A stretch of 63,670 nucleotides of DNA, counting the filler, from Collodictyon triciliatum (taxonomy: Eukaryota): the NCBI GenBank assembly GCA_043381765.1. It is 4 parts of 4 records of this genome, joined end to end, with 100 filler letters (N's around TTAATTAATTAA, not from the genome) between each part and the next. Parts side by side here need not be neighbours in the genome. Positions count along the whole stretch, not along the records: positions 15,875 to 31,994 come from JBHJMP010001341.1; 3 more parts are not named here. One strand, 5' to 3'. The notes under the pieces were generated by a model that did not search any database, was not told the origin of the DNA, and saw only the letters and a list, made by a program, of their open reading frames with translations. Each line of letters starts with the position of its first letter. Positions within the stretch are counted from its first letter, which is position 1. Both the position numbers and the translations under genes were made by a program. Positions 1 to 63,670 of the stretch are shown one piece after another.

Positions 1-15
1 TTTGTTTGATTTTCT

Positions 16-72
<57 letters not shown>

Positions 73-339
73 ATAAATGATAGAGTTGATTACTCAAATG
101 AGATGCTCGTCCGTATGATTACATTGCATGGAGTCTTTTGGTTTTATTGGTGTGTAATCAAGTTGAATCATCTGAAAATCATATAGTGAATACACCGTCC
201 TCCCTGAAATCTCTGTGGCTAAAATCCCTGCTGAGGCTCCCCTTGAAAAGGTGCATGGTCTCTTTCTCTCTCCTGGTTTTTTTTTTTTGGGTTTTTCTGG
301 GTTTTGAACCATATATTATATCGAGCTTAGTCTTTGTGA

Positions 340-1797
<1,458 letters not shown>

Positions 1798-2091
1798 GCG
1801 CGTTCTGCACGCCGAGAGACTCCAGCAAGCAAACTAGAAACAAGTCAGGCGAAGCGCCGAATGAACCCGAACGCACACAACATAAAGCGAGCAAATGCCC
1901 GCCCCGCCTGCTGCCTTCTCTGTATGTATCACTTTGACTTTTATTCTGAGACGCTCTTGTTTTGTGTCGAGAAGGAATCCTCGCAGACTGAGCGGCTGAT
2001 GAAGGCTGTCGAAGCGCACGACAAGTCTGTCAAAGCCGACGCTGGTCGAGGCGATTCCAACACACAGCCTGCTTCCCCAGACTGACTCCGC

Positions 2092-2693
2092 TTAGTGGTG
2101 CTTCTCATGCTTGATCTTGGGGTTGGTGAAGGCTGATTCGGGCGGCAGGGCCGGTTGGTGGTGGGTATGTGTTTGTTTTGTTGGGCGATTAGACGTCTGG
2201 AGAAAAGGGATTCATGCAGAGGATATTCGAAAGAATAGGAGAGGGCTGAGGATTCCCAGAAGTGGTGGCATGAGAATGAGCCTTACGAGAGTTCTTTCGA
2301 TCCTCGTCTATGGCGCGGCGAAGGTTGTCAAAGTATCAGGGTGTGAGAAAGAAAAAGAGAAGCCAGTTAGTTGCTGCCTCTGACTTCTATTTTGTGTAGT
2401 TCTCTGGTTGGACAAAATAAAGAAGTGCATAATGATGCAGTAATACTTTTCGAGATTAGTATGTCATGGCTTCAACTGAACCATACAGTAAAAGGCGAAT
2501 GAAAATCGCCCTTTTTGAAAAGGAAGAGGAAATACAAGTTAAACGCTTCAAAACCTGTGACGGGGATCTTGACTGCAAGGAGGTAGTAGGCCGTGGCAAA
2601 GCCGACGCCGAAGGGCCACATCTTTCCTACCTCGCGGGAGAAGAAGGCTCCGAAGCCGGGGCCAAAGATTCCAGCGAACATGGGGTTGGTCAT
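2092..2693 (-). CDS. Mitochondrial ATP synthase small subunit i/j (Atp18 / plant 6-kDa subunit-like), 3 exons, 66 aa
   Basis: Spliced product MTNPMFAGIFGPGFGAFFSREVGKMWPFGVGFATAYYLLAVKIPVT|DEDRKNS|PFTNPKIKHEKHH*. It resembles the plant 6-kDa subunit pattern FFxREW..WPFLVGFA...TEED.KNSPF (recalled, not searched). Confidence 0.8.
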
Positions 2694-3829
2694 GGCAACT
2701 TTCTTTTCCGGTTTGGAGACTAATACCAGACTGGTTAGTCGATTTATGCTGTTTTTTTTTTTGTTTTTAAAGAAAAAAGGAAATAAGGGTATCGAGCAGA
2801 TAATAGGAGGCGTTTGGTAGGAAGCGGTCCAGCTTCTTATTGACAAGCCGGTCGAACTTGTTCCGTGCATTGGGCGATTCGATATTGATGTTTCTCCAAC
2901 TCCTCCACTTCTCTTTAGTCTTGGGCTCAAGGTGCGGTTGTGGATGCGCTGCGGTTCTTGCGAGCAGGTGGATTGGTTTGGGGCGGCTGTCGGAAGATAA
3001 ATCAGCTTTTGATCGGAAGCGGATTCAATGAACCCGAGCTCGAATGCGCTTTCTAAAGTGGAAATTACAGTGCATTTGCTTGTGTGCTGTGTGGGTGTGG
3101 CTTTGGGTGCGTTTTTCTGAAGGGACGATGTAGAATATATCCTCTTTCTATTATTTTTGTTGAATATGAGCTAATTTGCTGTGTTGTGAATACAAAAAAA
3201 AAAAGCAACCCTTGAACGGCCTCATAATCCAGTAAATGGTGTATTGTGAGTGGATGGGTTGGATGGATATGACTCTTTCCATAAACTTTTAATGGCGAGG
3301 TAGTTGCGTGTGTCCCTGGCACTCCAAGGTCACCAACCCCACTCGGTTATCAGTTTTCATCGAGACTTATTCTTTCAGGGTGTATCGGTATAGCGAATCA
3401 GTATGTGAATATCTACTTCCTACGTGATCATTTCATCCTGCAGAAATTCGCTTGATTGAAAAAAAATCATCACAAGAGAGGATATATCTGCATGTACAGT
3501 TCTCCCAATAAAAAGATTTATTAGTGATTGAAAACATAGATATTGCAGTCTGCCTGTTGTAAGATTTTCAGACATGGATAAACTGCCACCCTTTCTTTAT
3601 TCAGTTTTGAAGCATAGACATCAGAGATGAAAGAGACAGGTGAGTGTGAAAGAGGGAAGTGTAGCAATAGCTCATGGAGTTCATTTTGAGGCATAGAAAA
3701 AGAAACAGTTCACGCCCAGTGCTGAAGAACTTCTTTTTTTTTTTTTTTTTTTGAATTGTGTTGGTCTTTGGGTTGGTTGGCTTCCCCATACTGGCACTTT
3801 TGAAATTGTGAAATGAACCCATTCGTCCA

Positions 3830-5218
3830 TTATGCTTTCGCCTCAGTGTTGTAATCACTGGCAAATTTGTCATCGAGTTTCTTAAGATTCGGTAGGCGGC
3901 GAAGGATTTCAATCTGGCATAGCTCTGTCTTTGGATATTGGTCGTAAATAGGGTTTCCGAAGAGAAGGAGATTTTCCAAGAGAGGCAGCTCTTGCTAGAG
4001 TGCATCAGCCCGTTAGCTTTCTGTCATATTTAAGTAACGACAAATATGTCATATAATGAATAAATCTTGCACCACGGCACAAACTCACCAATTTCTCTAC
4101 TTCTGTCCACTTGTCAAGCTTGTTATTGGACATATAGAGAACCTGTAAGTTCTTGCACTTTTCGATTCCGTTGAGCTTTTCGATGAAGTTGTAAGATATC
4201 CATAGTTGCTTCAGTGTTTCTGCAACGGAATCTAGTCCAGTCAGCTGCTTGATTAAATTCCTTCCAAGAGATAAAATTTCAAGGCTTTCTAAATATTATA
4301 AAGTAAGAGAGGAAATAGTTGGGCAGTTAAGTGGATTGTTTTTTATTAAAAAAATTTTTACTTGAAGCGGAAAAAAGGACTAGATTAAGCTATTTTGTAC
4401 TCTGATTTATCGAGAGAGAAAAAACATACCCAATCCCGTCAGATTCACGATTTTATCAATGCTATTAGAGGATAGAGAAAGTTTCCTGTGATGTAATAGA
4501 CAACACTGGTCAATCTCAATAAATGAATGATAAACGAATGTTTAATTGGGTAATATATATTCGTCGTTATTTCTTTTGCATCATATAATAATGGGGATGA
4601 GGAAAAACAGAATTCATAATATTTTTTTCATTTATTCGATTCAAAGTGCTTAACAGAATTCATTTTTGAATACTATTTTTTTTAGTAGGAGCCCCAATGC
4701 TGTTGGCTACATACTTGAGATTTTTGAAGTTTGTCAACGAGGTATCAATCTTTTCAATAGGAGGCAACTTTCCAATAATCTTGATCTCTGTGGCTTCAGA
4801 CGCCTTCTTTTCGTTTTCAGCTTCCTGGAAATAATTTAAGAGTGTGCTCAAAAAGCTTCTATTTCCAAGTCGTCTTTTGAATGCGTATGATTATGTTTAT
4901 GTGTTTCTGGACTCCATACTTCATATGATAAACAGAATAGAGTCAAACATGTTGAACATTATTTGAGGAAACAAGGAGTGTGTTGTTCGTGGGAAATGAT
5001 ATGGATAAATATTGCAAGACTACTGACCCATGCTTTCAGCGCATCCTTCAGAGTAGTTGCTTTAGCCTAAGACAATTCGTTGAATGGAGAGAAGGAAAGA
5101 AAAAGAGGCACATGTTGATTAAGAAAAGAATCATAACTTCACCCAGTCCGTTGTTGATTAGAGTTTAAAATATGAATGATGTGACTACATATTGAGTTTC
5201 ATGAAAGCTAAATACCAT
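3830..5218 (-). CDS. DNAL1: Outer-arm dynein light chain 1 (LC1), LRR protein, 6 exons
   Basis: ATG micro-exon 5218-5216, then [13 protein letters not shown] / [30 protein letters not shown] / [12 protein letters not shown] / [41 protein letters not shown] / [19 protein letters not shown] at 3832-3830. Confidence 0.95.
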
Positions 5219-6795
5219 TTTCTAAGTATATTGTGCTTAGTTAAATCTCCTGGTCAGTGATGGGGCTCTAAACGTGAAGGGTATATCAGTCTTAGTCAAC
5301 TATACCGATGAGAAATGAAAAAGAAGAAAGCATTTGGCGCCCTCGGTACTTTCCAGATGTTTTGGAAGCGAGTTTGCGAAAAATACTCCCCAGTAAATAT
5401 TCTCGGTGCACTTTCGTTTTATTGGCTCTGACTGTCGCTATTGTTGTAGAGTCTGGTGTCCCTCTCGGAGGTGCTTTCTTCTGTGCGGGTGTGCGATCAC
5501 GTTTCTGAGCTGCCACGAAGGCCGCGGATATTTACCCCAGCAAGAAAGCTAGAGGGCGGTGGTTCAAAAGCAAGCCGGGTGGTTTGGAATCCGTTACGGT
5601 TGTTGCAAAATGGACAAATTGGCAGGAAATATATCTGGAATATAATTTATATTTTATATTTTACCAACAATTTTACTTATTTTAAAGATTTGGTTGCGTT
5701 GTATTTCCTGACAGAATTCAATATCGTATAATACTCGTGGACTTTAAATTAACCCTCCAACCCACATGTACGTTTGACCCGAAGTTACAGCCCCTTTGGT
5801 GGAAATTAGATTTAATAGGTGCGGATTCTGTTGGAGACGATTCCCTTGGTATTCACTGATTACATTGTCCTACCCTTAGGTTGAATCGCAGACGCCTGCA
5901 GAAGGACTGACCCGGAAGTCATCCTAACAGGTGGCGGAAGGATATGAACTTTGGCTTGCAGACCATCGGGAATTATTTCCTACGTTTGCGATAGATTAAC
6001 CGCGGCACGTTAATCACACTCGTGGTATTATTGCCACGGCGTGTTTCATTCCCGCGCACAGCTCACAGACCCCTGTGAAATAACCGAAGAAAAGCCTCGA
6101 ATGTCAACTCCATGCACACCCACATACCTGCATAGCGGTCGCCCGTCATAAGACTCTGGCGAATGAAGTCAGCATACTTTCCAAACGAAATCACAGTTTG
6201 CGTCTCATCAGTTCACAAGGGCCAGCACCCATCCGAAAGGATATCATCTCTGGTGCGGCTTGTGTGTGAATCACCCCTGCACTGCGTGCGTTCACTCGCG
6301 CCGGTGTGGGACGTGGGCGATGGTGCGACAAGACATGCGACAAGGCCACTAACAATCTGGATGGCGAGGACAAGGTTTCGCAATCTCACAAATGATGGCC
6401 GATATTCCCAACGCACTCAAATAAAATAAGAAAAAACATACAAACAAAACATGGCACGGACTAGTGGAGTCTGCATTTGTCCAGGCACGAACACACGTCT
6501 CATGCGGGGAGCGTGTCTGTCGATATTCTGCTCACGGAAGCAGCAAAACCGGCCACCCCTAATCCCCAATAACAGCCTGTAGATTCAAAGTGTCTTGCTA
6601 TTCATAATGTCCAGTTTCTGTCTTTTGCTTTCCGTGGGCTGGGGCGAGAAGCATTAGCTGGTATATCCCAGCAACATGATCGTTGTTGTTGGCACTCTTG
6701 AAAACACGAAAGAAAAAAAATGATATTGTGATCGTAGGTGCAAACGTGTAGTTTACGGGTAAGGGTATTGACGAGGAAAAGCACAGAGGGAGAAA

Positions 6796-8332
6796 ATGTC
6801 TCGCGATAGAACAGAGAAAGTGTATCTGCACGTATACGACCTCGCCTGGGTGACAACTGCTTCTTATTACATCTTTTTCTCTCTTTTTCTCTCTTTTTCT
6901 CTCTTTTTCTCTCTTTTTCTCTCTTTTTCTCTCTTTTTCTCTCTTTTTCTCTCTTATTTTTCGTTTTAGTTTTTAGTTTTTGTGAAACATTTCTAAGTCG
7001 AGCTGTGAAAACATCGGTGTTATTTTTATGTGGTCTCAAAAAAAAGGCTGCTAACCTGTGCGACTTGCTTCTTAGTTTAATGAGTACGTTGCTTGGGCTG
7101 GGGTTGGGGTACGAGCATTTACTTTTTTCTTTCTATAGAAAAATCCATTTCTTATCGTCCCAATACACACTACCCAACAGTTCAATTTTTTTTTTTTTGT
7201 TATTAATCATAATTACTCTACCATGACGCTTTTTTTTCATTGGCTAAAAGGCTTTCCACAGTGGTGTTTATATATATGGAGCAGGTTTGTCACATATCCT
7301 ACACCCAGTGCATTTCTTCCCTCTGTGAAATGTTTCAGTCCATAGCTGGCCCTGAAACAAGCAATAAACCCTCATCCAGAGATTTGCTTTGGCGGCCACC
7401 AAGCAGAAAGCTCTGGCATCTTCAAAGGTAGTTATTTATTTGTTAGCCAATGTATCCGCCTATTTCTTTGCCTGATTTATGTTCCTCACGCGTATTAATC
7501 CTAGTGCCGCCAAAGTTTGCCCCTGGCGCAGTTTTCAGGTGTGATGTCTCACTTATAGCGGTGCATATATGTATATATACAAAGTCCTGATATCACATGA
7601 TAACACGAGTCCAATCCACTTACGTTCGCCGCGCCGGACACTACTAGAGAAGCCATTCTGATTGGCGAAACCAAGCTATCCCACAGCGAGATCGACCGGG
7701 TGATTGATCAAATGGGACGGGACTTTACAGGCTCATCCTATCACCTCGTCAATCGGTAAGAGCAGCGCTGGCGGACATATCCCATGGGTCTTTTGCCACT
7801 TGCCGAGCCATTGCAGAGACCCATTTACGCGATGATTTATACGCATCTTTGTCCTCTCTTCTCTTACCAACCCTGCAAGGAACTGCAACCACTTCGCAGA
7901 CGCCTTCTGCCTCAAGGTCGTCGGGAAGGGAATCCCCGGATGGGTCAACCGCCTCGCATTCATGGGCTCCTATGTAAGCTGCGTCCTCCCTACCGAACTC
8001 GGCGGCCCTGTCAACGCGCCCGAGCCGTCCCAGCAAACGTCTGCATCGGCAAGCGCGCCTCGCAAAGCACCCAACGCGCCAATGTTCTCAGGTCTGTTTC
8101 CGCCTCTGCGCCGATTCGTAACGATGCACTTATTCACAATCTCGCTCACAATCTCACCCATTCATTCACTCATTCATTCACTCATCCCACCAACCCAGGC
8201 TCTGGACAGACGCTCGGGTCCGCTGCCCAGTCTGCCTCCCCTGACGAGATCGAAGTCCTCATGGACTCTGCCGCCGCAAGACGAGAACGGGCTGCTCGTG
8301 CCGCTCTCAACCGCCTGTCCACCGGGGCCTAG
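6796..8332 (+). CDS. DESI2: DeSI2/PPPDE-family deubiquitinase/desumoylase with C-terminal SHP box and VIM, 8 exons
   Basis: Spliced: MSRDRTEKVYLHVYDLAW/FNEYVAWAGVG/AFHSGVYIYGA/EICFGGH../..EAILIGET..FTGSSYHLVNR/NCNHFADAFC..IPGWVNRLA. The catalytic His (FHSG) and Cys (NCNHF) are present. Tail is FSGSGQTLG...RRERAARAALNRL*. Confidence 0.9.
6871..6954. repeat. (CTCTTTTTCT)n microsatellite in DeSI intron 1
   Basis: Direct tandem repeat; edges approximate. Confidence 0.9.
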
Positions 8333-8765
8333 GCCGAGCCTTTGGGGTTCCGGAGTCAGAATACAATGTCCGCTCTGAGTGGGACGCAAAGGACGCGCCC
8401 TCCTCCGAGCCACCTGTGTGCGTAGTAATCTTGAGATAAAAGCTCGCCTAATTACTCTGCGTGGCTCGCCGCTCTATGCTGTTTGCCTGTGCCGAGTGGG
8501 ATTCCGCTGCAGATATCTCGTTCTCGTTGTTGTGCTCCTGGGACTTCATCCGACTGCTTTCCGGGCCGGCAGAGACTGAGAAGGTGAATAAGAAAACTAA
8601 AGGGGAAAAGAAAAAAAAAGAAGAAATGATATGTATGTCAGAGTTGCGGGTATGTTTATAGCGAGTCGAGCACCGGAGTCGGGGGAGAAGGAACGAATAG
8701 GAGACAGAAGCAAAAGGGTCGTGCGCGCAGTGGTGGCCGTGAAGGCTGTCGTTTGGCACTCGCGT

Positions 8766-9129
8766 TTATTGGTCGCCGCCCATCAGGATATTGTTGATGG
8801 GAATGTGGATCAGCTTGACGAAGTAGCCGATGGCGCCCATGACCACGAAGCCGATTCCGGTGGCTCTGCAGGTTGTCCAGAACTCTGAAGGCGGGAGTCA
8901 TCGATCAGATCGATCAGGTTGCTTGTTGAGAAGACAAAAGAGACAATGGGCGTACATAGAGCGAGGAGGAGCGTGTTGATCAGGGGCTCGTTGGGTCTGT
9001 CAGCTATGGACTGGGTTTGGGCGAGTGCGTACCTTTGGAGTCGGGCTTGTGGCAGCGCGTGATGAAGTGGCGGCTTTGATGGCTGAACTCAGTCAGGGGA
9101 TCCAAAACGTACTCGGAGACGTAGTCCAT
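8766..9129 (-). CDS. SEC61G: Protein translocon subunit Sec61-gamma (Sss1), 2 exons
   Basis: [71 protein letters not shown]; contains the canonical KPD.KEF and [14 protein letters not shown] motifs. Confidence 0.97.
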
Positions 9130-9950
9130 GGCGGCTGAGGGGATCTTAAGAGGGAAAGGAAGGGATGTGAGTTTTCATGCCTATTACGCGTGGAGGCTCG
9201 TAGGATGTAAAAATAAGGCAGGACAACTGTGTATGATCAGAAGAAAAAGAACCCCTGGAGGAAAAAGAAAGAAGGAAAGAACAGAAAGAGAAAAGGATAA
9301 AATGAAAAAAATAGGGGGACAGAAAAAGAAGCACGAGGGCTGAATGTGTGTTTGCAACCAGAGAGAGAAGGTCCTTGCTGCATGCCTTGAGCCTTTCTAA
9401 CTAACTGTTAGCAATACAGGCACTCTCGGCGGCCTTTGGATCATAGCTTGATGGATTGCAGGTAGGTCACGAGACTGTTTGATCGGCCGCTGCTTTTTCG
9501 CGATTCTGGAGCTCGATTGTTGTTTCGTTCTGGATACCATCTGCTAAAGCAAGTTTTTCTGTAGCAAACGGTAGCAACCACTGAAGCATTATTGTCAAGC
9601 AAGAGTCCTATCTCATATTATTATACTTGATATATTATTATCAATATGTGTGCAACTTGATTAAAAATTTCTGTAAATTTGGATAGATATGCATAGTAAT
9701 ATATAAATTCCATAATTGTATTTCCGTTGGTTTGATTCCCTTTCTTGCTTGTTTTTCTTATTGATGTTGTGTTTTCATGAACCTCTGCGTCTCGGTTGGA
9801 CACGCACAAACACACTGGAAGTCCGGTCTACATCTTTGTGAGAAGAGTTCCCTGCAATCGACTCAAATATCCTTCATGTCTGTCTAATAGAACAATCTAA
9901 CGCATAGAAATACTGCGACAGACTCAACATATACGCGAAGGTAACACAGA

Positions 9951-12900
9951 ATGGCCCGCGCAAAGAAGCAGCTGAAAGGTGGAAATAAGGACAAAGATCA
10001 GAAACGCCGGAGAGGACGCCGCAGCGACGAGGAGCGCGCGATGCGAATGGACGGTGATCATTTCAAGGAACAGGAAGAGCAGCGCAGGAAGGAGGAATTG
10101 TTGAAGCACGCCATGTTGGTTCGTGGTCCTCTTATTTTCTTATTGTTCTCTCGAGAGAAAGCTGATGATCTTACCATTTGCCAAGCATCACGACGCCTCA
10201 TCTCGATTTAAAATGAAAAGAAAAAGAAGAAAAAAAGAAGAAAAAAAGAAGAAAAAAAGAAGAAAAAAAGAAGAAAAAAAGAAGAAAAAAAGAAGAAAAA
10301 AAGAAGAAAAAAAGAAGAAAAAGAAAAACAAAAAAGGATGAAGCATTCTCATTTATAAAAATAATGGTCGAAAGTCGGATAGTTAGTTTGTAGTTTTATG
10401 ACACACTCACGATCGCTTTTTTTTTTTTCCTTTATTCGATTCAAATCACTCACGATCGCTTTATCACAGGAGAGGCAAAGAGCTGAAGAGCGCCTGTCAA
10501 AAATTAACCAACTTAAGATAAACAACCAATGGAGAGAAATCCTGAGGCAAACAAAAGCTGAGAGCTTAAGAAAGGACATAGAAGTAGGCTTTCTTTTGCT
10601 ACACATAATGCATATTGTTTGTGATGGGATTAAATATGGATGGTGCCAGCTCCCCTACAATTTGTGTCTCCAACGCTTTTCTATGATTTCTATTGTCTAA
10701 TACACGTTTCTATGGTCTCTCTATTCAACCGCGAACTGATATTTTCCAGATATTGAGCCAAACACACGAGCGCGAAGTTGATAGAAAGGATTCCACCATC
10801 CAGTCTCTTGTCAGAAATCTAGACGAATCGGAAGAGCAATATCCTCTCTATTAAAAAAATGACAAAAATATTTCTTTTTGTTCTTTATCTTAATGTTTAA
10901 TTATTTTCTCATGAATATAAAAACAAACAAACAAACAAACAAACAAACAAACAAACAAACAAACAAACAAACAAACAAACAAACAAACAAACAAACAAAC
11001 AAACAAACAAACAAACAAAAATATGAGTGAATTCTTAATATTTTCAATCAATTATTTCAAGGTGTGTTAATTCAACACAAACATTCAATACTATGTCTTT
11101 AACAAAGAGCCACATTCACCATGAGCATGAGGAGTCATATCCAGAACGTAGATAATCTGATCGAATTGCATGTCCGCAGAATTAACATGCTTGAAAACGA
11201 ATTTGAAAGAGATTTGGATACCTTGCAGCAGGAGTTTGCCCAAGAAAGGTTGCTTTTTTATTTCTTTTGAAAAAGCTTAATTAGCATACACGAGCTGATG
11301 TTCGCAACATACTTCAATTCGTTTCAGTAAAAATATCCATGCTGAGAATAACTGTATTTACTAAAATCTCTAATTCACCAAACTCCTTGATTTCATATGT
11401 TACTGATATACTTTTTTATTTTTATTTTGTGTTTCTTTACTTTCTGAGCAGGACACTGGTCCAGAGTGCGCATGTGAAAGAAAAAAACGAGCTCTCAGAT
11501 ATTATGGCAGCGATGGAGTCTGAATTTAATGATGCCGAGCAAGAAGCTAGACAAGACTTCCAAAGCCAACGTGACGAGATTAAAAACAAAAACTCTGAAG
11601 AATATAACGTCCTTCGCATCACCCTCGAGAATCAAATCGAGGAGCTGGAGCGTCATTTCGAAAACGTATTTTCCTCTCTATGTATTTTTATTGAAATTGA
11701 GAAACCATCCCATCCTTAGACAAAATTTAGTTACACTATAGTGATATTCTTATCTGGTAATGTGACTTTTTGCCATCCATCCAGGCGCACCAAAACTATG
11801 TCACAAACACTGAGCAGAAAACAGCAGCTTTCAAGGAACTCACCAAGAAGGACCAGGCAAATAGCAAAGCAATTGACATCGGGATGAAGCGACTTCAAAA
11901 ACTGCAGGTTTGTTTCATGTTGGAATTTTCAGGTCAATAATTACATTTCTCCGGGTTGCCATTTTCTTCTCCTTTTTTCCTCTGTCATAAAATAAGCATA
12001 GACATTAGGAGATTCACAATACTGATAAATATTTACACGTGAAAACAAGGATTTAACTTCGCACTGGAAAGCAAAGATGCTTAACAATGTCGCAGAGTGC
12101 GAGGCCAGGAACAGAGCTTTGAAAGAGGTTTATTATCATTCTTATTCTTATTACTATTATTGTTTAAAATACTCCAATATTTTCTAACAGTCATATATTG
12201 ATATTCTTATACTTCAGTATATACATGACAACCATGGATTCATTAAAAATATATCTTTAAATGCCTGTATACAGGAAAAAGATGCCATCACAGCTCATTA
12301 CCAAGAGTTGAAGGCACGAATGAATAAATTCAGAGACGAACAGACAAAAAGACTGACTGAACTTACTACAAACAGTGGAGAATGCATTAAAAAACTACAA
12401 ACTCGTATCACAAAGGTTTGTACCTTTCGCCGTTTTTTTTTTAACTCTTGAAGCAATTTCTAAGGAAGTTTTCTCTATATTTAATGCGAATTCTCTTTGG
12501 AACTCCTAAAATGTCATATCCACAGGGAGAAAGAATACTCAAACTAAGCGAGATGAATCGAAAGCTGGAGACAGAGCGGGAAAAAGTTCTTCCCTTCTAC
12601 CAATCATCTGTAACTGCAGAAGAAGAAGAAGAAATTCAACGGGTATTTCGATTCAATTTGTTCATCTGTTGGCTGGCAACATATCTATCATTTTCGCACC
12701 ACTTTATTTTTTAAAGTTAAATATAAGTACTTGTCTTATTCTTCAAACCAAAGTTACAAATAATTACGCATAGTTTGATGTAAGCAGCCAACTCAAATAT
12801 TTCTATTTGAACTATGTTCGATGGCACGCCACAGCAATATGATGAGGAAAAACTCCAAGCCGATACCGAAGAAAGAGAATTGTTGGTAACTAAGCCTAAG

Positions 12901-13547
12901 GAAGACTCTGAAAAGGCACGTAAAATGCACACTTTCGCAACCGACGAATCCGGACAGTCTGTGCAGAAGTGGAAGTACCTTGACAATTTCTACAAGCGAT
13001 ACAACAAGGTGATTATAATGAAAGAGGGGTTATCACTATCGCATCTATCGGGCTTTTTTCTTCTTTATTTTGATATTTTTCTGCGCTCACCGGGAATATT
13101 TGCACTGCACTGCTCATATGCATCCCCACAAATCCCATCATTCACATACCCATGAGGGAATAGCGAGAAAAAATCGTTCCAAAAGTTGATGAGCTTGTAG
13201 CCAGAGCTCCGCAATAATTTGATGCTTATGCATGGCTAATTTTCTTTCATAATCTGGCGCATTTTGTCATGGGTGTTTCTTTGCAGGCTTTGCTGGACAA
13301 GCTCGTTCTCGAGAAAGAAAGGGCCAAGCTGGCGGATGAGAACGGCCAGCTGAGGACTCTGTTGAAGCGCTATCTCGACGGCATATCGGTCAACGATGAT
13401 GTCATGAACGCCCAGAGTAACCCGCTCTTTATTGTAAACAATCGCGTCCCCGGCGGCGCGCCAGTTTCGCAAGGAATCGGCCCGCGACAAATCACCGTGC
13501 TTGACGGGCCGACAATTGTGCGAACCAATCTGCTTGCTCGTCGATAG
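9951..13547 (+). CDS. DRC2: Nexin-dynein regulatory complex subunit 2 (CCDC65/FAP250), multi-exon coiled-coil protein
   Basis: Exons give [72 protein letters not shown] ... [13 protein letters not shown] ... [46 protein letters not shown]. Confidence 0.92.
10839..11113 (+). other. U12-type (minor spliceosome) AT-AC intron in DRC2
   Basis: Donor ATATCCTCT at 10839, branch-site-like TCTTTAAC at 11096-11103, acceptor CAC at 11111-11113. Removal gives in-frame ...[13 protein letters not shown], and there is no GT donor at this exon end. Confidence 0.88.
10921..11018. repeat. (AAAC)n microsatellite inside the U12 intron
   Basis: Direct tandem repeat. Confidence 0.92.
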
Positions 13548-13939
13548 AGACGAACTTGTTGGCTTCTGCAGGAGAGATATCCTCTGATGTGATTAAAAAC
13601 ACCAAAAAAAAAAACAACAAAAAACAAAACATAGCAATAAAGGGGAACATGAAAAGGCAGGTGCGCGGGCGCAGAGCAGGATTTTTTTTTGTGGGTGGAT
13701 TCAAGTCGGCGAAATGATACCTTATCAGAAAAAAAACTTTAAATGAGATTGGCAGGTTTGACGTCGATGTTTTTTCTTTCTCTTCTTTTTTATTTAAGTG
13801 ACTAAACCTTTTTTTTTTGGTTCCTGATATGTGAACTACCAGGACACCACACAACTTTCCCCAGTAACCTTATCCAAGAATCCAAGCCCATCTGCTAAAG
13901 GTTTACCATCCCTTTTGTTGCAGGCCTCAAAGCCCGAGG

Positions 13940-15484
13940 ATGGATACTGCTGACAACGAATATGACTGTGGTCTTGGTATCGGCTCTGTAGGCGATAAGC
14001 AAGCATCTGGACCGAAACAAACCAAAGCAGATGATCAAAATCGACTGCATGAGTTTACCGATATCTCATATCATCCAAGTAACCCAAAGGACAGCAACAA
14101 AAACGAACGAAAGGCTAGCGACGAGGCTCACGTAAAAGCAGAACAAAAGCTGTGGAGTGTTTGTTTCCGACACGCTTTGTTTATTTGGTTCCATATTTTA
14201 TGGAAAACAACCCCCAGATTATTTACTATCATATTTTTAATTTGCATATATTATATGCCATCGAGAATATTGACGAGTCAAATGTTGGACGTCGCATCAC
14301 CAATACTATACGAGGCTGTCAGGGATGTCGTGATGTTGTCAACCTTTTGGTTATCAGTAACGCTGTGCTTGGTGGAAATATTTGGGAATAGATTGAGCCT
14401 ATCGGCTTCGTTAAAATCATTTATGCCTTACTTCATAATTTGCATACCTCTAATTATATGGTTCAAGGATAATCTAGTAGCATTCTGCTTTTGTGTTAAC
14501 GGTGTATGCGGATTAGAAATTACGTTGAAATTATTCCTTATTTCTAGGTCAAAACCATATCGATTTATGGATACTGAACTCACTAATAATTTCCAACTCA
14601 CGAAAGATGGGACTCCATTCGCTCTTTGGAAGGGAATAATGTGTATTTTTATACTCTCAGTTTTTTTATTACAAAATTTATTCCCAATATACCTGTCGTC
14701 GGTCTTCTATATTCAGCTTGTTTTTCGATTCATTCTATTCCCATTCTGTCTATCAATTTCAAAGTGGTATCAGAATTCTTTGATAGTCAATATGTCTGAA
14801 AATGGAACGGCTAGAAGACTGCAGGTAAGCAAAATGGCAAATGACTTCATGTGCCTCATAAGTCGACTATACTTATCAAATTTATCAGGGAGTGGTTCCA
14901 ACTCTACAAGATACATCTTTGTTAATTTTTTGGCTGCTTTTATTGAAATTCTTAGTCATCTTACTATAGAGTATCGCTTAAGCCTAACTTATGAAGGTAA
15001 AAAATTCTTCAATAGTCTCTATCACAGAGTGAGGTTCAAAAATAGAGCGAAAATTATTAACTTCATACCTGGAGAAAGAATTAAGAATGACAGTAAGGTC
15101 GATGCTGAAATATCGCCTTGTGATAGACAAAAATTCATCAAAGAGACCCTAAATTTGCAATCAAAACAAATATGTGACAACATAAGCGCTGAATTGTGCT
15201 CCCTGTTTGTCGCACCAATCATCATGTTCTTTTTGTTCACAATATATCCGAATACATCTTTCCAAACAATCAGCACGGTTTACAGCTGTTTCGATCAAAT
15301 AGCCATTCAACTCGGGTTTGAGTTCTTGTCAGACACCATATCATTAGCCTTTTTGATTCGAAAAGGTAATATCAGCACGAATATATCTTCGGAATGGGTT
15401 CCATTAAGGTATCAGATCATGTTTTGCTGGGATTTATTTTGTGTTACTTACTTTCATATGCTGGTCCGTGTTTTCTCCCGATAA
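13940..15484 (+). CDS. Intronless multi-pass membrane protein of unknown function (514 aa)
   Basis: Long uninterrupted ORF with a hydrophilic N-terminus and roughly 10 hydrophobic segments. An acceptor-like TTGTTGCAG (ends 13923) upstream suggests a 5'-UTR intron. Confidence 0.75.
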   Translation: MDTADNEYDCGLGIGSVGDKQASGPKQTKADDQNRLHEFTDISYHPSNPKDSNKNERKASDEAHVKAEQKLWSVCFRHALFIWFHILWKTTPRLFTIIFLICIYYMPSRILTSQMLDVASPILYEAVRDVVMLSTFWLSVTLCLVEIFGNRLSLSASLKSFMPYFIICIPLIIWFKDNLVAFCFCVNGVCGLEITLKLFLISRSKPYRFMDTELTNNFQLTKDGTPFALWKGIMCIFILSVFLLQNLFPIYLSSVFYIQLVFRFILFPFCLSISKWYQNSLIVNMSENGTARRLQVSKMANDFMCLISRLYLSNLSGSGSNSTRYIFVNFLAAFIEILSHLTIEYRLSLTYEGKKFFNSLYHRVRFKNRAKIINFIPGERIKNDSKVDAEISPCDRQKFIKETLNLQSKQICDNISAELCSLFVAPIIMFFLFTIYPNTSFQTISTVYSCFDQIAIQLGFEFLSDTISLAFLIRKGNISTNISSEWVPLRYQIMFCWDLFCVTYFHMLVRVFSR

Positions 15485-15774
15485 AGTTACTGAAGACTCT
15501 GCATTACAAGATTATCCTTTCAAATGCCAATCAAACGGTGGCTAGCGAACCAAAGCCAACATCCCCACCATCCTGCACAAAATTGAAAGGAAGAATAAAA
15601 AAAAAACTTTCAAATGCCAACTTTTAAAAATTCCATGGTAGGCATTGACAAAAAAAAACCAAAAAAAAAATAATCGAGACTAAAACCATTCAAAAAATGG
15701 CTGCAATCTATTTAATTTGAAAATAAACAAAAAAAAAAAAAAAAAAACAAACACAAAAAAACACAAAAAAAAAA

Positions 15775-15874
15775 NNNNNNNNNNNNNNNNNNNNNNNNNN
15801 NNNNNNNNNNNNNNNNNNTTAATTAATTAANNNNNNNNNNNNNNNNNNNNNNNNNNNNNNNNNNNNNNNNNNNN
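15775..15874. other. Artificial contig linker N44-TTAATTAATTAA-N44
   Basis: Six-frame stop spacer flanked by Ns; an identical construct occurs three times in the window. Confidence 0.97.
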
Positions 15875-16175
15875 TGTTGTTTGTCCATGACTTGCCATAG
15901 TTTGTCATACCGAGAACCTTGCCTTCTTGGTCTTTCCAGAGAGCATCTCCAACTTCATTCTGAATCATGGACACAAACCCTTGGTTGACCTTGGCTGGAT
16001 ATTCCTTGTCTTTGTACGTGCGAGCTTTCACTTCGTACATAATGTAGTCACCTTTCTTGAGGTCACTGTATTGAACCTTTGTGTAATCTTTGTCGTCGGT
16101 AGGCAAGGCAGTCTTGGTTTTGGGTTTTTTGGCGTCATCTTCGCTGGGGGTTTTGCGGGTGTATTTGCGCGGCAT
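15875..16175 (-). CDS. Virus-like hypothetical protein, truncated at contig edge
   Basis: Intronless Lys-rich ORF MPRKYTRKTPSEDDAKKPKTK... with AAAATTGA about 40 nt upstream. No host family recognised. Confidence 0.6.
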
Positions 16176-16214
16176 ATTGAATGAATGATAATGATTTTAT
16201 AAAACAAACGCGTT

Positions 16215-16222
16215 TCAATTTT
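16215..16222 (-). promoter_or_regulatory. AAAATTGA motif (Mimiviridae-type early promoter consensus)
   Basis: TCAATTTT on + strand at 16215-16222, in the 68-nt gap between two tandem ORFs. Confidence 0.5.
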
Positions 16223-16243
16223 AGGTGGGCGGGGTGGTTTTAT

Positions 16244-16678
16244 TTATGAGTCGACGTCTGTGATGTCGCTGTCGCTGTCAGGGTGGCGCTCGCTGTCGTA
16301 GTCTACGTTGAGATTGTCTAGGCGGAACAGTGATCCGTACTTGCGGTAGAGTAAGGTCCATGCAATAGCTTGCAGTATTACTAGGCGATTTATGTAACCA
16401 CGAGAGCTGGGGTCGGGGTCAAAGTGCGTATCAAATTCTTCAATTAGCTCATCAACCAATTGCGCATTGTTCATTTGTGGGAAGGCTCTTCTTAGCTGAC
16501 AGACACTTCTAATAGTGTAATCATGCACACGGTTGAATGTAATTGTTTGTGTTCCATTGTCAACAATATTAATTGTCATAGTACAGTTGAGCGCATTGAC
16601 GCCTCGCAAATTATTGTCGTATTCGATGTCGACAAATTTATTTTCGTCGGTATCAAATCCCTGGACGCGGTAATACAT
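16244..16678 (-). CDS. Virus-like hypothetical protein (144 aa, acidic tail)
   Basis: Intronless ORF MYYRVQGFDTDENKFVDIEY...DSDSDITDVDS*, tandem with the previous ORF; TAAATTGAAAC about 65 nt upstream. Confidence 0.6.
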   Translation of the reverse strand: MYYRVQGFDTDENKFVDIEYDNNLRGVNALNCTMTINIVDNGTQTITFNRVHDYTIRSVCQLRRAFPQMNNAQLVDELIEEFDTHFDPDPSSRGYINRLVILQAIAWTLLYRKYGSLFRLDNLNVDYDSERHPDSDSDITDVDS

Positions 16679-16742
16679 CTAATACAAAGTCGTTAGTGCT
16701 GTGCTTGCTGTTGTGCTTGACGGTGTGATTCGACAGCAAGTT

Positions 16743-16750
16743 TCAATTTA
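16743..16750 (-). promoter_or_regulatory. TAAATTGA, variant of the same motif (shared 10-mer AAATTGAAAC)
   Basis: TTTCAATTTA on + strand upstream of ORF 16678. Confidence 0.4.
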
Positions 16751-16886
16751 CAAAAGTTGCTTGTGCTTATATACTTAGAAGATGGATATATATGGAAGGT
16801 AAGCGTTAATTGAGGGTGTAATGTTTTGTGGTCAAGGGGCGAGACAGTATATAAACCCCTGAACTTTTGAGGTTCACAAGGTTCGC

Positions 16887-16929
16887 TGTGGAATTTGTAA
16901 CTCCATAATATATAGTTACAAATTCCACA
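16887..16929. repeat. Perfect 16-bp inverted repeat (hairpin) with 11-nt loop
   Basis: TGTGGAATTTGTAACT (16887-16902) and AGTTACAAATTCCACA (16914-16929) are exact reverse complements. Confidence 0.92.
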
Positions 16930-17477
16930 ATATATATTATGATAATTTAATAAAAACCTCGACCTCGGTAAGCCTCACAACGTTTCTGGACAAGATGTCT
17001 ACAGCTTGCGCGATCTTTTGAAACCGTCGTATTTCCGTTTTGGCTGCATGTCACAACAAGCTTACATTTTGAAGGAATCAGAACGATAGCACAAAACCGG
17101 TTCGATCGTGTCCGGCTCACGGGCCCTCTTTGATGCGAGCTGAGGGCCACTCAAAGCGATATTCTAATAGATCGATAGGCGTAGAAGAGAGTATATGAAT
17201 ATATACCAAATAATAATCGTAAGAAGCATACCTGGGGTTATTGAGACATAAAAGTCCACATTTCTGAACAAAGATAGAAGCGTCTTCTAAACCTGCCAAA
17301 GGTTCCAGCCCGAATGGAAAGATAACAAAACTACATACCGTTCAGAGTGTGTGGTTCTATATAAAAATGATAATTCACTCCATAAGGATGATATTCCTAG
17401 ACCCTTCGATTCATGATTCAGTAGCTTGCTAAACTAAATAAAAGCCTAAACTAAAGGACAGCTGAAAAGCATCGGCG

Positions 17478-19958
17478 ATGGCCATGGGCGATCAAGAGAT
17501 GATAAACCAAAATATTAATGAGGAGGAAGAGCGATCGCCCCAGACACCCGGGTCGTTGAGGATGTTGGATGAATTCCGCGAGTGGACTTCGAAAAGAACA
17601 TATGCTTTTGTCCACGACGATGACGCACGGATTTTTGATACCAAGATGTCTATTGCTGAAAAAGCCTTTGGGACTAGATGGCGTAAGATTCTGACAAACA
17701 TATATCAGCCTCCGTTTTCAAACATGATACTGATTCTATGCGGGTTGAATGTTTTCTTTTGGTTTGCATCACTGTTATTCCCTGAGGAAGATTATTTGTT
17801 GTTTGTAAGTGCGATATGTTGGTTCGGAATTGTGCATTACTTACTTTTCATTCAGCTGTTTCACCTTGATGTTATCCTATTCACGGCCACATGCTTCGAA
17901 AACAATTTCTTGGTGGTCAACCTAATGGTCCAAATGTATTCTATTGGAAGTCTCACACAGTGGGACGCGCGTGCTGGTCACTGTCTTGTGTTTCTTTTCT
18001 TTTCCTACATCAATCTGATATTTATGGATGCCTTTCCGTTCAGTTTCTCCAAGTTCGAACGCGGATTTTCAAATTATGTTCAGCTAAAAAAGGACGAGGA
18101 TGCATCCAACCATCTCGTTTCTTCATCATCATGTTCAACACATACAAACCAGACTGATTGTTCCATCTCAAAAAATCAACATAAGCTGATAAGAGATACA
18201 AAAGTAGTTTGGATGCCAGTGGTCTCTGCTCCTGATTGTGGGGATGCATCTGGGTCGGTCCACCAATCAGTTGACTTGGAATCCATCAGAAGGAGAGTTT
18301 TGTCGATATTCCCAAGAATTGGATTTACAAAGCAATTGCCTAACTGCACCAAAATATATGTTCAGAACATAAAATTCCATTCACACCTGTCGATTTTTCT
18401 GATCATAGTTTGCCAAATAATTCTCTATCATTTTGTGCAAAGAAAGATGATACCAGAAATGAAGGTATCTATTTTACACATCGGCATATTCAGTTGGACT
18501 GATGAAGAAATGTGCCGAATAAGTTGCATTAATATTCTCTATTTTTCATCGAAAAGACTCTATCGATCAGTATTCAAACCGATGGGTATGTCAACCACAG
18601 TGCAGCGTTGCTTTAGAATTCCATTAGTCAAGCAATGGATAGAAATTCTAGAATACGTCCGAGTAATGATTGTACAGCATAAGGATATATCTGAAAATTG
18701 CGCCACCGACCATCGTAGTTTTACCAAAAGTTCCTATGTGAAAAAAGCCGAGTCAATAATTTTTCAGAAGAGCGAAATTAAGAGGAGCAGTTTTCCGTTA
18801 TCCGACCACGGACCGACCGAGTTCTACGAAATCAGTGGGACAGCTGATGGAGCGGATATGGAGAGTCAAAATACTTCTAACAAAGACTGCACAGAGATTT
18901 CACCAGAAAAAGACATGTCTGGAATCGTATTCGATAGAGCTATCGTGCGGAATTTCAACCAAGATAGTCGCCTTCTGGTGTGCATTAGCACTGACCATCG
19001 AGGGAAATATCTCGATTCCAATAAGACTTTTGGGGAGGTCATGTTTGGCAAGCGCGTTTGGACCAACCTCCATAGAATTGTTGTTCGGTTAGGTCATGTT
19101 ACCATTCCATTTTGGTTCATCGGGTTATTTTTCTTTTATTACCTTGTATCGCATCAACATATAGACTTGGAGAAGTATCTGATTATATTTGGTACATTGA
19201 CTGTCATGAGACTATTTTGTGTGATTGTTCTCTTTCCCATCGCCTGTGTTGTTAATTGTGTGTACACCATTGAGTCGTCATTTCTGTTTTTCAATACAAT
19301 CCTTCTCCTGGGATTAGGAATATCAGTTTATGGATGGACGAGCCCGATTTCTTACTTGGGGTTAGTCGCTTACATCCTCTCATGTAGTGTGGGCGTATTC
19401 ATAGATGCTTACCCGGTTTCTTTCAAACCTGCGTCCGTTGTATTGGACGGAGTTTTACACAGGTGGAGAGAAAAGGGTATTCAACTAACAACTGAAGATA
19501 AAGTCATTCTTAATATTGCCAACACATTGATTTATGATGCGTATGGAGAAAACAAGGGCTCGAGAGCACTACGAAATCATGTCAGAGAATTAGCATCGAG
19601 CTGCACAAAAGATAAAAGCTTTTTCAAAAGGCTTTTGGCAAGGAGCTTTGTCGAAAGAAAATTAGTTTCTAATACAATCATAACTGTTTTGTGGATAGGC
19701 GTCACCTGTGTGTATATCTATCTTTGCTTACTGTCTGCAAAAGAGTATGAAAACCAAGATTTAATCGAAGTTTCCACACCGGTTGGAACCTGGTCAAATA
19801 TCGGACTGATGAAAACCATTCTGTTAAACATGGGAATAATCTTTACCAAAAGGGCTGTGTTGATAACGGTGTATCCGCTCAAGACAGCAGCGTTTGACTC
19901 CCCATACCTGAGGATTCCGCTGGTTCCATCTGTTGTGCGACTGCAGCAGAATATTTGA
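17478..19958 (+). CDS. Intronless multi-pass membrane protein (826 aa) with internal duplication
   Basis: Long ORF with two similar halves (DTKMSIAEKAFGTRW / DSNKTFGEVMFGKRVW; IFMDAFPFSF / VFIDAYPVSF; FRIPL / LRIPL). Confidence 0.8.
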   Translation: MAMGDQEMINQNINEEEERSPQTPGSLRMLDEFREWTSKRTYAFVHDDDARIFDTKMSIAEKAFGTRWRKILTNIYQPPFSNMILILCGLNVFFWFASLLFPEEDYLLFVSAICWFGIVHYLLFIQLFHLDVILFTATCFENNFLVVNLMVQMYSIGSLTQWDARAGHCLVFLFFSYINLIFMDAFPFSFSKFERGFSNYVQLKKDEDASNHLVSSSSCSTHTNQTDCSISKNQHKLIRDTKVVWMPVVSAPDCGDASGSVHQSVDLESIRRRVLSIFPRIGFTKQLPNCTKIYVQNIKFHSHLSIFLIIVCQIILYHFVQRKMIPEMKVSILHIGIFSWTDEEMCRISCINILYFSSKRLYRSVFKPMGMSTTVQRCFRIPLVKQWIEILEYVRVMIVQHKDISENCATDHRSFTKSSYVKKAESIIFQKSEIKRSSFPLSDHGPTEFYEISGTADGADMESQNTSNKDCTEISPEKDMSGIVFDRAIVRNFNQDSRLLVCISTDHRGKYLDSNKTFGEVMFGKRVWTNLHRIVVRLGHVTIPFWFIGLFFFYYLVSHQHIDLEKYLIIFGTLTVMRLFCVIVLFPIACVVNCVYTIESSFLFFNTILLLGLGISVYGWTSPISYLGLVAYILSCSVGVFIDAYPVSFKPASVVLDGVLHRWREKGIQLTTEDKVILNIANTLIYDAYGENKGSRALRNHVRELASSCTKDKSFFKRLLARSFVERKLVSNTIITVLWIGVTCVYIYLCLLSAKEYENQDLIEVSTPVGTWSNIGLMKTILLNMGIIFTKRAVLITVYPLKTAAFDSPYLRIPLVPSVVRLQQNI

Positions 19959-20724
19959 GGTACACAAAGGCCACCAGCCCCTCAAAGTCTTGAAGATTCC
20001 ATAGAGCTGCACTCTTCCCTCAAATATGTTAATAGACTGATGCGTGCAGTACCCCCCAACACGCTCCCCACGCTACGTGCACGTGTAATGCATGTGCTTA
20101 TGATGTGCGCCATTACTTGCTTCATGGGTACAAAATACGCCACCTAAAATTGATCTAGTATTATCATCTCTATAGTCACTCAATATAAGCAACCACTTCA
20201 TAGAGACCAAAATAGCGACAAAAAAAAAAGTTCCTTGAGTCGCTCTCAGAAACCGTTCTTTTTGTACAAGAAAATCAAATAAATAAATAAAAATAGCATT
20301 GTTATGTAACACGAACTTGAGTGACCTAATTGCCACCGTTTTTTTTTTTAGATATAAAAAAATCGTCGAAATATAACTACCAACCATATTCAACCAATGA
20401 ATCAATCAATGAATCAATCAATCAATCAATCAATCAACCAACTCATCTCTTTCCACCCTTCAATAACATGATTGCAATGAAGCTCTATATCAGTAAGCCC
20501 CCTCCAAATAAGTCGCCCACCATCAAAACGCGTTTCCCATGTTTCTGGCCTTCGAAATACCACAGCATCATTCCAGCATACGAATCCACCACACAATTAA
20601 AAGCCGGCTGCGCTCACAGAGCTTCAAAAATCGCAGCCTTCTATAACATCCGTGGCCTTTTCTAACATCATATGCACCTTGCCGCAAGTCACAAGCAAAT
20701 AAAAAAAAGGAAAAGGAGAAAATG

Positions 20725-20876
20725 AAAAAAAGAAAAAAGAAAAAAGAAAAAAGAAAAAAGAAAAAAGAAAAAAGAAAAAAGAAAAAAGAAAAAAGAAAAA
20801 AGAAAAAAGAAAAAAGAAAAAAAATCAAAAAAACAAAAAAACAGAAGAAAACAAATCAGAGATGAAAAGAGAAAAA

Positions 20877-20951
<75 letters not shown>

Positions 20952-20952
20952 A
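20725..20952. repeat. Adjacent (GAAAAAA)n and (AAAT)n microsatellites
   Basis: Direct tandem repeats; edges approximate. Confidence 0.9.
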
Positions 20953-21880
20953 AAGAAGAAAGAAAATAAAGGAAAGACAACCCGGCTTCCAAAGCTTACG
21001 TGCACCCCTTGTCCCTCTCACGCCTTGCACGAACCAAGATAAGCCCGACAGGAAGCAAAGCACAGACACAGAAGCAGCGCACGCGAAAGTGCATCGCCCC
21101 CGCCCCGGCCTTTGCTTCGGGTGGGTTTCCGGCTGCGTCTCACACAGTGCGTCCGCACGAACCTTCAGCCACACACTCGCCCAGGATGTGGCTTTGGGCT
21201 TTGTCGAGACTGCGACCGTCGAGCTCGCCGGAAAACCCGCCCACGCGGCTGTTGATGCGTTCTCCCGTTTTTCGGTTGAGGACCTCCGCCGCCTCCCTTC
21301 TGCCCCGTCGTCTTGCGGCTCCCAACTGCACAAGGCTTGTTCATGCCTTTATTTTATTTATTTTATTTTATCGTATTATTTTATTTTATTTTTTGTTATT
21401 TTCTAATGATATAACAGCCAAGAGTAATTCTCGAGCCCGTCGCCAATTTTGTTTCTAGTGGTGTTGTCCTAATCAGCCTGAATGTCATGATTTTTATCTT
21501 GTTGATCAAATGCTCTTATTTCCACTCTCGACTTCTGCACACCCTTGCGTTTTTTCTTTTCTTTTTCTTTTTCTTTTGTATTTTGGAGAAGCATTAGATG
21601 GGTTTTTTTTTCTTGTCTTCCCTACTGTGCTTTTTACATATAAACTTATCTCAAATATTCCGTCCTTTTTGTTTCTGCCCATATACCGTATCAATTCTCT
21701 ACGCGCAGCAGGTTTTCTCTTTTCTTTGCCTCGCAGGCGCTTAATTCACTTTTTTTTTAGACTATACGACCTCTTTCACGTGGCATAATCGGCGCATTTG
21801 ATCTCGCAGTGTGTTATTTTTCACTTTGGCTAAAGCTAAAGCTTTTTTATTTTTGTTACATGTAGACTTGCGACAATGAT

Positions 21881-23690
21881 ATGGATCCTGAATCCACAAA
21901 AAAGAAGCGTGTTCGTGTCCGTCACCATCGCAACCGGAAATCGCGCTCCGAGTATTCTCGCAACGCCACTGCATCTGACACGGCCCATTTTGAGGAGGAC
22001 GAACAAATGACTCCAGAATCCGACATTGCCGTGCATGACGCTGAGACGAATGAGCTTGAACTGGATAACCTTGACGAGTTTCCACCTCTGCAGTCTTCTC
22101 ACTCGAATGTAAGTGCTTTCCTTATGATATTGACACCGAAAATTACAATATCAAACAAACCCCAGTGCCATATGGCTGCTGTACCAGAAGAACGGATATG
22201 GTTTCTGAGGCCTTTCCACGTTTCATTCTTGACCGAAAGTGGATTTTGATTCAACCATTAGTTGGAAACGCAGTCTCAAGCAAGCCAAGTTCCGACAGTT
22301 GAATGCGATAGCATCTGGAGCGTATGTATTCAATAAATTCCTGTGTAATGTCGCTGGGCTTCACAGCTCTATGTGTTTGAGTTTTTTTTCTTTTACAACT
22401 CAAGGTCTTAAGCTGCCTTTTGCTACGATGACCACTCGATAGATTTATTTGTACTTTGGGATATTGCTTTATGTAAATCTGTTTCAGTTTAACAAATAAT
22501 ATTGCATATTAACAAACACCATCATACAGCCTGCACACATGCCGGCTTCTGTAGCTTCGACACCAGTGACCGCCGTGCCGAAGGACAAATGCAACAGCCA
22601 ATACGACTTGCCCAGGATGGAAAGCGCTCCAGCATTGAAGACAGCCTTTGTATGTTAACTATTCCTGTACTAGAAGGAAAATGAAAAAGTTGAACGAACG
22701 CTTGACCTTGACCTTTACCGATAGCCATTCGTTCACTCATTTTCTTTCTTTTTTTTTTAAAAAAGACAAAAGTGGATAAAAGATGCAAATTAAATCCTTC
22801 CAAATGGTCATATCTAACGAGCAATCATTAATGTATGAAGCCATAATTTGACTGCTGTTTTTCTTCTTCTTTCATCTTCTTATCAGGTTGAAAAGGTGAC
22901 CAAGAAAAATGTCTTCACGCCCGTATCACCTGCGGAATTCTTGTTCAAGTCAGTAGTTTTATCGCTACGTGCAGCATGTCATGAATGATTCTTTCTTTCA
23001 TTTTAAAAAAGTATTACCAGCTTCACCGAAGAATACATATTCGAACGTAGCACCTTGCCAATATTTATTTTGTGTATTTGTAGACTCTTCCCCATTGGAG
23101 ACAATTACCATGGAAAAGATACCTCCTCAAGTGAGCTCAAACGTGAGAATGAGCTATCGGCCAAATGTGCTCGCTTCTTACGCACGATACAAGTAAGGTG
23201 CAATCTTACTGTTCTGCAACCCGTTTGGAAGTGTGTAAACATGTCCTGGGTGAGCTTTCTTTCATCTTTTTGACGGTTTGCTGGAAACAGTGGATCTTTT
23301 TGTGATTCTTTAAGCATTATTTTCCAATTTTTCTTCTTCTCTCTCTTATGCATCATAATAAGCGGAACATTTCGTCAATTTGATATTTCCTTTCACTTCA
23401 GACAAAGGAACATAAGGAAAAAGAACAAAATAGTGTCTCCTTGTCATCGATGAAAAAATCGATGTTAAAAAGCCTTCGGAAAAGTTCGGTCAAGTAAGCG
23501 TAGTGGCTTATCTTTTCATAAAAACAACAAAGATGCATATAAACGAAAGTAAAATGCGATTAAGATGTATGTTAGTGATAAAAGCATGATGACCACTGAT
23601 TTCTGATGAATAAAATTTCCTCTTGATGCATGCCCGTTTTTTTTTTTTTTTTTTTTTATCACAGGGTCTCGACCGCTAAACAGTCTGTAA
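21881..23690 (+). CDS. Hypothetical protein, 7 exons, largely low-complexity with basic NLS-like start
   Basis: Phase-consistent GT-AG chain: MDPESTKKKRVRVRHHRNRK../LETQSQASQV../PAHMPASV../VEKVTKKNVFTPVSPAEFLFK/LFPIGDNY..CARFLRTIQ/TKEHKEK../RSRPLNSL*. An alternative last donor gives a stop at 23704. Confidence 0.65.
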
Positions 23691-23760
23691 AGACTGTTGC
23701 CTAAACAAAGTCCAATCGTCTGCTTGCAAAGAACTTCGTCGCCCCGTCACACGCTAACAA

Positions 23761-26700
23761 ATGATTAATCCAACCGTTGACGAAGTTCGAAAACTAGTTG
23801 CAGAGCATCCTGACTGCAATCTAGTTCCAATTTACAAGGTAATATCATAGTATTTTCTATAGACCATATGAAATCATGGCGGAGATAACTCCATTCGAAA
23901 TTCAACCACCGCTTTCGAAGTTAGATGAAACTCATATCCATTCACATCTCTTCTTCCCATATTGCTTTCAGGAACTTGCCGCCGACCTTGAGACACCTGT
24001 TTCAGCATTTTTGAAGGTAAACAATCCGTGTATAAGGATAAATTCCAGCTTCGCTTCAAGCGAAGACTTGAGATTACATTCCAGCCCATTTCACTTCTTT
24101 TTCTTCCCTCATTTACTTTTTTCGTTTTTTCTTGTTCTCTTTTTTACACCTCCAAATGGGAACTATTTTTTTGATAGGCCAGGACAGGAACCCATTCTTT
24201 CTTATTTGAGAGCGTGGAAAAAGGAGAAAAACTTGGACGTTATTCTTTCATCGGAACATCTCCCATAAAGGTATCTGAGTTACGCTGGTGCTGCTGACAG
24301 ATTTTCAATGAAAGACAAGTTAATCATCCAGACATTCTTACACTGCGCTACATCCAGACTTATGAACACATTCACTATTAGATTATCAAGTCTGGTCCAG
24401 GAACGACATTTGAAGGAGATCCTCTGGTCCCGGTAGAAGAAGGTTTGTACGTCGTATAATATAAGGCATATAACGGATAAAAGAACGGACATACCTTGAT
24501 GCATAATGCACCCATTTTGAAAGCAGAGTTAACATGAAGGCATAAGAATATGGTGAAAATACGACTTCTTTCCGTCATGAATAAACAATCGCTTTATACT
24601 TATTTTTATCACCTTCAATAATGAATAGAATTGAAGGCTTACAAACCCGTCCCCATCCCCAACTTGCCGCCATTTCTCGGAGGTGCCATCGGATATGTGA
24701 CCTATGACTCCATGTACCACTTCGAACCATCCGTCAAGGTGCTCATATCGGAATGTCAACTGAAAATGAACTGTTGTATTGCTTTCTCACAGATGTGTCC
24801 TAATTCTAATAATCTTACCAAAAACGCAGCTGGTAAACTTGTTGTAACAGACTTATAATACCTTTACATTATAACTAGCCACCCGCCAAGGATTCCATGA
24901 AGGTTCCCGAGTCTATCTTTTTGATTTGCGACTCTTTGCTTGCATTCGACCATGTTCGCCATACAATCTTGGTCAGTTTCTTTTGTTTTCTTTCAAGGCA
25001 TTATTCACGATAGAAATTTAATTTAAACTCGGCAGAAAACATCTTCCCCACCAAAGCCAGTCATTTTCTTCCAGTTTCCTAGAATTATCTTTTTGTTCCT
25101 AGCTTTTGTCAATGAGGAACATGTATATTTAAAATTATACATATCTAAGGTCGTTGCACAATGCCGAGTGACGGAAGATATTGAAACTGCATACGCCGAA
25201 GCTGTTGAGAAAATAACCACACTTGTCGACAGGTTAGATGATCCTTATAACCACATATATTTCTATGGGAAGATAATGAACTCAACCCACAACAATTTCT
25301 CCAAAAGAGTGTACATCATACGTAAATACTCCTGCAACCGAAAACCATCAAATACACCCAACTAGACTGGAATCTCCAATCACGCCGATGCCCGCAGACT
25401 CTATAGGCCCCGAAGTTGGCCAGGGTGAACCTGTATCCAACATTGGGGAAGAAGGGTACAAAGAAATTGTTTCAAAATTCAAGGAGCACATCTACGCTGG
25501 TAACATCATCCAGGCTGTTCCGTCGCACAGACTGTCATATCCCACGACGCTGCATCCTTTTAACATATACAGGTTTCCATAGCCTCTGAATTCATTCGCA
25601 CTTCTTCTGTGATTCTAGAGAATTCGTCTCTTGCGCTATTCATCGCCTTCGCTTGAAACATATTCAATGTGCATTGATATGTTGACAAATATCGTCGTTT
25701 TTTTTTAATGCGGACTACTAGGCAACTTCGTATCGTGAATCCCTCCCCCTACATGTTCTTTATGGACCTCGACGGTTTCCAGATCATTGGTGCTTCGCCC
25801 GAACTATTGGTAATATGGTGCATTCCTGCCCTTAATCCGTCGGTAGATACATCATCCAGTAGATAAAAAAGAGGAGGTAGTCCTTAGCCATGATTTATCA
25901 CAGGTCAAGGTAGATAAAGGCGTCATTACGACTCACCCCATAGCTGGTACAAGAAAAAGAGGGAAAACACCAGAGGAAGACCTGGTTGATGACCAATTTA
26001 TTCTTTTTGTCTTTGTCTTTCTCTTTCTCTTTCTCTTTCTCTTTCTCTTTCTCTTTCTCTTTCTCTTTCTCTTTCTCTTTCTCTTTCTCTTTCTCTTTCT
26101 CTTTCTCTTTCTCTTTCTCTTCTTTTTCTTTTAACATTTACCTAGTTTTTTTTTTTTTTAACATTTAGCCTACTGGCTTTTTTTAAAAAAAATTTACATT
26201 GGAAATGCAGGCCTTGGAAAAGGACCTTCTCAGCGACGAAAAAGAGCTTGCAGAGCACATCATGCTCGTCGATCTTGGGCGCAACGATGTTGGCAGAATC
26301 TCGAAACCTGGGACTGTGAGTATTTTGATAAGTGCCGAATATACATCTTCCGTGAATTTTTTTTTAATTTGTTCTTCGTCTTAATGAATCTCAATTCTAT
26401 GGTCAAGGAAAAATATTACTTGCATTCTTATCATTCACTCATATTAAGGTGCGTGTTGACTCGATGATGCACATCGAAAAGTATTCTCATGTCATGCACA
26501 TTGTTTCAAACGTCTCTGGTCAGGTACAAAAAAGAAAAAGGGGAGAGGAGCTTATCTGTATCATAAATTTAATTGCCATCAACAAGAATCCAGTCTAGTC
26601 GATCTTATGCTTTGTTTTTTCTTTTGCTTTTATACGAGCGAGCCTTAAACACATTCTCCATTCAGCTGCGCGAGGACAGGTCGGTATACGACGCATTCCG

Positions 26701-27745
26701 CGCAATATTCCCTGCAGGAACGGTATGAAGCTGTAAAAAAAAAAAAAAAGAAGTAAAAGACGACGACATATTGCTGCGCGAATCATTTCATAGTCTTTCT
26801 GTCTATATGATTGGCTTCAACATATGTATAGGACTTTATTCAAATAACCCTACTATTGCGATCAATAGGTATCGGGAGCTCCAAAGATTCGCGCCATGCA
26901 GCTTATTGCTGAGCATGAAAAAGAGCGGCGAGGTATATATGCAGGTAGTGCTATAAACCATGATGGTTGGTTGAATTTTCTCACTTTTATTCGCCCAAGG
27001 CGGACGAGATGGGCTCTTTTAAGTCGTTTTCTAAATGGATACCGTCCCTCCTGGTTATACCCCAGGTTCTGTGGGCTACATCGGGTTCAACGGAACAATG
27101 GACACATGTATCGCTATTCGCACAATGGTATACAAAGACCACACAATATACTTCCAAGTAAGCATATCATCATCGAATTATAATGAAAATTTCGATATTC
27201 CCAACGATTTCATCCTCTTTCGCCATTCTTTCATTCGTTTTCTTTCACTCTTTTCTAATCCCATCCGTCCTTACTATTGATCTCTATCAAAAATTAAAAT
27301 ATGTCCACCATTTTAGGCCGGCGCCGGAATCGTATTCGACTCAGTTCCTGAAAGCGAATATCTGGAAACGATGACAAAGATGCGCGCTTCTCTCAGGTTG
27401 GTGCAGTGATGACAGATATCCATTTTATGTATCACAGCAAACGACAATCATATTCGTTGAGTTCACTGTCACACTATTCCCTCGCATGAATTTCTCAACA
27501 ACAACAACAAAACAAAAACACTCTAGAGCTGTTCAACAGGCTGAATCTATCTACTTCCGCAAAGCCGGAGCTAGCTCAACAAAGAAAATCCCCTCTGTTG
27601 TATGTCATAGCTACTAATATAATATTTCAACCTATGAAGCAATACTGCCGATGGCTGTGTCTTAATCCCCATGTTCCTTACCTCTTTTTTTTTTTTTTTT
27701 AAGGACACCGACCCACGTGGGTTCTGGAACAAATCGCAGAACTAA
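23761..27745 (+). CDS. trpE: Anthranilate synthase component I (alpha), about 18 exons
   Basis: Spliced motifs [133 protein letters not shown]. The last exon is uncertain: TAA 27743-27745, or a fusion to trpG (see findings). Confidence 0.95.
26017..26121. repeat. (TTTCTC)n microsatellite in trpE intron
   Basis: Direct tandem repeat; edges approximate. Confidence 0.9.
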
Positions 27746-27934
27746 GTGACTTGAAAGGAATTAACTGTCATCGAGTAATAATTAGATTGCCTCGCTCTTA
27801 GATATACAATTATGAAACCTATACACAAAGATTCATATGTTCAAATCCTATTCAGACAATATTCTCATATATCTTGATATTATCATTTCACTCGCCTTTC
27901 AATAACTGAACTCTTTCAAAAAAAAAAAAAAAGG

Positions 27935-29427
27935 ATGTCGCGCTTGTTGTTAATTGACAATTACGACAGCTTCACATATAACATCTACCAGTACCTGTGT
28001 GAATTGGGCGCTGATGTTCAAGTATGCCTGACAACCCCCGTCGCTTTACACATTTTCATTTCCCTTCAAAATGATCAACAACATAAAAATTACCCAAAAA
28101 TATTCTTTCATACCACACTTTTGACAGTTCTCTATCCCTGCTTTTCGAAGAAGGCAAATATTGATCCAGCCACTGACATAATTTCATCCACCTTGCTCCC
28201 GCTGAGATATATTTTGCATTTGTTTTCCCAGTATTTACTTTACGTATATAGGTCCACCGAAATGACAAAATCACTCTTGAAGAATGTATTGCCATCAACC
28301 CCGACCACATAGTGATTTCACCCGGCCCTGGCCACCCTCGAGATGCGCACGTGTCTATTGTATGGCTAATTTCACAGAACACGCCTCCGTACCGTGTCAC
28401 ATGAGAAGGGCTTAAGATGTTTCTTATTCTATTATGTACCTCATTAATGGATGTTAATACTAGGATGTTATCAAACATTTTGCTGGGAAAGTTCCACTTT
28501 TAGGTAAAAAGAAAACTCACTCTCTTTCCATCACTGGACAAACATCATCCTGCGATGAATAATAATAATACCGATTTAACAAATTAATTTAATTGAAAAT
28601 CTTCGATTCATTTTTAACCACATTTGCTGGATAAAAGAAATAAAGGTTATTATATTATGAATGAGATGATATAACCCAAGGCTGTATCCTTAATCAAATA
28701 GGTGTATGTCTCGGTCATCAAGCCATCTTCGAAGTTTATGGCGGAACAGTTGCGAGCGCCGGAGAAATCATGCATGGCAAGCAGTCTCTCGTATATCACG
28801 ATGGAAAAGGTATACAACACCGACCCATGAACTTTAGCTTCTGATACATGTCCTGTACACCTTCCAGAACGAAAACGTCTAATTTTACATCTTTCGATTT
28901 GAAATGTCTTGTGCAATAGGTGTATATTCAGAAATTCCGAGCCCTTTCGCAGCCATCCGCTACCACTCGCTTGCAGGCGTCCGTGAGACAATATCATCTG
29001 AATTGCAAGTCACATCCCAGACAGCCAATGGGATTATTATGGGCGTACGGCACAAGAAATACACAGGTGATTATCAAATCACACATATTTCCTTGATTGC
29101 AAATTTTTTAAATCGAGTATCCACCCTATTGCTCTGTCCGAACTTGCTGACACCAAATATCTCTCATATCATAGTCGAGGGTGTTCAGTATCATCCCGAA
29201 TCAATCAAATCAGATCACGGAAAAAAGGTACGTTACCTACAGGTCTCTTGCTTATCTTGTGGTTCTGGGTTAATCACATTCAGAGTTTGAAATCACACCC
29301 ATTTTAACTTGTGTTCCTCTATTCTCCTTTCTTTTTTCAATTTGTTAATTGCTAATTATTTTTTTTAAAATAAAACCAGCTATTCCAGAATTTTCTCAAC
29401 ACCAAGGGTGGTGAATGGAATCAATAA
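27935..29427 (+). CDS. trpG: Anthranilate synthase component II (glutamine amidotransferase), 7 exons
   Basis: [39 protein letters not shown] (catalytic Cys), [17 protein letters not shown] (His/Glu); ends [15 protein letters not shown] (TAA 29425-29427). Confidence 0.95.
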
Positions 29428-31994
29428 AGCAGTACACTAGAAAGCTTGCAGAGGGTAACTCTCTCACTTACGAGGAGGCTTACAACGCCATCTACGGTGA
29501 GAGAATTTCACTTGACAAGATTTGCTTTCTTGCATTCCTTAAGTCCGGTTAAGGTTACTAAATGACTATTGATATACCCTATCGAAACACGTTTACTCAT
29601 ACGTCTATTTATACAATCATAATCACCCCGCGATTGACATGTGGGTAGAAATCATGTCTGGAAAGGTATGCAGTTTAACAATACCTTCTTTTTTTTTTTG
29701 TTCATTACATCAAATCAGAAATAAATATCTTATAATGACCGATCATATATCCGGTTGAACCTTTTTTTTTTGATGGCCGTTTATCGAAACAGAGCTCTCC
29801 CGTTCTGATTGCCTCCTTTTTGACCGCGCTGCACATGCATGGAGAAAATGCCGAGGTGATTGCTGCCAGCGCTGCGGCTATGCGAGACCATGCCAGTTTG
29901 GTAAATGGTATCATTTTTGTCATCCCAGAGTCATCACAGTATTTCCAATTTCTTTTTTCTTTTCGTTCTTTTATACTATTATGTGGATAATTTTTTGCTG
30001 TTCCCTACTATTATCCTCACACCCAACAAATGATGCCAAGACATTACTCATCCATCACCGCAGGTGGCGAATGCATTGATATTGTGGGCACCGGAGGGGA
30101 CTGCATAGATACTTTCAACGCCTCTACGGCCGCTGCTTTTGTAATTGCTGGTGCTGGGGGTATGAGTCATATACAAGTACACGCAAAGTATCATATTGAC
30201 GAGTAGAAAGGTCGACACATAACACTACTACTATACCAGCAGTCGAAGGTGCTGATTACCTCTTTTATTGATAGGACGAATGGCAAAGCATGGGAATCGG
30301 GCTGCGTCGTCATTGTGTGGAAGTGCAGATCTGTTAGAAGCAGGTTTGATACACCACAACTTGCAAAATATACTACTCTTTTCATAATTTTGTTTTAGTT
30401 TATCCGATTCCAGTAAAACTAGAATGTTAATATCGGGTTTATCACAATCCAGCCGGTGCTAATCTGGAGTTGGCACCCAATCAAGCTGAATTCGTCCTGC
30501 AAAACTGTGGATTTGTGTTTTTGTTTGCACCGCGATTTCATCCCTCCATGAAAACTGTTGCAGGTTTTTTTTTATTTTCCCTAGAAATACCATTTAGGGC
30601 ATAAAGCTACGTTAATAGTATCTCCTGACACACACACACACTCACTATATCTTTTAATTTGTTGTATTTTTACCCTGTGTGCTCTCTAAATATTCAAAAT
30701 ATTGGGATTTTCTGTCTTGGAAACGCCTCTTCCTTCAGCCATAAGAAAGGAGCTCGGCATTCGCACCGTCTTTAACTTCCTCGGCCCCCTGGTAACTGTC
30801 TCTATCATCTCTTTGAACAATGCCACTTCCAACTCCTCCACATAATTATTCCTTTCTCAACCTCTACGTTCGTTTGTGCAAATGACTACTTCATATCGAT
30901 TGTTTGTGATGAAAATTTTGACTTTTTATTGTTTTCGCTCAATAATGAATTCTTTAGACAAATCCGTCGAATCCAAAGTACATACTTGCGGGTGTTAGCA
31001 AGAAGGAAGTGTGCCCGATGTTTGCTGAGAGCTTCAAGAGAGCTGTACGGTTCCAATACCCCATTGTTTTTGAATCAGCTTCATTTGCACAGCCTGACAA
31101 CTTTACTTCACAGATTTTCATTTTTATTCAATTAATCAACTGCACAATTTGGTTCTCGCAGGGAATGAAACGCGCTATGATTGTCCACGCAGAAAACGGT
31201 ATGGATGAAATTAGCCCATGCGGCGTGACACATGCTTGGCTACTGGATAACGGGGAGGTGTGTCATAAATATAGCTAAAATAAGTAAATAAATAAATAAA
31301 AAAAAATTGTGTGGTAGAGTACTCTTACTTTTACCTATTTTGATTGAGACATATCCTCACCCCGTAATATTTCCGACTTAGATTACAAACTTTGAAATCC
31401 GTCCTTCTGACTTTGGGCTTGACGAGCACACCTTGCGTATGCACACATCAAACCCTTACTATGCGGCAATTAATAATTAGGGTTCTGAAGACTCAAGCTT
31501 TATACGCATTATAGAATCTGTTCAAGGTGGAAGGCCACACCACAATGTCGGATTGCTTCACAAGTTTTTAGACGGAGAACAAGGGCCCATCACGGATTTT
31601 GTCGTAAATTTTTTCTGATCCATTACTTCAAGCCTAACCAATATTCCGACTATTACTTATTTATTTACATAGTTTTTTTCAACCAAGGCATGTATGTACA
31701 ACTACATTTTCCCCCTTTCCTTTCAATCAAACTAAAATCAGTAATCGAACATCAAGCTCATCAACGCCGCAGCCGCTTGCTTCGTTGCTGGTATGTTCAT
31801 ATAAACATATATTTTGAAATCAAAGGCAGAATGCCGCTTATCTAAGCAGCTTCTTTTAATTTCCTTTGTAGCTGCAGGATTTTCCGACTTGATCTTTATT
31901 TTGTCTCTAAAGTTGTATTGTTATTATTGTTTTTTTTTTAAAAAAAAAAAAAACACCACCCCAACTGATACACATAGGCCTTGCAACCGACCTT
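29415..31994 (+). CDS. trpD: Anthranilate phosphoribosyltransferase, at least 13 exons, 3' truncated at contig end
   Basis: [33 protein letters not shown]/..DIVGTGGD..TFNAST../AKHGNRAASSLCGSADLLEA/..FLFAPRFHPSMK/IRKELGIRTVFNFLGPL/TNP../NGMDEIS../LINAAAACFVAG/LATDL. Confidence 0.95.
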
Positions 31995-32094
31995 NNNNNN
32001 NNNNNNNNNNNNNNNNNNNNNNNNNNNNNNNNNNNNNNTTAATTAATTAANNNNNNNNNNNNNNNNNNNNNNNNNNNNNNNNNNNNNNNNNNNN
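31995..32094. other. Artificial contig linker
   Basis: N44-TTAATTAATTAA-N44. Confidence 0.97.
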
Positions 32095-32803
32095 CTTTCT
32101 TTTTCTTTCTTTTTCTTTCTTTTTCTTTCTTTTTCTTTCTTTTTCTTTCTTTTCTTTCTTTTCTTTCTTTTCTTTCTTTTCTTTCTTTTCTTTCTTTTCT
32201 TTCTTTTTCTTCAATAAATTATTTTCTTTTTTTCTTCTAAGTGGCATTTTAAAACCTTGGTAATATCTGCTCGGTATTTATTTATCTCATTGCACTCCTC
32301 CATGGAATAATTACACTACACCCACCTGCTCATTTCCATATAGATTGACATAGGTGCTAAACTTACAAAAATTATAGAAACGAATAGCTGAATCTATTTG
32401 GCAAATAATGTACAGTATCTGTGTTCGCTTTGCTCTGGGAGCAATATGAAGCGCGCTGTATGTACTGTTGGCGACACATCCTGACCGATGCGCACCGTTA
32501 GCTGGTGGGTATTCTAATATAGCATATATTATCAATCAAAAAATTGTTGAAATAGATGAAACGTAGAAAATTCCGACAAATATCGAGCTTGTTCAAGCTG
32601 AAGTGCGGGAAAGTATGGCTTCACCACAAGCAATCAAATAAAGTCGATTGAAATTGATCTATATTATCTATCCAAACTATGGCATACCCGTTGACATTCA
32701 CTCACGAACCATTGTGTCAAAATTACCGCACCGATTGCTTCATGAACTGAAAGAGCTGAACAACTCATTTTTGTTTGGTAGCTTCTCTTCGTCGCAAGGA
32801 CAT

Positions 32804-33745
32804 ATGCACCCACCTGACCATGAAAAAGAATGGAACGCTCAACTCCAAAAATTGCAAGAGACAGTCCCGCCTCTTGGAGATGGAGAATCACCATCAAACA
32901 TTCTTCCCAGTCCTCAGATTCGGTTGAGTTCGTCAAATAGTCGTGAATCTATATCATTCCCCTGGGGAGTATCTGTTCATCCTAAAAATGGGGCAGTCTA
33001 TGTGACAGATGAAGACTTGAAGAAGGTGATGATATTTGACCGATTCCTCAATTTTGTTTCTTCTCATTCCACTGATTTGACGGTGCCTAATCCTCGCCAT
33101 GGGCCTCGGGGTATTGCAATATCGACAAGTGGCTTGATTGCTTTGGTTGATTGCGAAGCACACAGCGTAAATCTGTACACGGATACATTTGTGCTCAGCC
33201 GTCGCATTGGAGGTCAAAAAGGAAGCAAACCCTATCAATTCAATCGACCTTATTCCGTCACCTTTGATGCCGAAGAAAATCTTTACGTTGCTGACTCCGG
33301 GAATAGGCGAGTCCAAAAGTTCGACAGAAAAGGGCAGTTTATTCAGACGATTGGTGCAGATAGCGAAGAAGGAGGGCTCATCAAAAGCCTTGTGAATGGC
33401 GTCATAGTGACAGGCGATTCGAAGGTTCTTGTCTTGTGTGCAGGTTCTGACATGGTGCGAGTCTTTAATACGAAGGGAGTCTTTGAGAAGTACATAAAAA
33501 TTGGTCTGCGTGCGAGTATTGGAGGCTGGTCGAGTATCTTCAACGCATCAAAAGGGCTGTTTGGAATCTGTGAGAACACTGCTGGGCTCATTTCTTTTTA
33601 CAACTATGAAGGTGCTTTGGTTTATGAGATGCACGTTGAAGGTTGTTTGGGTGCTTGTTTTGGTCAAGGAAAGAACTTTTACGCCACAAGTTTATCAGAT
33701 AAGTCCATCCGAATGTACCCAATATCTGCGGAATTGACATATTAA
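32804..33745 (+). CDS. NHL-repeat beta-propeller protein (start uncertain; may have upstream exons)
   Basis: Repeats FPWGVSVHPKNGAVYVTD, GPRGIAISTSGLIALVD, FNRPYSVTFDAEENLYVADSGNRRVQKFD. The ORF is open from 32648 and the first ATG is at 32804. Confidence 0.85.
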   Translation: MHPPDHEKEWNAQLQKLQETVPPLGDGESPSNILPSPQIRLSSSNSRESISFPWGVSVHPKNGAVYVTDEDLKKVMIFDRFLNFVSSHSTDLTVPNPRHGPRGIAISTSGLIALVDCEAHSVNLYTDTFVLSRRIGGQKGSKPYQFNRPYSVTFDAEENLYVADSGNRRVQKFDRKGQFIQTIGADSEEGGLIKSLVNGVIVTGDSKVLVLCAGSDMVRVFNTKGVFEKYIKIGLRASIGGWSSIFNASKGLFGICENTAGLISFYNYEGALVYEMHVEGCLGACFGQGKNFYATSLSDKSIRMYPISAELTY

Positions 33746-34115
33746 TCCCACGAACCTGCCATATAAACATCCATTTCATTAACAACCTCGCCAAAAGAGA
33801 AGAATCCATACAAGCTTCTGATAAATTGGTCTGGTTGTGTTAGCTTCCTGATTTCATAAGATGTTATTAACTATGGTATCGAATTGACATGTAAAAATCT
33901 TAGATCGAGAGAGGAATCTGAAGTGCACAAAGATGAATGCATTCGCAAACTTATTTTAATTGAATGCAGTTGATTAGCGCAAGGACCAGTAACATGGGTG
34001 ACATAGAGGCAATAGTAAAGAGCTGCTGTACCGGTCAAAAGGCAAAATAGAAAAATAAAAGGAATGAGAAGAGACCATGCGTTTTATTGTTTCAAATGAA
34101 AATCCACTTTACAGG

Positions 34116-34183
34116 CTTCATCAGTGCTCAGGGTGGTTGTCTTTCCAATATTTGTGGGTTTGGACAACATCCTTCATATGAAG
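34116..34183 (-). promoter_or_regulatory. SECIS element (type II) in GPx 3' UTR
   Basis: Minus strand: cttcat-ATGAA-ggatgttgtc-cAAAc-cca..tgg-aaa-gacaaccaccc-TGAG-cactg-atgaag. It has the AUGA/GA quartet, a roughly 10-bp helix II, apical AAA with a mini-stem, and helix I. Confidence 0.85.
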
Positions 34184-34349
34184 AAACAATGAAAAAGCAC
34201 GGAATCACTCTCACTTTATTTTTTCTCCATTACTGATGTCTGTTATTTAACAATCGTAAGAAAAAAAAAAGCAATCTTTTAGATAGGGAGTGTGAATGTA
34301 ATAGGTATTCCTATATTAAGAGACACTTTGTTTCGAGCTCTTTTTGATC

Positions 34350-36855
34350 TTACTTTTTTGCATTCAAGAGCATTATGATGTCACTTTCTATTTCGGCAGG
34401 GTTGACTGATGTCCCATAGCGTTTGAAAGGAATTCCATCTCGACCAATCAAGAACTGGTTTGAAAAATGAATTTGTTAAAGTATTGTCTATAATGATAAA
34501 TATATGCATAGTGACATATATTCTACTTAAAAATTGCATAACTCATCCAAATTACATAGAACAGAAAAAAAAAAGAGAAAAAAACGGGAGAGAGAGAGAA
34601 GGTCACCTTTGTAAAATTCCAATTTATCATAGAGAAGAACGTGCCAGGGAGACGGTCTTTGAGATATTGCCAAAGTGGATGTGCTTTGGAGCCGTTTACA
34701 TCAACCTAATTCATTTTTGTTTTCATCGTTTTGTATTAAAAAGTATTGACAAAGGTATTCTTGCAACTTGCAGATTGTTGTCTCGTCTTATTGAAAATTC
34801 AATAGATTATATATTCATAGAATTACATCTGTTTTATGAATTTGTTCATACCATCAACTAAAAATTATATCAATATATACATAATAAAGTATATATTGAT
34901 ATGAAAAGGTAGTTTCGTAAATATTGGTTGTAATGTACCTTATCCATTAATTTGAATGTGACATCATAAGAGGAAACGAAATCCTTAATCTCTTCATTTG
35001 TAGGAAGTTCCTGGAAGAACTGGGAAGTCGGGAACGCCAGAATTTCAAAACCTTTCATCACAGATCGATTAATTATACCTGATTCCCTCCAAAAAAAAAT
35101 ACTCTTCCTTTCAATTTGCGTAATATGATGGGGGCTTAGTTTTTCATTCCCGAATAGTTGAAAGCAATCATTTAATTATGGTCTGTAATCAACTGAAATC
35201 ATCTTTCTACCCAACTTTTGGTGCTTTTCGTACAACTCCTGCAGCTGCAGATAGTTGACGTTTGTTTTTCCTCTGGAATATCATTAATAAGATAGATAGA
35301 TTAGAAAGCATATACAAAAGTGGATGAAAAAATAGGTTACATGCGGTAGTATGGCGAATGAATGTAAGAGAACCATTTTGAAGCGACGTTGACGACAAGA
35401 AGAACCTATGCGTGATGTAATTAAGCATGTCGAATAACAACTAAGGTAAATAAATTAGTTGTATTTATATGCTCATTCGTTTATATTTGTATCACCTTTC
35501 CAGCGAATAGCTTCAGGTCAATCTCATTCATATCAATATCGAGTGCTTTGAAGTCATAAACAGAATGAACATCACCGGGGACAGTTGATGTAAGGACATA
35601 GTCAAAAGCGATGGCAACTGTAGCAAGATTAAAAAAAAGTAGGGATTTATGAAATGACTGGGCGTATTGACCGTGACATAATACGATACGTAAATAAAAT
35701 CGCATCGACATAATACACAAATATAACGAGTTATTACAAAACCGAAATCGTCTTTAAAAAAATTGACACTGAGAAAACTGTTCGTTAAAAAAAATGATCA
35801 AGAATATGAAAGATAAGTAAATAGATATGTATACTGCAAAAAGAGAATATTCTATATATGATTAAAATTTGTATCATCTATGCATAATAAAAGGTATAGA
35901 AAGTGAGATGCGATACGAGGGCAAAAGATCAAACAAAATAAAGTAAAACACACAAAAACACACAAAAAAACAATACAATACAATACAATACAGTACAGTA
36001 CAATACAATACAAAAAAAAAACACACACACACAAAATGACACAATGATTGAAGGACAAACGGCTCAGATAGACGAAGCTTATCAGCAGGAGAAACCCTCC
36101 AAGCAACTTTATTGCTCGAGTAGTAAAAGAAGGCTTCAGGCGCGTACCCTTCGATTCAATAGCTTTACGTTTGTGTGGAAGAAAGCCACAATATAATTAA
36201 TAAGTAATTGGTGGGACATAGCTAAAATATGAATACATTTTTTGTTTCCCTTTATTCGAGATATGGATATATAGTTGGAAAATGAATGAATGAAAAAAAA
36301 AAAAGAAGAAATAGGAAAGTAGAATATAAATAGACAAAGACAAGGAAAAATATTATGAAAAATACAAATAGAAGACAGAAAACAAACAAAAAAAAAAAAA
36401 AGGATATGAAAAATACAAATAGAAAAGTTGAGAGAAAATATAAATAAAAAAGGAATAGAAATATAAAAACATAAGATAAACAATAAATACGAACGTGGCT
36501 CTGTGTCCGAACGCCCGGGACTACCAGCATTTGGTGGATTATCCTTTCAAACAATCGATGAGGAGAGCAGGATGGGAAAAAGATCAGAAAAAATAAATAA
36601 ACTTAGACTAAACTTGGCTGCAAAAGTAGCAAAAAGATCTTGTGTATTAAGCGAGTGCTTCTGTTACCCCGTTCTGCTTGGGCACCCCCGGGCGAAGGGA
36701 AAGTCCCTGGGCTTGAGACAACATCAAAGAGTCCACCACACTCACCTGCTGTGCTTAAGTTTTACAACTCTGTTTCCCGTGCGGACAAACTTCAGAGCAG
36801 ACACAAAAGAGAAACAACATACAAGACTTGTGATCAGCAGCTTCGCTAGATTCAT
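34350..36855 (-). CDS. GPX: Selenocysteine glutathione peroxidase (GPx4/PHGPx-like) with long N-terminal leader, 9 exons
   Basis: SVYDFKALDID..LFAGK/VLLVVNVASK-TG|A-GKTNVNYLQLQELYEKH/GFEILAFPTSQF/VDVNGSKAHPLWQYLK..INWNFTK/FLIGRDG..KRYG. The in-frame TGA is split by intron 35273-35373. Start at 36855 is tentative (alternative ATG 36530). Confidence 0.9.
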
Positions 36856-36968
36856 TCTCGGTAGGAAAATTATATATAAAGGAAAATAAAAGGGAATATA
36901 AGGAAATGGGGAGATGAAGAAAAAAGAAAAAGGAAAAAGAAAAAAGGAAAAGGAGGATTTTTCTGAGT

Positions 36969-39900
36969 TTATTTATACGCTGGATGTTTTGACAGGGCGA
37001 CATCGGCAATGGCTCTGAGCAAATCCCTATCGTGGGCGGATGAGTGGTCCCTATGCTGGAGTTCTATGCATCCAACGGGAATCAGCTCCGTAAGCCGGTG
37101 TCTGGTTGAAGATGAGCAGGAAAGAAACATAAGCAGCTCATAGGTAACCCAATCTACGTAGCGCTCAAAGAAAGCATCTGCCAATGTGGTGTATTTGTTC
37201 ACGTATTGAGAAATGCCATTGAGTTTGAAGCCAAGCCTTTGGGTCGTGTCTATGGTTTCTGACCAAAAGGTGATGGAGCTTTCCATGATGCCTCTGGCTT
37301 CTAACCCTTCACAGATTCTAAGCGATAACGACCGGAAGATATGCTCGGCCGCATACCCAGTGTCCAGGGTGAGCATTTTCAGTATTTCCGTCTGCTCCCT
37401 CCATTCTGAAAATATCTTACTGCCCTTTTCGACGGCCCGGAGGACGATAGCCTTCATGTCCTCAACACCCGGTAGATACTTTGCGTAAAAATCTGGCTTC
37501 AGCAAAACAAGAGCGTTCAAGTTGTTTTGACGGCTACCCTCGAATATGTTATCCAGATAGACATGTCTCCAAAGATGATGAAAAAATGGCTTAGCGCAGT
37601 ACTCCTGAGGGTAGCAACCCCCTTGATGGACTTGTTCTGCTTCATTTGTAACATCTATGGTGTTCATGTCTCTTGTTAAATGATGGATAATAATAGCGTG
37701 CTTTGGTGACTGATGACGGCGGTTCTCATATTGCATCTGGGCATATAAAAAAGCAAAGTAGTTCAATCGATTCACATCGCAGCAACCATTCGTAAAAGAT
37801 GCAACCAAATATGACTCACTCTCTACACTGAAAAAGCGAGCTAGAGAATCCGTCAGCTGTCTTTCGGTCGATATTTGGTTCAGATTTAGATAGAATACGT
37901 CTTCTAGATCCATTTCACACCGTAAAGTTGCTTCAACATCCCCAACTCTACTGAAATCAGCGTAAGTCCATACAGATATATGGAGGCCGATGGGGAAACT
38001 GGAGATTCTGGAATCACTCCAACCATTTTTCTTTGCATATTTGATTACATCGAAAAGATTGGTATGACATTGTTCATCCATATACTCCTTGCGAATATTT
38101 AGCCCACATATTTCCTATTAAATAATTGGGAGGATTTAACATTAAAAAAATCTAACCAGGCCAAGCTTTGTAATTGTAAATAATCAAAAATATGTTTTAC
38201 ATTTCTTTTATGGATATGAAATTTTTATGGATATGCTTTTAGTCACATTGCTGTATTCAGTTGTCATTATCCACTCAGGTTTTAACATCCATATTAGATA
38301 ACGAAAGGTTTCTTTAACGAGGTCGCTAACAATTTTTGAACCAGATGTATGACTGGCTCTTAATAATGCCGAAGCTATGAGAGATTCATGGTAAGCAGCA
38401 AATGCATCACAGTACGTTTTTTGCTGTCTTGGTTTTTCCCAAGACTTTTCTAATGCCTCACCTAGTATTTCCTGTGATTTTTATTATAATATTATTGAAT
38501 TCAGTAAATTATTTACTTTTTATCTGAAATTCCCAATATGAAAGCATATTATCAAAGATTTTTGAAATAAACCTTTATATTTTGTACAGTCGTTTTGTAG
38601 AGTCTATCGTCCAAAATATCATCGATTGTCAAATGTTGCTTTTCAAAACGACTTAGCAGTGTACTATGAATTCCCCAAGGTGTTAAACCATAGGCCTCCT
38701 CTGTTGAAACGATCATCATACATTTAAAATTAGGATGAACCGAGTATATGTCATCACCATAAATTGGAGAAGATATATGACAAAACGTCTTATCTCCAGT
38801 TTGTACGTATTTCTAAATATTAATATATGATATTAGTAATGAAATATCAGAAATCATTTGTTTAGATTTTTTTATAATTTAATTTAAAGCTTTGATGGTC
38901 TTTGATAATAAAAAAAATTGCATTTCTTCAAACCTGGCTGAACATTTCGGAGAGAAGTTCATAGATACGATTATATCCCACCATGACCATAAAAAGACCA
39001 TGTTCCATGCAATAGCGAACCTTATTTAGCAACTTACAAATATTATCTTCTAGATAATCTAGGTAATCAGTGCTGAATATTATGATCACTTCATGATAGT
39101 TGATCATTTCTACATCTAGCAGATATGAAAAGGCGAAGTTGTTTTCCGTGATAATCATCAAGTGACGCGATTTGGAATCAGATAAATTTAATGATATTAA
39201 TTCAAGAGCAGAATTTCGAGGGATTAGAGGGACCCCTAATCTAGAGCGAAAAAGTTTGATTTTTTCCCCTAAAGCCTCCTTTGTGAAACCATTCATGTTT
39301 CTGGAAAGAGCTTGCATTAAAGTTATTGAAAAGTCTATTCTTTGCCGAGTACTTATCCATTCTATGAAACCGTAAAAATCATGCATTCCTATGGGTCAAA
39401 TCAGAATTTACTTAACCTCAAAAATTTGTAAATTTTCATCCAAAAATAAAAAATTGTAATACATAAATGGGTCTCCATAGAAATCGTCACGAATATTTAC
39501 CGTAAAATTTTTCTTTTCTTCTATCCAACCGTGTCAGCAGCGTTTGTTTATACCCAAAATTGCTTGCAGGTGGTTGATGTCCTTGGAAAATGTCATGCAA
39601 TATATTGGTAATCGTTCTAATTACCTTATACCTAATTTTTGGGTCTTTTGGCATCAAATAATGGATATTTCTACTATCAACTTGCTTAAAATTATCCAGT
39701 TTCATATAAAGAGGCTCTATAATATTCATGGCTGTCATTTCCATGTCATTTATAGATGGGTGCTCGTGATTCAACATAAGCTATTGGAATAATGTGAAAG
39801 TTGAGAAATTTGCAAAAAAAAAAAAATGTCTAATTAAAAAAACATTTACATTAAAACGATCAAAACCGTTTACAATCATAAAATACCATTCGATTAGTGT

Positions 39901-42900
39901 TTGAGGCATTAAGTCTACTATGAGAGAGAATTATGACAGAAATTTTTGATTTCTCGAGAAGTCGGTCAAGTATTTCAAAGGGTGCGTGAGGGCTTTGTCT
40001 GGCCAAGCTGGCATCTTCCATCAAAAGAACGTACTGTAGATAGTTTTTTCCATGGTCGTCATTTCCTTTTCGAATTCTATCTTTTTCATTTTGAATTTTG
40101 ATTTGACTGTTCAATTCTTTTTCCTCACGTAAAGCACCATTATACGCCTTTTCTATATCTGAATTTTAAAGATGAAACCGTTAAAATTATCAACAACCCA
40201 AATATTTGATAGCTTCATAAAAATGGGAAAATGGCCATATAATGTATGATATAAAAATTAAAAAAAAACCCCCAGGTCTTGTAAAAACAGAACACTGAAT
40301 ACACTTAAAGATGAGTTTGGGGAAGAAAGAGAAAAGTTTTCCTCTATTTTCCGACGAAAATGTTCTCTTCAAAATACCCATGGCCAATGATTTTGATGTT
40401 CCTGAGCCCCCAACAACCTAAAGTAATTTGCTGTTTATAAAATATATACCCCATGAATTTTTGATATAAAATGTGCTCAATAATTTACCAAGGCCGGCAT
40501 TCTGTTGAATATAGAAACTGTCATCAAGAAGATATTCTCAGACAAGGTCTCGTTTAATAACGTAGTTTTATCTCCCATATCCATGCATTTCAAAAATAAA
40601 CTCATTTCTAGTTTCATTGTATTTTGAAATCGTTTGTATTTCATAAAAAATACTTTCTTTATCCCATCAAAGGATTTTATCCCAAAAAGCTTGTTGGAAA
40701 TATTTACTTCGTCATATAAAACGTAATTTAAATATCTTTCTCTTTGATTTTCCCCTCTGAAAGTGCTTGATTTTGATTCCAGATTGCTATATATTGTATT
40801 ATATAGTCAACGATTAATGATAGAAAAAACATTAAAATATCTTTGTAGTTTATAAATTTTTATCTAAATACTCCTCATGAGATTGCTCAATAATATAAAT
40901 TTACCTAAGTTTTAAGTAATAGCAACAGAATAATGCAATTCCCATCGATATTTCTCGAGAAGATAGCTCTTCATCTGGAAAGAAAGGACAGTTGGAATCG
41001 TCTTCTACTACTTTTGTCAGATTGCACACTTGGCATTCCTTTTTTAAATTAAATTTTTCATTCAGGGATTCTTGTCGATAAAATTCGAGTCTTTGAAAAG
41101 ATATTCTGTAAAACCATCTCTCCAAATCAATACATCTTTTTATATCCCGTAAACTAACACACGATGGTTCACCAAGCTCCCTCCTCATAAAGTGTTGAGA
41201 TCTGGCTATGAGTTCGCAAAAAAGGTTACTCTTTTTAACATCCATTTGGCTTTTGACGCTTAAAAATCCTGTTTCAATATAAATGGAGATATCCTATTGT
41301 CGTATTATATATTTTAACATCACCTTCTTAGATATCTATTGTGTTTTTGTAATAAAAACCCGTCATTTTTCTAATTTATACGATAAATTTTTATTCAATA
41401 ATTACCTCTTTATTAACATCATTAATCATCGAGTTAATATAGAAAACTTCTTCGTTCGATTCGATGTAACCAAAGTTCCATAGGTGCAAGCCAATTGATG
41501 GAGGTATTTCACGTATTGGATGTGAAAATAAACAAGATTTTCTATTAATATGACTTTCTTGAGAATTGACGTCACTTGGAACGATAAATGATGTGCCGGT
41601 AATCGATTCTTCAAGTTCATATTTACTGGAGCGATACACTCCAATAAATGAAAGATTTTTCGGAAGTATTGATCCATCGCATGTATGATCACAAAAACAC
41701 TCTGAATGTCAATTTTTTTAGAAATGGAATTAGTAATAAACTAGGATATTTTTTTTTCAAAATAATCTTACCTTTTAAGAAATCGATGTGTTTAGAAGTC
41801 CTTATTTCGTCAAAAAATATGACGGCAGGCATTTCAGGACTTTTATCCGCGAGTTCTGTGCAAAAGTCAAAGTTATTTTTAAAATTATGAATTAGTAGAT
41901 TTTTCAGTACAAAGTACCTTTTCCCTCATTGATTGTGTTTCTAATTTCAGATTCCTTTGTTTCATCTATAATAATTAATTATTAAACACACTGTTTTAAG
42001 TATGAATTTATTTCGAAATACTATTAAAATTTTGAATAATTGGAGTCGAATGAAGGGAATAAAATTATTAAAAAAAAACCATGAACGAGGAGCTTAACAT
42101 AATTTCCGTTCAGTATTTGGCATACGAAATCTATCAATTTTGTTTTTCCACAACCAGTCTCTCCCTTTTAATAAAATAAAAATTAACTATATTAACAAAA
42201 AAACATTTTGATATAGTTTAAATTGTAAATATTTACCGTGATAATAAGTGGTAGTCGATTTTTGATGCGATTATAAATGTGTATTATTTTGATTATGCAA
42301 TCTTTTGTAATTGTTAGACCGACTATTTGGGCTCCTCTTTCAATAATATCCTTTCTCTCACCGATAATTATACTTAATATTTCAAAAAGTGTATCAGAAA
42401 TATTTTTTTGTCTATGCTCCATACCCCAAATATCAGGGAAACGGTTATTAATTCTCTTTGATAGGTAGAGGATGTCATCATAGTGACGTGGAATTTTTCC
42501 ATCAGGACTGCAACTTGGGTGCTTTTGATCAGTCATCTTTTTGAACAGAGGTTCGATTTCACAATATACAGTAAACGGCGCTTTTTCGGGGGTAAATAAC
42601 AAAGGTGGGTGCAAAAAATCATTCCAAAAGCGATTCACTTCCAAACTCTCTACATCTAACCTCGCTGAAGAAAATGCGTTTGCATAATCCATAAGTATTC
42701 GAATAATAAACCGCCTTTTAAGGCAGGTATGTGGTATGGCTTTCAGTCCTGATGGAGATAAAACTGGGCTCTCTTCGAAAATGCGAAACTGGTTGAAGCA
42801 AAATTTCACAAAACTGATCCAAGCGTATCTTTCTGCCTGGCAGTAGTAAGAAAGAGTTTCTTCACATCTAAAGAAAATAATTTGGATTATTGTCAATATT

Positions 42901-45900
42901 TGAGCTATAAATCATGTATATAGCCCTTATATAATAGAAATATCTTTTTTATATTTTACTTTTCAATTCCGAGGTCTCTCTCTAGATGAGGTCTAAATAC
43001 GTGCCTCTCAAATCTTTCTTCAACTATAGGATCATTACTGCGAGGTAATGCTGCATTCAATGTTTTACAGACGTACTGAATCATGTTTTGATTTACTTCG
43101 ACTACCTCTAACCTCTCATAAAAAGATCCAATCCAGGCTTTTTCTGGTTGAGTGGTTTTGTAAGTTGCACATAAATCGAAATTCTGAAGAGATACATCCA
43201 GAGACGTGTCCCAGTTTGCTTTTTCAAAGTATTGTAATAATTCATCGCAAGGATGAACCTCCCTTCTGATAAGAACAGGCTCTTCGATATATACAGTCTA
43301 ATCATATGAGTAGCATTAAAATATTTGTGTAAAATGAATGAAACATTATTTTGATCAGCTCAATGATAGATAAACAATTACCATATTATTTTCTAAATGT
43401 ACCACCCTTCCGTCTGAGTGCGAAACTACTCGTAGAATAAGCCATTTAAAGAGAAATAATAATGCATTTTTGGAACACGTCACTCCCAAATTAATCCACA
43501 AGACTTTTTTTCCTGTCGCTAATATCTGTAAGCTGTCAAATAATGTATCGAAGGTTGTAGATTCGGTTATAGATACTGGTATGGCATCAATTCCGGCCAT
43601 TTTCATTTGTTTACGAATCCAATAAGATTTCCCCATGGATGGCTTGCATGATGTTACCCTTAGTATTTTGATATTACTCTTTGACATGATTTTTTGGATA
43701 CAATGGACGATGTTTTGGCGATCTTTAACAATTTTTAAATATTTTCTATTCCATTTATTGATAGTGACAGCAATATGGTCATTCGATGAATGTGCATATG
43801 TCTCTATAATAAATAAAATATTTAAATTCTTTTTGCCTCCATAACTCTGGACTAACTTGTCTTCTAGATATATCTTGGAATCATATGAGAGTCTACCAGG
43901 TTCTATGATTGAGTACAATTTTGTTTTTCCTGCATACTTGCATAGATCTTTATCAAATTTTAGTCTATGAAAGAATATATCGATTTCCTGTCTAGAGGTT
44001 TTCGATGAGCATATCAATACTTCTTCACATCTAGGTAACCTATTATGTAATTCAATGTAAATAGAAAAGGCCATAGACCACACACCTTCCCCATTCGGAA
44101 CGATGAATGTGTTTGGTTCTCTATCAGAAAGATCGTAAACATCGTATTTTTTTGGTAATTCCTGAAAGCTATTATTCAAAAATATACTATCCAACTGTAA
44201 TCCTATGGCGTGATGGTATTCTACAAAGGTCTCTGGAATCTCTTCGATCTTACACCTCTTTACTAATAGCACTATCTCTTGCTTACATTTTTCAGGGGAT
44301 GCTAATTTCATTACATTCACGAAATTTTGATCTTCGTGGGGTATTTGGTGGGGAAATTTAGCATCGTATAGCCTCAATATTTGCAAATTGGTGAAATTGT
44401 TGATGATTGTATATGATTCCCTTATTTCTGTCATGTGTCTTTGCCATTCCATTTTTATCTCCCTCGTATATTCTAGTCGGGATGAAACTTGCTCTACTTC
44501 AATGCTTCCTTTTATCACCTCTTGATAACTCTATTGATGAATTTTTACGATTAATGAATTTGATTTTTGGGTTAAAATTTATCAATGGTATATTTGATTT
44601 TTTAATTAATGATACCTGGTAATCTGGATGTCCATCATTCTTCAAATCTTCCAGGATGATTGAATAATCTAATAGTATATCTAAAATTTCGATAAACATT
44701 TCCATCTCATTTTCTTCACTGCAATTCATTTCTTTTTTATCAATTTGGCAAGAAAATACCACTTTTAATTTTTTGTTTAATTGATTAATCTGCAGGCTAT
44801 TTAGAAAAAAACCGGACTCATCTTCAGAAGAAGCCATTTTTTGAATATTTATGCAGCCGTGGGTTGAATCAACCTCATTCAGGTCAATAAAAAATTCACC
44901 GTCCTATTTTATTTTGAAATATTAATATAAAAAATTTTGATATGTAAAATTAAAAATTAATTTCAATAAATTAATAAGCATGATTATCAATCATCGATTA
45001 TTCGATCAATTGGAAAAATTAATGAACTTCTGGTTGTTAAAAATTTCTCTAATATAAAGATAAAAAAATCATACTGATAAAATCATCTTCATTTGGCATA
45101 TAGCTACAAATGAGTCTAAATTGAAGGTTTCATCCAATATATCCGTAAGAATATGAATATCCGATTCCATATAGGTATATTTTGATTTTTTCATCAATAT
45201 ATGGAATTCAGACCATATAAACAGAATAGAAGATATATTTCCATCACATGATTTGTTCCTCTCTGTTATCTTATCAGCCAAAGGCCATAATTCTGCAACC
45301 TTTTCAATAAATAGCCTATGATCTATTCCTGACTCTACAAATTTTGAGAAACAAAGGGATAGTATCTTTTTTGTATATCCGAGACATTTGGAGTTTGCTT
45401 TATCCAGTAAATTTAAGATACCCAATGCGAATTCCATGCTCTTACTCAGGTCGCCACCCAATTCAAGATTCATAACATCCTCCATCCAATTTTTCCATTC
45501 AGCTGCGATTAATTTTATATTCAAAGACGATTGAGGGGGTAATATGCAGTATCGAGAACTATTAGGTTTTCTCAAATAAAGTGATGTCCAATTTTCAATC
45601 AAGCTTTGTACTTCGCAAACCGCAGCAGCTGATTTTATGAATGAGTACCGGGATATATCTTTAAGAGAATGTGATATTGCATCAAACATTCTGAAGAATT
45701 TTCTAAAATTTGAAAAAGTTCTGTCAATATCAACAGTTTTATCAAGAAAGCTCTCTGTGGAATAATGCTGGCAGCAAAGCAGTAAACCTTTGATATTTGA
45801 AGCCATATCCCCACCTTCTTCTGTCCATTTTTCATATAGTTTGACATCCACTTCTAAATTAGAAAATCGTTTGGCTAATACAGAAAGTTCATTTGCCAAA

Positions 45901-48900
45901 GGTTCTAACCAGTATTTGGTGCAATGTATCGTAAAAGATTGCATGTTTACAAAGGTTTCGTCCAATCCAAAGTTTGAATTTTTTGTAAAATCAGTGTAAA
46001 ATGAACTAAAGAGTGAATTGTTTTCCGATATTTCCAACATATGAACATACTTTTCTGGATTTGGAATTATAGAAACTGTTTCTATATCAGTAAATGGAGT
46101 ATTTTCATAGTCCTTCAAAAATTTATTGATTTCTTTCTGAAATAATTTTGTATCATACCCGACATTCAGAATTGTAAATTTTTTATCTTCGACCAGGAGT
46201 TTCCACTGAATTAAAACGTTTTTTGTTGAATGCATTATTCCACCTATATACTCAAAATCGTCTTTGTGCATCTGCAGAAAATCTCTTTTGAAGTAAAATA
46301 ATGAGTTTATCATCATCCATGTAAAAGGAGTTATTGATTTTCTTTCTACTAAATAAATAATATGTTCGCTTAATTGTTTACATCTTTGGAGGAATATTTG
46401 TGCCAATCTTTCTTTGTAATTCTTTGGAATATTCTGAATGGGCTTGATCATCTTTTCGAAATGGATTTCGTACCAACTTGAAAACGCCTCTCCTGAGTTT
46501 GGAAGTTCAATTTGATCTATATTTGCTGATAAAATTTCACAAACTATCTCATGATGATGAGTGTCATGCGTTTGCAGGAGGACCTAATTCAAGATATAAA
46601 ATTAAAAAATTGAAAAGTTGCTATATACTAAGGGTCATTTTACTCACACAACACTCTGTTATTGTTTGTGCTCTTGTATCCAAGCTCGTGTTTTCACTCA
46701 AAATTTTGACGGTTGATCGAATTGCAGGTGTAATCAGACAATCTACTCTGAAAATTAGTCCAGATGTAATTGCCTTCAGAAGGATACCGTGTTCAATAGA
46801 TTTAATGTAAATTTCCAGTCCTTTGGTGATGTTTTCTTCAATCGATAGACCTCTTGTCAACCTTAGCAAGTCTTCATATATCGATAAAATTCTTGAGACT
46901 TCTAGTGTATTTCTTGATTTTTCTCCATTTACAACACCAATTATTTGATGGGAGAATTCAATTATTCTTGGTATGGATTCTCTCTTGGAAAGAATGTGGC
47001 ATAAAGCCACTATTATGTAAATTTCTTGTGAATTTGTACAAGTGTCATTACATATCTCTTTTAAATCTGATGATGTTGCAAAAAGGGCATCCTTTCTGTC
47101 GAATATTTGCATAAATATTCTGAAAGTTTGTAGTTCTATGTTTTTGCTCAAGAAAATTGCATACTTGACCAATTCACCAGAGTTGAAAAATCTAAGGACA
47201 CCTCCCATAATATCTTGGATAAATCGTACTACAGAATTAGACCATCGACCACGACTCATATTTGAAAAACATTTTATGATGTCAAAATCAGAACATCCTC
47301 TCTTGTATGATTCAAAAACTTCTTTTTTCGTCAAATTTTTTATATTTTGTATTAAAATATTAATATCCTCATTTGATTCACCAGAATATTGAAGAATAAT
47401 CCCAAGTATAGTAAATATATCTAGTATCATTAATTTTGTTTGAAAAATTTTTATTATATGATTTCCTTTAAATGATATACGAATAAATAGGACTGGGTAA
47501 AGAATTATAATTTTAAATTGCAATCATTAATAGTAAAAAATATTAAGAATGGAAAGAAAAGGGAAAATATTGAAGACTCACCCTCTATGTTAAAGCATTT
47601 GTGTATTATTAAATGGAGCTTAATGGAACAATCTAGTTCACACAAATTCTTTTGGTTCTCATTCATAATATGACTAATAAATTTGCATGTTAATGAAGCA
47701 TTTTGAGAAGAACGCTTTTTCATTTTGTGATATAGATCTTCATTTAGCGCATATTTAATCCTATACGGCAAAATTGTCAGTTTGTTGATCATATATAAGG
47801 TCTCTAAAGGTTCCTCCTCCGTTTGTATTAAAATTGAAACATAAAGGTTATACAAATTCGACAAGTAATCACCATCAGTGGTCCTGAATTGGCCCTGAAG
47901 AATTTTGAGATATTCATTGAATCGTCTCTGGATTTGATGAATAAGTTTTGAATCGCATGAATCAGTGAGAATATTGAAGGTCACTAAATCCTTGATGGAG
48001 AGTAATTCGGATGTCGTTTGGACCCATTCTTTTCTTTCCATAGAAAACAATATGAGTTCGAATACATCACATTCATTATACAGTCTATATTTCTTTAACA
48101 ATTCGATACATTCATGTGGCTTGAGTTGTACAAAACCCCTGATCGAACCCATAATTAATTGGTAACCGGATTGTCGGTGTTTTGATTGAAGAAAAGCCTC
48201 TTCTCTTTTTTCAGTGTAGTAATCTATTTGTTTCTTTGTATTTGAATCCATATCTATGGAAGTAAATATAATTTTTTCATTACTTTCAATCGAAATCTCT
48301 GTCACAGACACTTTTTTTTGGGTCTCTTCGTCATATACTGAAACCCATAGGAATATCTTTTTTGTCGACATATTTGACTCGGTGAGAGGTACGATTAACC
48401 TGAAAATCTTACATTCGTCGTGATAACAGCATTTGTTTTTCATTAGAGCATATTCAAAATCGTTGCCTAGACGGCATATAACGCTTACACTCTGGTTCAG
48501 GGAGATATTTCCATCTAGTTGAACATATACTTGGATGTTTGTGCTTCCCTTGCTCCTATGTCGCCCTCCAATTGTGTGAAAGTTTTTAAAAATTCGTAGT
48601 AATTGCTCTATGTGGATACCTTTTGGAATGAATTCCTGCTCAAATATTTTTGCTATCGAGCTGTCAAGGTTCAAAAAGAATGACTGGTAATCTTGGAAGC
48701 TGGTTTTATTTCTCTGGTCTATATCCCGCCTAACTGAGCTCTTGGCTTCATCATTAACTTTGTCTGCCGCGCCATATTCATGTATCACATCACGCTTTGA
48801 TTCAACCAGCAACATTCGATTATCAAAATGAATACGCATTTCATTCGTGTGCGTGTGTATCATTACACTATATTCCAGCACATATTTTTGCATGAGCCAA

Positions 48901-49409
48901 CCAAAATCTCGAAGTGAGAAGTAACTCAAATCGATATTGAGTACGTTTTGAATTATTTGAAAAAGATGAAAGCGCTCATCGACAGAAGATTCATCTAAGC
49001 CGGTCCCTCTTATCATTTGATTCTCGTTGCGATGCGATATATCGCGCACCATTGAATCCTCCCAGGGTGTATCTGGGTGATACTCTGGGAATTTATTGGC
49101 ATGCTGTAGAGATAATACCAAGGGTTTCAAACTCCACAGTAAATCCAGAGGGTGCCTCTTTTTCTTCAATCCATGTAGAATTAGAGAGTGTGGATTTCCA
49201 AACCCAACTACATCTAGCCTGTGCTTACCGCGTTTGAATTTCGGGCATAATGTCTTTTGCTGTAAAACGTTTCCTGCTGCAATTTTTCCCCTTCTAATAT
49301 CTGTAGGAAGCGAGTGTGTCAGATACGGCTCGTTTTTTGTAGGATGATCAACTTCATTTTCTGCATCAAATGTCTCGATATTGAAGCTGTCCTTCCTTTG
49401 GGGATTCAT
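36969..49409 (-). CDS. RNF213/mysterin-like giant AAA+ ATPase, multi-exon, no RING/RZ E3 module visible
   Basis: Ordered motifs LPRCEEVLICSSKTSRQEIDIF, VTSCKPSMGKSYWI, LPLIIT/GETGCGKTKL, FFDEIRT, IPPSIGLHLWNFG, VSLRDIKRCI, VGGSGTSKSLA, LMEDASLARQSPHAPFEIL, MHDFYG, SRHLMII, VHPNFK, TVLLSRFEKQ, WRHVYLDNI are collinear with the RNF213 AAA core as recalled. Confidence 0.8.
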
Positions 49410-49489
49410 CTATCTTTGACAATCGGAAGAATATTTTTGATGTCAAGAGTGATGATTATGAAACAAAGGTCCTTCGTATGAGTGTAGTA

Positions 49490-49632
49490 TTTTCATTTTC
49501 ATTTTCATTTTCNNNNNNNNNNNNNNNNNNNNNNNNNNNNNNNNNNNNNNNNNNNNNNNNNNNNNNNNNNNNNNNNNNNNNNNNNNNNNNNNNNNNNNNN
49601 NNNNNNNNNNNNNNNTTTTCATTTTCATTTTC
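49490..49632. repeat. (TTTTCA)n microsatellite spanning an internal scaffold gap
   Basis: Repeat units flank the N-run at 49513-49615. Confidence 0.8.
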
Positions 49633-50878
49633 GGTTTAATTTATTAGAACTGGCAGTATTTGTACAAAGACGCTCGCATTGATACTCGTTCATTTGAGCA
49701 TCCTGATAGATTTATTTTGAAATGTGTATGTTAGGAAGGAGTATCCAAGTGAATTTCACTTTTCTGTAGAACCCAATCAATCGCTCTTTCAAGCTCCGTC
49801 GTATTTTAAGAAGAACCCTCAAAAGTACTTTCCCAAAAATCCAACGTATGTTTTACGGAGTTTTAGAATTAGACTTATGCGTGGATTTTGTTGCAATCTT
49901 AGCTTTAAGTTTGCGATGTGCGGTAAATGGAAGTCTTGCTCTACTCTCGACATTTTTTCTATGAGGAACATTTCAATAGAGCCAATATAAGAAGGGGAGA
50001 TTATATAATTTGTAAAAACAACATTCTGATTTTATTTTATTTGATTAATTCTTTTCATATTTCATTACCATCATTAATTAATTCACTCGAAATAACAAAA
50101 AGAAAAAAAAGAATTCACACTCATCGATATTGATGATTTTTTTTCCACAAAAGCTCAACACAATCGCCCATGAATATGAAGAACAAATGGCAATAAATTT
50201 ACATCGTTAGCTCCTTTTAATAAGCATCAAATATATTTGAATAATCCAACCTATCTAATCAGAGTTATTCACAGAAATTTTGTTTGCTGTGTGGGCATAA
50301 CCCGGGCCTCAGGTCTCCCATCCATAACTACGGCACTTCAGTGAGGTTATAACATAATGTTCGCTCCATGGCTGAGTATCCACCGACCACATGTTTCATG
50401 AGCCATGAATTGTTACTTGAATGTTCTATTAGCTGGTGCTGTTTTTTTTTTTTTTCGTCGCCATATAACAACATTCACAGTTCTATTTATCTTAACGCAG
50501 CTAGTTTTAAATTACAGATAAATTATGACAACAAGAGGACAAGGAGAAAATAGAAAAAAATATCGCTGATTACTGGCATTTGGGAAGCAAAGCCAATACT
50601 TTGACATAGATTGTACAATTTTTCAGACTCTTACAAAAAAACCTGTCGAAATTCTGTGGCTGATATTATATTTATCTACATAGTTAGATAAATATAATAT
50701 CAGTGGCAGAATATCAGGTATGAATCAAGCACCACGTTTGTTTATTTGCCTCAGCAGCGAGAGAGAAGGAGCAGTGTCTAGCAGTAAACTAAACTGCATC
50801 TCGGCGTATATTTCCTACAACGTGGGCAACGTCCTTAGGCGGTGGTCTCTGTCGTGCCAGCAGCGGCCGTCCGCACGA

Positions 50879-50978
50879 NNNNNNNNNNNNNNNNNNNNNN
50901 NNNNNNNNNNNNNNNNNNNNNNTTAATTAATTAANNNNNNNNNNNNNNNNNNNNNNNNNNNNNNNNNNNNNNNNNNNN
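50879..50978. other. Artificial contig linker
   Basis: N44-TTAATTAATTAA-N44. Confidence 0.97.
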
Positions 50979-53900
50979 GCCATGGAGACACTGGAAAGCT
51001 TCCGCCCCGGATATCTTCCAGCCCTGGGATCGCTGGTGGGGGCTTCTCATCTGAGTTTTCACGGGCTGCAGCTGACATATTTGCCGGAGGAGATCACCCT
51101 TTTGTCGAGATTGCAAGGTTTATACGCGGACAAAAACAAGGTGGGCTTTAGAGTAGATCTTTTATTTATTTATTTATTTATTTATTTTTAAAACACCATA
51201 AGGAAATATGAAACTGTTTCATTTCAAAATCGTTTGAAAAGACAAGAAAGGAAAAAAAAAAAGAGCATATATTCATCATTCAAATCAAAGCTTTTCAGTC
51301 TCTCGGACGCTTTCTCTCTTTTAACTGGGATAACAGCTTTGGATATTTCGAGAAATTGTGTATGTTAAGGCTCTTTTATTTCGACATTCAGACCAGAGGA
51401 TCACCTTACCTCTATTTTATTTGTATTATAGCAAGATTGTTGCTACGTATATTTGTCATGATGCCCCTTTCTATGAAATACAAGATTTCTATCAACATGA
51501 ATTATTTACTATCTATGTTATACTCTCTCACTTGTTTGTTTTCTTTTACTTTTTTTTTATACATACTTTCATAGTAGCATCTTATACTTTTCACATATAC
51601 AAAATATATACGAGATGTAACTATTTATTCACGCACTTAGTTTTCTGAAGTTCCTGATGCTATCAGTTTCATGACCCAACTATGCATTCTGAAGATGAAT
51701 CATAACCCTGTTCGTCACCTTCATTAATCATTCCTGACCATAATAAGATGACCATTTTTTGTATCAATTTCTCCCCACTTTTTTTTTTAAAAAAAAATGA
51801 ACGGCTTGACATAACATAATTCTAAAACAGATAATCCAAATGCCACAATGGGTAACATTATTGACTTCTTTGAGTAAACTCGAAGTTCAAAGCAGGAATA
51901 TCCAGATGGTTTGGTTCTCTATTCTGTAAAAGAGTAAAACTACAAATATCACTTTCCACTTAGAGCTTATGGAAAAAAGGGTTTGTTGAGGATAGGTTTG
52001 TGCTAAAAGTGAATGTATACAACCCGTAAATAGGAAATACGTGTGCCTAGGGGTATATCTGTACTTCCGTGTTGGAATTCATTTCAAACCTATCATCGTC
52101 AATACGCAATCAATGTCTTCGATGATGTCTCATTTTACCAAATCAATAAGAAGCTGGGTGATTTGGATATCTTTTTCCCAACATTCCATCGATTCCAACA
52201 GATCGACATATCCAATAACAGTGTAAATCGCAAATTGATCGCATACTCACATTAAATAGCTCAGCATTTTCATCTTTCACTACAAATCCTCATGTAATGC
52301 ATAGCATTTAATTAATTCAGATATATTTAATTCCCGAATCATTTACGTTACTGACACATCTTATCTCATTGGTAGCCAACAGTAATATGGTAGGGTTCTG
52401 TCGCTATGTATTATACCATTTTTAATTATTTTTTTTTTAGATTTTTTTATACTAAATCCAACATATCTGTAATCAGTTGTCTANNNNNNNNNNNNNNNNN
52501 NNNNNNNNNNNNNNNNNNNNNNNNNNNNNNNNNNNNNNNNNNNNNNNNNNNNNNNNNNNNNNNNNNNNNNNNNNNNNNNNNNNNNNNNNNNNNNNNNNNN
52601 NNNNNNNNNNNNNNNNNNNNNNNNNNNNNNNNNNNNNNNNNNNNNNNNNNNNNNNNNNNNNNNNNNNNNNNNNNNNNNNNNNNNNNNNNNNNNNNNNNNN
52701 NNNNNNNNNNNNNNNNNNNNNNNNNNNNNNNNNNNNNNNNNNNNNNNNNNNNNNNNNNNNNNNNNNNNNNNNNNNNNNNNNNNNNNNNNNNNNNNNNNNN
52801 NNNNNNNNNNNNNNNNNNNNNNNNNNNNNNNNNNNNNNNNNNNNNNNNNNNNNNNNNNNNNNNNNNNNNNNNNNNNNNNNNNNNNNNNNNNNNNNNNNNN
52901 NNNNNNNNGAGCAAATTTCAAAAATGTCATCATTAGTTAGATTAGATATGAGCTCGAACGAGGTGTTTTTTTTTTAAAAAAATTTTTATTATTATTTTCA
53001 TGCATGAGACCGATTTGGTGATGGTATTTCAATATGAGGTTTTTTTTCTTTCCATACAGCTTAAGTTTATACCAGAAGGAATATCTCAACTGACAAATCT
53101 TGAAATACTTAGTGTTGACCACAACAAGGTTTTTCTTCTTTTGATTAAATTCTAGAATGTGGAATGAATCTGCAATATTAACCTTAATTTCTCGCTTAGA
53201 TATCTGATTTCCCAGATCTACGTAGCCTGAAGAGACTCGGAGTGATAAGATTCCGCGGTTCTCTTTTACAATCATCTGCTCAACTTATCCTTCAAGAAAT
53301 AGAGAGAAGTAAAGACACTATATTTCTACGTGGAAAGAATCTAACTGAGATATCAGAAGTATTGATCCGATTGCCTTGTACATTAAAGAAAATAGACGTT
53401 TCCTTCAACCAGGTAAGTGTGTTTACAAATTTAAACGGGGATTATTGAAATCATATGCTTATTCAAAAAACCTTATTTCGGCTTTAAATCGGCAGTTTTT
53501 TTTTCTTTCATGTAAAATGCTACAGATCATATCATATGACTGGTTGTTTGCAATTTATTCAGATATCTCATCTCCCTCCATGGATTGGTGTTTTATCTCA
53601 GCTCGAAGAGCTTGACATATCTCACAATCAAGTAACTTACCATGCTAATGTTGAAAAAAAAAGACTTAATTTCTGATATATCAGTACTGTTTAATGGCAT
53701 TCGCACTACATGAGGCCCAAAATATATTTGAATGAATTTTGCGAATGTAATTTGCGTATTTGTAAAATCACTTTAAATAGGTATCAGTTCTTCCTGTATC
53801 CATGGCAAATCTAAAGAGATTGACGAAATTCAACTTTTTCGATAACCCCATAAGTGATGCACATATTTTATGGGCCTCTCCAGATACAAGATCAGTGCTG

Positions 53901-56587
53901 AATCTATTGCAGGAGAAAACTTCTGGGACATATAAGTGGAATCAAGTTCGATTGATGGTATTGGGAGAGCAAGTAGCTGGCAAAACAACACTGATAAAAT
54001 CTCTGTTGAGCCAAGGAAAGTTTCAGAGCAACTGTGACCCCAGAAGAATTGCAACAGTTGGTGCAGATGTGTCTCCTACCCCTTTGATTCTTCAGACAGA
54101 GGGAGTCAGCCTCGAGTATAATATTTGGGACTTTGGTGGCCAAGAGGAGTTCCAAATGACACATCCCTTCTTTCTGTCGTCTGGTTCCCTTGTCCTTCTG
54201 GCTTGGGATGTGACAATTGGACCACGCCGTAGTAAAATCGTTGATTGGGCGTGTATGATTGCAGCCGTAACACCAGGTGTTCATGTCATCGTAGTAGGTA
54301 CGAAAACTGACCTCGAGACAGGCAAACTAGAGCATCAGCGGGATTTACACATGCAGGAGCTAAGAGATATATTAGCACCATACCAGTCCAGTCTTAAAAT
54401 AATGGATTATATATTTGTCAGCAACTTTAATGGGGAAGGAATAGAGCTATTGAAGACTGCAATCGCCAGGTGCTCATGGAAACTTCCGAGTGTCCACCAA
54501 GAACTTCCAATCACCTATATCCGAGCAAAGGAGGCTATCGAGGCGATAGGAAAAGCAAGACCAATCCCTGTGGCCACCTTCAGCGAGATTGAAGATTTGT
54601 GCGCCTCCATTTCCCTTAACATGGATGCATATGTGGTTTTACAGTTCTTGCAGGATTTAGGTGCCGTTGTCTGGAACAGGTCAGAGAATCTCAACAAAGT
54701 TGTTGTGTGTCACCCTCCATTTCTGATACGAATATTTCTTCAAGTTTTTAACTTTATCCGCAGTAACTTTGATATTGGTGCATACTCTATTCGGGAGTTG
54801 GAAAACATGTTTGAGGTTCACTTTCCATCGATGGCAGAGTACGTACTTCACGTATTTCGAGGGTTTCGCCTTTCCTTTCCTATAAGAGATGGTACGGTGG
54901 AAGTATTTCCTTCCCTCTTACCCCGCGGAATTCCTCCTATGCATGTCTGGCCAGCTCGGCCAGTGGTGGGAACTGTATTCTTTGCATCTGAAGTGCAACT
55001 TTCATTTCTTCCTCGCGCACTATTTGGTCATCTGGTTAGCGTGCTAAATCTCTACTCCAAACCATGGGGCAGCTCGGCTGATGTTCCTTACTTGAGTCGA
55101 ACCATATTTGTGGGGGACTTCCATAACCCCCAAGAAAACACCACTTTCCGCGCGTGCCTCGAAAACATATCAGGAGAAAGAGCACTCTATGTCTCAGTTA
55201 GGTCAAGAGACACTCACGAAAAGGCCTTCAAGAGTTTGTTATATCTATTAAATATTGTAAAGAAGACAGTTTCATATTTCAAAGGAATCACCGTTTGTAC
55301 CCAAAAAATGTTTTGCCCTCAATGTGTCCAATCGGAATCCAGACTTCATTTTTGCGGAAAAGATGTTTTCCCCGACAATGTCACATATTACCAAGATATT
55401 CAGATAGCTTGCATTTCAAACCATGATGAAAAAGAACACCTCTTGGACAAAAACGAGGAAAATATACCAGGAGAAATTGGTCGTCAATACAAATGCAAAG
55501 AAGATGACACCATCCTTTCTGACCTAACATCAGTTCCATCGAGTTTCCAACTAACTTTGGAAAAAATAGATAATTCTGCATCTAAACTAACTTTGAGGCT
55601 CATATGTGATAATCCAGCTTCCCCCCATACACTATCATCATTACCGGCTTATCACATCCGCCCCGAACTACTGTACAACCGTAAATTCTTGGTGGAATTT
55701 CTTCGGGTTCTTTGTTTCAAAAGAAGTGATATAAACTTTCTGTCTGATATGAAAGGGGAAGATCTATCAGGCCATTTGTTCCACTGGATAGATAGATATG
55801 CTCTAAACACGAATCATTTCACGAATGACGTTTCATTCACCTACATTCTGTCGAAAATCGACCCTGACAGCAAGTGGCAGGGTCACCTCAGACTCAGAGA
55901 ATTTCCCAACACACAAAGCCGCTATCTTTGTGAACAATGCTGCTCTTCGATGCACAGCACACAAAAACGCCCAATCCAAGAGTACTCATTGTCAGCTACC
56001 GTCTGGTACAGGAAGGAAAAGATGATGAATGTGTGGCGGCAACGTTATTTTGTGTTCATTCCATCCAGCCGCCGACTTATTAGATACATGGAGAGCACTT
56101 CATGGGAATCGAGAGAAAGAATCGCAATTCCACCTAAGCTGCAGGTTGTATAAAATTTTAATTTCTATGTCAACGTTTGCGTTTTTGTGTATGAGTTGTT
56201 TTTTTTCTCTCTCCTCCTTTTGATTAATATTGATGCTTCAGGTATTTGATTTGCCCACTAACGACGAGATGTTTGGAATCAAATTCTCGGCTGGTGGGTT
56301 TGTTCATTTGATGAAGGTATAAAAAAAAAAACAAACGTGGATATATTCTATTTGTCATTCTCCGTCATCTTTAAATCCAGTAATTCTATCGTATCCATTA
56401 TCATCATTTTTTTTTTTTTTACCATGGATGGAAAACTATGTATTAACTGGTCTGACACATGTATTGACACACGAAAATATTTAAATGTGCCTCTTTGTGT
56501 GTTTAGTATTCATTCTGACATTATTGTATGACAAAGTTTCATACCCAAGGAGAAAAGGATTTGTGGCTTAAGCATCTACAAGCATGA
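50979..56587 (+). CDS. Roco protein: LRR-Roc-COR with C-terminal PH domain, no kinase (5' possibly partial, internal gap 52484-52908)
   Basis: LRR exons; Roc motifs RLMVLGEQVAGKTTL, ATVGADV, NIWDFGGQEEFQMTHPFFL, VVGTKTDL; COR LQFLQDLGAVV..FPSLLP; PH-like WRQRYFVF ... FHTQGEKDLWLKHLQA* (TGA 56585-56587). Confidence 0.88.
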
Positions 56588-56862
56588 GTATATTAAAATC
56601 TTGCCGAGAACTTCAAATTGCAACCCATCGGAATGACAATTTAGCACACACACACACCCAAAAAAAGAAGGAATTTATAGAAAAGAAAAATATGCGGAAA
56701 TACCATTTCCCTTTTAAAATAAAAAAATCTGAAATCTTTTACTGATGCTTAAACACTCGCACGAAAAGTTGTAAACATAAAGAATACCTGAGCAATAATT
56801 AGTCTGTGAGACATGCTTTATTCTTGGAATTATTTCAGCAAAGTAGGTGGAAAGGGGTGGTG

Positions 56863-58684
56863 TCAATAAAAAAACATTTCTGATTCCTGTGGTTGTTGTT
56901 TTCCATCACTTTCTGCACGACCAGCGGGTGCAGATGGGGTGTTTGATATTACATTAAATCCATCACCTCTAGAGTTTACCATAGGAGAGGCCATAGGTGC
57001 TGGTGACTGCCTATTTCCAGAAGCAAGTTTGCTTTCTACCTTGGGGTCTAGACCGAGGCCATCGAGGATGATGTTGCTATCTTTTGCAGTTGATTCTACT
57101 CGCTTTTGGGATGGTTGTGCTGACTTGGTCTTAATATATTCCGCCGACTGAGGGATGTGTCTCACTTTGCAAAACATTAGATAAAAGATTAATATGTCGG
57201 GAAAAAAAAAGAGTCAGAATTCAGAATTCAGAGGGATTCGAAGGAGAAATACGATTATTTTATCTTTTCTTCCTAATCTTGGATGTACATATGAAAAATT
57301 AAATTATACAATTGTCAATTATTATTTTATTTTATTTTTAAAAAAAAAGGAACCTCCATTCCCGGTGTTCGCAATATGGGATGCATCTTGCTCATCGAGG
57401 AGTCCATCTATTGTGGCTGATTCCCTCGACTTTCCTGGTTCGAAACGATGTGCCTGTGCATGGTTGGGAGTCAAGCTAGCGTCTATTCTCATCCCATGAG
57501 GAGTTTCTGTGGGCTGTTCACGGGCTGAATCGGAGTGATATCTGACGTTAGGGTGGGGCTTTTCAGAATAGTGAGAGGGAGATGATTCTGTGGGACGAAG
57601 AGTTTGGTGTCGATCGGCGGAAGCAAAGAGTCCATTTGATACAGCATTGAGTGGTTCAGGAGGCGCTTGTTTTGTGCGAGTATACTGTGGCTGGTGAAGA
57701 TAGACAGACACGGGAGGAGATGATGGAGATGAGGGTGAAGGAGAGTGCAGAAGATGAGAACGAGGGCCCAACGACGAAGGGCTCATTCGACGATGGATGC
57801 CGCGTTGCGGGTTTTTCGTGCTTGCAAGGGAGGCATAGTCGAGAGACTCTCTGCTTGTGTCGAGCGGGTTTGCTGATTGAGCATGGAGGGTCTCATCCAA
57901 AGCTCGTTGCAAAGTATGGACTTGGCCCTCCATGGCGGCGATCATCCGCCGTTCATGGACCAGCTCGTCCTGGTATATTCTGGCGGCATTCTGGGCCAGG
58001 TGGAACTCGGTCTGAAGCTTCCTGAACTCGTCCAGAGAGGGTGCGCGCGATGAGGCTGTTTCAGCACGATGCGAGAGCCTCTCGGTTGAGCTGTGGCGCT
58101 CATATCGTGTTGGGGACTCGAGCGACCTGCGGAGATCGTTGAGCTCCAACTCCAGCAGACTCTTCTCGGCCCAGACATCACGATAGTGGGCAAAGTGCAT
58201 CAGCTCCGCGTGCCCAGCGTCCGGGACAAGTCTGTCGGGGCTGCGAGAATCCGGGCCTTCGCGGACTGGCGGACTTGGCGAGTTGTGCGCCAGAGAAACA
58301 CACTGCTGCAGCTGGGCCAGATCGCTTGCTTTGAGGTAGCCTGCGCCGAGCAGATACTGCGCCAGAGACCCGAAGAGCAGATCCTTCTCGTCCAGGCGGG
58401 CCTTTTGCGCGTCCACCACTGCGCGCAGACGATCGATCTCGTGATGCGCTTGGAGCAGCTGCGCGTGGAGCCGCTCGATCTCATGATGTGCTGCGAGTGC
58501 GGGGCGTTAGTCGGGTCTGACGCGCTGCTTTGGCTGGCCTTCTGCGGGCATGGGCGTGTGTGTGTGTGTGTGTGTGCGTATGCTTCCTTTGGGGGAGTCT
58601 GTTGGCGAGGGCGGCCGTACCTGAGCGCAGGATCGCCGAGATGGTGGCGTCGATCAGAGTCTCGCTTCCACCCGGGCGCAGCAT
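56863..58684 (-). CDS. Hypothetical coiled-coil protein with Ser/Pro-rich tail, 3 exons
   Basis: MLRPGGSETLIDATISAILRS|AHHEIERLHAQLLQAHHEIDRLRAVVDAQKARLDEKD...NTGNG|VRHIPQ...ESEMFFY*, with phase-consistent GT-AG junctions. Confidence 0.7.
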
Positions 58685-58777
58685 CCTTTGTCTGTTTGTA
58701 GGCTGTTTGTGAGCGTGTATGCGTCTACTCTGCCCACGGGCCAAGGTCTTTTATGCAAAACAGGGGTGGGCGGCCGG

Positions 58778-59848
58778 TCACGAGTCGGGGTGGGGGTGGG
58801 GGTGGGGCCGGGCCAGCAGCAGAGCCTCGAGGCGGGCAATCTGGGAGCGCAGGTGGGCCGTCTCACGCCGCAGGTGGGCCACTTCGTCCTCGTGGGCGCG
58901 CTGGCGGGAGGCCCAGTCGGACGCGTCGAGAGAGAGGGGCGGGATGACGGCCAGCGATTGTGATTGTGATTGTGATTGTGATTGTGATTGTGATTGTGAT
59001 TGTGATTGTGGGGAGGACCGTGCGTGCATGGCCTGCAGCGTCTCGCCCGTGATGGCGTCGGGCGTGCGGAGCGGCCACCCGCTCAGGTCGGGCATGTCGC
59101 TCTCGGGCGCAGCCTCGCTCTGCCACGACGCCGAGTCGGCCTCCGCCTCCCGCTCGCAGGAGCTTGTCTCGTGCTCGCGCAGCAGCCGCAGGTTTGTGTT
59201 GCGCGGGGGTGCAGGGACCAGCGCCTGCCACGCCGCCCCCGCCCGCGGCCTCTTGACCCGCCCCCGCCGGTCCACCACCAGCCGCGTGTCGCCGCCCGCC
59301 TCCTCCGCCCCGCCTTCGCCTTCGCCCTGCATCGCAAGTCGCGCCTCCCGCGCCTCCCGCGCAGCCTTCTCCTCCCACGTCAGCGCAGAGTGCTGCTTCC
59401 ACCGCCCCCGGCCGCCCTGCTCGCCCCCGGCCGTCCGCCCTGCTTGGCGCCTCGGGCTGGGGCTGTCCACCCGCGTTGTGCTCTCGCGAGCGGCGCTTCC
59501 CCTGCCTGCTGCGGGCGCGGGTGGCGCTGCCGGGTGCAGACTGCTTTCGGCGTTGCCGTTGGTTTGGCTGCGGGTGTCCATATCTTGGTCTTTGTGCATC
59601 GCATCCTGGTTCTGGCTCTGGTTCTGGTTCTGGCTCTGGCTCTGGCTCTGGCTCTGGCTGCGGTTGCGGTTGCGAGGTCGTTTGCGGATGCGATTGCGGT
59701 GTCGGTGGCGTCGGGGTTGATCAGGGGTGTTCTTGGAGGAGCCGTGTGACTGCTGCTGCTGCTGCTGTTCTTGCTCTCGTTCTGGTTCTGGTGTGCCTGA
59801 GTCGAGGCGGGTTTCCATGGCGGTGCTCTGGGTAGATGGCGTGGCCAT
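58778..59848 (-). CDS. HEXIM-like protein (P-TEFb/7SK regulator-like), intronless, 356 aa
   Basis: Arg-rich segment RRHRHRNRIRKRPRNR, then WKQHSALTWEEK (cf. HEXIM1 WKPYYKLTWEEK), PAPPRNTNLRLLREH (cf. PVAPYNTTQFLMDDH), an acidic stretch and a C-terminal coiled coil EVAHLRRETAHLRSQIARLE. Confidence 0.65.
   Translation of the reverse strand: MATPSTQSTAMETRLDSGTPEPEREQEQQQQQQSHGSSKNTPDQPRRHRHRNRIRKRPRNRNRSQSQSQSQSQNQNQSQNQDAMHKDQDMDTRSQTNGNAESSLHPAAPPAPAAGRGSAARESTTRVDSPSPRRQAGRTAGGEQGGRGRWKQHSALTWEEKAAREAREARLAMQGEGEGGAEEAGGDTRLVVDRRGRVKRPRAGAAWQALVPAPPRNTNLRLLREHETSSCEREAEADSASWQSEAAPESDMPDLSGWPLRTPDAITGETLQAMHARSSPQSQSQSQSQSQSQSQSQSLAVIPPLSLDASDWASRQRAHEDEVAHLRRETAHLRSQIARLEALLLARPHPHPHPDS
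58957..59009. repeat. (GATTGT)n coding microsatellite (poly-SQ in HEXIM-like protein)
   Basis: Direct tandem hexamer repeat. Confidence 0.9.
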
Positions 59849-61021
59849 GGCTTTGTGATGTGGGTGGTGGGTGGTGCTGTATCGCTGTGTTTGAGTGGTG
59901 ATGACAGTTAAAAATCTGTGGGGTAGTGGGTTGGGTTCGGATCGGTGGCGATTCGTAATCAGTGGCGCAGCTTTATCTTGCTTCTTCCATTTCAGATTTG
60001 CCGTTTTCTTTTCTTCATAACATCGCATATTTTGGATGGGTATATAATCTATAAACAAATGTATGATACAGCAATTTTTGCTGGGCAAGATATGGGCATT
60101 GACATCCTGCCTCCGGCCCCAAGACCCATGCAAGGCTCAGGTGGTGATATCAAGAGCTCGACGTATGCAGCTTGATTCTCATTTTCCTCGCCGGCCAGTT
60201 ACTGTGCCTCTTGTGTGGGCTTCTGCTTTGGCGGGTATGGACGCAATTGCCACCCTACCGCGCTGCGTGTACGATTTCAGAATAATTTGTTCGAATGTGC
60301 TGTTTTTTCTTCCATTCTCATTTAGCTCTGGACATTATGATTTTTTGTTTCTGTGTTGGATTTCTGCGAGGCGCAAGGCTTCCCAGCGTTGGTGGATCGC
60401 CAGATGAATTTGTCGCCAGCAGTGTGTGTGAGTGAAGAAGCGGGAATTGCCGTGCTTAGTGCTGCTGACTATATACCCTGCGAATGGGCTATATATAGGG
60501 TTGCATTATGATACGGTACTACATATACAATAAAAATAAATATGGAAAATAATTTATATTATTACAAAAGCTGTATATAAAATTCACAAATACTGGCATG
60601 CGACATTAATATGTGCGAAATATTCGGCGCGATACGCAATACTTTTAAATGCAACACAGCCCGTCTGATGTGTTTGTCAAAGGTCTTAAGCCAACTTGTG
60701 CTTGCGCCATCGTCGTAATTATTCATAAACCATAAAATTCATCACAAACTCACTGAGCCCAAGCACATAATCTGACTATTCACCAACAACAGTAGGTTCA
60801 TCAAGAATGGTTATATTGTCCCCCCCCCCCCCCCCCCCTTTTTTTTTTTTTTTTTTTTGATTTTTTTCTGGTGTTTTCCACCTCCCTGGATTCATTATTC
60901 TCTTTCATTTCATTTTTTTATTCCACTTAGCTGAATGGTGGCAGTGGAGTGTCTGTGGACTTCTTCTGTGCTTTTGGATTTGAGAGACCCTTGCTCTTAA
61001 ATTGTCCTCGAACTTACGTCG

Positions 61022-63670
61022 TCAAACTTTGATGTAAATTTTCTTCTTATCCAACAAGAAGGCCAGACAAACAAAGAGGAAAGTGTAAATAACTGCGAAA
61101 GAAAATGAAGCAAAGTCGCTCGGCATCCAGGAATCAAAGACTTCGTCATAAATCCAGGCCCTCAAAGTTCGGTTTCCAGAATTAATCGTAGAGTCTTTGG
61201 CAGGCACTTCGATGGCTGGACAAATTTAAGGATCAAACTTTTTGTCAAGAGCAATCGCACAAATATGTTATGATGGCACGATTGGCTTGCGTATGAGTCA
61301 AATTAAATTTAATTTAATTTCGAATGCTGAATCGTAAATTCTTAACAATGAATAAAAGTAAGAAAATTCTTACCTTCAAGGATATTTGTAAAAAATCCTG
61401 ATAAGAAATATATGACCAATGGGTTCTTTCCGATAATGACGAATGGATAGCCAATGCTGCAGTTGTACGAAATCTAATTAGTCATACCCGTATGATTTAT
61501 TATTTTATTGTTTTTTTTTTTTAAAAAAAAAGTGTGCATTACGCTCTGTTCCCTTTGTAATCGATCAAGAAGTAGCTGGCAGTCAAAGCCAATCCTTAAG
61601 AAATTATACAAATTCATATTTTCATTTAAAAGAGCATAAAGGTACTGTAAAAAAATAAAAGAAATGGAAAGTCATCGTGGCTTGTGAAATCATACATGAG
61701 GGAGAAGAAAAATAAAAAGGCAGTAAATAATATACCCATAGTTATTTTTATTTATTTATTGTGTACATCGATCATTGATATGGTCTGCTAGGCGATCGAA
61801 AGGTACCTGATGAAGCGCAAGTAATAAACGAGAAGCTTATTGACCACAAATTCTTATTTATTGGCATCCCGATGTTCACGACAACGCCAGTCAGTAGGAA
61901 AGCACATCCAATAACTGACCAGTATTTCATCAGCCTGCGCTTATCCTTGTGAACATCCATTATTTGCCCATATAGAACGCCAGCAAACACATTCAAACAC
62001 GCAGTGAATGTTCCAAGGATTCCCTCTGGGTCAAAGACACCGCATACACTCTGGCAGCTGGGATATGGGAACATATGGTTCTCTGTGAAAATCTGCTCAT
62101 CAATGTATTTTGCTGCGTTACAGTCGGCATCCAGGCTTCCACGACCGCATCCGGGAACATCAATACCCAATAGCAGACCCAGGTATATGGCTATGTACAC
62201 AAAGTTGAATGCGTACTGAAATACTCGAGGAAGGTAGATTACCTGCAGCGCAACAACTAAATAGCACAAGGAAATGCGCTGCAAAACCCCCATTATGCGA
62301 TACTTCTCGGGTTTGATATCGTAATTGATATTTAAAATCAAGCCGAGAAGGAAAAGAATGACGACCCTTCTCATCAATTTCTTGTAAAATTCCTTATCTG
62401 GGACTGCGGTATATTGAATTCGTTTTAATTTCAAAATATGTGTATTCATTCTATAGACAAAATATTAGGAGAAGAATGTAAAAGAATCTATAAAAGCACA
62501 ATAAGATTGAACGAAGCAATAAGAGCGAAGAGAAGAATTATTGCCCGAGTGATAAATCGATGAAATGACAAGACAATGGAAATGTCACTGACCAGCTGAT
62601 TTCCCTAACGTTATATGCATCGCGTTGCCCATGATGAAAAGAAAAGCTGGGAATATGAAATCTGGGAACTCGATTCCATCCCAAGATGCGTGTGACAGTC
62701 CGTCATACATGTTCTCCCAGCTCCCTGGCGAGTTTACAAACACCATCAAGACAACTAAAAGCATGAATGTCAACCCAAGTTGAATTACAAAATACTTGAA
62801 ATCGAATAAATGAAGTAAAACTATTTAATTACATCATAATCTAATGTATTTTCGGACTAAACACTTATGAGGATTTAACAGAAAAAGAAAAAGAAAAAGA
62901 AAAAGAAAAAGGAGTGGCACGTTATTCTTTTCTCGGGACAAAACATTAAATCTATTGGCTCAAGACCTGTCAGCCCACGGAAAACATCAAGGCTCTCAAT
63001 GCGTTCCCTCTTTGGTGCGGTGACAACTTCCGTCTTCATTGAACGATTTTCTCCCTTTATAAAATCATCATCACAGTTGAAAAAAAAAAAGGTCGAGAAA
63101 AGCATAGCATGGAAAAGGGAAAAGAAGAAAAAAAAAAGGTAGGAAAGTACAAGTCATGAGAGATAACAGGAAACTCAATGACAAAAAACGAGAGCCACCT
63201 GCAAAACACCAGTCATTCTCCCAGCCGCACTGTTGCCAAAGGCACCTCCAGCATTGACAGAGACTTTTTGGGTCGTGCCTGGGCGAGAGCCGGAGGAGCG
63301 GGACGGGCCGATCAGCGGGCTGGTCTCCTCGTTGGCCAGAATTCCGTCCTCCTCCACAGTGATTCTTGCCGAGGAGCTGTCGGTCAGCATGGATGGCAAG
63401 GAGATGCGGAAGTTGGGGGCAAGAGACGGACTTTCGCTGACGCCAGCCATAGACTCTACAGACGCGCTGAGCGAGCTGCGATTGACGGAGGCTCCGTTGC
63501 GGGCGGCTTGTGGGATCGGCACAGAGGCTCGGTTGGAGCCGCGGGTGGGTTGCATCGGCCTCTTGCTTCTTGTTTGTTTCTTGCCTGCCTGTGGGTGGAG
63601 CGGATCTGATTTCAAAGTGTCTTGCTGTGGGATCGTCTGGCGGCTCTTGTGTTTTCCTTTCCTTGTTTTC
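61022..63670 (-). CDS. HGSNAT: Heparan-alpha-glucosaminide N-acetyltransferase / NagX-like transmembrane acetyltransferase, 5' partial
   Basis: RIESLDVFRGLT, MVFVNSPG..LSHASWDG..PDFIFPAFLFIMG, RIMGVLQRISLCY, FDPEGILGT, PINKNLWSISF, IGKNPLVIY, KKIYIKV*. Confidence 0.88.

Follow-up and report, generated by a model that had tools for sequence, protein, structure and literature searches.

The tryptophan genes trpE, trpG and trpD lie head to tail on one (+) strand in Collodictyon triciliatum, in the order of a bacterial operon and filled with introns. The host is a eukaryote, a freshwater diphyllatean protist related to Diphylleia rotans, and chance is no explanation for three genes of one pathway standing in operon order on one strand in such an organism. 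To our knowledge, operon-derived clusters are very rare in eukaryotic nuclei, and trp genes in operon order are very unusual for a eukaryote. The locus belongs to the contig at 15875-31994 of the window (i.e., the whole 63,670-nt stretch analysed), in which four contigs are joined by linkers of N, ttaattaattaa and N (Table 1).

Table 1. Positions of the trp genes and of the features between and beside them, in window coordinates
Feature	Position	Strand	Description
trpE, anthranilate synthase component I	23761..27745	+	18 coding exons, 17 GT..AG introns, 512 aa
Last trpE exon	27704..27774	+	stop codon and 29 nt past it, GT donor at end
E-G spacer intron	27775..27933	+	159 nt, GT..AG; RNA joint in X3, loose end in X2
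trpG, glutamine amidotransferase, anthranilate synthase component II	27935..29427	+	7 exons, 6 introns, 196 aa
trpG/trpD overlap	29415..29427	+	13 nt, trpD in -1 frame
trpD, anthranilate phosphoribosyltransferase, 5' part	29415..31994	+	at least 13 exons, 12 introns, 307 aa so far
Artificial linker	31995..32094	.	N runs flanking ttaattaattaa; contig end, not biology

We built the gene models with homologues as guides and checked frame and splice sites. trpE was located by tblastn with fungal TrpE, and Pfam recognized Chorismate_bind on its exons and, likewise on single exons, GATase, Glycos_trans_3N and Glycos_transf_3. The trpE model is a single open frame ending in TAA (27743-27745), and trpG also ends in TAA (29425-29427). 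An initial annotation, made from the sequence alone, had described more than 30 GT-AG introns, spacings of 189 nt (E-G) and -13 nt (G-D), and a contig ending inside trpD. The models bear this out, with 36 introns (17, 6 and 12 in the coding sequences of trpE, trpG and trpD, and one in the E-G spacer), the same spacings (27746-27934 for E-G), and a trpD ORF truncated where it reaches the linker at 31995. All 36 introns are GT..AG and measure 78-230 nt (median 141); GC content is 0.48 in exons and 0.34 in introns. The coding sequence carries 11.5 introns per kb, whereas the bacterial relatives of these genes lack introns. Alignments revealed no N-terminal extensions, in agreement with the absence of targeting leaders noted initially: residue 4 of TrpE falls opposite Gonapodya TrpE residue 7, residue 5 of TrpG opposite bacterial TrpG residue 4, and the first residues of TrpD and its Diphylleia counterpart are aligned.

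Splicing was assessed on RNA contigs, which are assembled sequences and not reads. A search of sequencing runs gave shares of at most 0.11, and we used contigs of runs X1-X4, of which X2 and X3 are RNA runs from two studies and X4 is a metagenome (DNA) run. A microsatellite lies within trpE (26016-26121). The comparison was made with the stretch beside it, which takes in 26 of the 36 introns, from trpE intron 11 onward. All 15 GT..AG joints found in RNA contigs coincided with model introns, confirming 15 of these 26; two further introns were shown by adjoining pieces of one RNA contig and one by a loose end. RNA support extends to trpE introns 14-17, five of the six trpG introns and seven in trpD, the last trpD intron being backed by a loose end whose sequence continues in frame. 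A 28-nt foreign loose end at 30745, in trpD exon 7, was considered as a spliced leader and discarded, having no match within the window.

Contigs of both RNA studies support the presence of trpE and trpG on one mature spliced RNA. In X3, a splice joint (27774 to 27934) connects the trpE stop-codon exon with an exon whose first base immediately precedes the trpG ATG. X2 contig 5 comprises trpE exons 15-18, stop codon included, spliced into the first letters of trpG. Once the spacer intron is removed, 30 nt separate the trpE stop from an in-frame trpG ATG, and a second in-frame stop (TGA, 27752-27754) follows that of trpE. At the trpG 5' end, all contigs of the two RNA runs were joined to trpE, and none of their contigs covered the spacer intron. 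A contig across two genes is not proof of one transcript: the shared trpE exon, at 71 nt, is longer than the assembly word, so that two overlapping transcripts may have been merged. Further downstream, X3 contig 11 spans the G/D overlap (29378-29455) unspliced, with no gap or change, and ends 28 nt past the trpG stop; 29456-30076 lies outside the cover of RNA contigs and 29498-29691 outside all X1-X4 contigs. Of the single spliced polycistronic unit proposed in the initial annotation, the contigs support a shared mature RNA for trpE and trpG, with G-D covered only to that contig end.

We compared the three proteins with a bacterial set of 80 loci, in which similarity to TrpG guided the choice of bacteria for TrpE, TrpG and TrpC. 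Within this set a Dehalococcoidia MAG, L001, was the best match for all three (TrpE 61%, TrpG 68%, TrpD 50%), and TrpG was 68-70% identical to TrpG of Tepidiformaceae/Dehalococcoidia MAGs. The L001 operon reads trpS-trpE-(two inserted genes)-trpG-trpD-trpC-trpF-trpB. In phylogenies of the kind the initial annotation had called for, TrpE, TrpG and TrpD all grouped with fungal/holozoan homologues next to one Chloroflexota order. The TrpE tree had the shape (L001,(Collodictyon, fungi)) with support 97/92 and 99/97, and kept it with 68 rows. In the TrpD tree, a clade with support 100 united 25 bacteria of the L001 order with Collodictyon, Diphylleia, fungi, Chromosphaera, Corallochytrium and others; other Chloroflexota branched next to this clade, and the eukaryotic lineages were unresolved. 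TrpG gave the same grouping with support of only 91.

These comparisons provide good support for a descent of the clustered genes from the bacterial-type trp operon of one Chloroflexota (Dehalococcoidia) order lineage. Horizontal transfer, which had been raised as a possibility, is sustained as to its bacterial source. The transfer looks old rather than recent and private, because the same gene lineage is present in fungi, ichthyosporeans and Corallochytrium; a grouping of Collodictyon with L001 TrpE was not rejected (AU p = 0.119), which would fit an independent acquisition by this lineage, and both timing and direction rest on trees with unresolved eukaryotic lineages. A metagenome scan with trpE exon 8 returned 7 loci, all at most 54% identical, among them three ordinary bacterial E-G-D operons (L085-L087), and no close relative or eukaryotic E-G-D neighbour. 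A protein homologue search with a 49-aa trpD stretch gave no match.

The G/D junction itself points to the same source. The trpD ATG starts one base before the last Trp codon of trpG, with a TGA just upstream in the trpD frame. Within one Chloroflexota (Dehalococcoidia) order, 13 of 25 loci have this junction; among 54 other bacterial loci with trpD after trpG it is present once, in L001, a member of the same order. The overlap measures 13 nt in Collodictyon versus 7 nt in the Chloroflexota order, and the Collodictyon trpG is longer by two codons. X3 contig 11 crosses the overlap unchanged, so an assembly error does not account for the frame offset. A micro-intron or a frameshift error was considered for the overlap and rejected, the shortest intron being 78 nt and the RNA contig matching the genome. 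The overlapping stop/start is of the kind typical of translational coupling and, judged by position, is that of the donor-like order. The notion of an intronized bacterial operon has accordingly held up, with the nearest relatives of TrpE, TrpG and TrpD in one Chloroflexota order and an overlap that is this order's own.

Beyond the contig edge, Diphylleia provides a guide. TrpD shares 80.8% identity with the corresponding half of a TrpD-IGPS protein from the eukaryotic transcriptome of Diphylleia rotans, whose ORF begins at the same Met as Collodictyon trpD. The TrpC half of this protein has its best match in L001 (61.6%), other bacteria in the set reaching at most 46%. Given this orthologue, trpC (IGPS) is probably fused to trpD beyond the edge, where the initial annotation had suggested that it might lie together with trpF, trpB and trpA. 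Diphylleia TrpE and TrpG were absent from protein searches limited to 110-2000 and 192-2000 aa, in which partial ORFs may be hidden.

That the locus is an intronized operon relic is well supported. The fuller reading that we prefer, and hold to be somewhat probable, is that of a Chloroflexota-derived nuclear relic of a bacterial trp operon, with trpE and trpG on one RNA and coupled translation proposed downstream. By homology, the genes derive from the lineage of one Chloroflexota (Dehalococcoidia) order, and fungi and several holozoans have trp genes of this same lineage; at least 36 spliceosomal introns were inserted here, and the operon order and the donor-type G/D junction have survived. 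Splicing of the spacer intron places the trpG start within 30 nt of the trpE stop on the mature RNA, and we infer that transcription continues into trpD. Termination-reinitiation would yield TrpG and TrpD as distinct polypeptides, in a eukaryotic parallel to the translational coupling of bacteria; in the case of TrpD, a ribosome that has terminated at the trpG TAA would resume at the ATG lying 10 nt upstream. Leaky scanning is implausible because 24 ATGs in trpE and 13 in trpG lie ahead of the trpD start. The ORFs are separate, with two in-frame stops between trpE and trpG and a -1 frame between trpG and trpD. Viral stop/start overlaps allow termination-reinitiation on overlapping ORFs, and the short or negative stop-AUG distances of such systems resemble those proposed here for trpG (30 nt) and trpD (-13 nt); no upstream ribosome-tethering motif was identified at the locus. 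In yeast, 80S-mediated reinitiation on bicistronic RNAs is documented (PMC11952965).

The genes might instead be clustered and separately expressed, each with its own promoter and mRNA, in which case the joined contigs would stem from overlapping transcripts that were merged, or from minor read-through forms with intergenic splicing. Transcription of trpG would then begin within or ahead of the last trpE exon, giving an mRNA with a 5'-UTR intron, and that of trpD would begin inside trpG. We regard this as rather unlikely, though a serious contender. Transcript starts and ends are not readable from contigs, and the length of the shared exon leaves room for merging. An A-rich tract (27919-27932) stands right before the trpG ATG. 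An AATAAA (29423-29428) overlaps the trpG stop, and X3 contig 11 ends 27 nt downstream of it (29455), possibly at a polyadenylation site; on its own, however, the motif is not significant, the window having 183 AATAAA matches. Precedents exist: yeasts that acquired the enterobactin (ent) operon have mostly monocistronic mRNAs, with some potentially bicistronic transcripts (bioRxiv 10.1101/399394), and Arabidopsis produces read-through RNAs with intergenic splicing (PMC9768141). However, contigs starting trpG were spliced to the trpE stop-codon exon without exception in both RNA runs, the spacer intron being uncovered, and X2 contig 5 extends back over three more spliced trpE exons. Moreover, the trpD ATG comes just 35 nt into the last trpG exon, leaving little room for a promoter outside trpG.

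Separate ORFs could still yield fused products if a minor splice form, stop-codon read-through or a frameshift produced TrpE-TrpG and/or TrpG-TrpD. On the mature RNA, trpE and the trpG ATG share one frame, and a GT at 27721 would be a phase-compatible alternative donor that skips both stops (7 of the 36 donors are of the GTT type). Joining the exon 6 donor of trpG to an AG at 29428-29429 would likewise keep the phase of trpD. Elsewhere there are fused or merged models (Chromosphaera G-D, P0185; a chytrid E-G-IGPS in one open frame, P0254; P0213, P0219 and P0248), and rare variants are dropped from contigs, so that a minor isoform is possible. Yet the RNA contigs of two studies use donor 27774 and keep both stops, and one RNA contig retains trpG exon 7 and the overlap intact. 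The 13-nt overlap has no slippery heptamer, a micro-intron across it would fall far below the shortest intron, the G-D splice form would remove the last 15 TrpG residues, and the Diphylleia ORF begins at the trpD Met. Fusion proteins thus seem improbable. A single fusion ORF, by which the initial annotation would have recognized a multifunctional gene, was not found for E-G-D: TAA and TGA are retained in frame, and the -1 frame between trpG and trpD is the same in RNA and genome. We give hardly any credence to an artefact, whether bacterial contamination, a chimeric assembly or a frameshift error behind the G/D overlap. The assembly is fragmented and identity to bacterial proteins is 50-70%, but 36 spliceosomal introns, 15 of them directly confirmed by RNA joints, argue against it, as do X4 metagenome DNA contigs matching exon and intron stretches without differences, the gapless RNA contig over the overlap, the 81%-identical orthologue in a eukaryotic transcriptome, and a GC3 of 0.46-0.51, inside the 0.30-0.55 range of other ORFs in the window.

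Compared with known systems, the closest counterpart is the L001-type Chloroflexota operon, which shares the order E...G-D-C, the nearest relatives for TrpE, TrpG and TrpD (and, via Diphylleia, TrpC), and a trpD start at the identical position on the last trpG Trp codon. Collodictyon differs from it in its spliceosomal introns, eukaryotic base composition, longer overlap, trpE and trpG set 189 nt apart with an intron in the spacer, and a trpD probably fused to trpC. A working bacterial operon has uninterrupted genes and bacterial machinery, whereas this one has 36 introns and a eukaryotic host. E. coli has a TrpG-TrpD fusion and fungi have TrpG-TrpC(-TrpF), multifunctional proteins that likewise bring the same enzymes into one expression unit; in contrast, Collodictyon has separate ORFs on the mature RNA, two E/G stops and a -1 G/D frame. 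As described in PMC3942023, anthranilate synthase I-II fusions occur in stramenopiles and dinoflagellates, and trp genes are unlinked in most eukaryotes.

The ent operon of Wickerhamiella/Starmerella yeasts is also a bacterial biosynthetic operon retained as a cluster in a eukaryotic nucleus. According to its description (bioRxiv 10.1101/399394), in which the word 'intron' does not occur, it is a recent, lineage-restricted horizontal transfer, whereas the Collodictyon genes belong to a lineage common to fungi and holozoans, are intronized, and combine an overlapping stop/start with a splice joining two cistrons. Green algae carry at least two ORFs on one spliced nuclear mRNA, the downstream ORF being reached by leaky scanning past the upstream one, according to two papers (PMC7896298, PMC11291117); Collodictyon has instead long upstream ORFs with numerous ATGs, and its cistrons are operon-derived pathway partners. 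The common leader of nematode and kinetoplastid spliced-leader operons was not seen: the trpG 5' contigs of both RNA runs carry trpE exon sequence and no spliced leader, with thin cover. We found no paper on a trpE-G-D cluster in a eukaryote or on polycistronic genes in diphyllateans in the open-access literature, supplements aside.

The locus combines bacterial order, a donor-type overlapping junction, extreme intron density and RNA evidence of splicing that joins two cistrons. It offers a system for asking how a eukaryote translates downstream cistrons without leaky scanning, and how and when introns are gained in genes of known intron-free ancestry, and it raises the question of whether fungi and their relatives obtained their tryptophan pathway as one operon from a Chloroflexota-like donor. 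A bolder proposal, which we entertain as possible though doubtful, is that of a true nuclear operon with a single promoter, a tri- or tetracistronic, intron-rich pre-mRNA and coupled TrpG/TrpD(-C) translation, representing the ancestral state for the trp pathway of fungi and other Amorphea/CRuMs lineages, with the 35 coding introns as later gains. If true, the trp pathway would have entered eukaryotes as one operon, these 35 introns would date intron gain, and translation coupling at the junction would have been conserved since the Chloroflexota transfer.

Across the whole window, an Rfam scan and a tRNA scan gave 0 matches each. Of nine other large ORFs in the window, one matched Pfam, as a Roc/COR GTPase.

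The window consists of four contigs, and the trp locus is on the one at 15875-31994. Gene models were built by homologue-guided tblastn, followed by a check of frame and splice sites. All 36 introns were GT..AG, 35 of them within coding sequence and one in the spacer between trpE and trpG. Introns ranged from 78 to 230 nt (median 141) and had a GC content of 0.34 vs 0.48 for exons; the latter had a median length of 81.5 nt, and intron density was 11.5 per kb of coding sequence. A gap of 189 nt separated trpE from trpG, while trpD, preceded immediately 5′ of its start by a TGA in its own frame, lay in the -1 frame and overlapped trpG by 13 nt. The initial annotation had described three head-to-tail genes in the order E-G-D with more than 30 introns, this same spacing and a contig end inside trpD, and the gene models proved it correct throughout. 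It had also noted no visible targeting leaders; alignments revealed no N-terminal extension of TrpE, TrpG or TrpD relative to homologues. A (CTCTTT)n-type microsatellite of ~100 nt lies within trpE intron 10 (26016-26121), and the window has comparable CT-rich repeats at 20568-20950 and 32096-32210.

Genes of the trp locus, linkers and scaffold gaps in the window
Feature	Position	Strand	Structure	Remarks
trpE	23761-27745	+	18 exons, 512 aa	Chorismate_bind by Pfam on single exons
trpG	27935-29427	+	7 exons, 196 aa	GATase by Pfam on single exons
trpD	29415-31994	+	13 exons so far, 307 aa; ORF cut by contig end	Glycos_trans_3N and Glycos_transf_3 (Pfam)
Artificial linkers	15775-15874, 31995-32094, 50879-50978		N runs around ttaattaattaa	adjoining contigs may not be genomic neighbours
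Ordinary scaffold gaps	49513-49615, 52484-52908		N runs	

Full-length window TrpG shared 68-70% identity with the stand-alone TrpG of Tepidiformaceae/Dehalococcoidia MAGs. These TrpG proteins were aligned, and a scan of bacterial genomes with the alignment yielded 80 loci, thus selected via TrpG similarity, among which the trp locus of a Dehalococcoidia (Chloroflexota) MAG, L001, was the best match for all three window proteins (TrpE 61%, TrpG 68%, TrpD 50%). The best fungal TrpE (Gonapodya) was 54% identical to window TrpE, against 61% for L001. The L001 operon has the order trpS-trpE-(two inserted genes)-trpG-trpD-trpC-trpF-trpB.

The junction between trpG and trpD provided further evidence. 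In the window, trpG carries a ...GGEW ending followed by two further codons and a TAA; the A of the trpD ATG is the base directly ahead of the Trp codon, which gives the 13-nt overlap. In L001, the trpD ATG is placed one base before the last trpG Trp codon, with an overlap of 7 nt. Searching 41 genomes of the Chloroflexota order of L001 gave 25 loci, of which 13 had this junction type (12 with ATG, 1 with GTG). It was present in only one of the 54 loci with trpD after trpG from the 80 bacterial loci, L001 itself. Such a junction is difficult to account for other than by joint entry of trpG and trpD on one uninterrupted DNA segment and continued contiguity since then. In 6/25 loci of the order (L093, L095-L098 and L100), two codons follow the ...GGEW of trpG, as they do in the window, whereas the trpD start lies 43 nt downstream.

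Phylogenies were informative on the origin of the genes. A careful TrpE tree (36 rows) had the shape (L001,(window, fungi)), with ultrafast bootstrap/SH-aLRT values of 97/92 and 99/97, and a quick tree of 68 rows had the same shape; an AU test on TrpE did not reject a window+L001 clade (p = 0.119). The TrpG tree (69 rows) grouped the window with fungal TrpG domains, Chromosphaera and 13 L001-like bacteria, with a support of only 91. In the TrpD tree (62 rows), a clade with support 100 united 25 bacteria of the L001 order, themselves monophyletic at 99, with 23 eukaryotic or unnamed rows; the next outgroups were other Chloroflexota. These rows included window+Diphylleia (100), fungal TRP4s (the chytrid checked by name, the rest probable), Chromosphaera, Corallochytrium, a rotifer and several multidomain models, with no resolution of the branching order among eukaryotic lineages. 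The trees place the trp genes of the protist, of fungi and of several holozoans in one lineage, whose sister group is a single Chloroflexota order. Horizontal transfer into a eukaryote from a bacterium fits the nesting of this lineage among Chloroflexota as well as the operon features. A single ancient transfer is the simplest reading, alongside possible separate transfers, and the event is probably old rather than private to this lineage.

Querying 1.84 billion representative proteins with P0185, the G-D model of Chromosphaera, identified P0238, a 612-aa ORF from a transcriptome labelled Diphylleia rotans in EukProt. It was 80.8% identical to window TrpD over all 307 residues, starting Met included, a match which places the host among diphyllateans, as a relative of Diphylleia. 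Two freshwater sequencing runs, X2 and X4, contained contigs identical to the window. P0238 runs on into an IGPS (TrpC) domain, and this half was 61.6% identical to L001 vs ≤46% for other bacteria of the set and 55% for fungal TrpC. The expectation that trpC lies past the contig edge thus gained support: window trpD very probably extends into trpC beyond the contig end, and trpC was absent from the rest of the window. Trp domains are joined in many orders in other eukaryotic or unnamed models (P0254, P0213, P0219, P0248, P0279, P0185 and P0188). The types include chytrid E(C-terminal part)-G-IGPS in one open frame, E-G-C-F-D, D-E-G, D-C-F, rotifer D-F, and G-D in Chromosphaera and an unnamed source; this variety suggests that neighbouring trp genes of this lineage were repeatedly fused or merged.

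RNA evidence came from a comparison of 26200-31994 with the contigs of four runs (X1-X4), each containing only a small share of the sequence. X2 is a freshwater metatranscriptome; X3 is labelled guessed RNA, and the splicing of its contigs shows that it behaves as such; X1 and X4 have the behaviour of DNA. All 15 listed splice joints were GT..AG and matched model introns, confirming 15 of the 26 in this region. The spacer between trpE and trpG contains a 159-nt intron (27775-27933), whose removal was seen in X3 as a joint from 27774 to 27934; no contig in either RNA run lay over the intron itself. In X2, contig 5 (261 nt) linked the end of trpE exon 15 to exons 16, 17 and 18, the last of which includes the TAA stop, and ran on into the opening letters of trpG. 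In both RNA runs, the trpG 5′ end was reached by trpE-joined contigs only. After splicing, the trpE stop lies 30 nt ahead of the trpG ATG; the two share a frame, and another in-frame stop, the TGA at 27752-27754, falls between them. Because of these two in-frame stops, trpE and trpG are separate ORFs on the mature RNA of X2 and X3, and not the continuous fusion ORF that the initial annotation had raised as the contrary outcome. Both data sets support a spliced RNA common to trpE and trpG, at the level of assembled contigs: a contig spanning two genes is not proof of a single transcript, and at 71 nt the shared exon exceeds an assembly word in length.

At the second junction, X3 contig 11 spanned trpG exons 4-7 and ended at 29455; it matched the overlap with no gap and no altered base, which shows that the -1 offset is genuine and a micro-intron absent. 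No RNA contig of X2 or X3 covered 29456-30076. Further downstream, a loose contig end at 31791 was spliced to the last 17 nt of the window contig, with the frame open beyond its end. An X3 contig (28464-28634) passed from trpG exon 3 into unspliced intron 3, representing intron retention or pre-mRNA. Another departed from trpD exon 7 at 30745, six bases past the acceptor, with 28 foreign letters upstream that matched nowhere in the window; it could reflect a chimeric contig, an upstream exon or trans-splicing. X1 contigs over 29773-30693 were unspliced and differed by 4 bases and two 2-nt deletions, most of these changes being in introns; their probable source is DNA of a slightly divergent strain or species.

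The proposal of an intronised operon retained as one polycistronic unit stands in part, for operon ancestry and the shared E-G RNA; joined RNA was seen for E-G only. In the model we propose, a promoter upstream of trpE would drive a single pre-mRNA through trpD(-C). TrpG would be translated once ribosomes had terminated at the stop of trpE, which is 30 nt upstream, and ribosomes ending at the trpG TAA would restart at the ATG 10 nt upstream to make TrpD. Reinitiation of 80S ribosomes on bicistronic RNA has been shown in yeast (PMC11952965). Leaky scanning to the downstream ORFs is implausible, because there are 24 ATGs within trpE and 13 within trpG.

Separate overlapping transcription units, or read-through isoforms, are a rather unlikely alternative that still deserves weight, since the evidence consists of contigs, with their limits. 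An AATAAA (29423-29428) lies over the trpG stop and the X3 contig crossing the overlap ends 27 nt later, at 29455, which may mark a poly(A) site within the trpD ORF; however, the motif is common here, with 183 matches in the window. Minor fusion isoforms would have a phase-compatible donor in the GT at 27721 and parallels in the merged or fused models of other eukaryotes (Chromosphaera G-D, chytrid E-G-IGPS, E-G-C-F-D, D-E-G and D-C-F); the E-G mature RNA has two separate ORFs, and we judge such isoforms improbable. An artefact is scarcely credible.

A review describes trp genes as unlinked in most eukaryotes and gives a list of fusions (PMC3942023). The nearest precedent is the ent operon of Wickerhamiella/Starmerella yeasts, whose RNAs are described in bioRxiv 10.1101/399394 as mostly monocistronic, some possibly bicistronic. 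Green algae have nuclear polycistrons with leaky scanning (PMC7896298 and PMC11291117). Unlike all of these, the protist locus is deeply intronised, keeps a donor-type overlap, is spliced within an intercistronic spacer and belongs to a gene lineage that it shares with fungi. We found no description of a eukaryotic trpE-G-D cluster or of diphyllatean polycistronic genes in the open-access literature, supplements aside.

Elsewhere in the window, two long intron-free ORFs of membrane-rich look, at 17466-19958 (+, 830 aa) and 13868-15484 (+, 538 aa), stand out in an otherwise intron-dense genome; neither had a Pfam match. A series of very large AT-rich ORFs (381, 391, 504 and 634 aa, and others) occupies 36969-49409 (-) and may represent exons of a single giant gene; the four had no Pfam match. 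Pfam identified NHL repeats in a 365-aa ORF (32648-33745, +), and Roc, Ras and COR-A domains, those of a ROCO-type GTPase, in a 790-aa open frame (53781-56153, +). Finally, 58001-60136 is an island of 65% GC vs ~38% for the window, where both strands bear long ORFs that overlap and the sequence has dipeptide/microsatellite-like repeats.

Follow-up and report, generated by a model that had tools for sequence, protein, structure and literature searches.

A 13-nt trpG/trpD overlap in an intron-rich nuclear trp locus of Collodictyon triciliatum with bacterial operon order

The window analysed here is a 63,670-nucleotide stretch of Collodictyon triciliatum DNA, filler included (assembly GCA_043381765.1), in which positions 15,875 to 31,994 come from JBHJMP010001341.1. 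It holds trpE, trpG and trpD(-C) head-to-tail on the + strand, in the order of a bacterial trp operon but in the nuclear DNA of a freshwater protist of the Diphyllatea, a relative of Diphylleia. The features of this locus, with positions counted along the window, are the following.

23761-27745, + strand: trpE (anthranilate synthase component I), from ATG 23761 through many short exons to the stop TAA 27743-27745
27317-27396, 27527-27599 and 27704-27745, + strand: tail exons of trpE, with the frame open up to the TAA; the base-level model is of these last exons only
27746-27934, + strand: trpE-trpG spacer, consisting of exon 27746-27774 (29 nt), intron 27775-27933 (159 nt, GT..AG) and position 27934 (1 nt)
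27935-29427, + strand: trpG (glutamine amidotransferase, anthranilate synthase component II), seven exons, 196 aa
27935-28021, 28252-28359, 28464-28503, 28702-28809, 28920-29066, 29175-29227 and 29380-29427, + strand: exons of trpG
29404-29411, + strand: G-rich stretch AAGGGTGG, in the codons for Lys-Gly-Gly of TrpG, with 3 nt between it and the trpD ATG
29412-29414, + strand: TGA closing the trpD frame, immediately 5' of the trpD ATG
29415-29427, + strand: 13-nt overlap, from the trpD ATG (29415-29417) to the trpG TAA (29425-29427), identical in RNA contig X2 record 6
29423-29428, + strand: AATAAA over the trpG stop, a candidate poly(A) signal
29415-31994, + strand: trpD (anthranilate phosphoribosyltransferase), thirteen exons up to an N gap, 307 aa
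29415-29496, 29649-29665, 29793-29907, 30064-30159, 30275-30343, 30453-30563, 30739-30791, 30958-31044, 31162-31257, 31382-31436, 31515-31603, 31757-31790 and 31978-31994, + strand: exons of trpD
31995-32094, no strand: gap N44-TTAATTAATTAA-N44, which conceals the remainder of trpD, presumably trpC

The trpE start codon sits in TAA CAA ATG, and the gene, with a genomic span of ∼4 kb, is marked by a ladder of tblastn matches to Gonapodya TrpE over 23963-27394 and by a Pfam Chorismate_bind match on the exon at 25415-25573. All 22 introns modelled across the locus are GT..AG and measure 78-230 nt, with only homopolymer matches in common in an introner test. Protein homology searches gave no match to a TrpC domain anywhere in the window, and Rfam at gathering thresholds gave 0 matches over its whole length.

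The 196-aa TrpG model shares 67-69% identity over 191-192 aa with the stand-alone TrpG proteins P0019, P0011 and P0003, with a C terminus that coincides with the ends of all three, and Pfam GATase (PF00117) matches its exon at 28922-29065. The predicted TrpG is a full-length GATase-domain protein, homologous end to end. Five of its six introns are seen as GT..AG joints in RNA contigs, while the intron at 28504-28701 was not seen spliced. The trpD model aligns gap-free with the TrpD-TrpC protein P0121 of Diphylleia rotans (248/307 identical, 81%), a 612-aa protein labelled complete that opens, without a TrpG part, at the Met homologous to that of the window trpD; exon 1 alone is identical at 16 of 27 positions. 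Single trpD exons are recognised by Pfam Glycos_trans_3N (PF02885) and Glycos_transf_3 (PF00591), in keeping with the N-terminal helical bundle and a/b domain of this enzyme; the PF00591 match, at 25.2 bits, is kept slightly below the 27-bit cut-off by the shortness of the exon. RNA runs X2 and/or X3 show 7 of the 12 trpD introns as joints, and an X2 loose end at 31791 goes on into 31978-31994 and further, for 183 letters past 31791. By analogy with Diphylleia, the gene probably continues into a TrpC domain beyond the gap.

At the junction of the two genes, TrpG ends GGT GGT GAA TGG AAT CAA TAA, and the trpD ATG begins 10 nt before the trpG stop in the -1 (+2) frame relative to trpG, so that the TG of the trpD ATG is the TG of the TrpG Trp codon (29416-18). 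The initial annotation had placed the overlap at these coordinates and in these two frames, had judged both ends to look functional, and had pointed to the AATAAA at 29423-29428; it is correct on each point. Judged by homology, both readings at the junction are real coding sequence.

The RNA evidence consists of assembled contigs of low depth (2.1-5), which can chain overlapping transcripts, from runs X2 and X3, which belong to different studies. The junction is covered by X2 record 6 (355 nt, depth 2.6), in which three upstream trpG introns are spliced out and which covers 29378-29455, where it has 0 other letters and 0 gaps relative to the DNA, X2 being possibly not independent of the assembly. 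This identity argues against both a missing base and a 41-nt intron, the two ways in which the overlap might be an artefact or mark a dead gene: a one-base assembly error would break a true fusion, or splicing of 29411-29451 would restore one ORF. The window is draft sequence and contains N gaps, and the arithmetic given for the small intron was correct by a hand check, with GT at 29411-12 and AG at 29450-51 making an in-frame join. The 41 nt are nevertheless kept in the contig, encode residues conserved in Diphylleia, and are, as had been remarked, fewer than in any of the modelled introns; we consider an artefact very improbable, and the trpG/trpD overlap is confirmed as real. A minor form lacking the 41 nt is possible, with one contig only at the site. 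A TrpG-TrpD fusion as one continuous frame was rejected: each frame has a stop at the junction, and the RNA equals the DNA.

The initial annotation had also raised -1 recoding, by which a programmed frameshift or other event in 29415-29424 would give an E. coli-type TrpG-TrpD fusion protein. The frames do differ by -1, a ...GGEW-ESIK... reading would be open, and in-frame TrpG-TrpD(-C) fusions occur elsewhere (P0229, P0237, P0227 and P0234). Against it, 29380-29500 contains no XXXYYYZ slippery heptamer, and folding without pseudoknots gave no stable downstream structure (MFE -22.6 kcal/mol, z = -0.35, with 77 of 200 shuffles folding as well). A complete TrpD start is moreover conserved, as the Met at which the Diphylleia ORF opens and as a start at the same Trp codon in two prokaryotic loci described below, and recoding appears highly unlikely. 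With a TGA directly before the ATG and the Diphylleia start at the homologous Met, trpG and trpD are predicted to be separate ORFs and not a fusion.

X2 record 6 links exon 29380-29455 to trpG exons 4-6 and reaches 28 nt past the trpG stop. Upstream, trpE and trpG lie on one spliced RNA contig: X2 record 4 contains the joint 27774->27934 in the spacer, and in X3 record 10 the trpE exons 27137-27157, 27317-27396 and 27527-27599 are joined and followed by the initial 15 nt of trpG, seen as a loose end at 27775. In the mature RNA the distance from the trpE stop to the trpG ATG is only 30 nt; this short distance and the trpG/trpD overlap speak for the multi-cistron reading. From these links we infer one RNA molecule with all three ORFs. 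Contigs that bridge 29455 to the next trpD exons were absent from both runs, which are without cover over 29456-30076, a stretch that gives no evidence of a transcript end. In depth bins, introns 27775-27933 and 29228-29379 contain no contig of X2 or X3, and therefore no separate 5' end is visible there. Run X4, possibly of DNA, gave only scattered cover with none over 29380-29470, and its pieces of <90% identity come from other organisms; runs X5-X11 share 6-8% of words with the window, which is no evidence of habitat. The presence of trpE upstream on the same spliced RNA, the operon order and the prokaryote-like geometry of the overlap had not figured in the initial annotation.

The overlapping genes could instead be expressed from separate mRNAs, a reading that we regard as a serious possibility but do not favour. 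TrpD(-C) would then be made from an mRNA whose separate 5' end lies shortly before ATG 29415 and arises from a promoter in the last trpG intron or exon or by spliced-leader trans-splicing onto the acceptor at 29379/29380, while trpG would be polyadenylated soon after its stop and the 13-nt overlap would be an inherited layout without a translational role. Cap-dependent initiation is the ordinary eukaryotic route, which speaks for this reading, as does the placement of the start codons: the splice acceptors lie 1 nt (trpG, 27933) and 35 nt (trpD) 5' of the ATGs, and the first ATG to follow the acceptor at 29380 is the one at 29415. The AATAAA and the end of the sole junction-covering contig at 29455, 27 nt after it, also speak for separate mRNAs and count against a multi-cistron reading. 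Exact AATAAA is, on the other hand, absent after 6 of the 8 other ORF ends surveyed in the window, several of which are possibly not gene ends, and occurs in the window at 1.4 per kb per strand. Also against separate mRNAs are the unbroken join in X2 of 29380-29455 to trpG exon 6, the absence of contigs from intron 29228-29379, and the trpG start likewise joined to trpE exons in both runs. Only cis-joints were seen at the two acceptors (11 of 18 loose ends viewed) and no spliced leader; a 28-nt X2 loose end at 30745, which is not at a cistron start, had 0 matches in the window at ≤3 mismatches. The passages searched of the Diphyllatea literature, whose supplements may hold gene lists, contained no report of spliced-leader trans-splicing and no mention of trp clusters or of nuclear genes that are polycistronic or trans-spliced.

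Protein sets bear on the same question. Searches of the Diphylleia set found the complete TrpD-TrpC ORF and found neither TrpG nor TrpE, which hints at a separate trpD-C mRNA in that organism. TransDecoder defaults can report several ORFs per transcript, and EukProt states that default settings were used. A further TrpD-TrpC protein, P0173 (621 aa), derives from source contigs of ≤2037 nt, a monocistronic size, and likewise favours separate mRNAs.

The reading we favour, at a probability of roughly 45%, is that the overlap is a true, conserved junction of separately translated genes in an operon-like nuclear trpE-trpG-trpD(-trpC) unit transcribed as a multi-cistron RNA, with coupled reinitiation the most likely route of translation. 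Such a unit would have retained the bacterial trp operon order together with the start/stop geometry of its nearest prokaryotic junctions among the matches listed, in which the TG of the trpD start is that of a Trp codon in the TrpG tail, and would have acquired GT..AG introns throughout afterwards. It would be transcribed through and spliced as one RNA, on which a ribosome ending TrpG at TAA 29425 would restart 10 nt upstream at the trpD AUG 29415, as TrpG would be restarted 30 nt downstream of the trpE stop. TrpD and TrpG would thus both be translated by termination-coupled reinitiation, though TrpD may instead be made from an mRNA of its own.

Eukaryotic or viral termination-reinitiation of the TURBS type requires a restart AUG within a few nucleotides of the stop, and here the trpD AUG begins 10 nt before it. 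Leaky scanning is unlikely because the 578 nt that precede the trpD ATG contain 13 ATGs (8.9 ± 2.8 in shuffles), and a leaky-scanning polycistron of the green-alga type was rejected, the upstream ORF being 196 codons long with these 13 ATGs. The UGGGA motif (TURBS motif 1) is complementary to 18S rRNA helix 26 and lies some tens of nucleotides before the restart. None occurs in the mature RNA within 120 nt 5' of either restart, the nearest being at 126 nt, and the motif may not match the host 18S. Eukaryotic ribosomes reinitiate poorly after long ORFs, which counts against coupled reinitiation, given the 196 codons of TrpG and the genomic span of trpE. Many exon junctions after a stop codon normally invite nonsense-mediated decay, and this expectation likewise counts against a multi-cistron reading of trpE-trpG-trpD.

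A metagenome scan with TrpG exon 5 returned at least 36 loci, with a best identity of 63% and no close eukaryotic relative among the matches listed; a scan of genome contigs covered the best 80 of at least 600 stretches. In the two closest prokaryotic loci among the matches listed, L037 and L001, the trpD start overlaps the Trp codon of TrpG that it also overlaps in the window. L037, a Dehalococcoidia MAG (TrpG 68%, TrpD 50%), has the junction cgATGGtga with a 7-nt overlap, and L001, a metagenome locus with a bacterial-type operon (TrpRS-trpE-CMD-trpG-D-C...; TrpG 63%, TrpD 53%, TrpE 238/370), shows aaTTGGac and overlaps by 19 nt; the corresponding window sequence is gaATGGaa, and its 13-nt overlap belongs to the frame class of the 7- and 19-nt ones. 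The commonest bacterial trpG-trpD overlap is, in contrast, 4 nt (19 of 54 called junctions among the matches listed). All three loci have a G-rich stretch 3-8 nt 5' of the trpD start, and at the position of the window's AAGGGTGG there is a Shine-Dalgarno-like GGAGGG or AAGGA in both prokaryotic loci. The eukaryotic host ribosome is not known to have an anti-Shine-Dalgarno. The window's stretch may be, or may once have been, a ribosome-binding site.

Phylogenetic analysis of TrpE groups the window with fungi (98/92) and then with L001 (100/99), within a clade (100/100) that comprises Chloroflexota-labelled genomes and metagenome loci without a label, a topology also obtained with 96 rows. The TrpG tree agrees with weaker support (SH-aLRT 83 and 94), and both trees speak for a common descent of the unit. 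A quick TrpD tree of 190 rows supports only the window with Diphylleia (99) and these with P0185 (96); its deep nodes are <80, and L001 and L037 are not nearest to the window, which counts against the favoured reading.

Translational coupling by termination-reinitiation is described for bacteria and archaea in passages of PMC6728339 and PMC10666635. The window resembles the bacterial operons of L037 and L001 in its E-G-D(-C) order on one strand, its separate ORFs, the TG shared with a TrpG Trp codon and the G-rich stretch upstream, but it differs in being nuclear, with at least 22 spliceosomal introns, including one in the trpE-trpG spacer, and in an overlap of 13 nt rather than the usual 4. 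A siderophore operon moved horizontally into yeasts (passages of bioRxiv 10.1101/399394) is likewise a bacterial-type multi-gene unit in a eukaryotic nucleus and raises the same question of how downstream cistrons are translated. As those passages portray it, the yeast operon is recent and intron-free with clear enterobacterial donors, whereas the window genes are intron-dense and keep a coding overlap; because of this intron density, and because its TrpE groups with fungal TrpE, the window unit looks old. Passages of PMC11952965 describe induced 80S-mediated reinitiation on bicistrons in yeast and show that restart after a full-length ORF can occur there.

Polycistronic nuclear mRNAs of green algae (passages of PMC7896298 and PMC11291117) and tomato tomPRO1, named in PMC7896298, are similar in being spliced, mature nuclear mRNAs with more than one ORF of related function. 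In those passages the algal upstream ORFs are small and leaky scanning is favoured, unlike the long, ATG-rich and overlapping upstream ORFs here. Overlapping-ORF mRNAs in humans appear in passages of PMC3923131; PMC10275272 is a related review. In viral termination-reinitiation, as passages of PMC2793014 and PMC3035654 set it out for calicivirus VP1/VP2 and influenza B M1/BM2, stop and restart AUG also lie a few nucleotides apart with the downstream ORF in another frame; the window case differs in having no UGGGA-type motif within 120 nt upstream and in being a cellular biosynthetic gene.

A more far-reaching reading, which we think unlikely, is that the locus would be a surviving remnant of an entire bacterial trp operon, acquired by an early eukaryote from a Chloroflexota relative before the split of Diphyllatea and fungi. 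The fungal TRP genes, with their TrpG-TrpC fusion at a ...GGTW... seam and the E-G adjacency in one chytrid gene model, would be its rearranged leftovers, and Diphyllatea alone would keep E-G-D-C, the overlap and one spliced polycistronic mRNA with termination-coupled reinitiation by a eukaryotic ribosome. 

Operons acquired by eukaryotes are thought to split quickly into single genes, and the few examples known are recent and lack introns; here, in a deep-branching CRuMs lineage, bacterial-type order and a coding stop/start overlap outlived the gain of dozens of introns. Were the RNA truly polycistronic, the locus would be a natural system for how a eukaryotic ribosome serves a downstream cistron after long ORFs, and for how such an RNA evades nonsense-mediated decay. 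The locus may also help to date a large bacterial contribution to eukaryotic amino-acid synthesis.

The phylogeny ties the locus to the fungal TRP genes, and it may therefore show an intermediate state behind the fused fungal Trp enzymes. The E. coli-type TrpG-TrpD is a fused Trp enzyme, fungal TrpG-TrpC(-F) fusions are found at L006, L008, L009, L011 and L013 and in P0134, and the four database proteins with in-frame fusions noted above are of the G-D-C(-F) or E-G-D-C-F kind. The window has the same domains in the same order, and fungal TrpG domains carry the same ...GGTW... tail where its TrpG meets trpD. In contrast to these enzymes, only D and C would be fused here, as known from Diphylleia; TrpG and TrpD are predicted not to be one polypeptide, because they lie in different frames with a stop in each. 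Gene callers are prone to mis-calling or wrongly merging such loci.

The final trpG exon ends ...AAG GGT GGT GAA TGG AAT CAA TAA, with its stop at 29425-29427, and in the -1 frame a TGA (29412-29414) is followed by ATG (29415-29417) GAA TCA ATA AAG, giving a trpG/trpD overlap of 13 nt. An AATAAA lies in the trpG stop region at 29423-29428. Re-reading the sequence confirmed these coordinates exactly as the initial annotation had placed them. RNA evidence consists of assembled contigs from two public runs of different studies, X2 and X3, aligned to the window. One X2 contig (record 6; 355 nt, depth 2.6) aligns on 28731-28807, 28918-29064, (29173-29225) and 29378-29455 with a single mismatching letter, at 29023, and no gaps, indicating that the junction in spliced RNA is identical to the DNA; the contig ends at 29455, and 29456-30076 is uncovered in both X2 and X3 contigs. 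The proposal of a missing or extra base at the junction is thus not supported, nor is removal of a 41-nt intron (29411-29451), whose letters are all present in this RNA. Nor did -1 recoding hold up: no XXXYYYZ heptamer was found in 29380-29500 and the junction exon folds no better than shuffles (z = -0.35), leaving frameshifting without its signals at the junction. The overlap is present in this RNA contig, and the two open reading frames lie in different frames.

We modeled trpG and trpD from reading frames, GT..AG sites and splice joints in RNA contigs, in sequence that is intron-rich, eukaryotic and ∼39% GC.

Genes of the trp unit and gaps in the window
ATG at 23761, plus strand: trpE, upstream of trpG
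7 exons, plus strand: trpG model, 196 aa
13 exons, plus strand: trpD model, 307 aa up to the N gap at 31995
15775-15874: gap, N44 - TTAATTAATTAA - N44
31995-32094: gap, same layout, interrupting trpD
50879-50978: gap, same layout

All 22 introns modeled in trpG, trpD and the tail of trpE are GT..AG and 78 to 230 nt long, with no repeat family common to them found, and the RNA joints listed are likewise GT..AG (15/15). Joints confirm five of six trpG introns and seven of twelve in trpD, the remainder being placed by frame and homology, and single exons match the Pfam families GATase, Glycos_trans_3N, Glycos_transf_3 and Chorismate_bind. The sole trpG intron without a confirming joint is 28504-28701, into which trpG exon 3 runs unspliced in X2 record 5 (28464-28634), reflecting either intron retention or pre-mRNA. 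We also note an X2 contig that opens with 28 letters matching nothing in the window before continuing into trpD exon 7 from 30745, with an AG at 30744-30745 adjoining that point; the 28 letters may derive from an alternative exon, from a leader sequence or from a chimera.

A protein search with a two-exon trpD stretch returned one long protein, P0121 (EukProt EP00002), a 612-aa TrpD-TrpC fusion from Diphylleia rotans, to which the next-best representative among 1.84 billion proteins is 51% identical. The TrpD model aligns to it without gaps at 248 of 307 identical positions and from the same start Met, which is thus kept in Diphylleia. By this one gene, the window most likely comes from a collodictyonid (Diphyllatea, CRuMs). 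A 17-nt trpD micro-exon (29649-29665, part of ...EIMSGK), outside RNA contig cover, is demanded by this gap-free alignment. TrpC was not found in the window. An X2 contig extends 183 letters past 31791 into the gap, indicating that the rest of the trpD gene is concealed there. The linker TTAATTAATTAA has stops in all six frames, and the shared gap layout suggests joined contigs.

Upstream, an X3 contig (record 10, 261 nt) joins 27137-27157, 27317-27396 and 27527-27599, then by record arithmetic includes 27704-27774, its last 15 letters matching the trpG start; X2 record 4 contains the joint 27774->27934. With these splices the TrpE frame is open to a TAA at 27743-27745, leaving 30 nt between the trpE stop and the trpG ATG in mature RNA. 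The spacer intron (27775-27933, 159 nt, GT..AG) has its acceptor 1 nt before that ATG. Runs from two studies thus place coding exons of trpE together with the beginning of trpG, as separate reading frames, on one spliced RNA contig, and depth bins show no X2 or X3 contigs inside intron 27775-27933 or 29228-29379.

From these features we infer how TrpD is translated. Close spacing (-13 and +30 nt) and unbroken contigs favor termination-coupled reinitiation on a polycistronic RNA, to which we assign a rough probability of 0.45. A separate trpD-trpC mRNA with its 5' end no more than about 35 nt from the ATG is a somewhat less likely reading, consistent with the AATAAA at the trpG stop, with general eukaryotic rules and with the Diphylleia protein set, in which searches found neither TrpG nor TrpE. 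Leaky scanning is unlikely, given 13 ATGs upstream of the trpD ATG.

The junction has close prokaryotic counterparts. The closest TrpG proteins are three stand-alone forms, 67 to 69% identical and ending ...GGRW or ...GGTWS. For one of them, the best genome match among those listed (82%) is L037, a Dehalococcoidia MAG locus with TrpG 68% and TrpD 50% identical to the window; its junction reads ...GGA CGA TGG TGA, the trpD ATG combining the A of CGA with the TG of the Trp codon in a 7-nt overlap. L001, a metagenome locus, packs its genes densely in the manner of a bacterial operon (TrpRS, trpE, a CMD-family gene, trpG, trpD, trpC...), its TrpG being 63%, its TrpD 53% and its TrpE exons 238/370 identical to the window. 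Its junction, ...AAT TGG ACG..., places a TTG start over that same Trp codon, with a 19-nt overlap and AAGGA 7 nt upstream. As the window's ATG likewise overlaps the corresponding Trp codon (...GAA TGG AAT...), the geometry is common to all three "GGxW" loci with adjacent trpD among those listed. Fungal TrpG-TrpC fusions read ...GGTW... at the corresponding point. Among the best matches listed, trpD adjoins trpG in 69 of 116 loci; automatic calls placed a trpD start within 60 nt in 54 of these 69, overlapping in 25, 19 of them by 4 nt.

Trees were built on a bacterial sample picked by TrpG similarity and took in no plants, stramenopiles or amoebozoans. In the TrpE tree (40 rows by 497 columns, careful search, bootstrap not fully settled), support was 100/95 for fungi, 98/92 for the window with fungi and 100/99 with L001 added, all nested in a 100/100 clade of Chloroflexota-labeled genomes and unlabeled metagenome loci; a quick 96-row tree gave the same topology. 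A quick TrpG tree (123 rows, no node starred) grouped the window with L001 and fungal domains (SH-aLRT 83), adjoining a Dehalococcoidia group (94). The quick TrpD tree (190 rows) resolved only the window with Diphylleia (99) and these with P0185, a eukaryote-like record (96), L001 and L037 not being nearest. Judged from these trees, the trp unit is no recent transfer, and its sequences point to common ancestry with fungal TRP genes.

TrpE directly precedes TrpG also in gene models of a chytrid (P0134, Synchytrium) and in P0185. Predicted proteins chain Trp domains operon-like as E-G-C-F in P0134, E(part)-G-C-F-D in P0185 and E-G-D-C-F in P0234; these may be true fusions or merged neighboring genes, and either way trp genes are clustered in other eukaryote-like records. 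Yeast offers two parallels, a siderophore operon (10.1101/399394) and induced reinitiation by 80S ribosomes (PMC11952965), and others are green-algal polycistrons (PMC7896298) and termination-reinitiation in viruses; none of these joins an old, intron-dense unit to a kept coding overlap. We found no published account of such a unit in Diphyllatea in the literature, supplements aside.

Elsewhere in the window, the minus strand at 36969-49409 carries a run of long AT-rich ORFs (300 to 634 aa) whose frames differ and some of which share a few bases (e.g., 46621-47523 and 47505-49409); Pfam scans of four of them gave no match, and a single giant gene or a mobile element may account for the run. 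A 65% GC island at 58000-60200, against 30 to 45% in the rest, carries long open frames on either strand as well as stretches resembling dinucleotide or codon repeats. Two ORFs are intron-free, a 783-aa Roc-COR GTPase (53802-56153) and a 365-aa NHL-repeat protein (32648-33745), unlike the trp genes, which are very rich in introns, and unlike other conserved genes, namely, ADH3-like exons (∼750-1680) and, on the minus strand, a dynein light chain-like exon (4008-4295). Exons that look flagellar by eye, the one resembling axonemal dynein light chain among them, are consistent with a flagellate.
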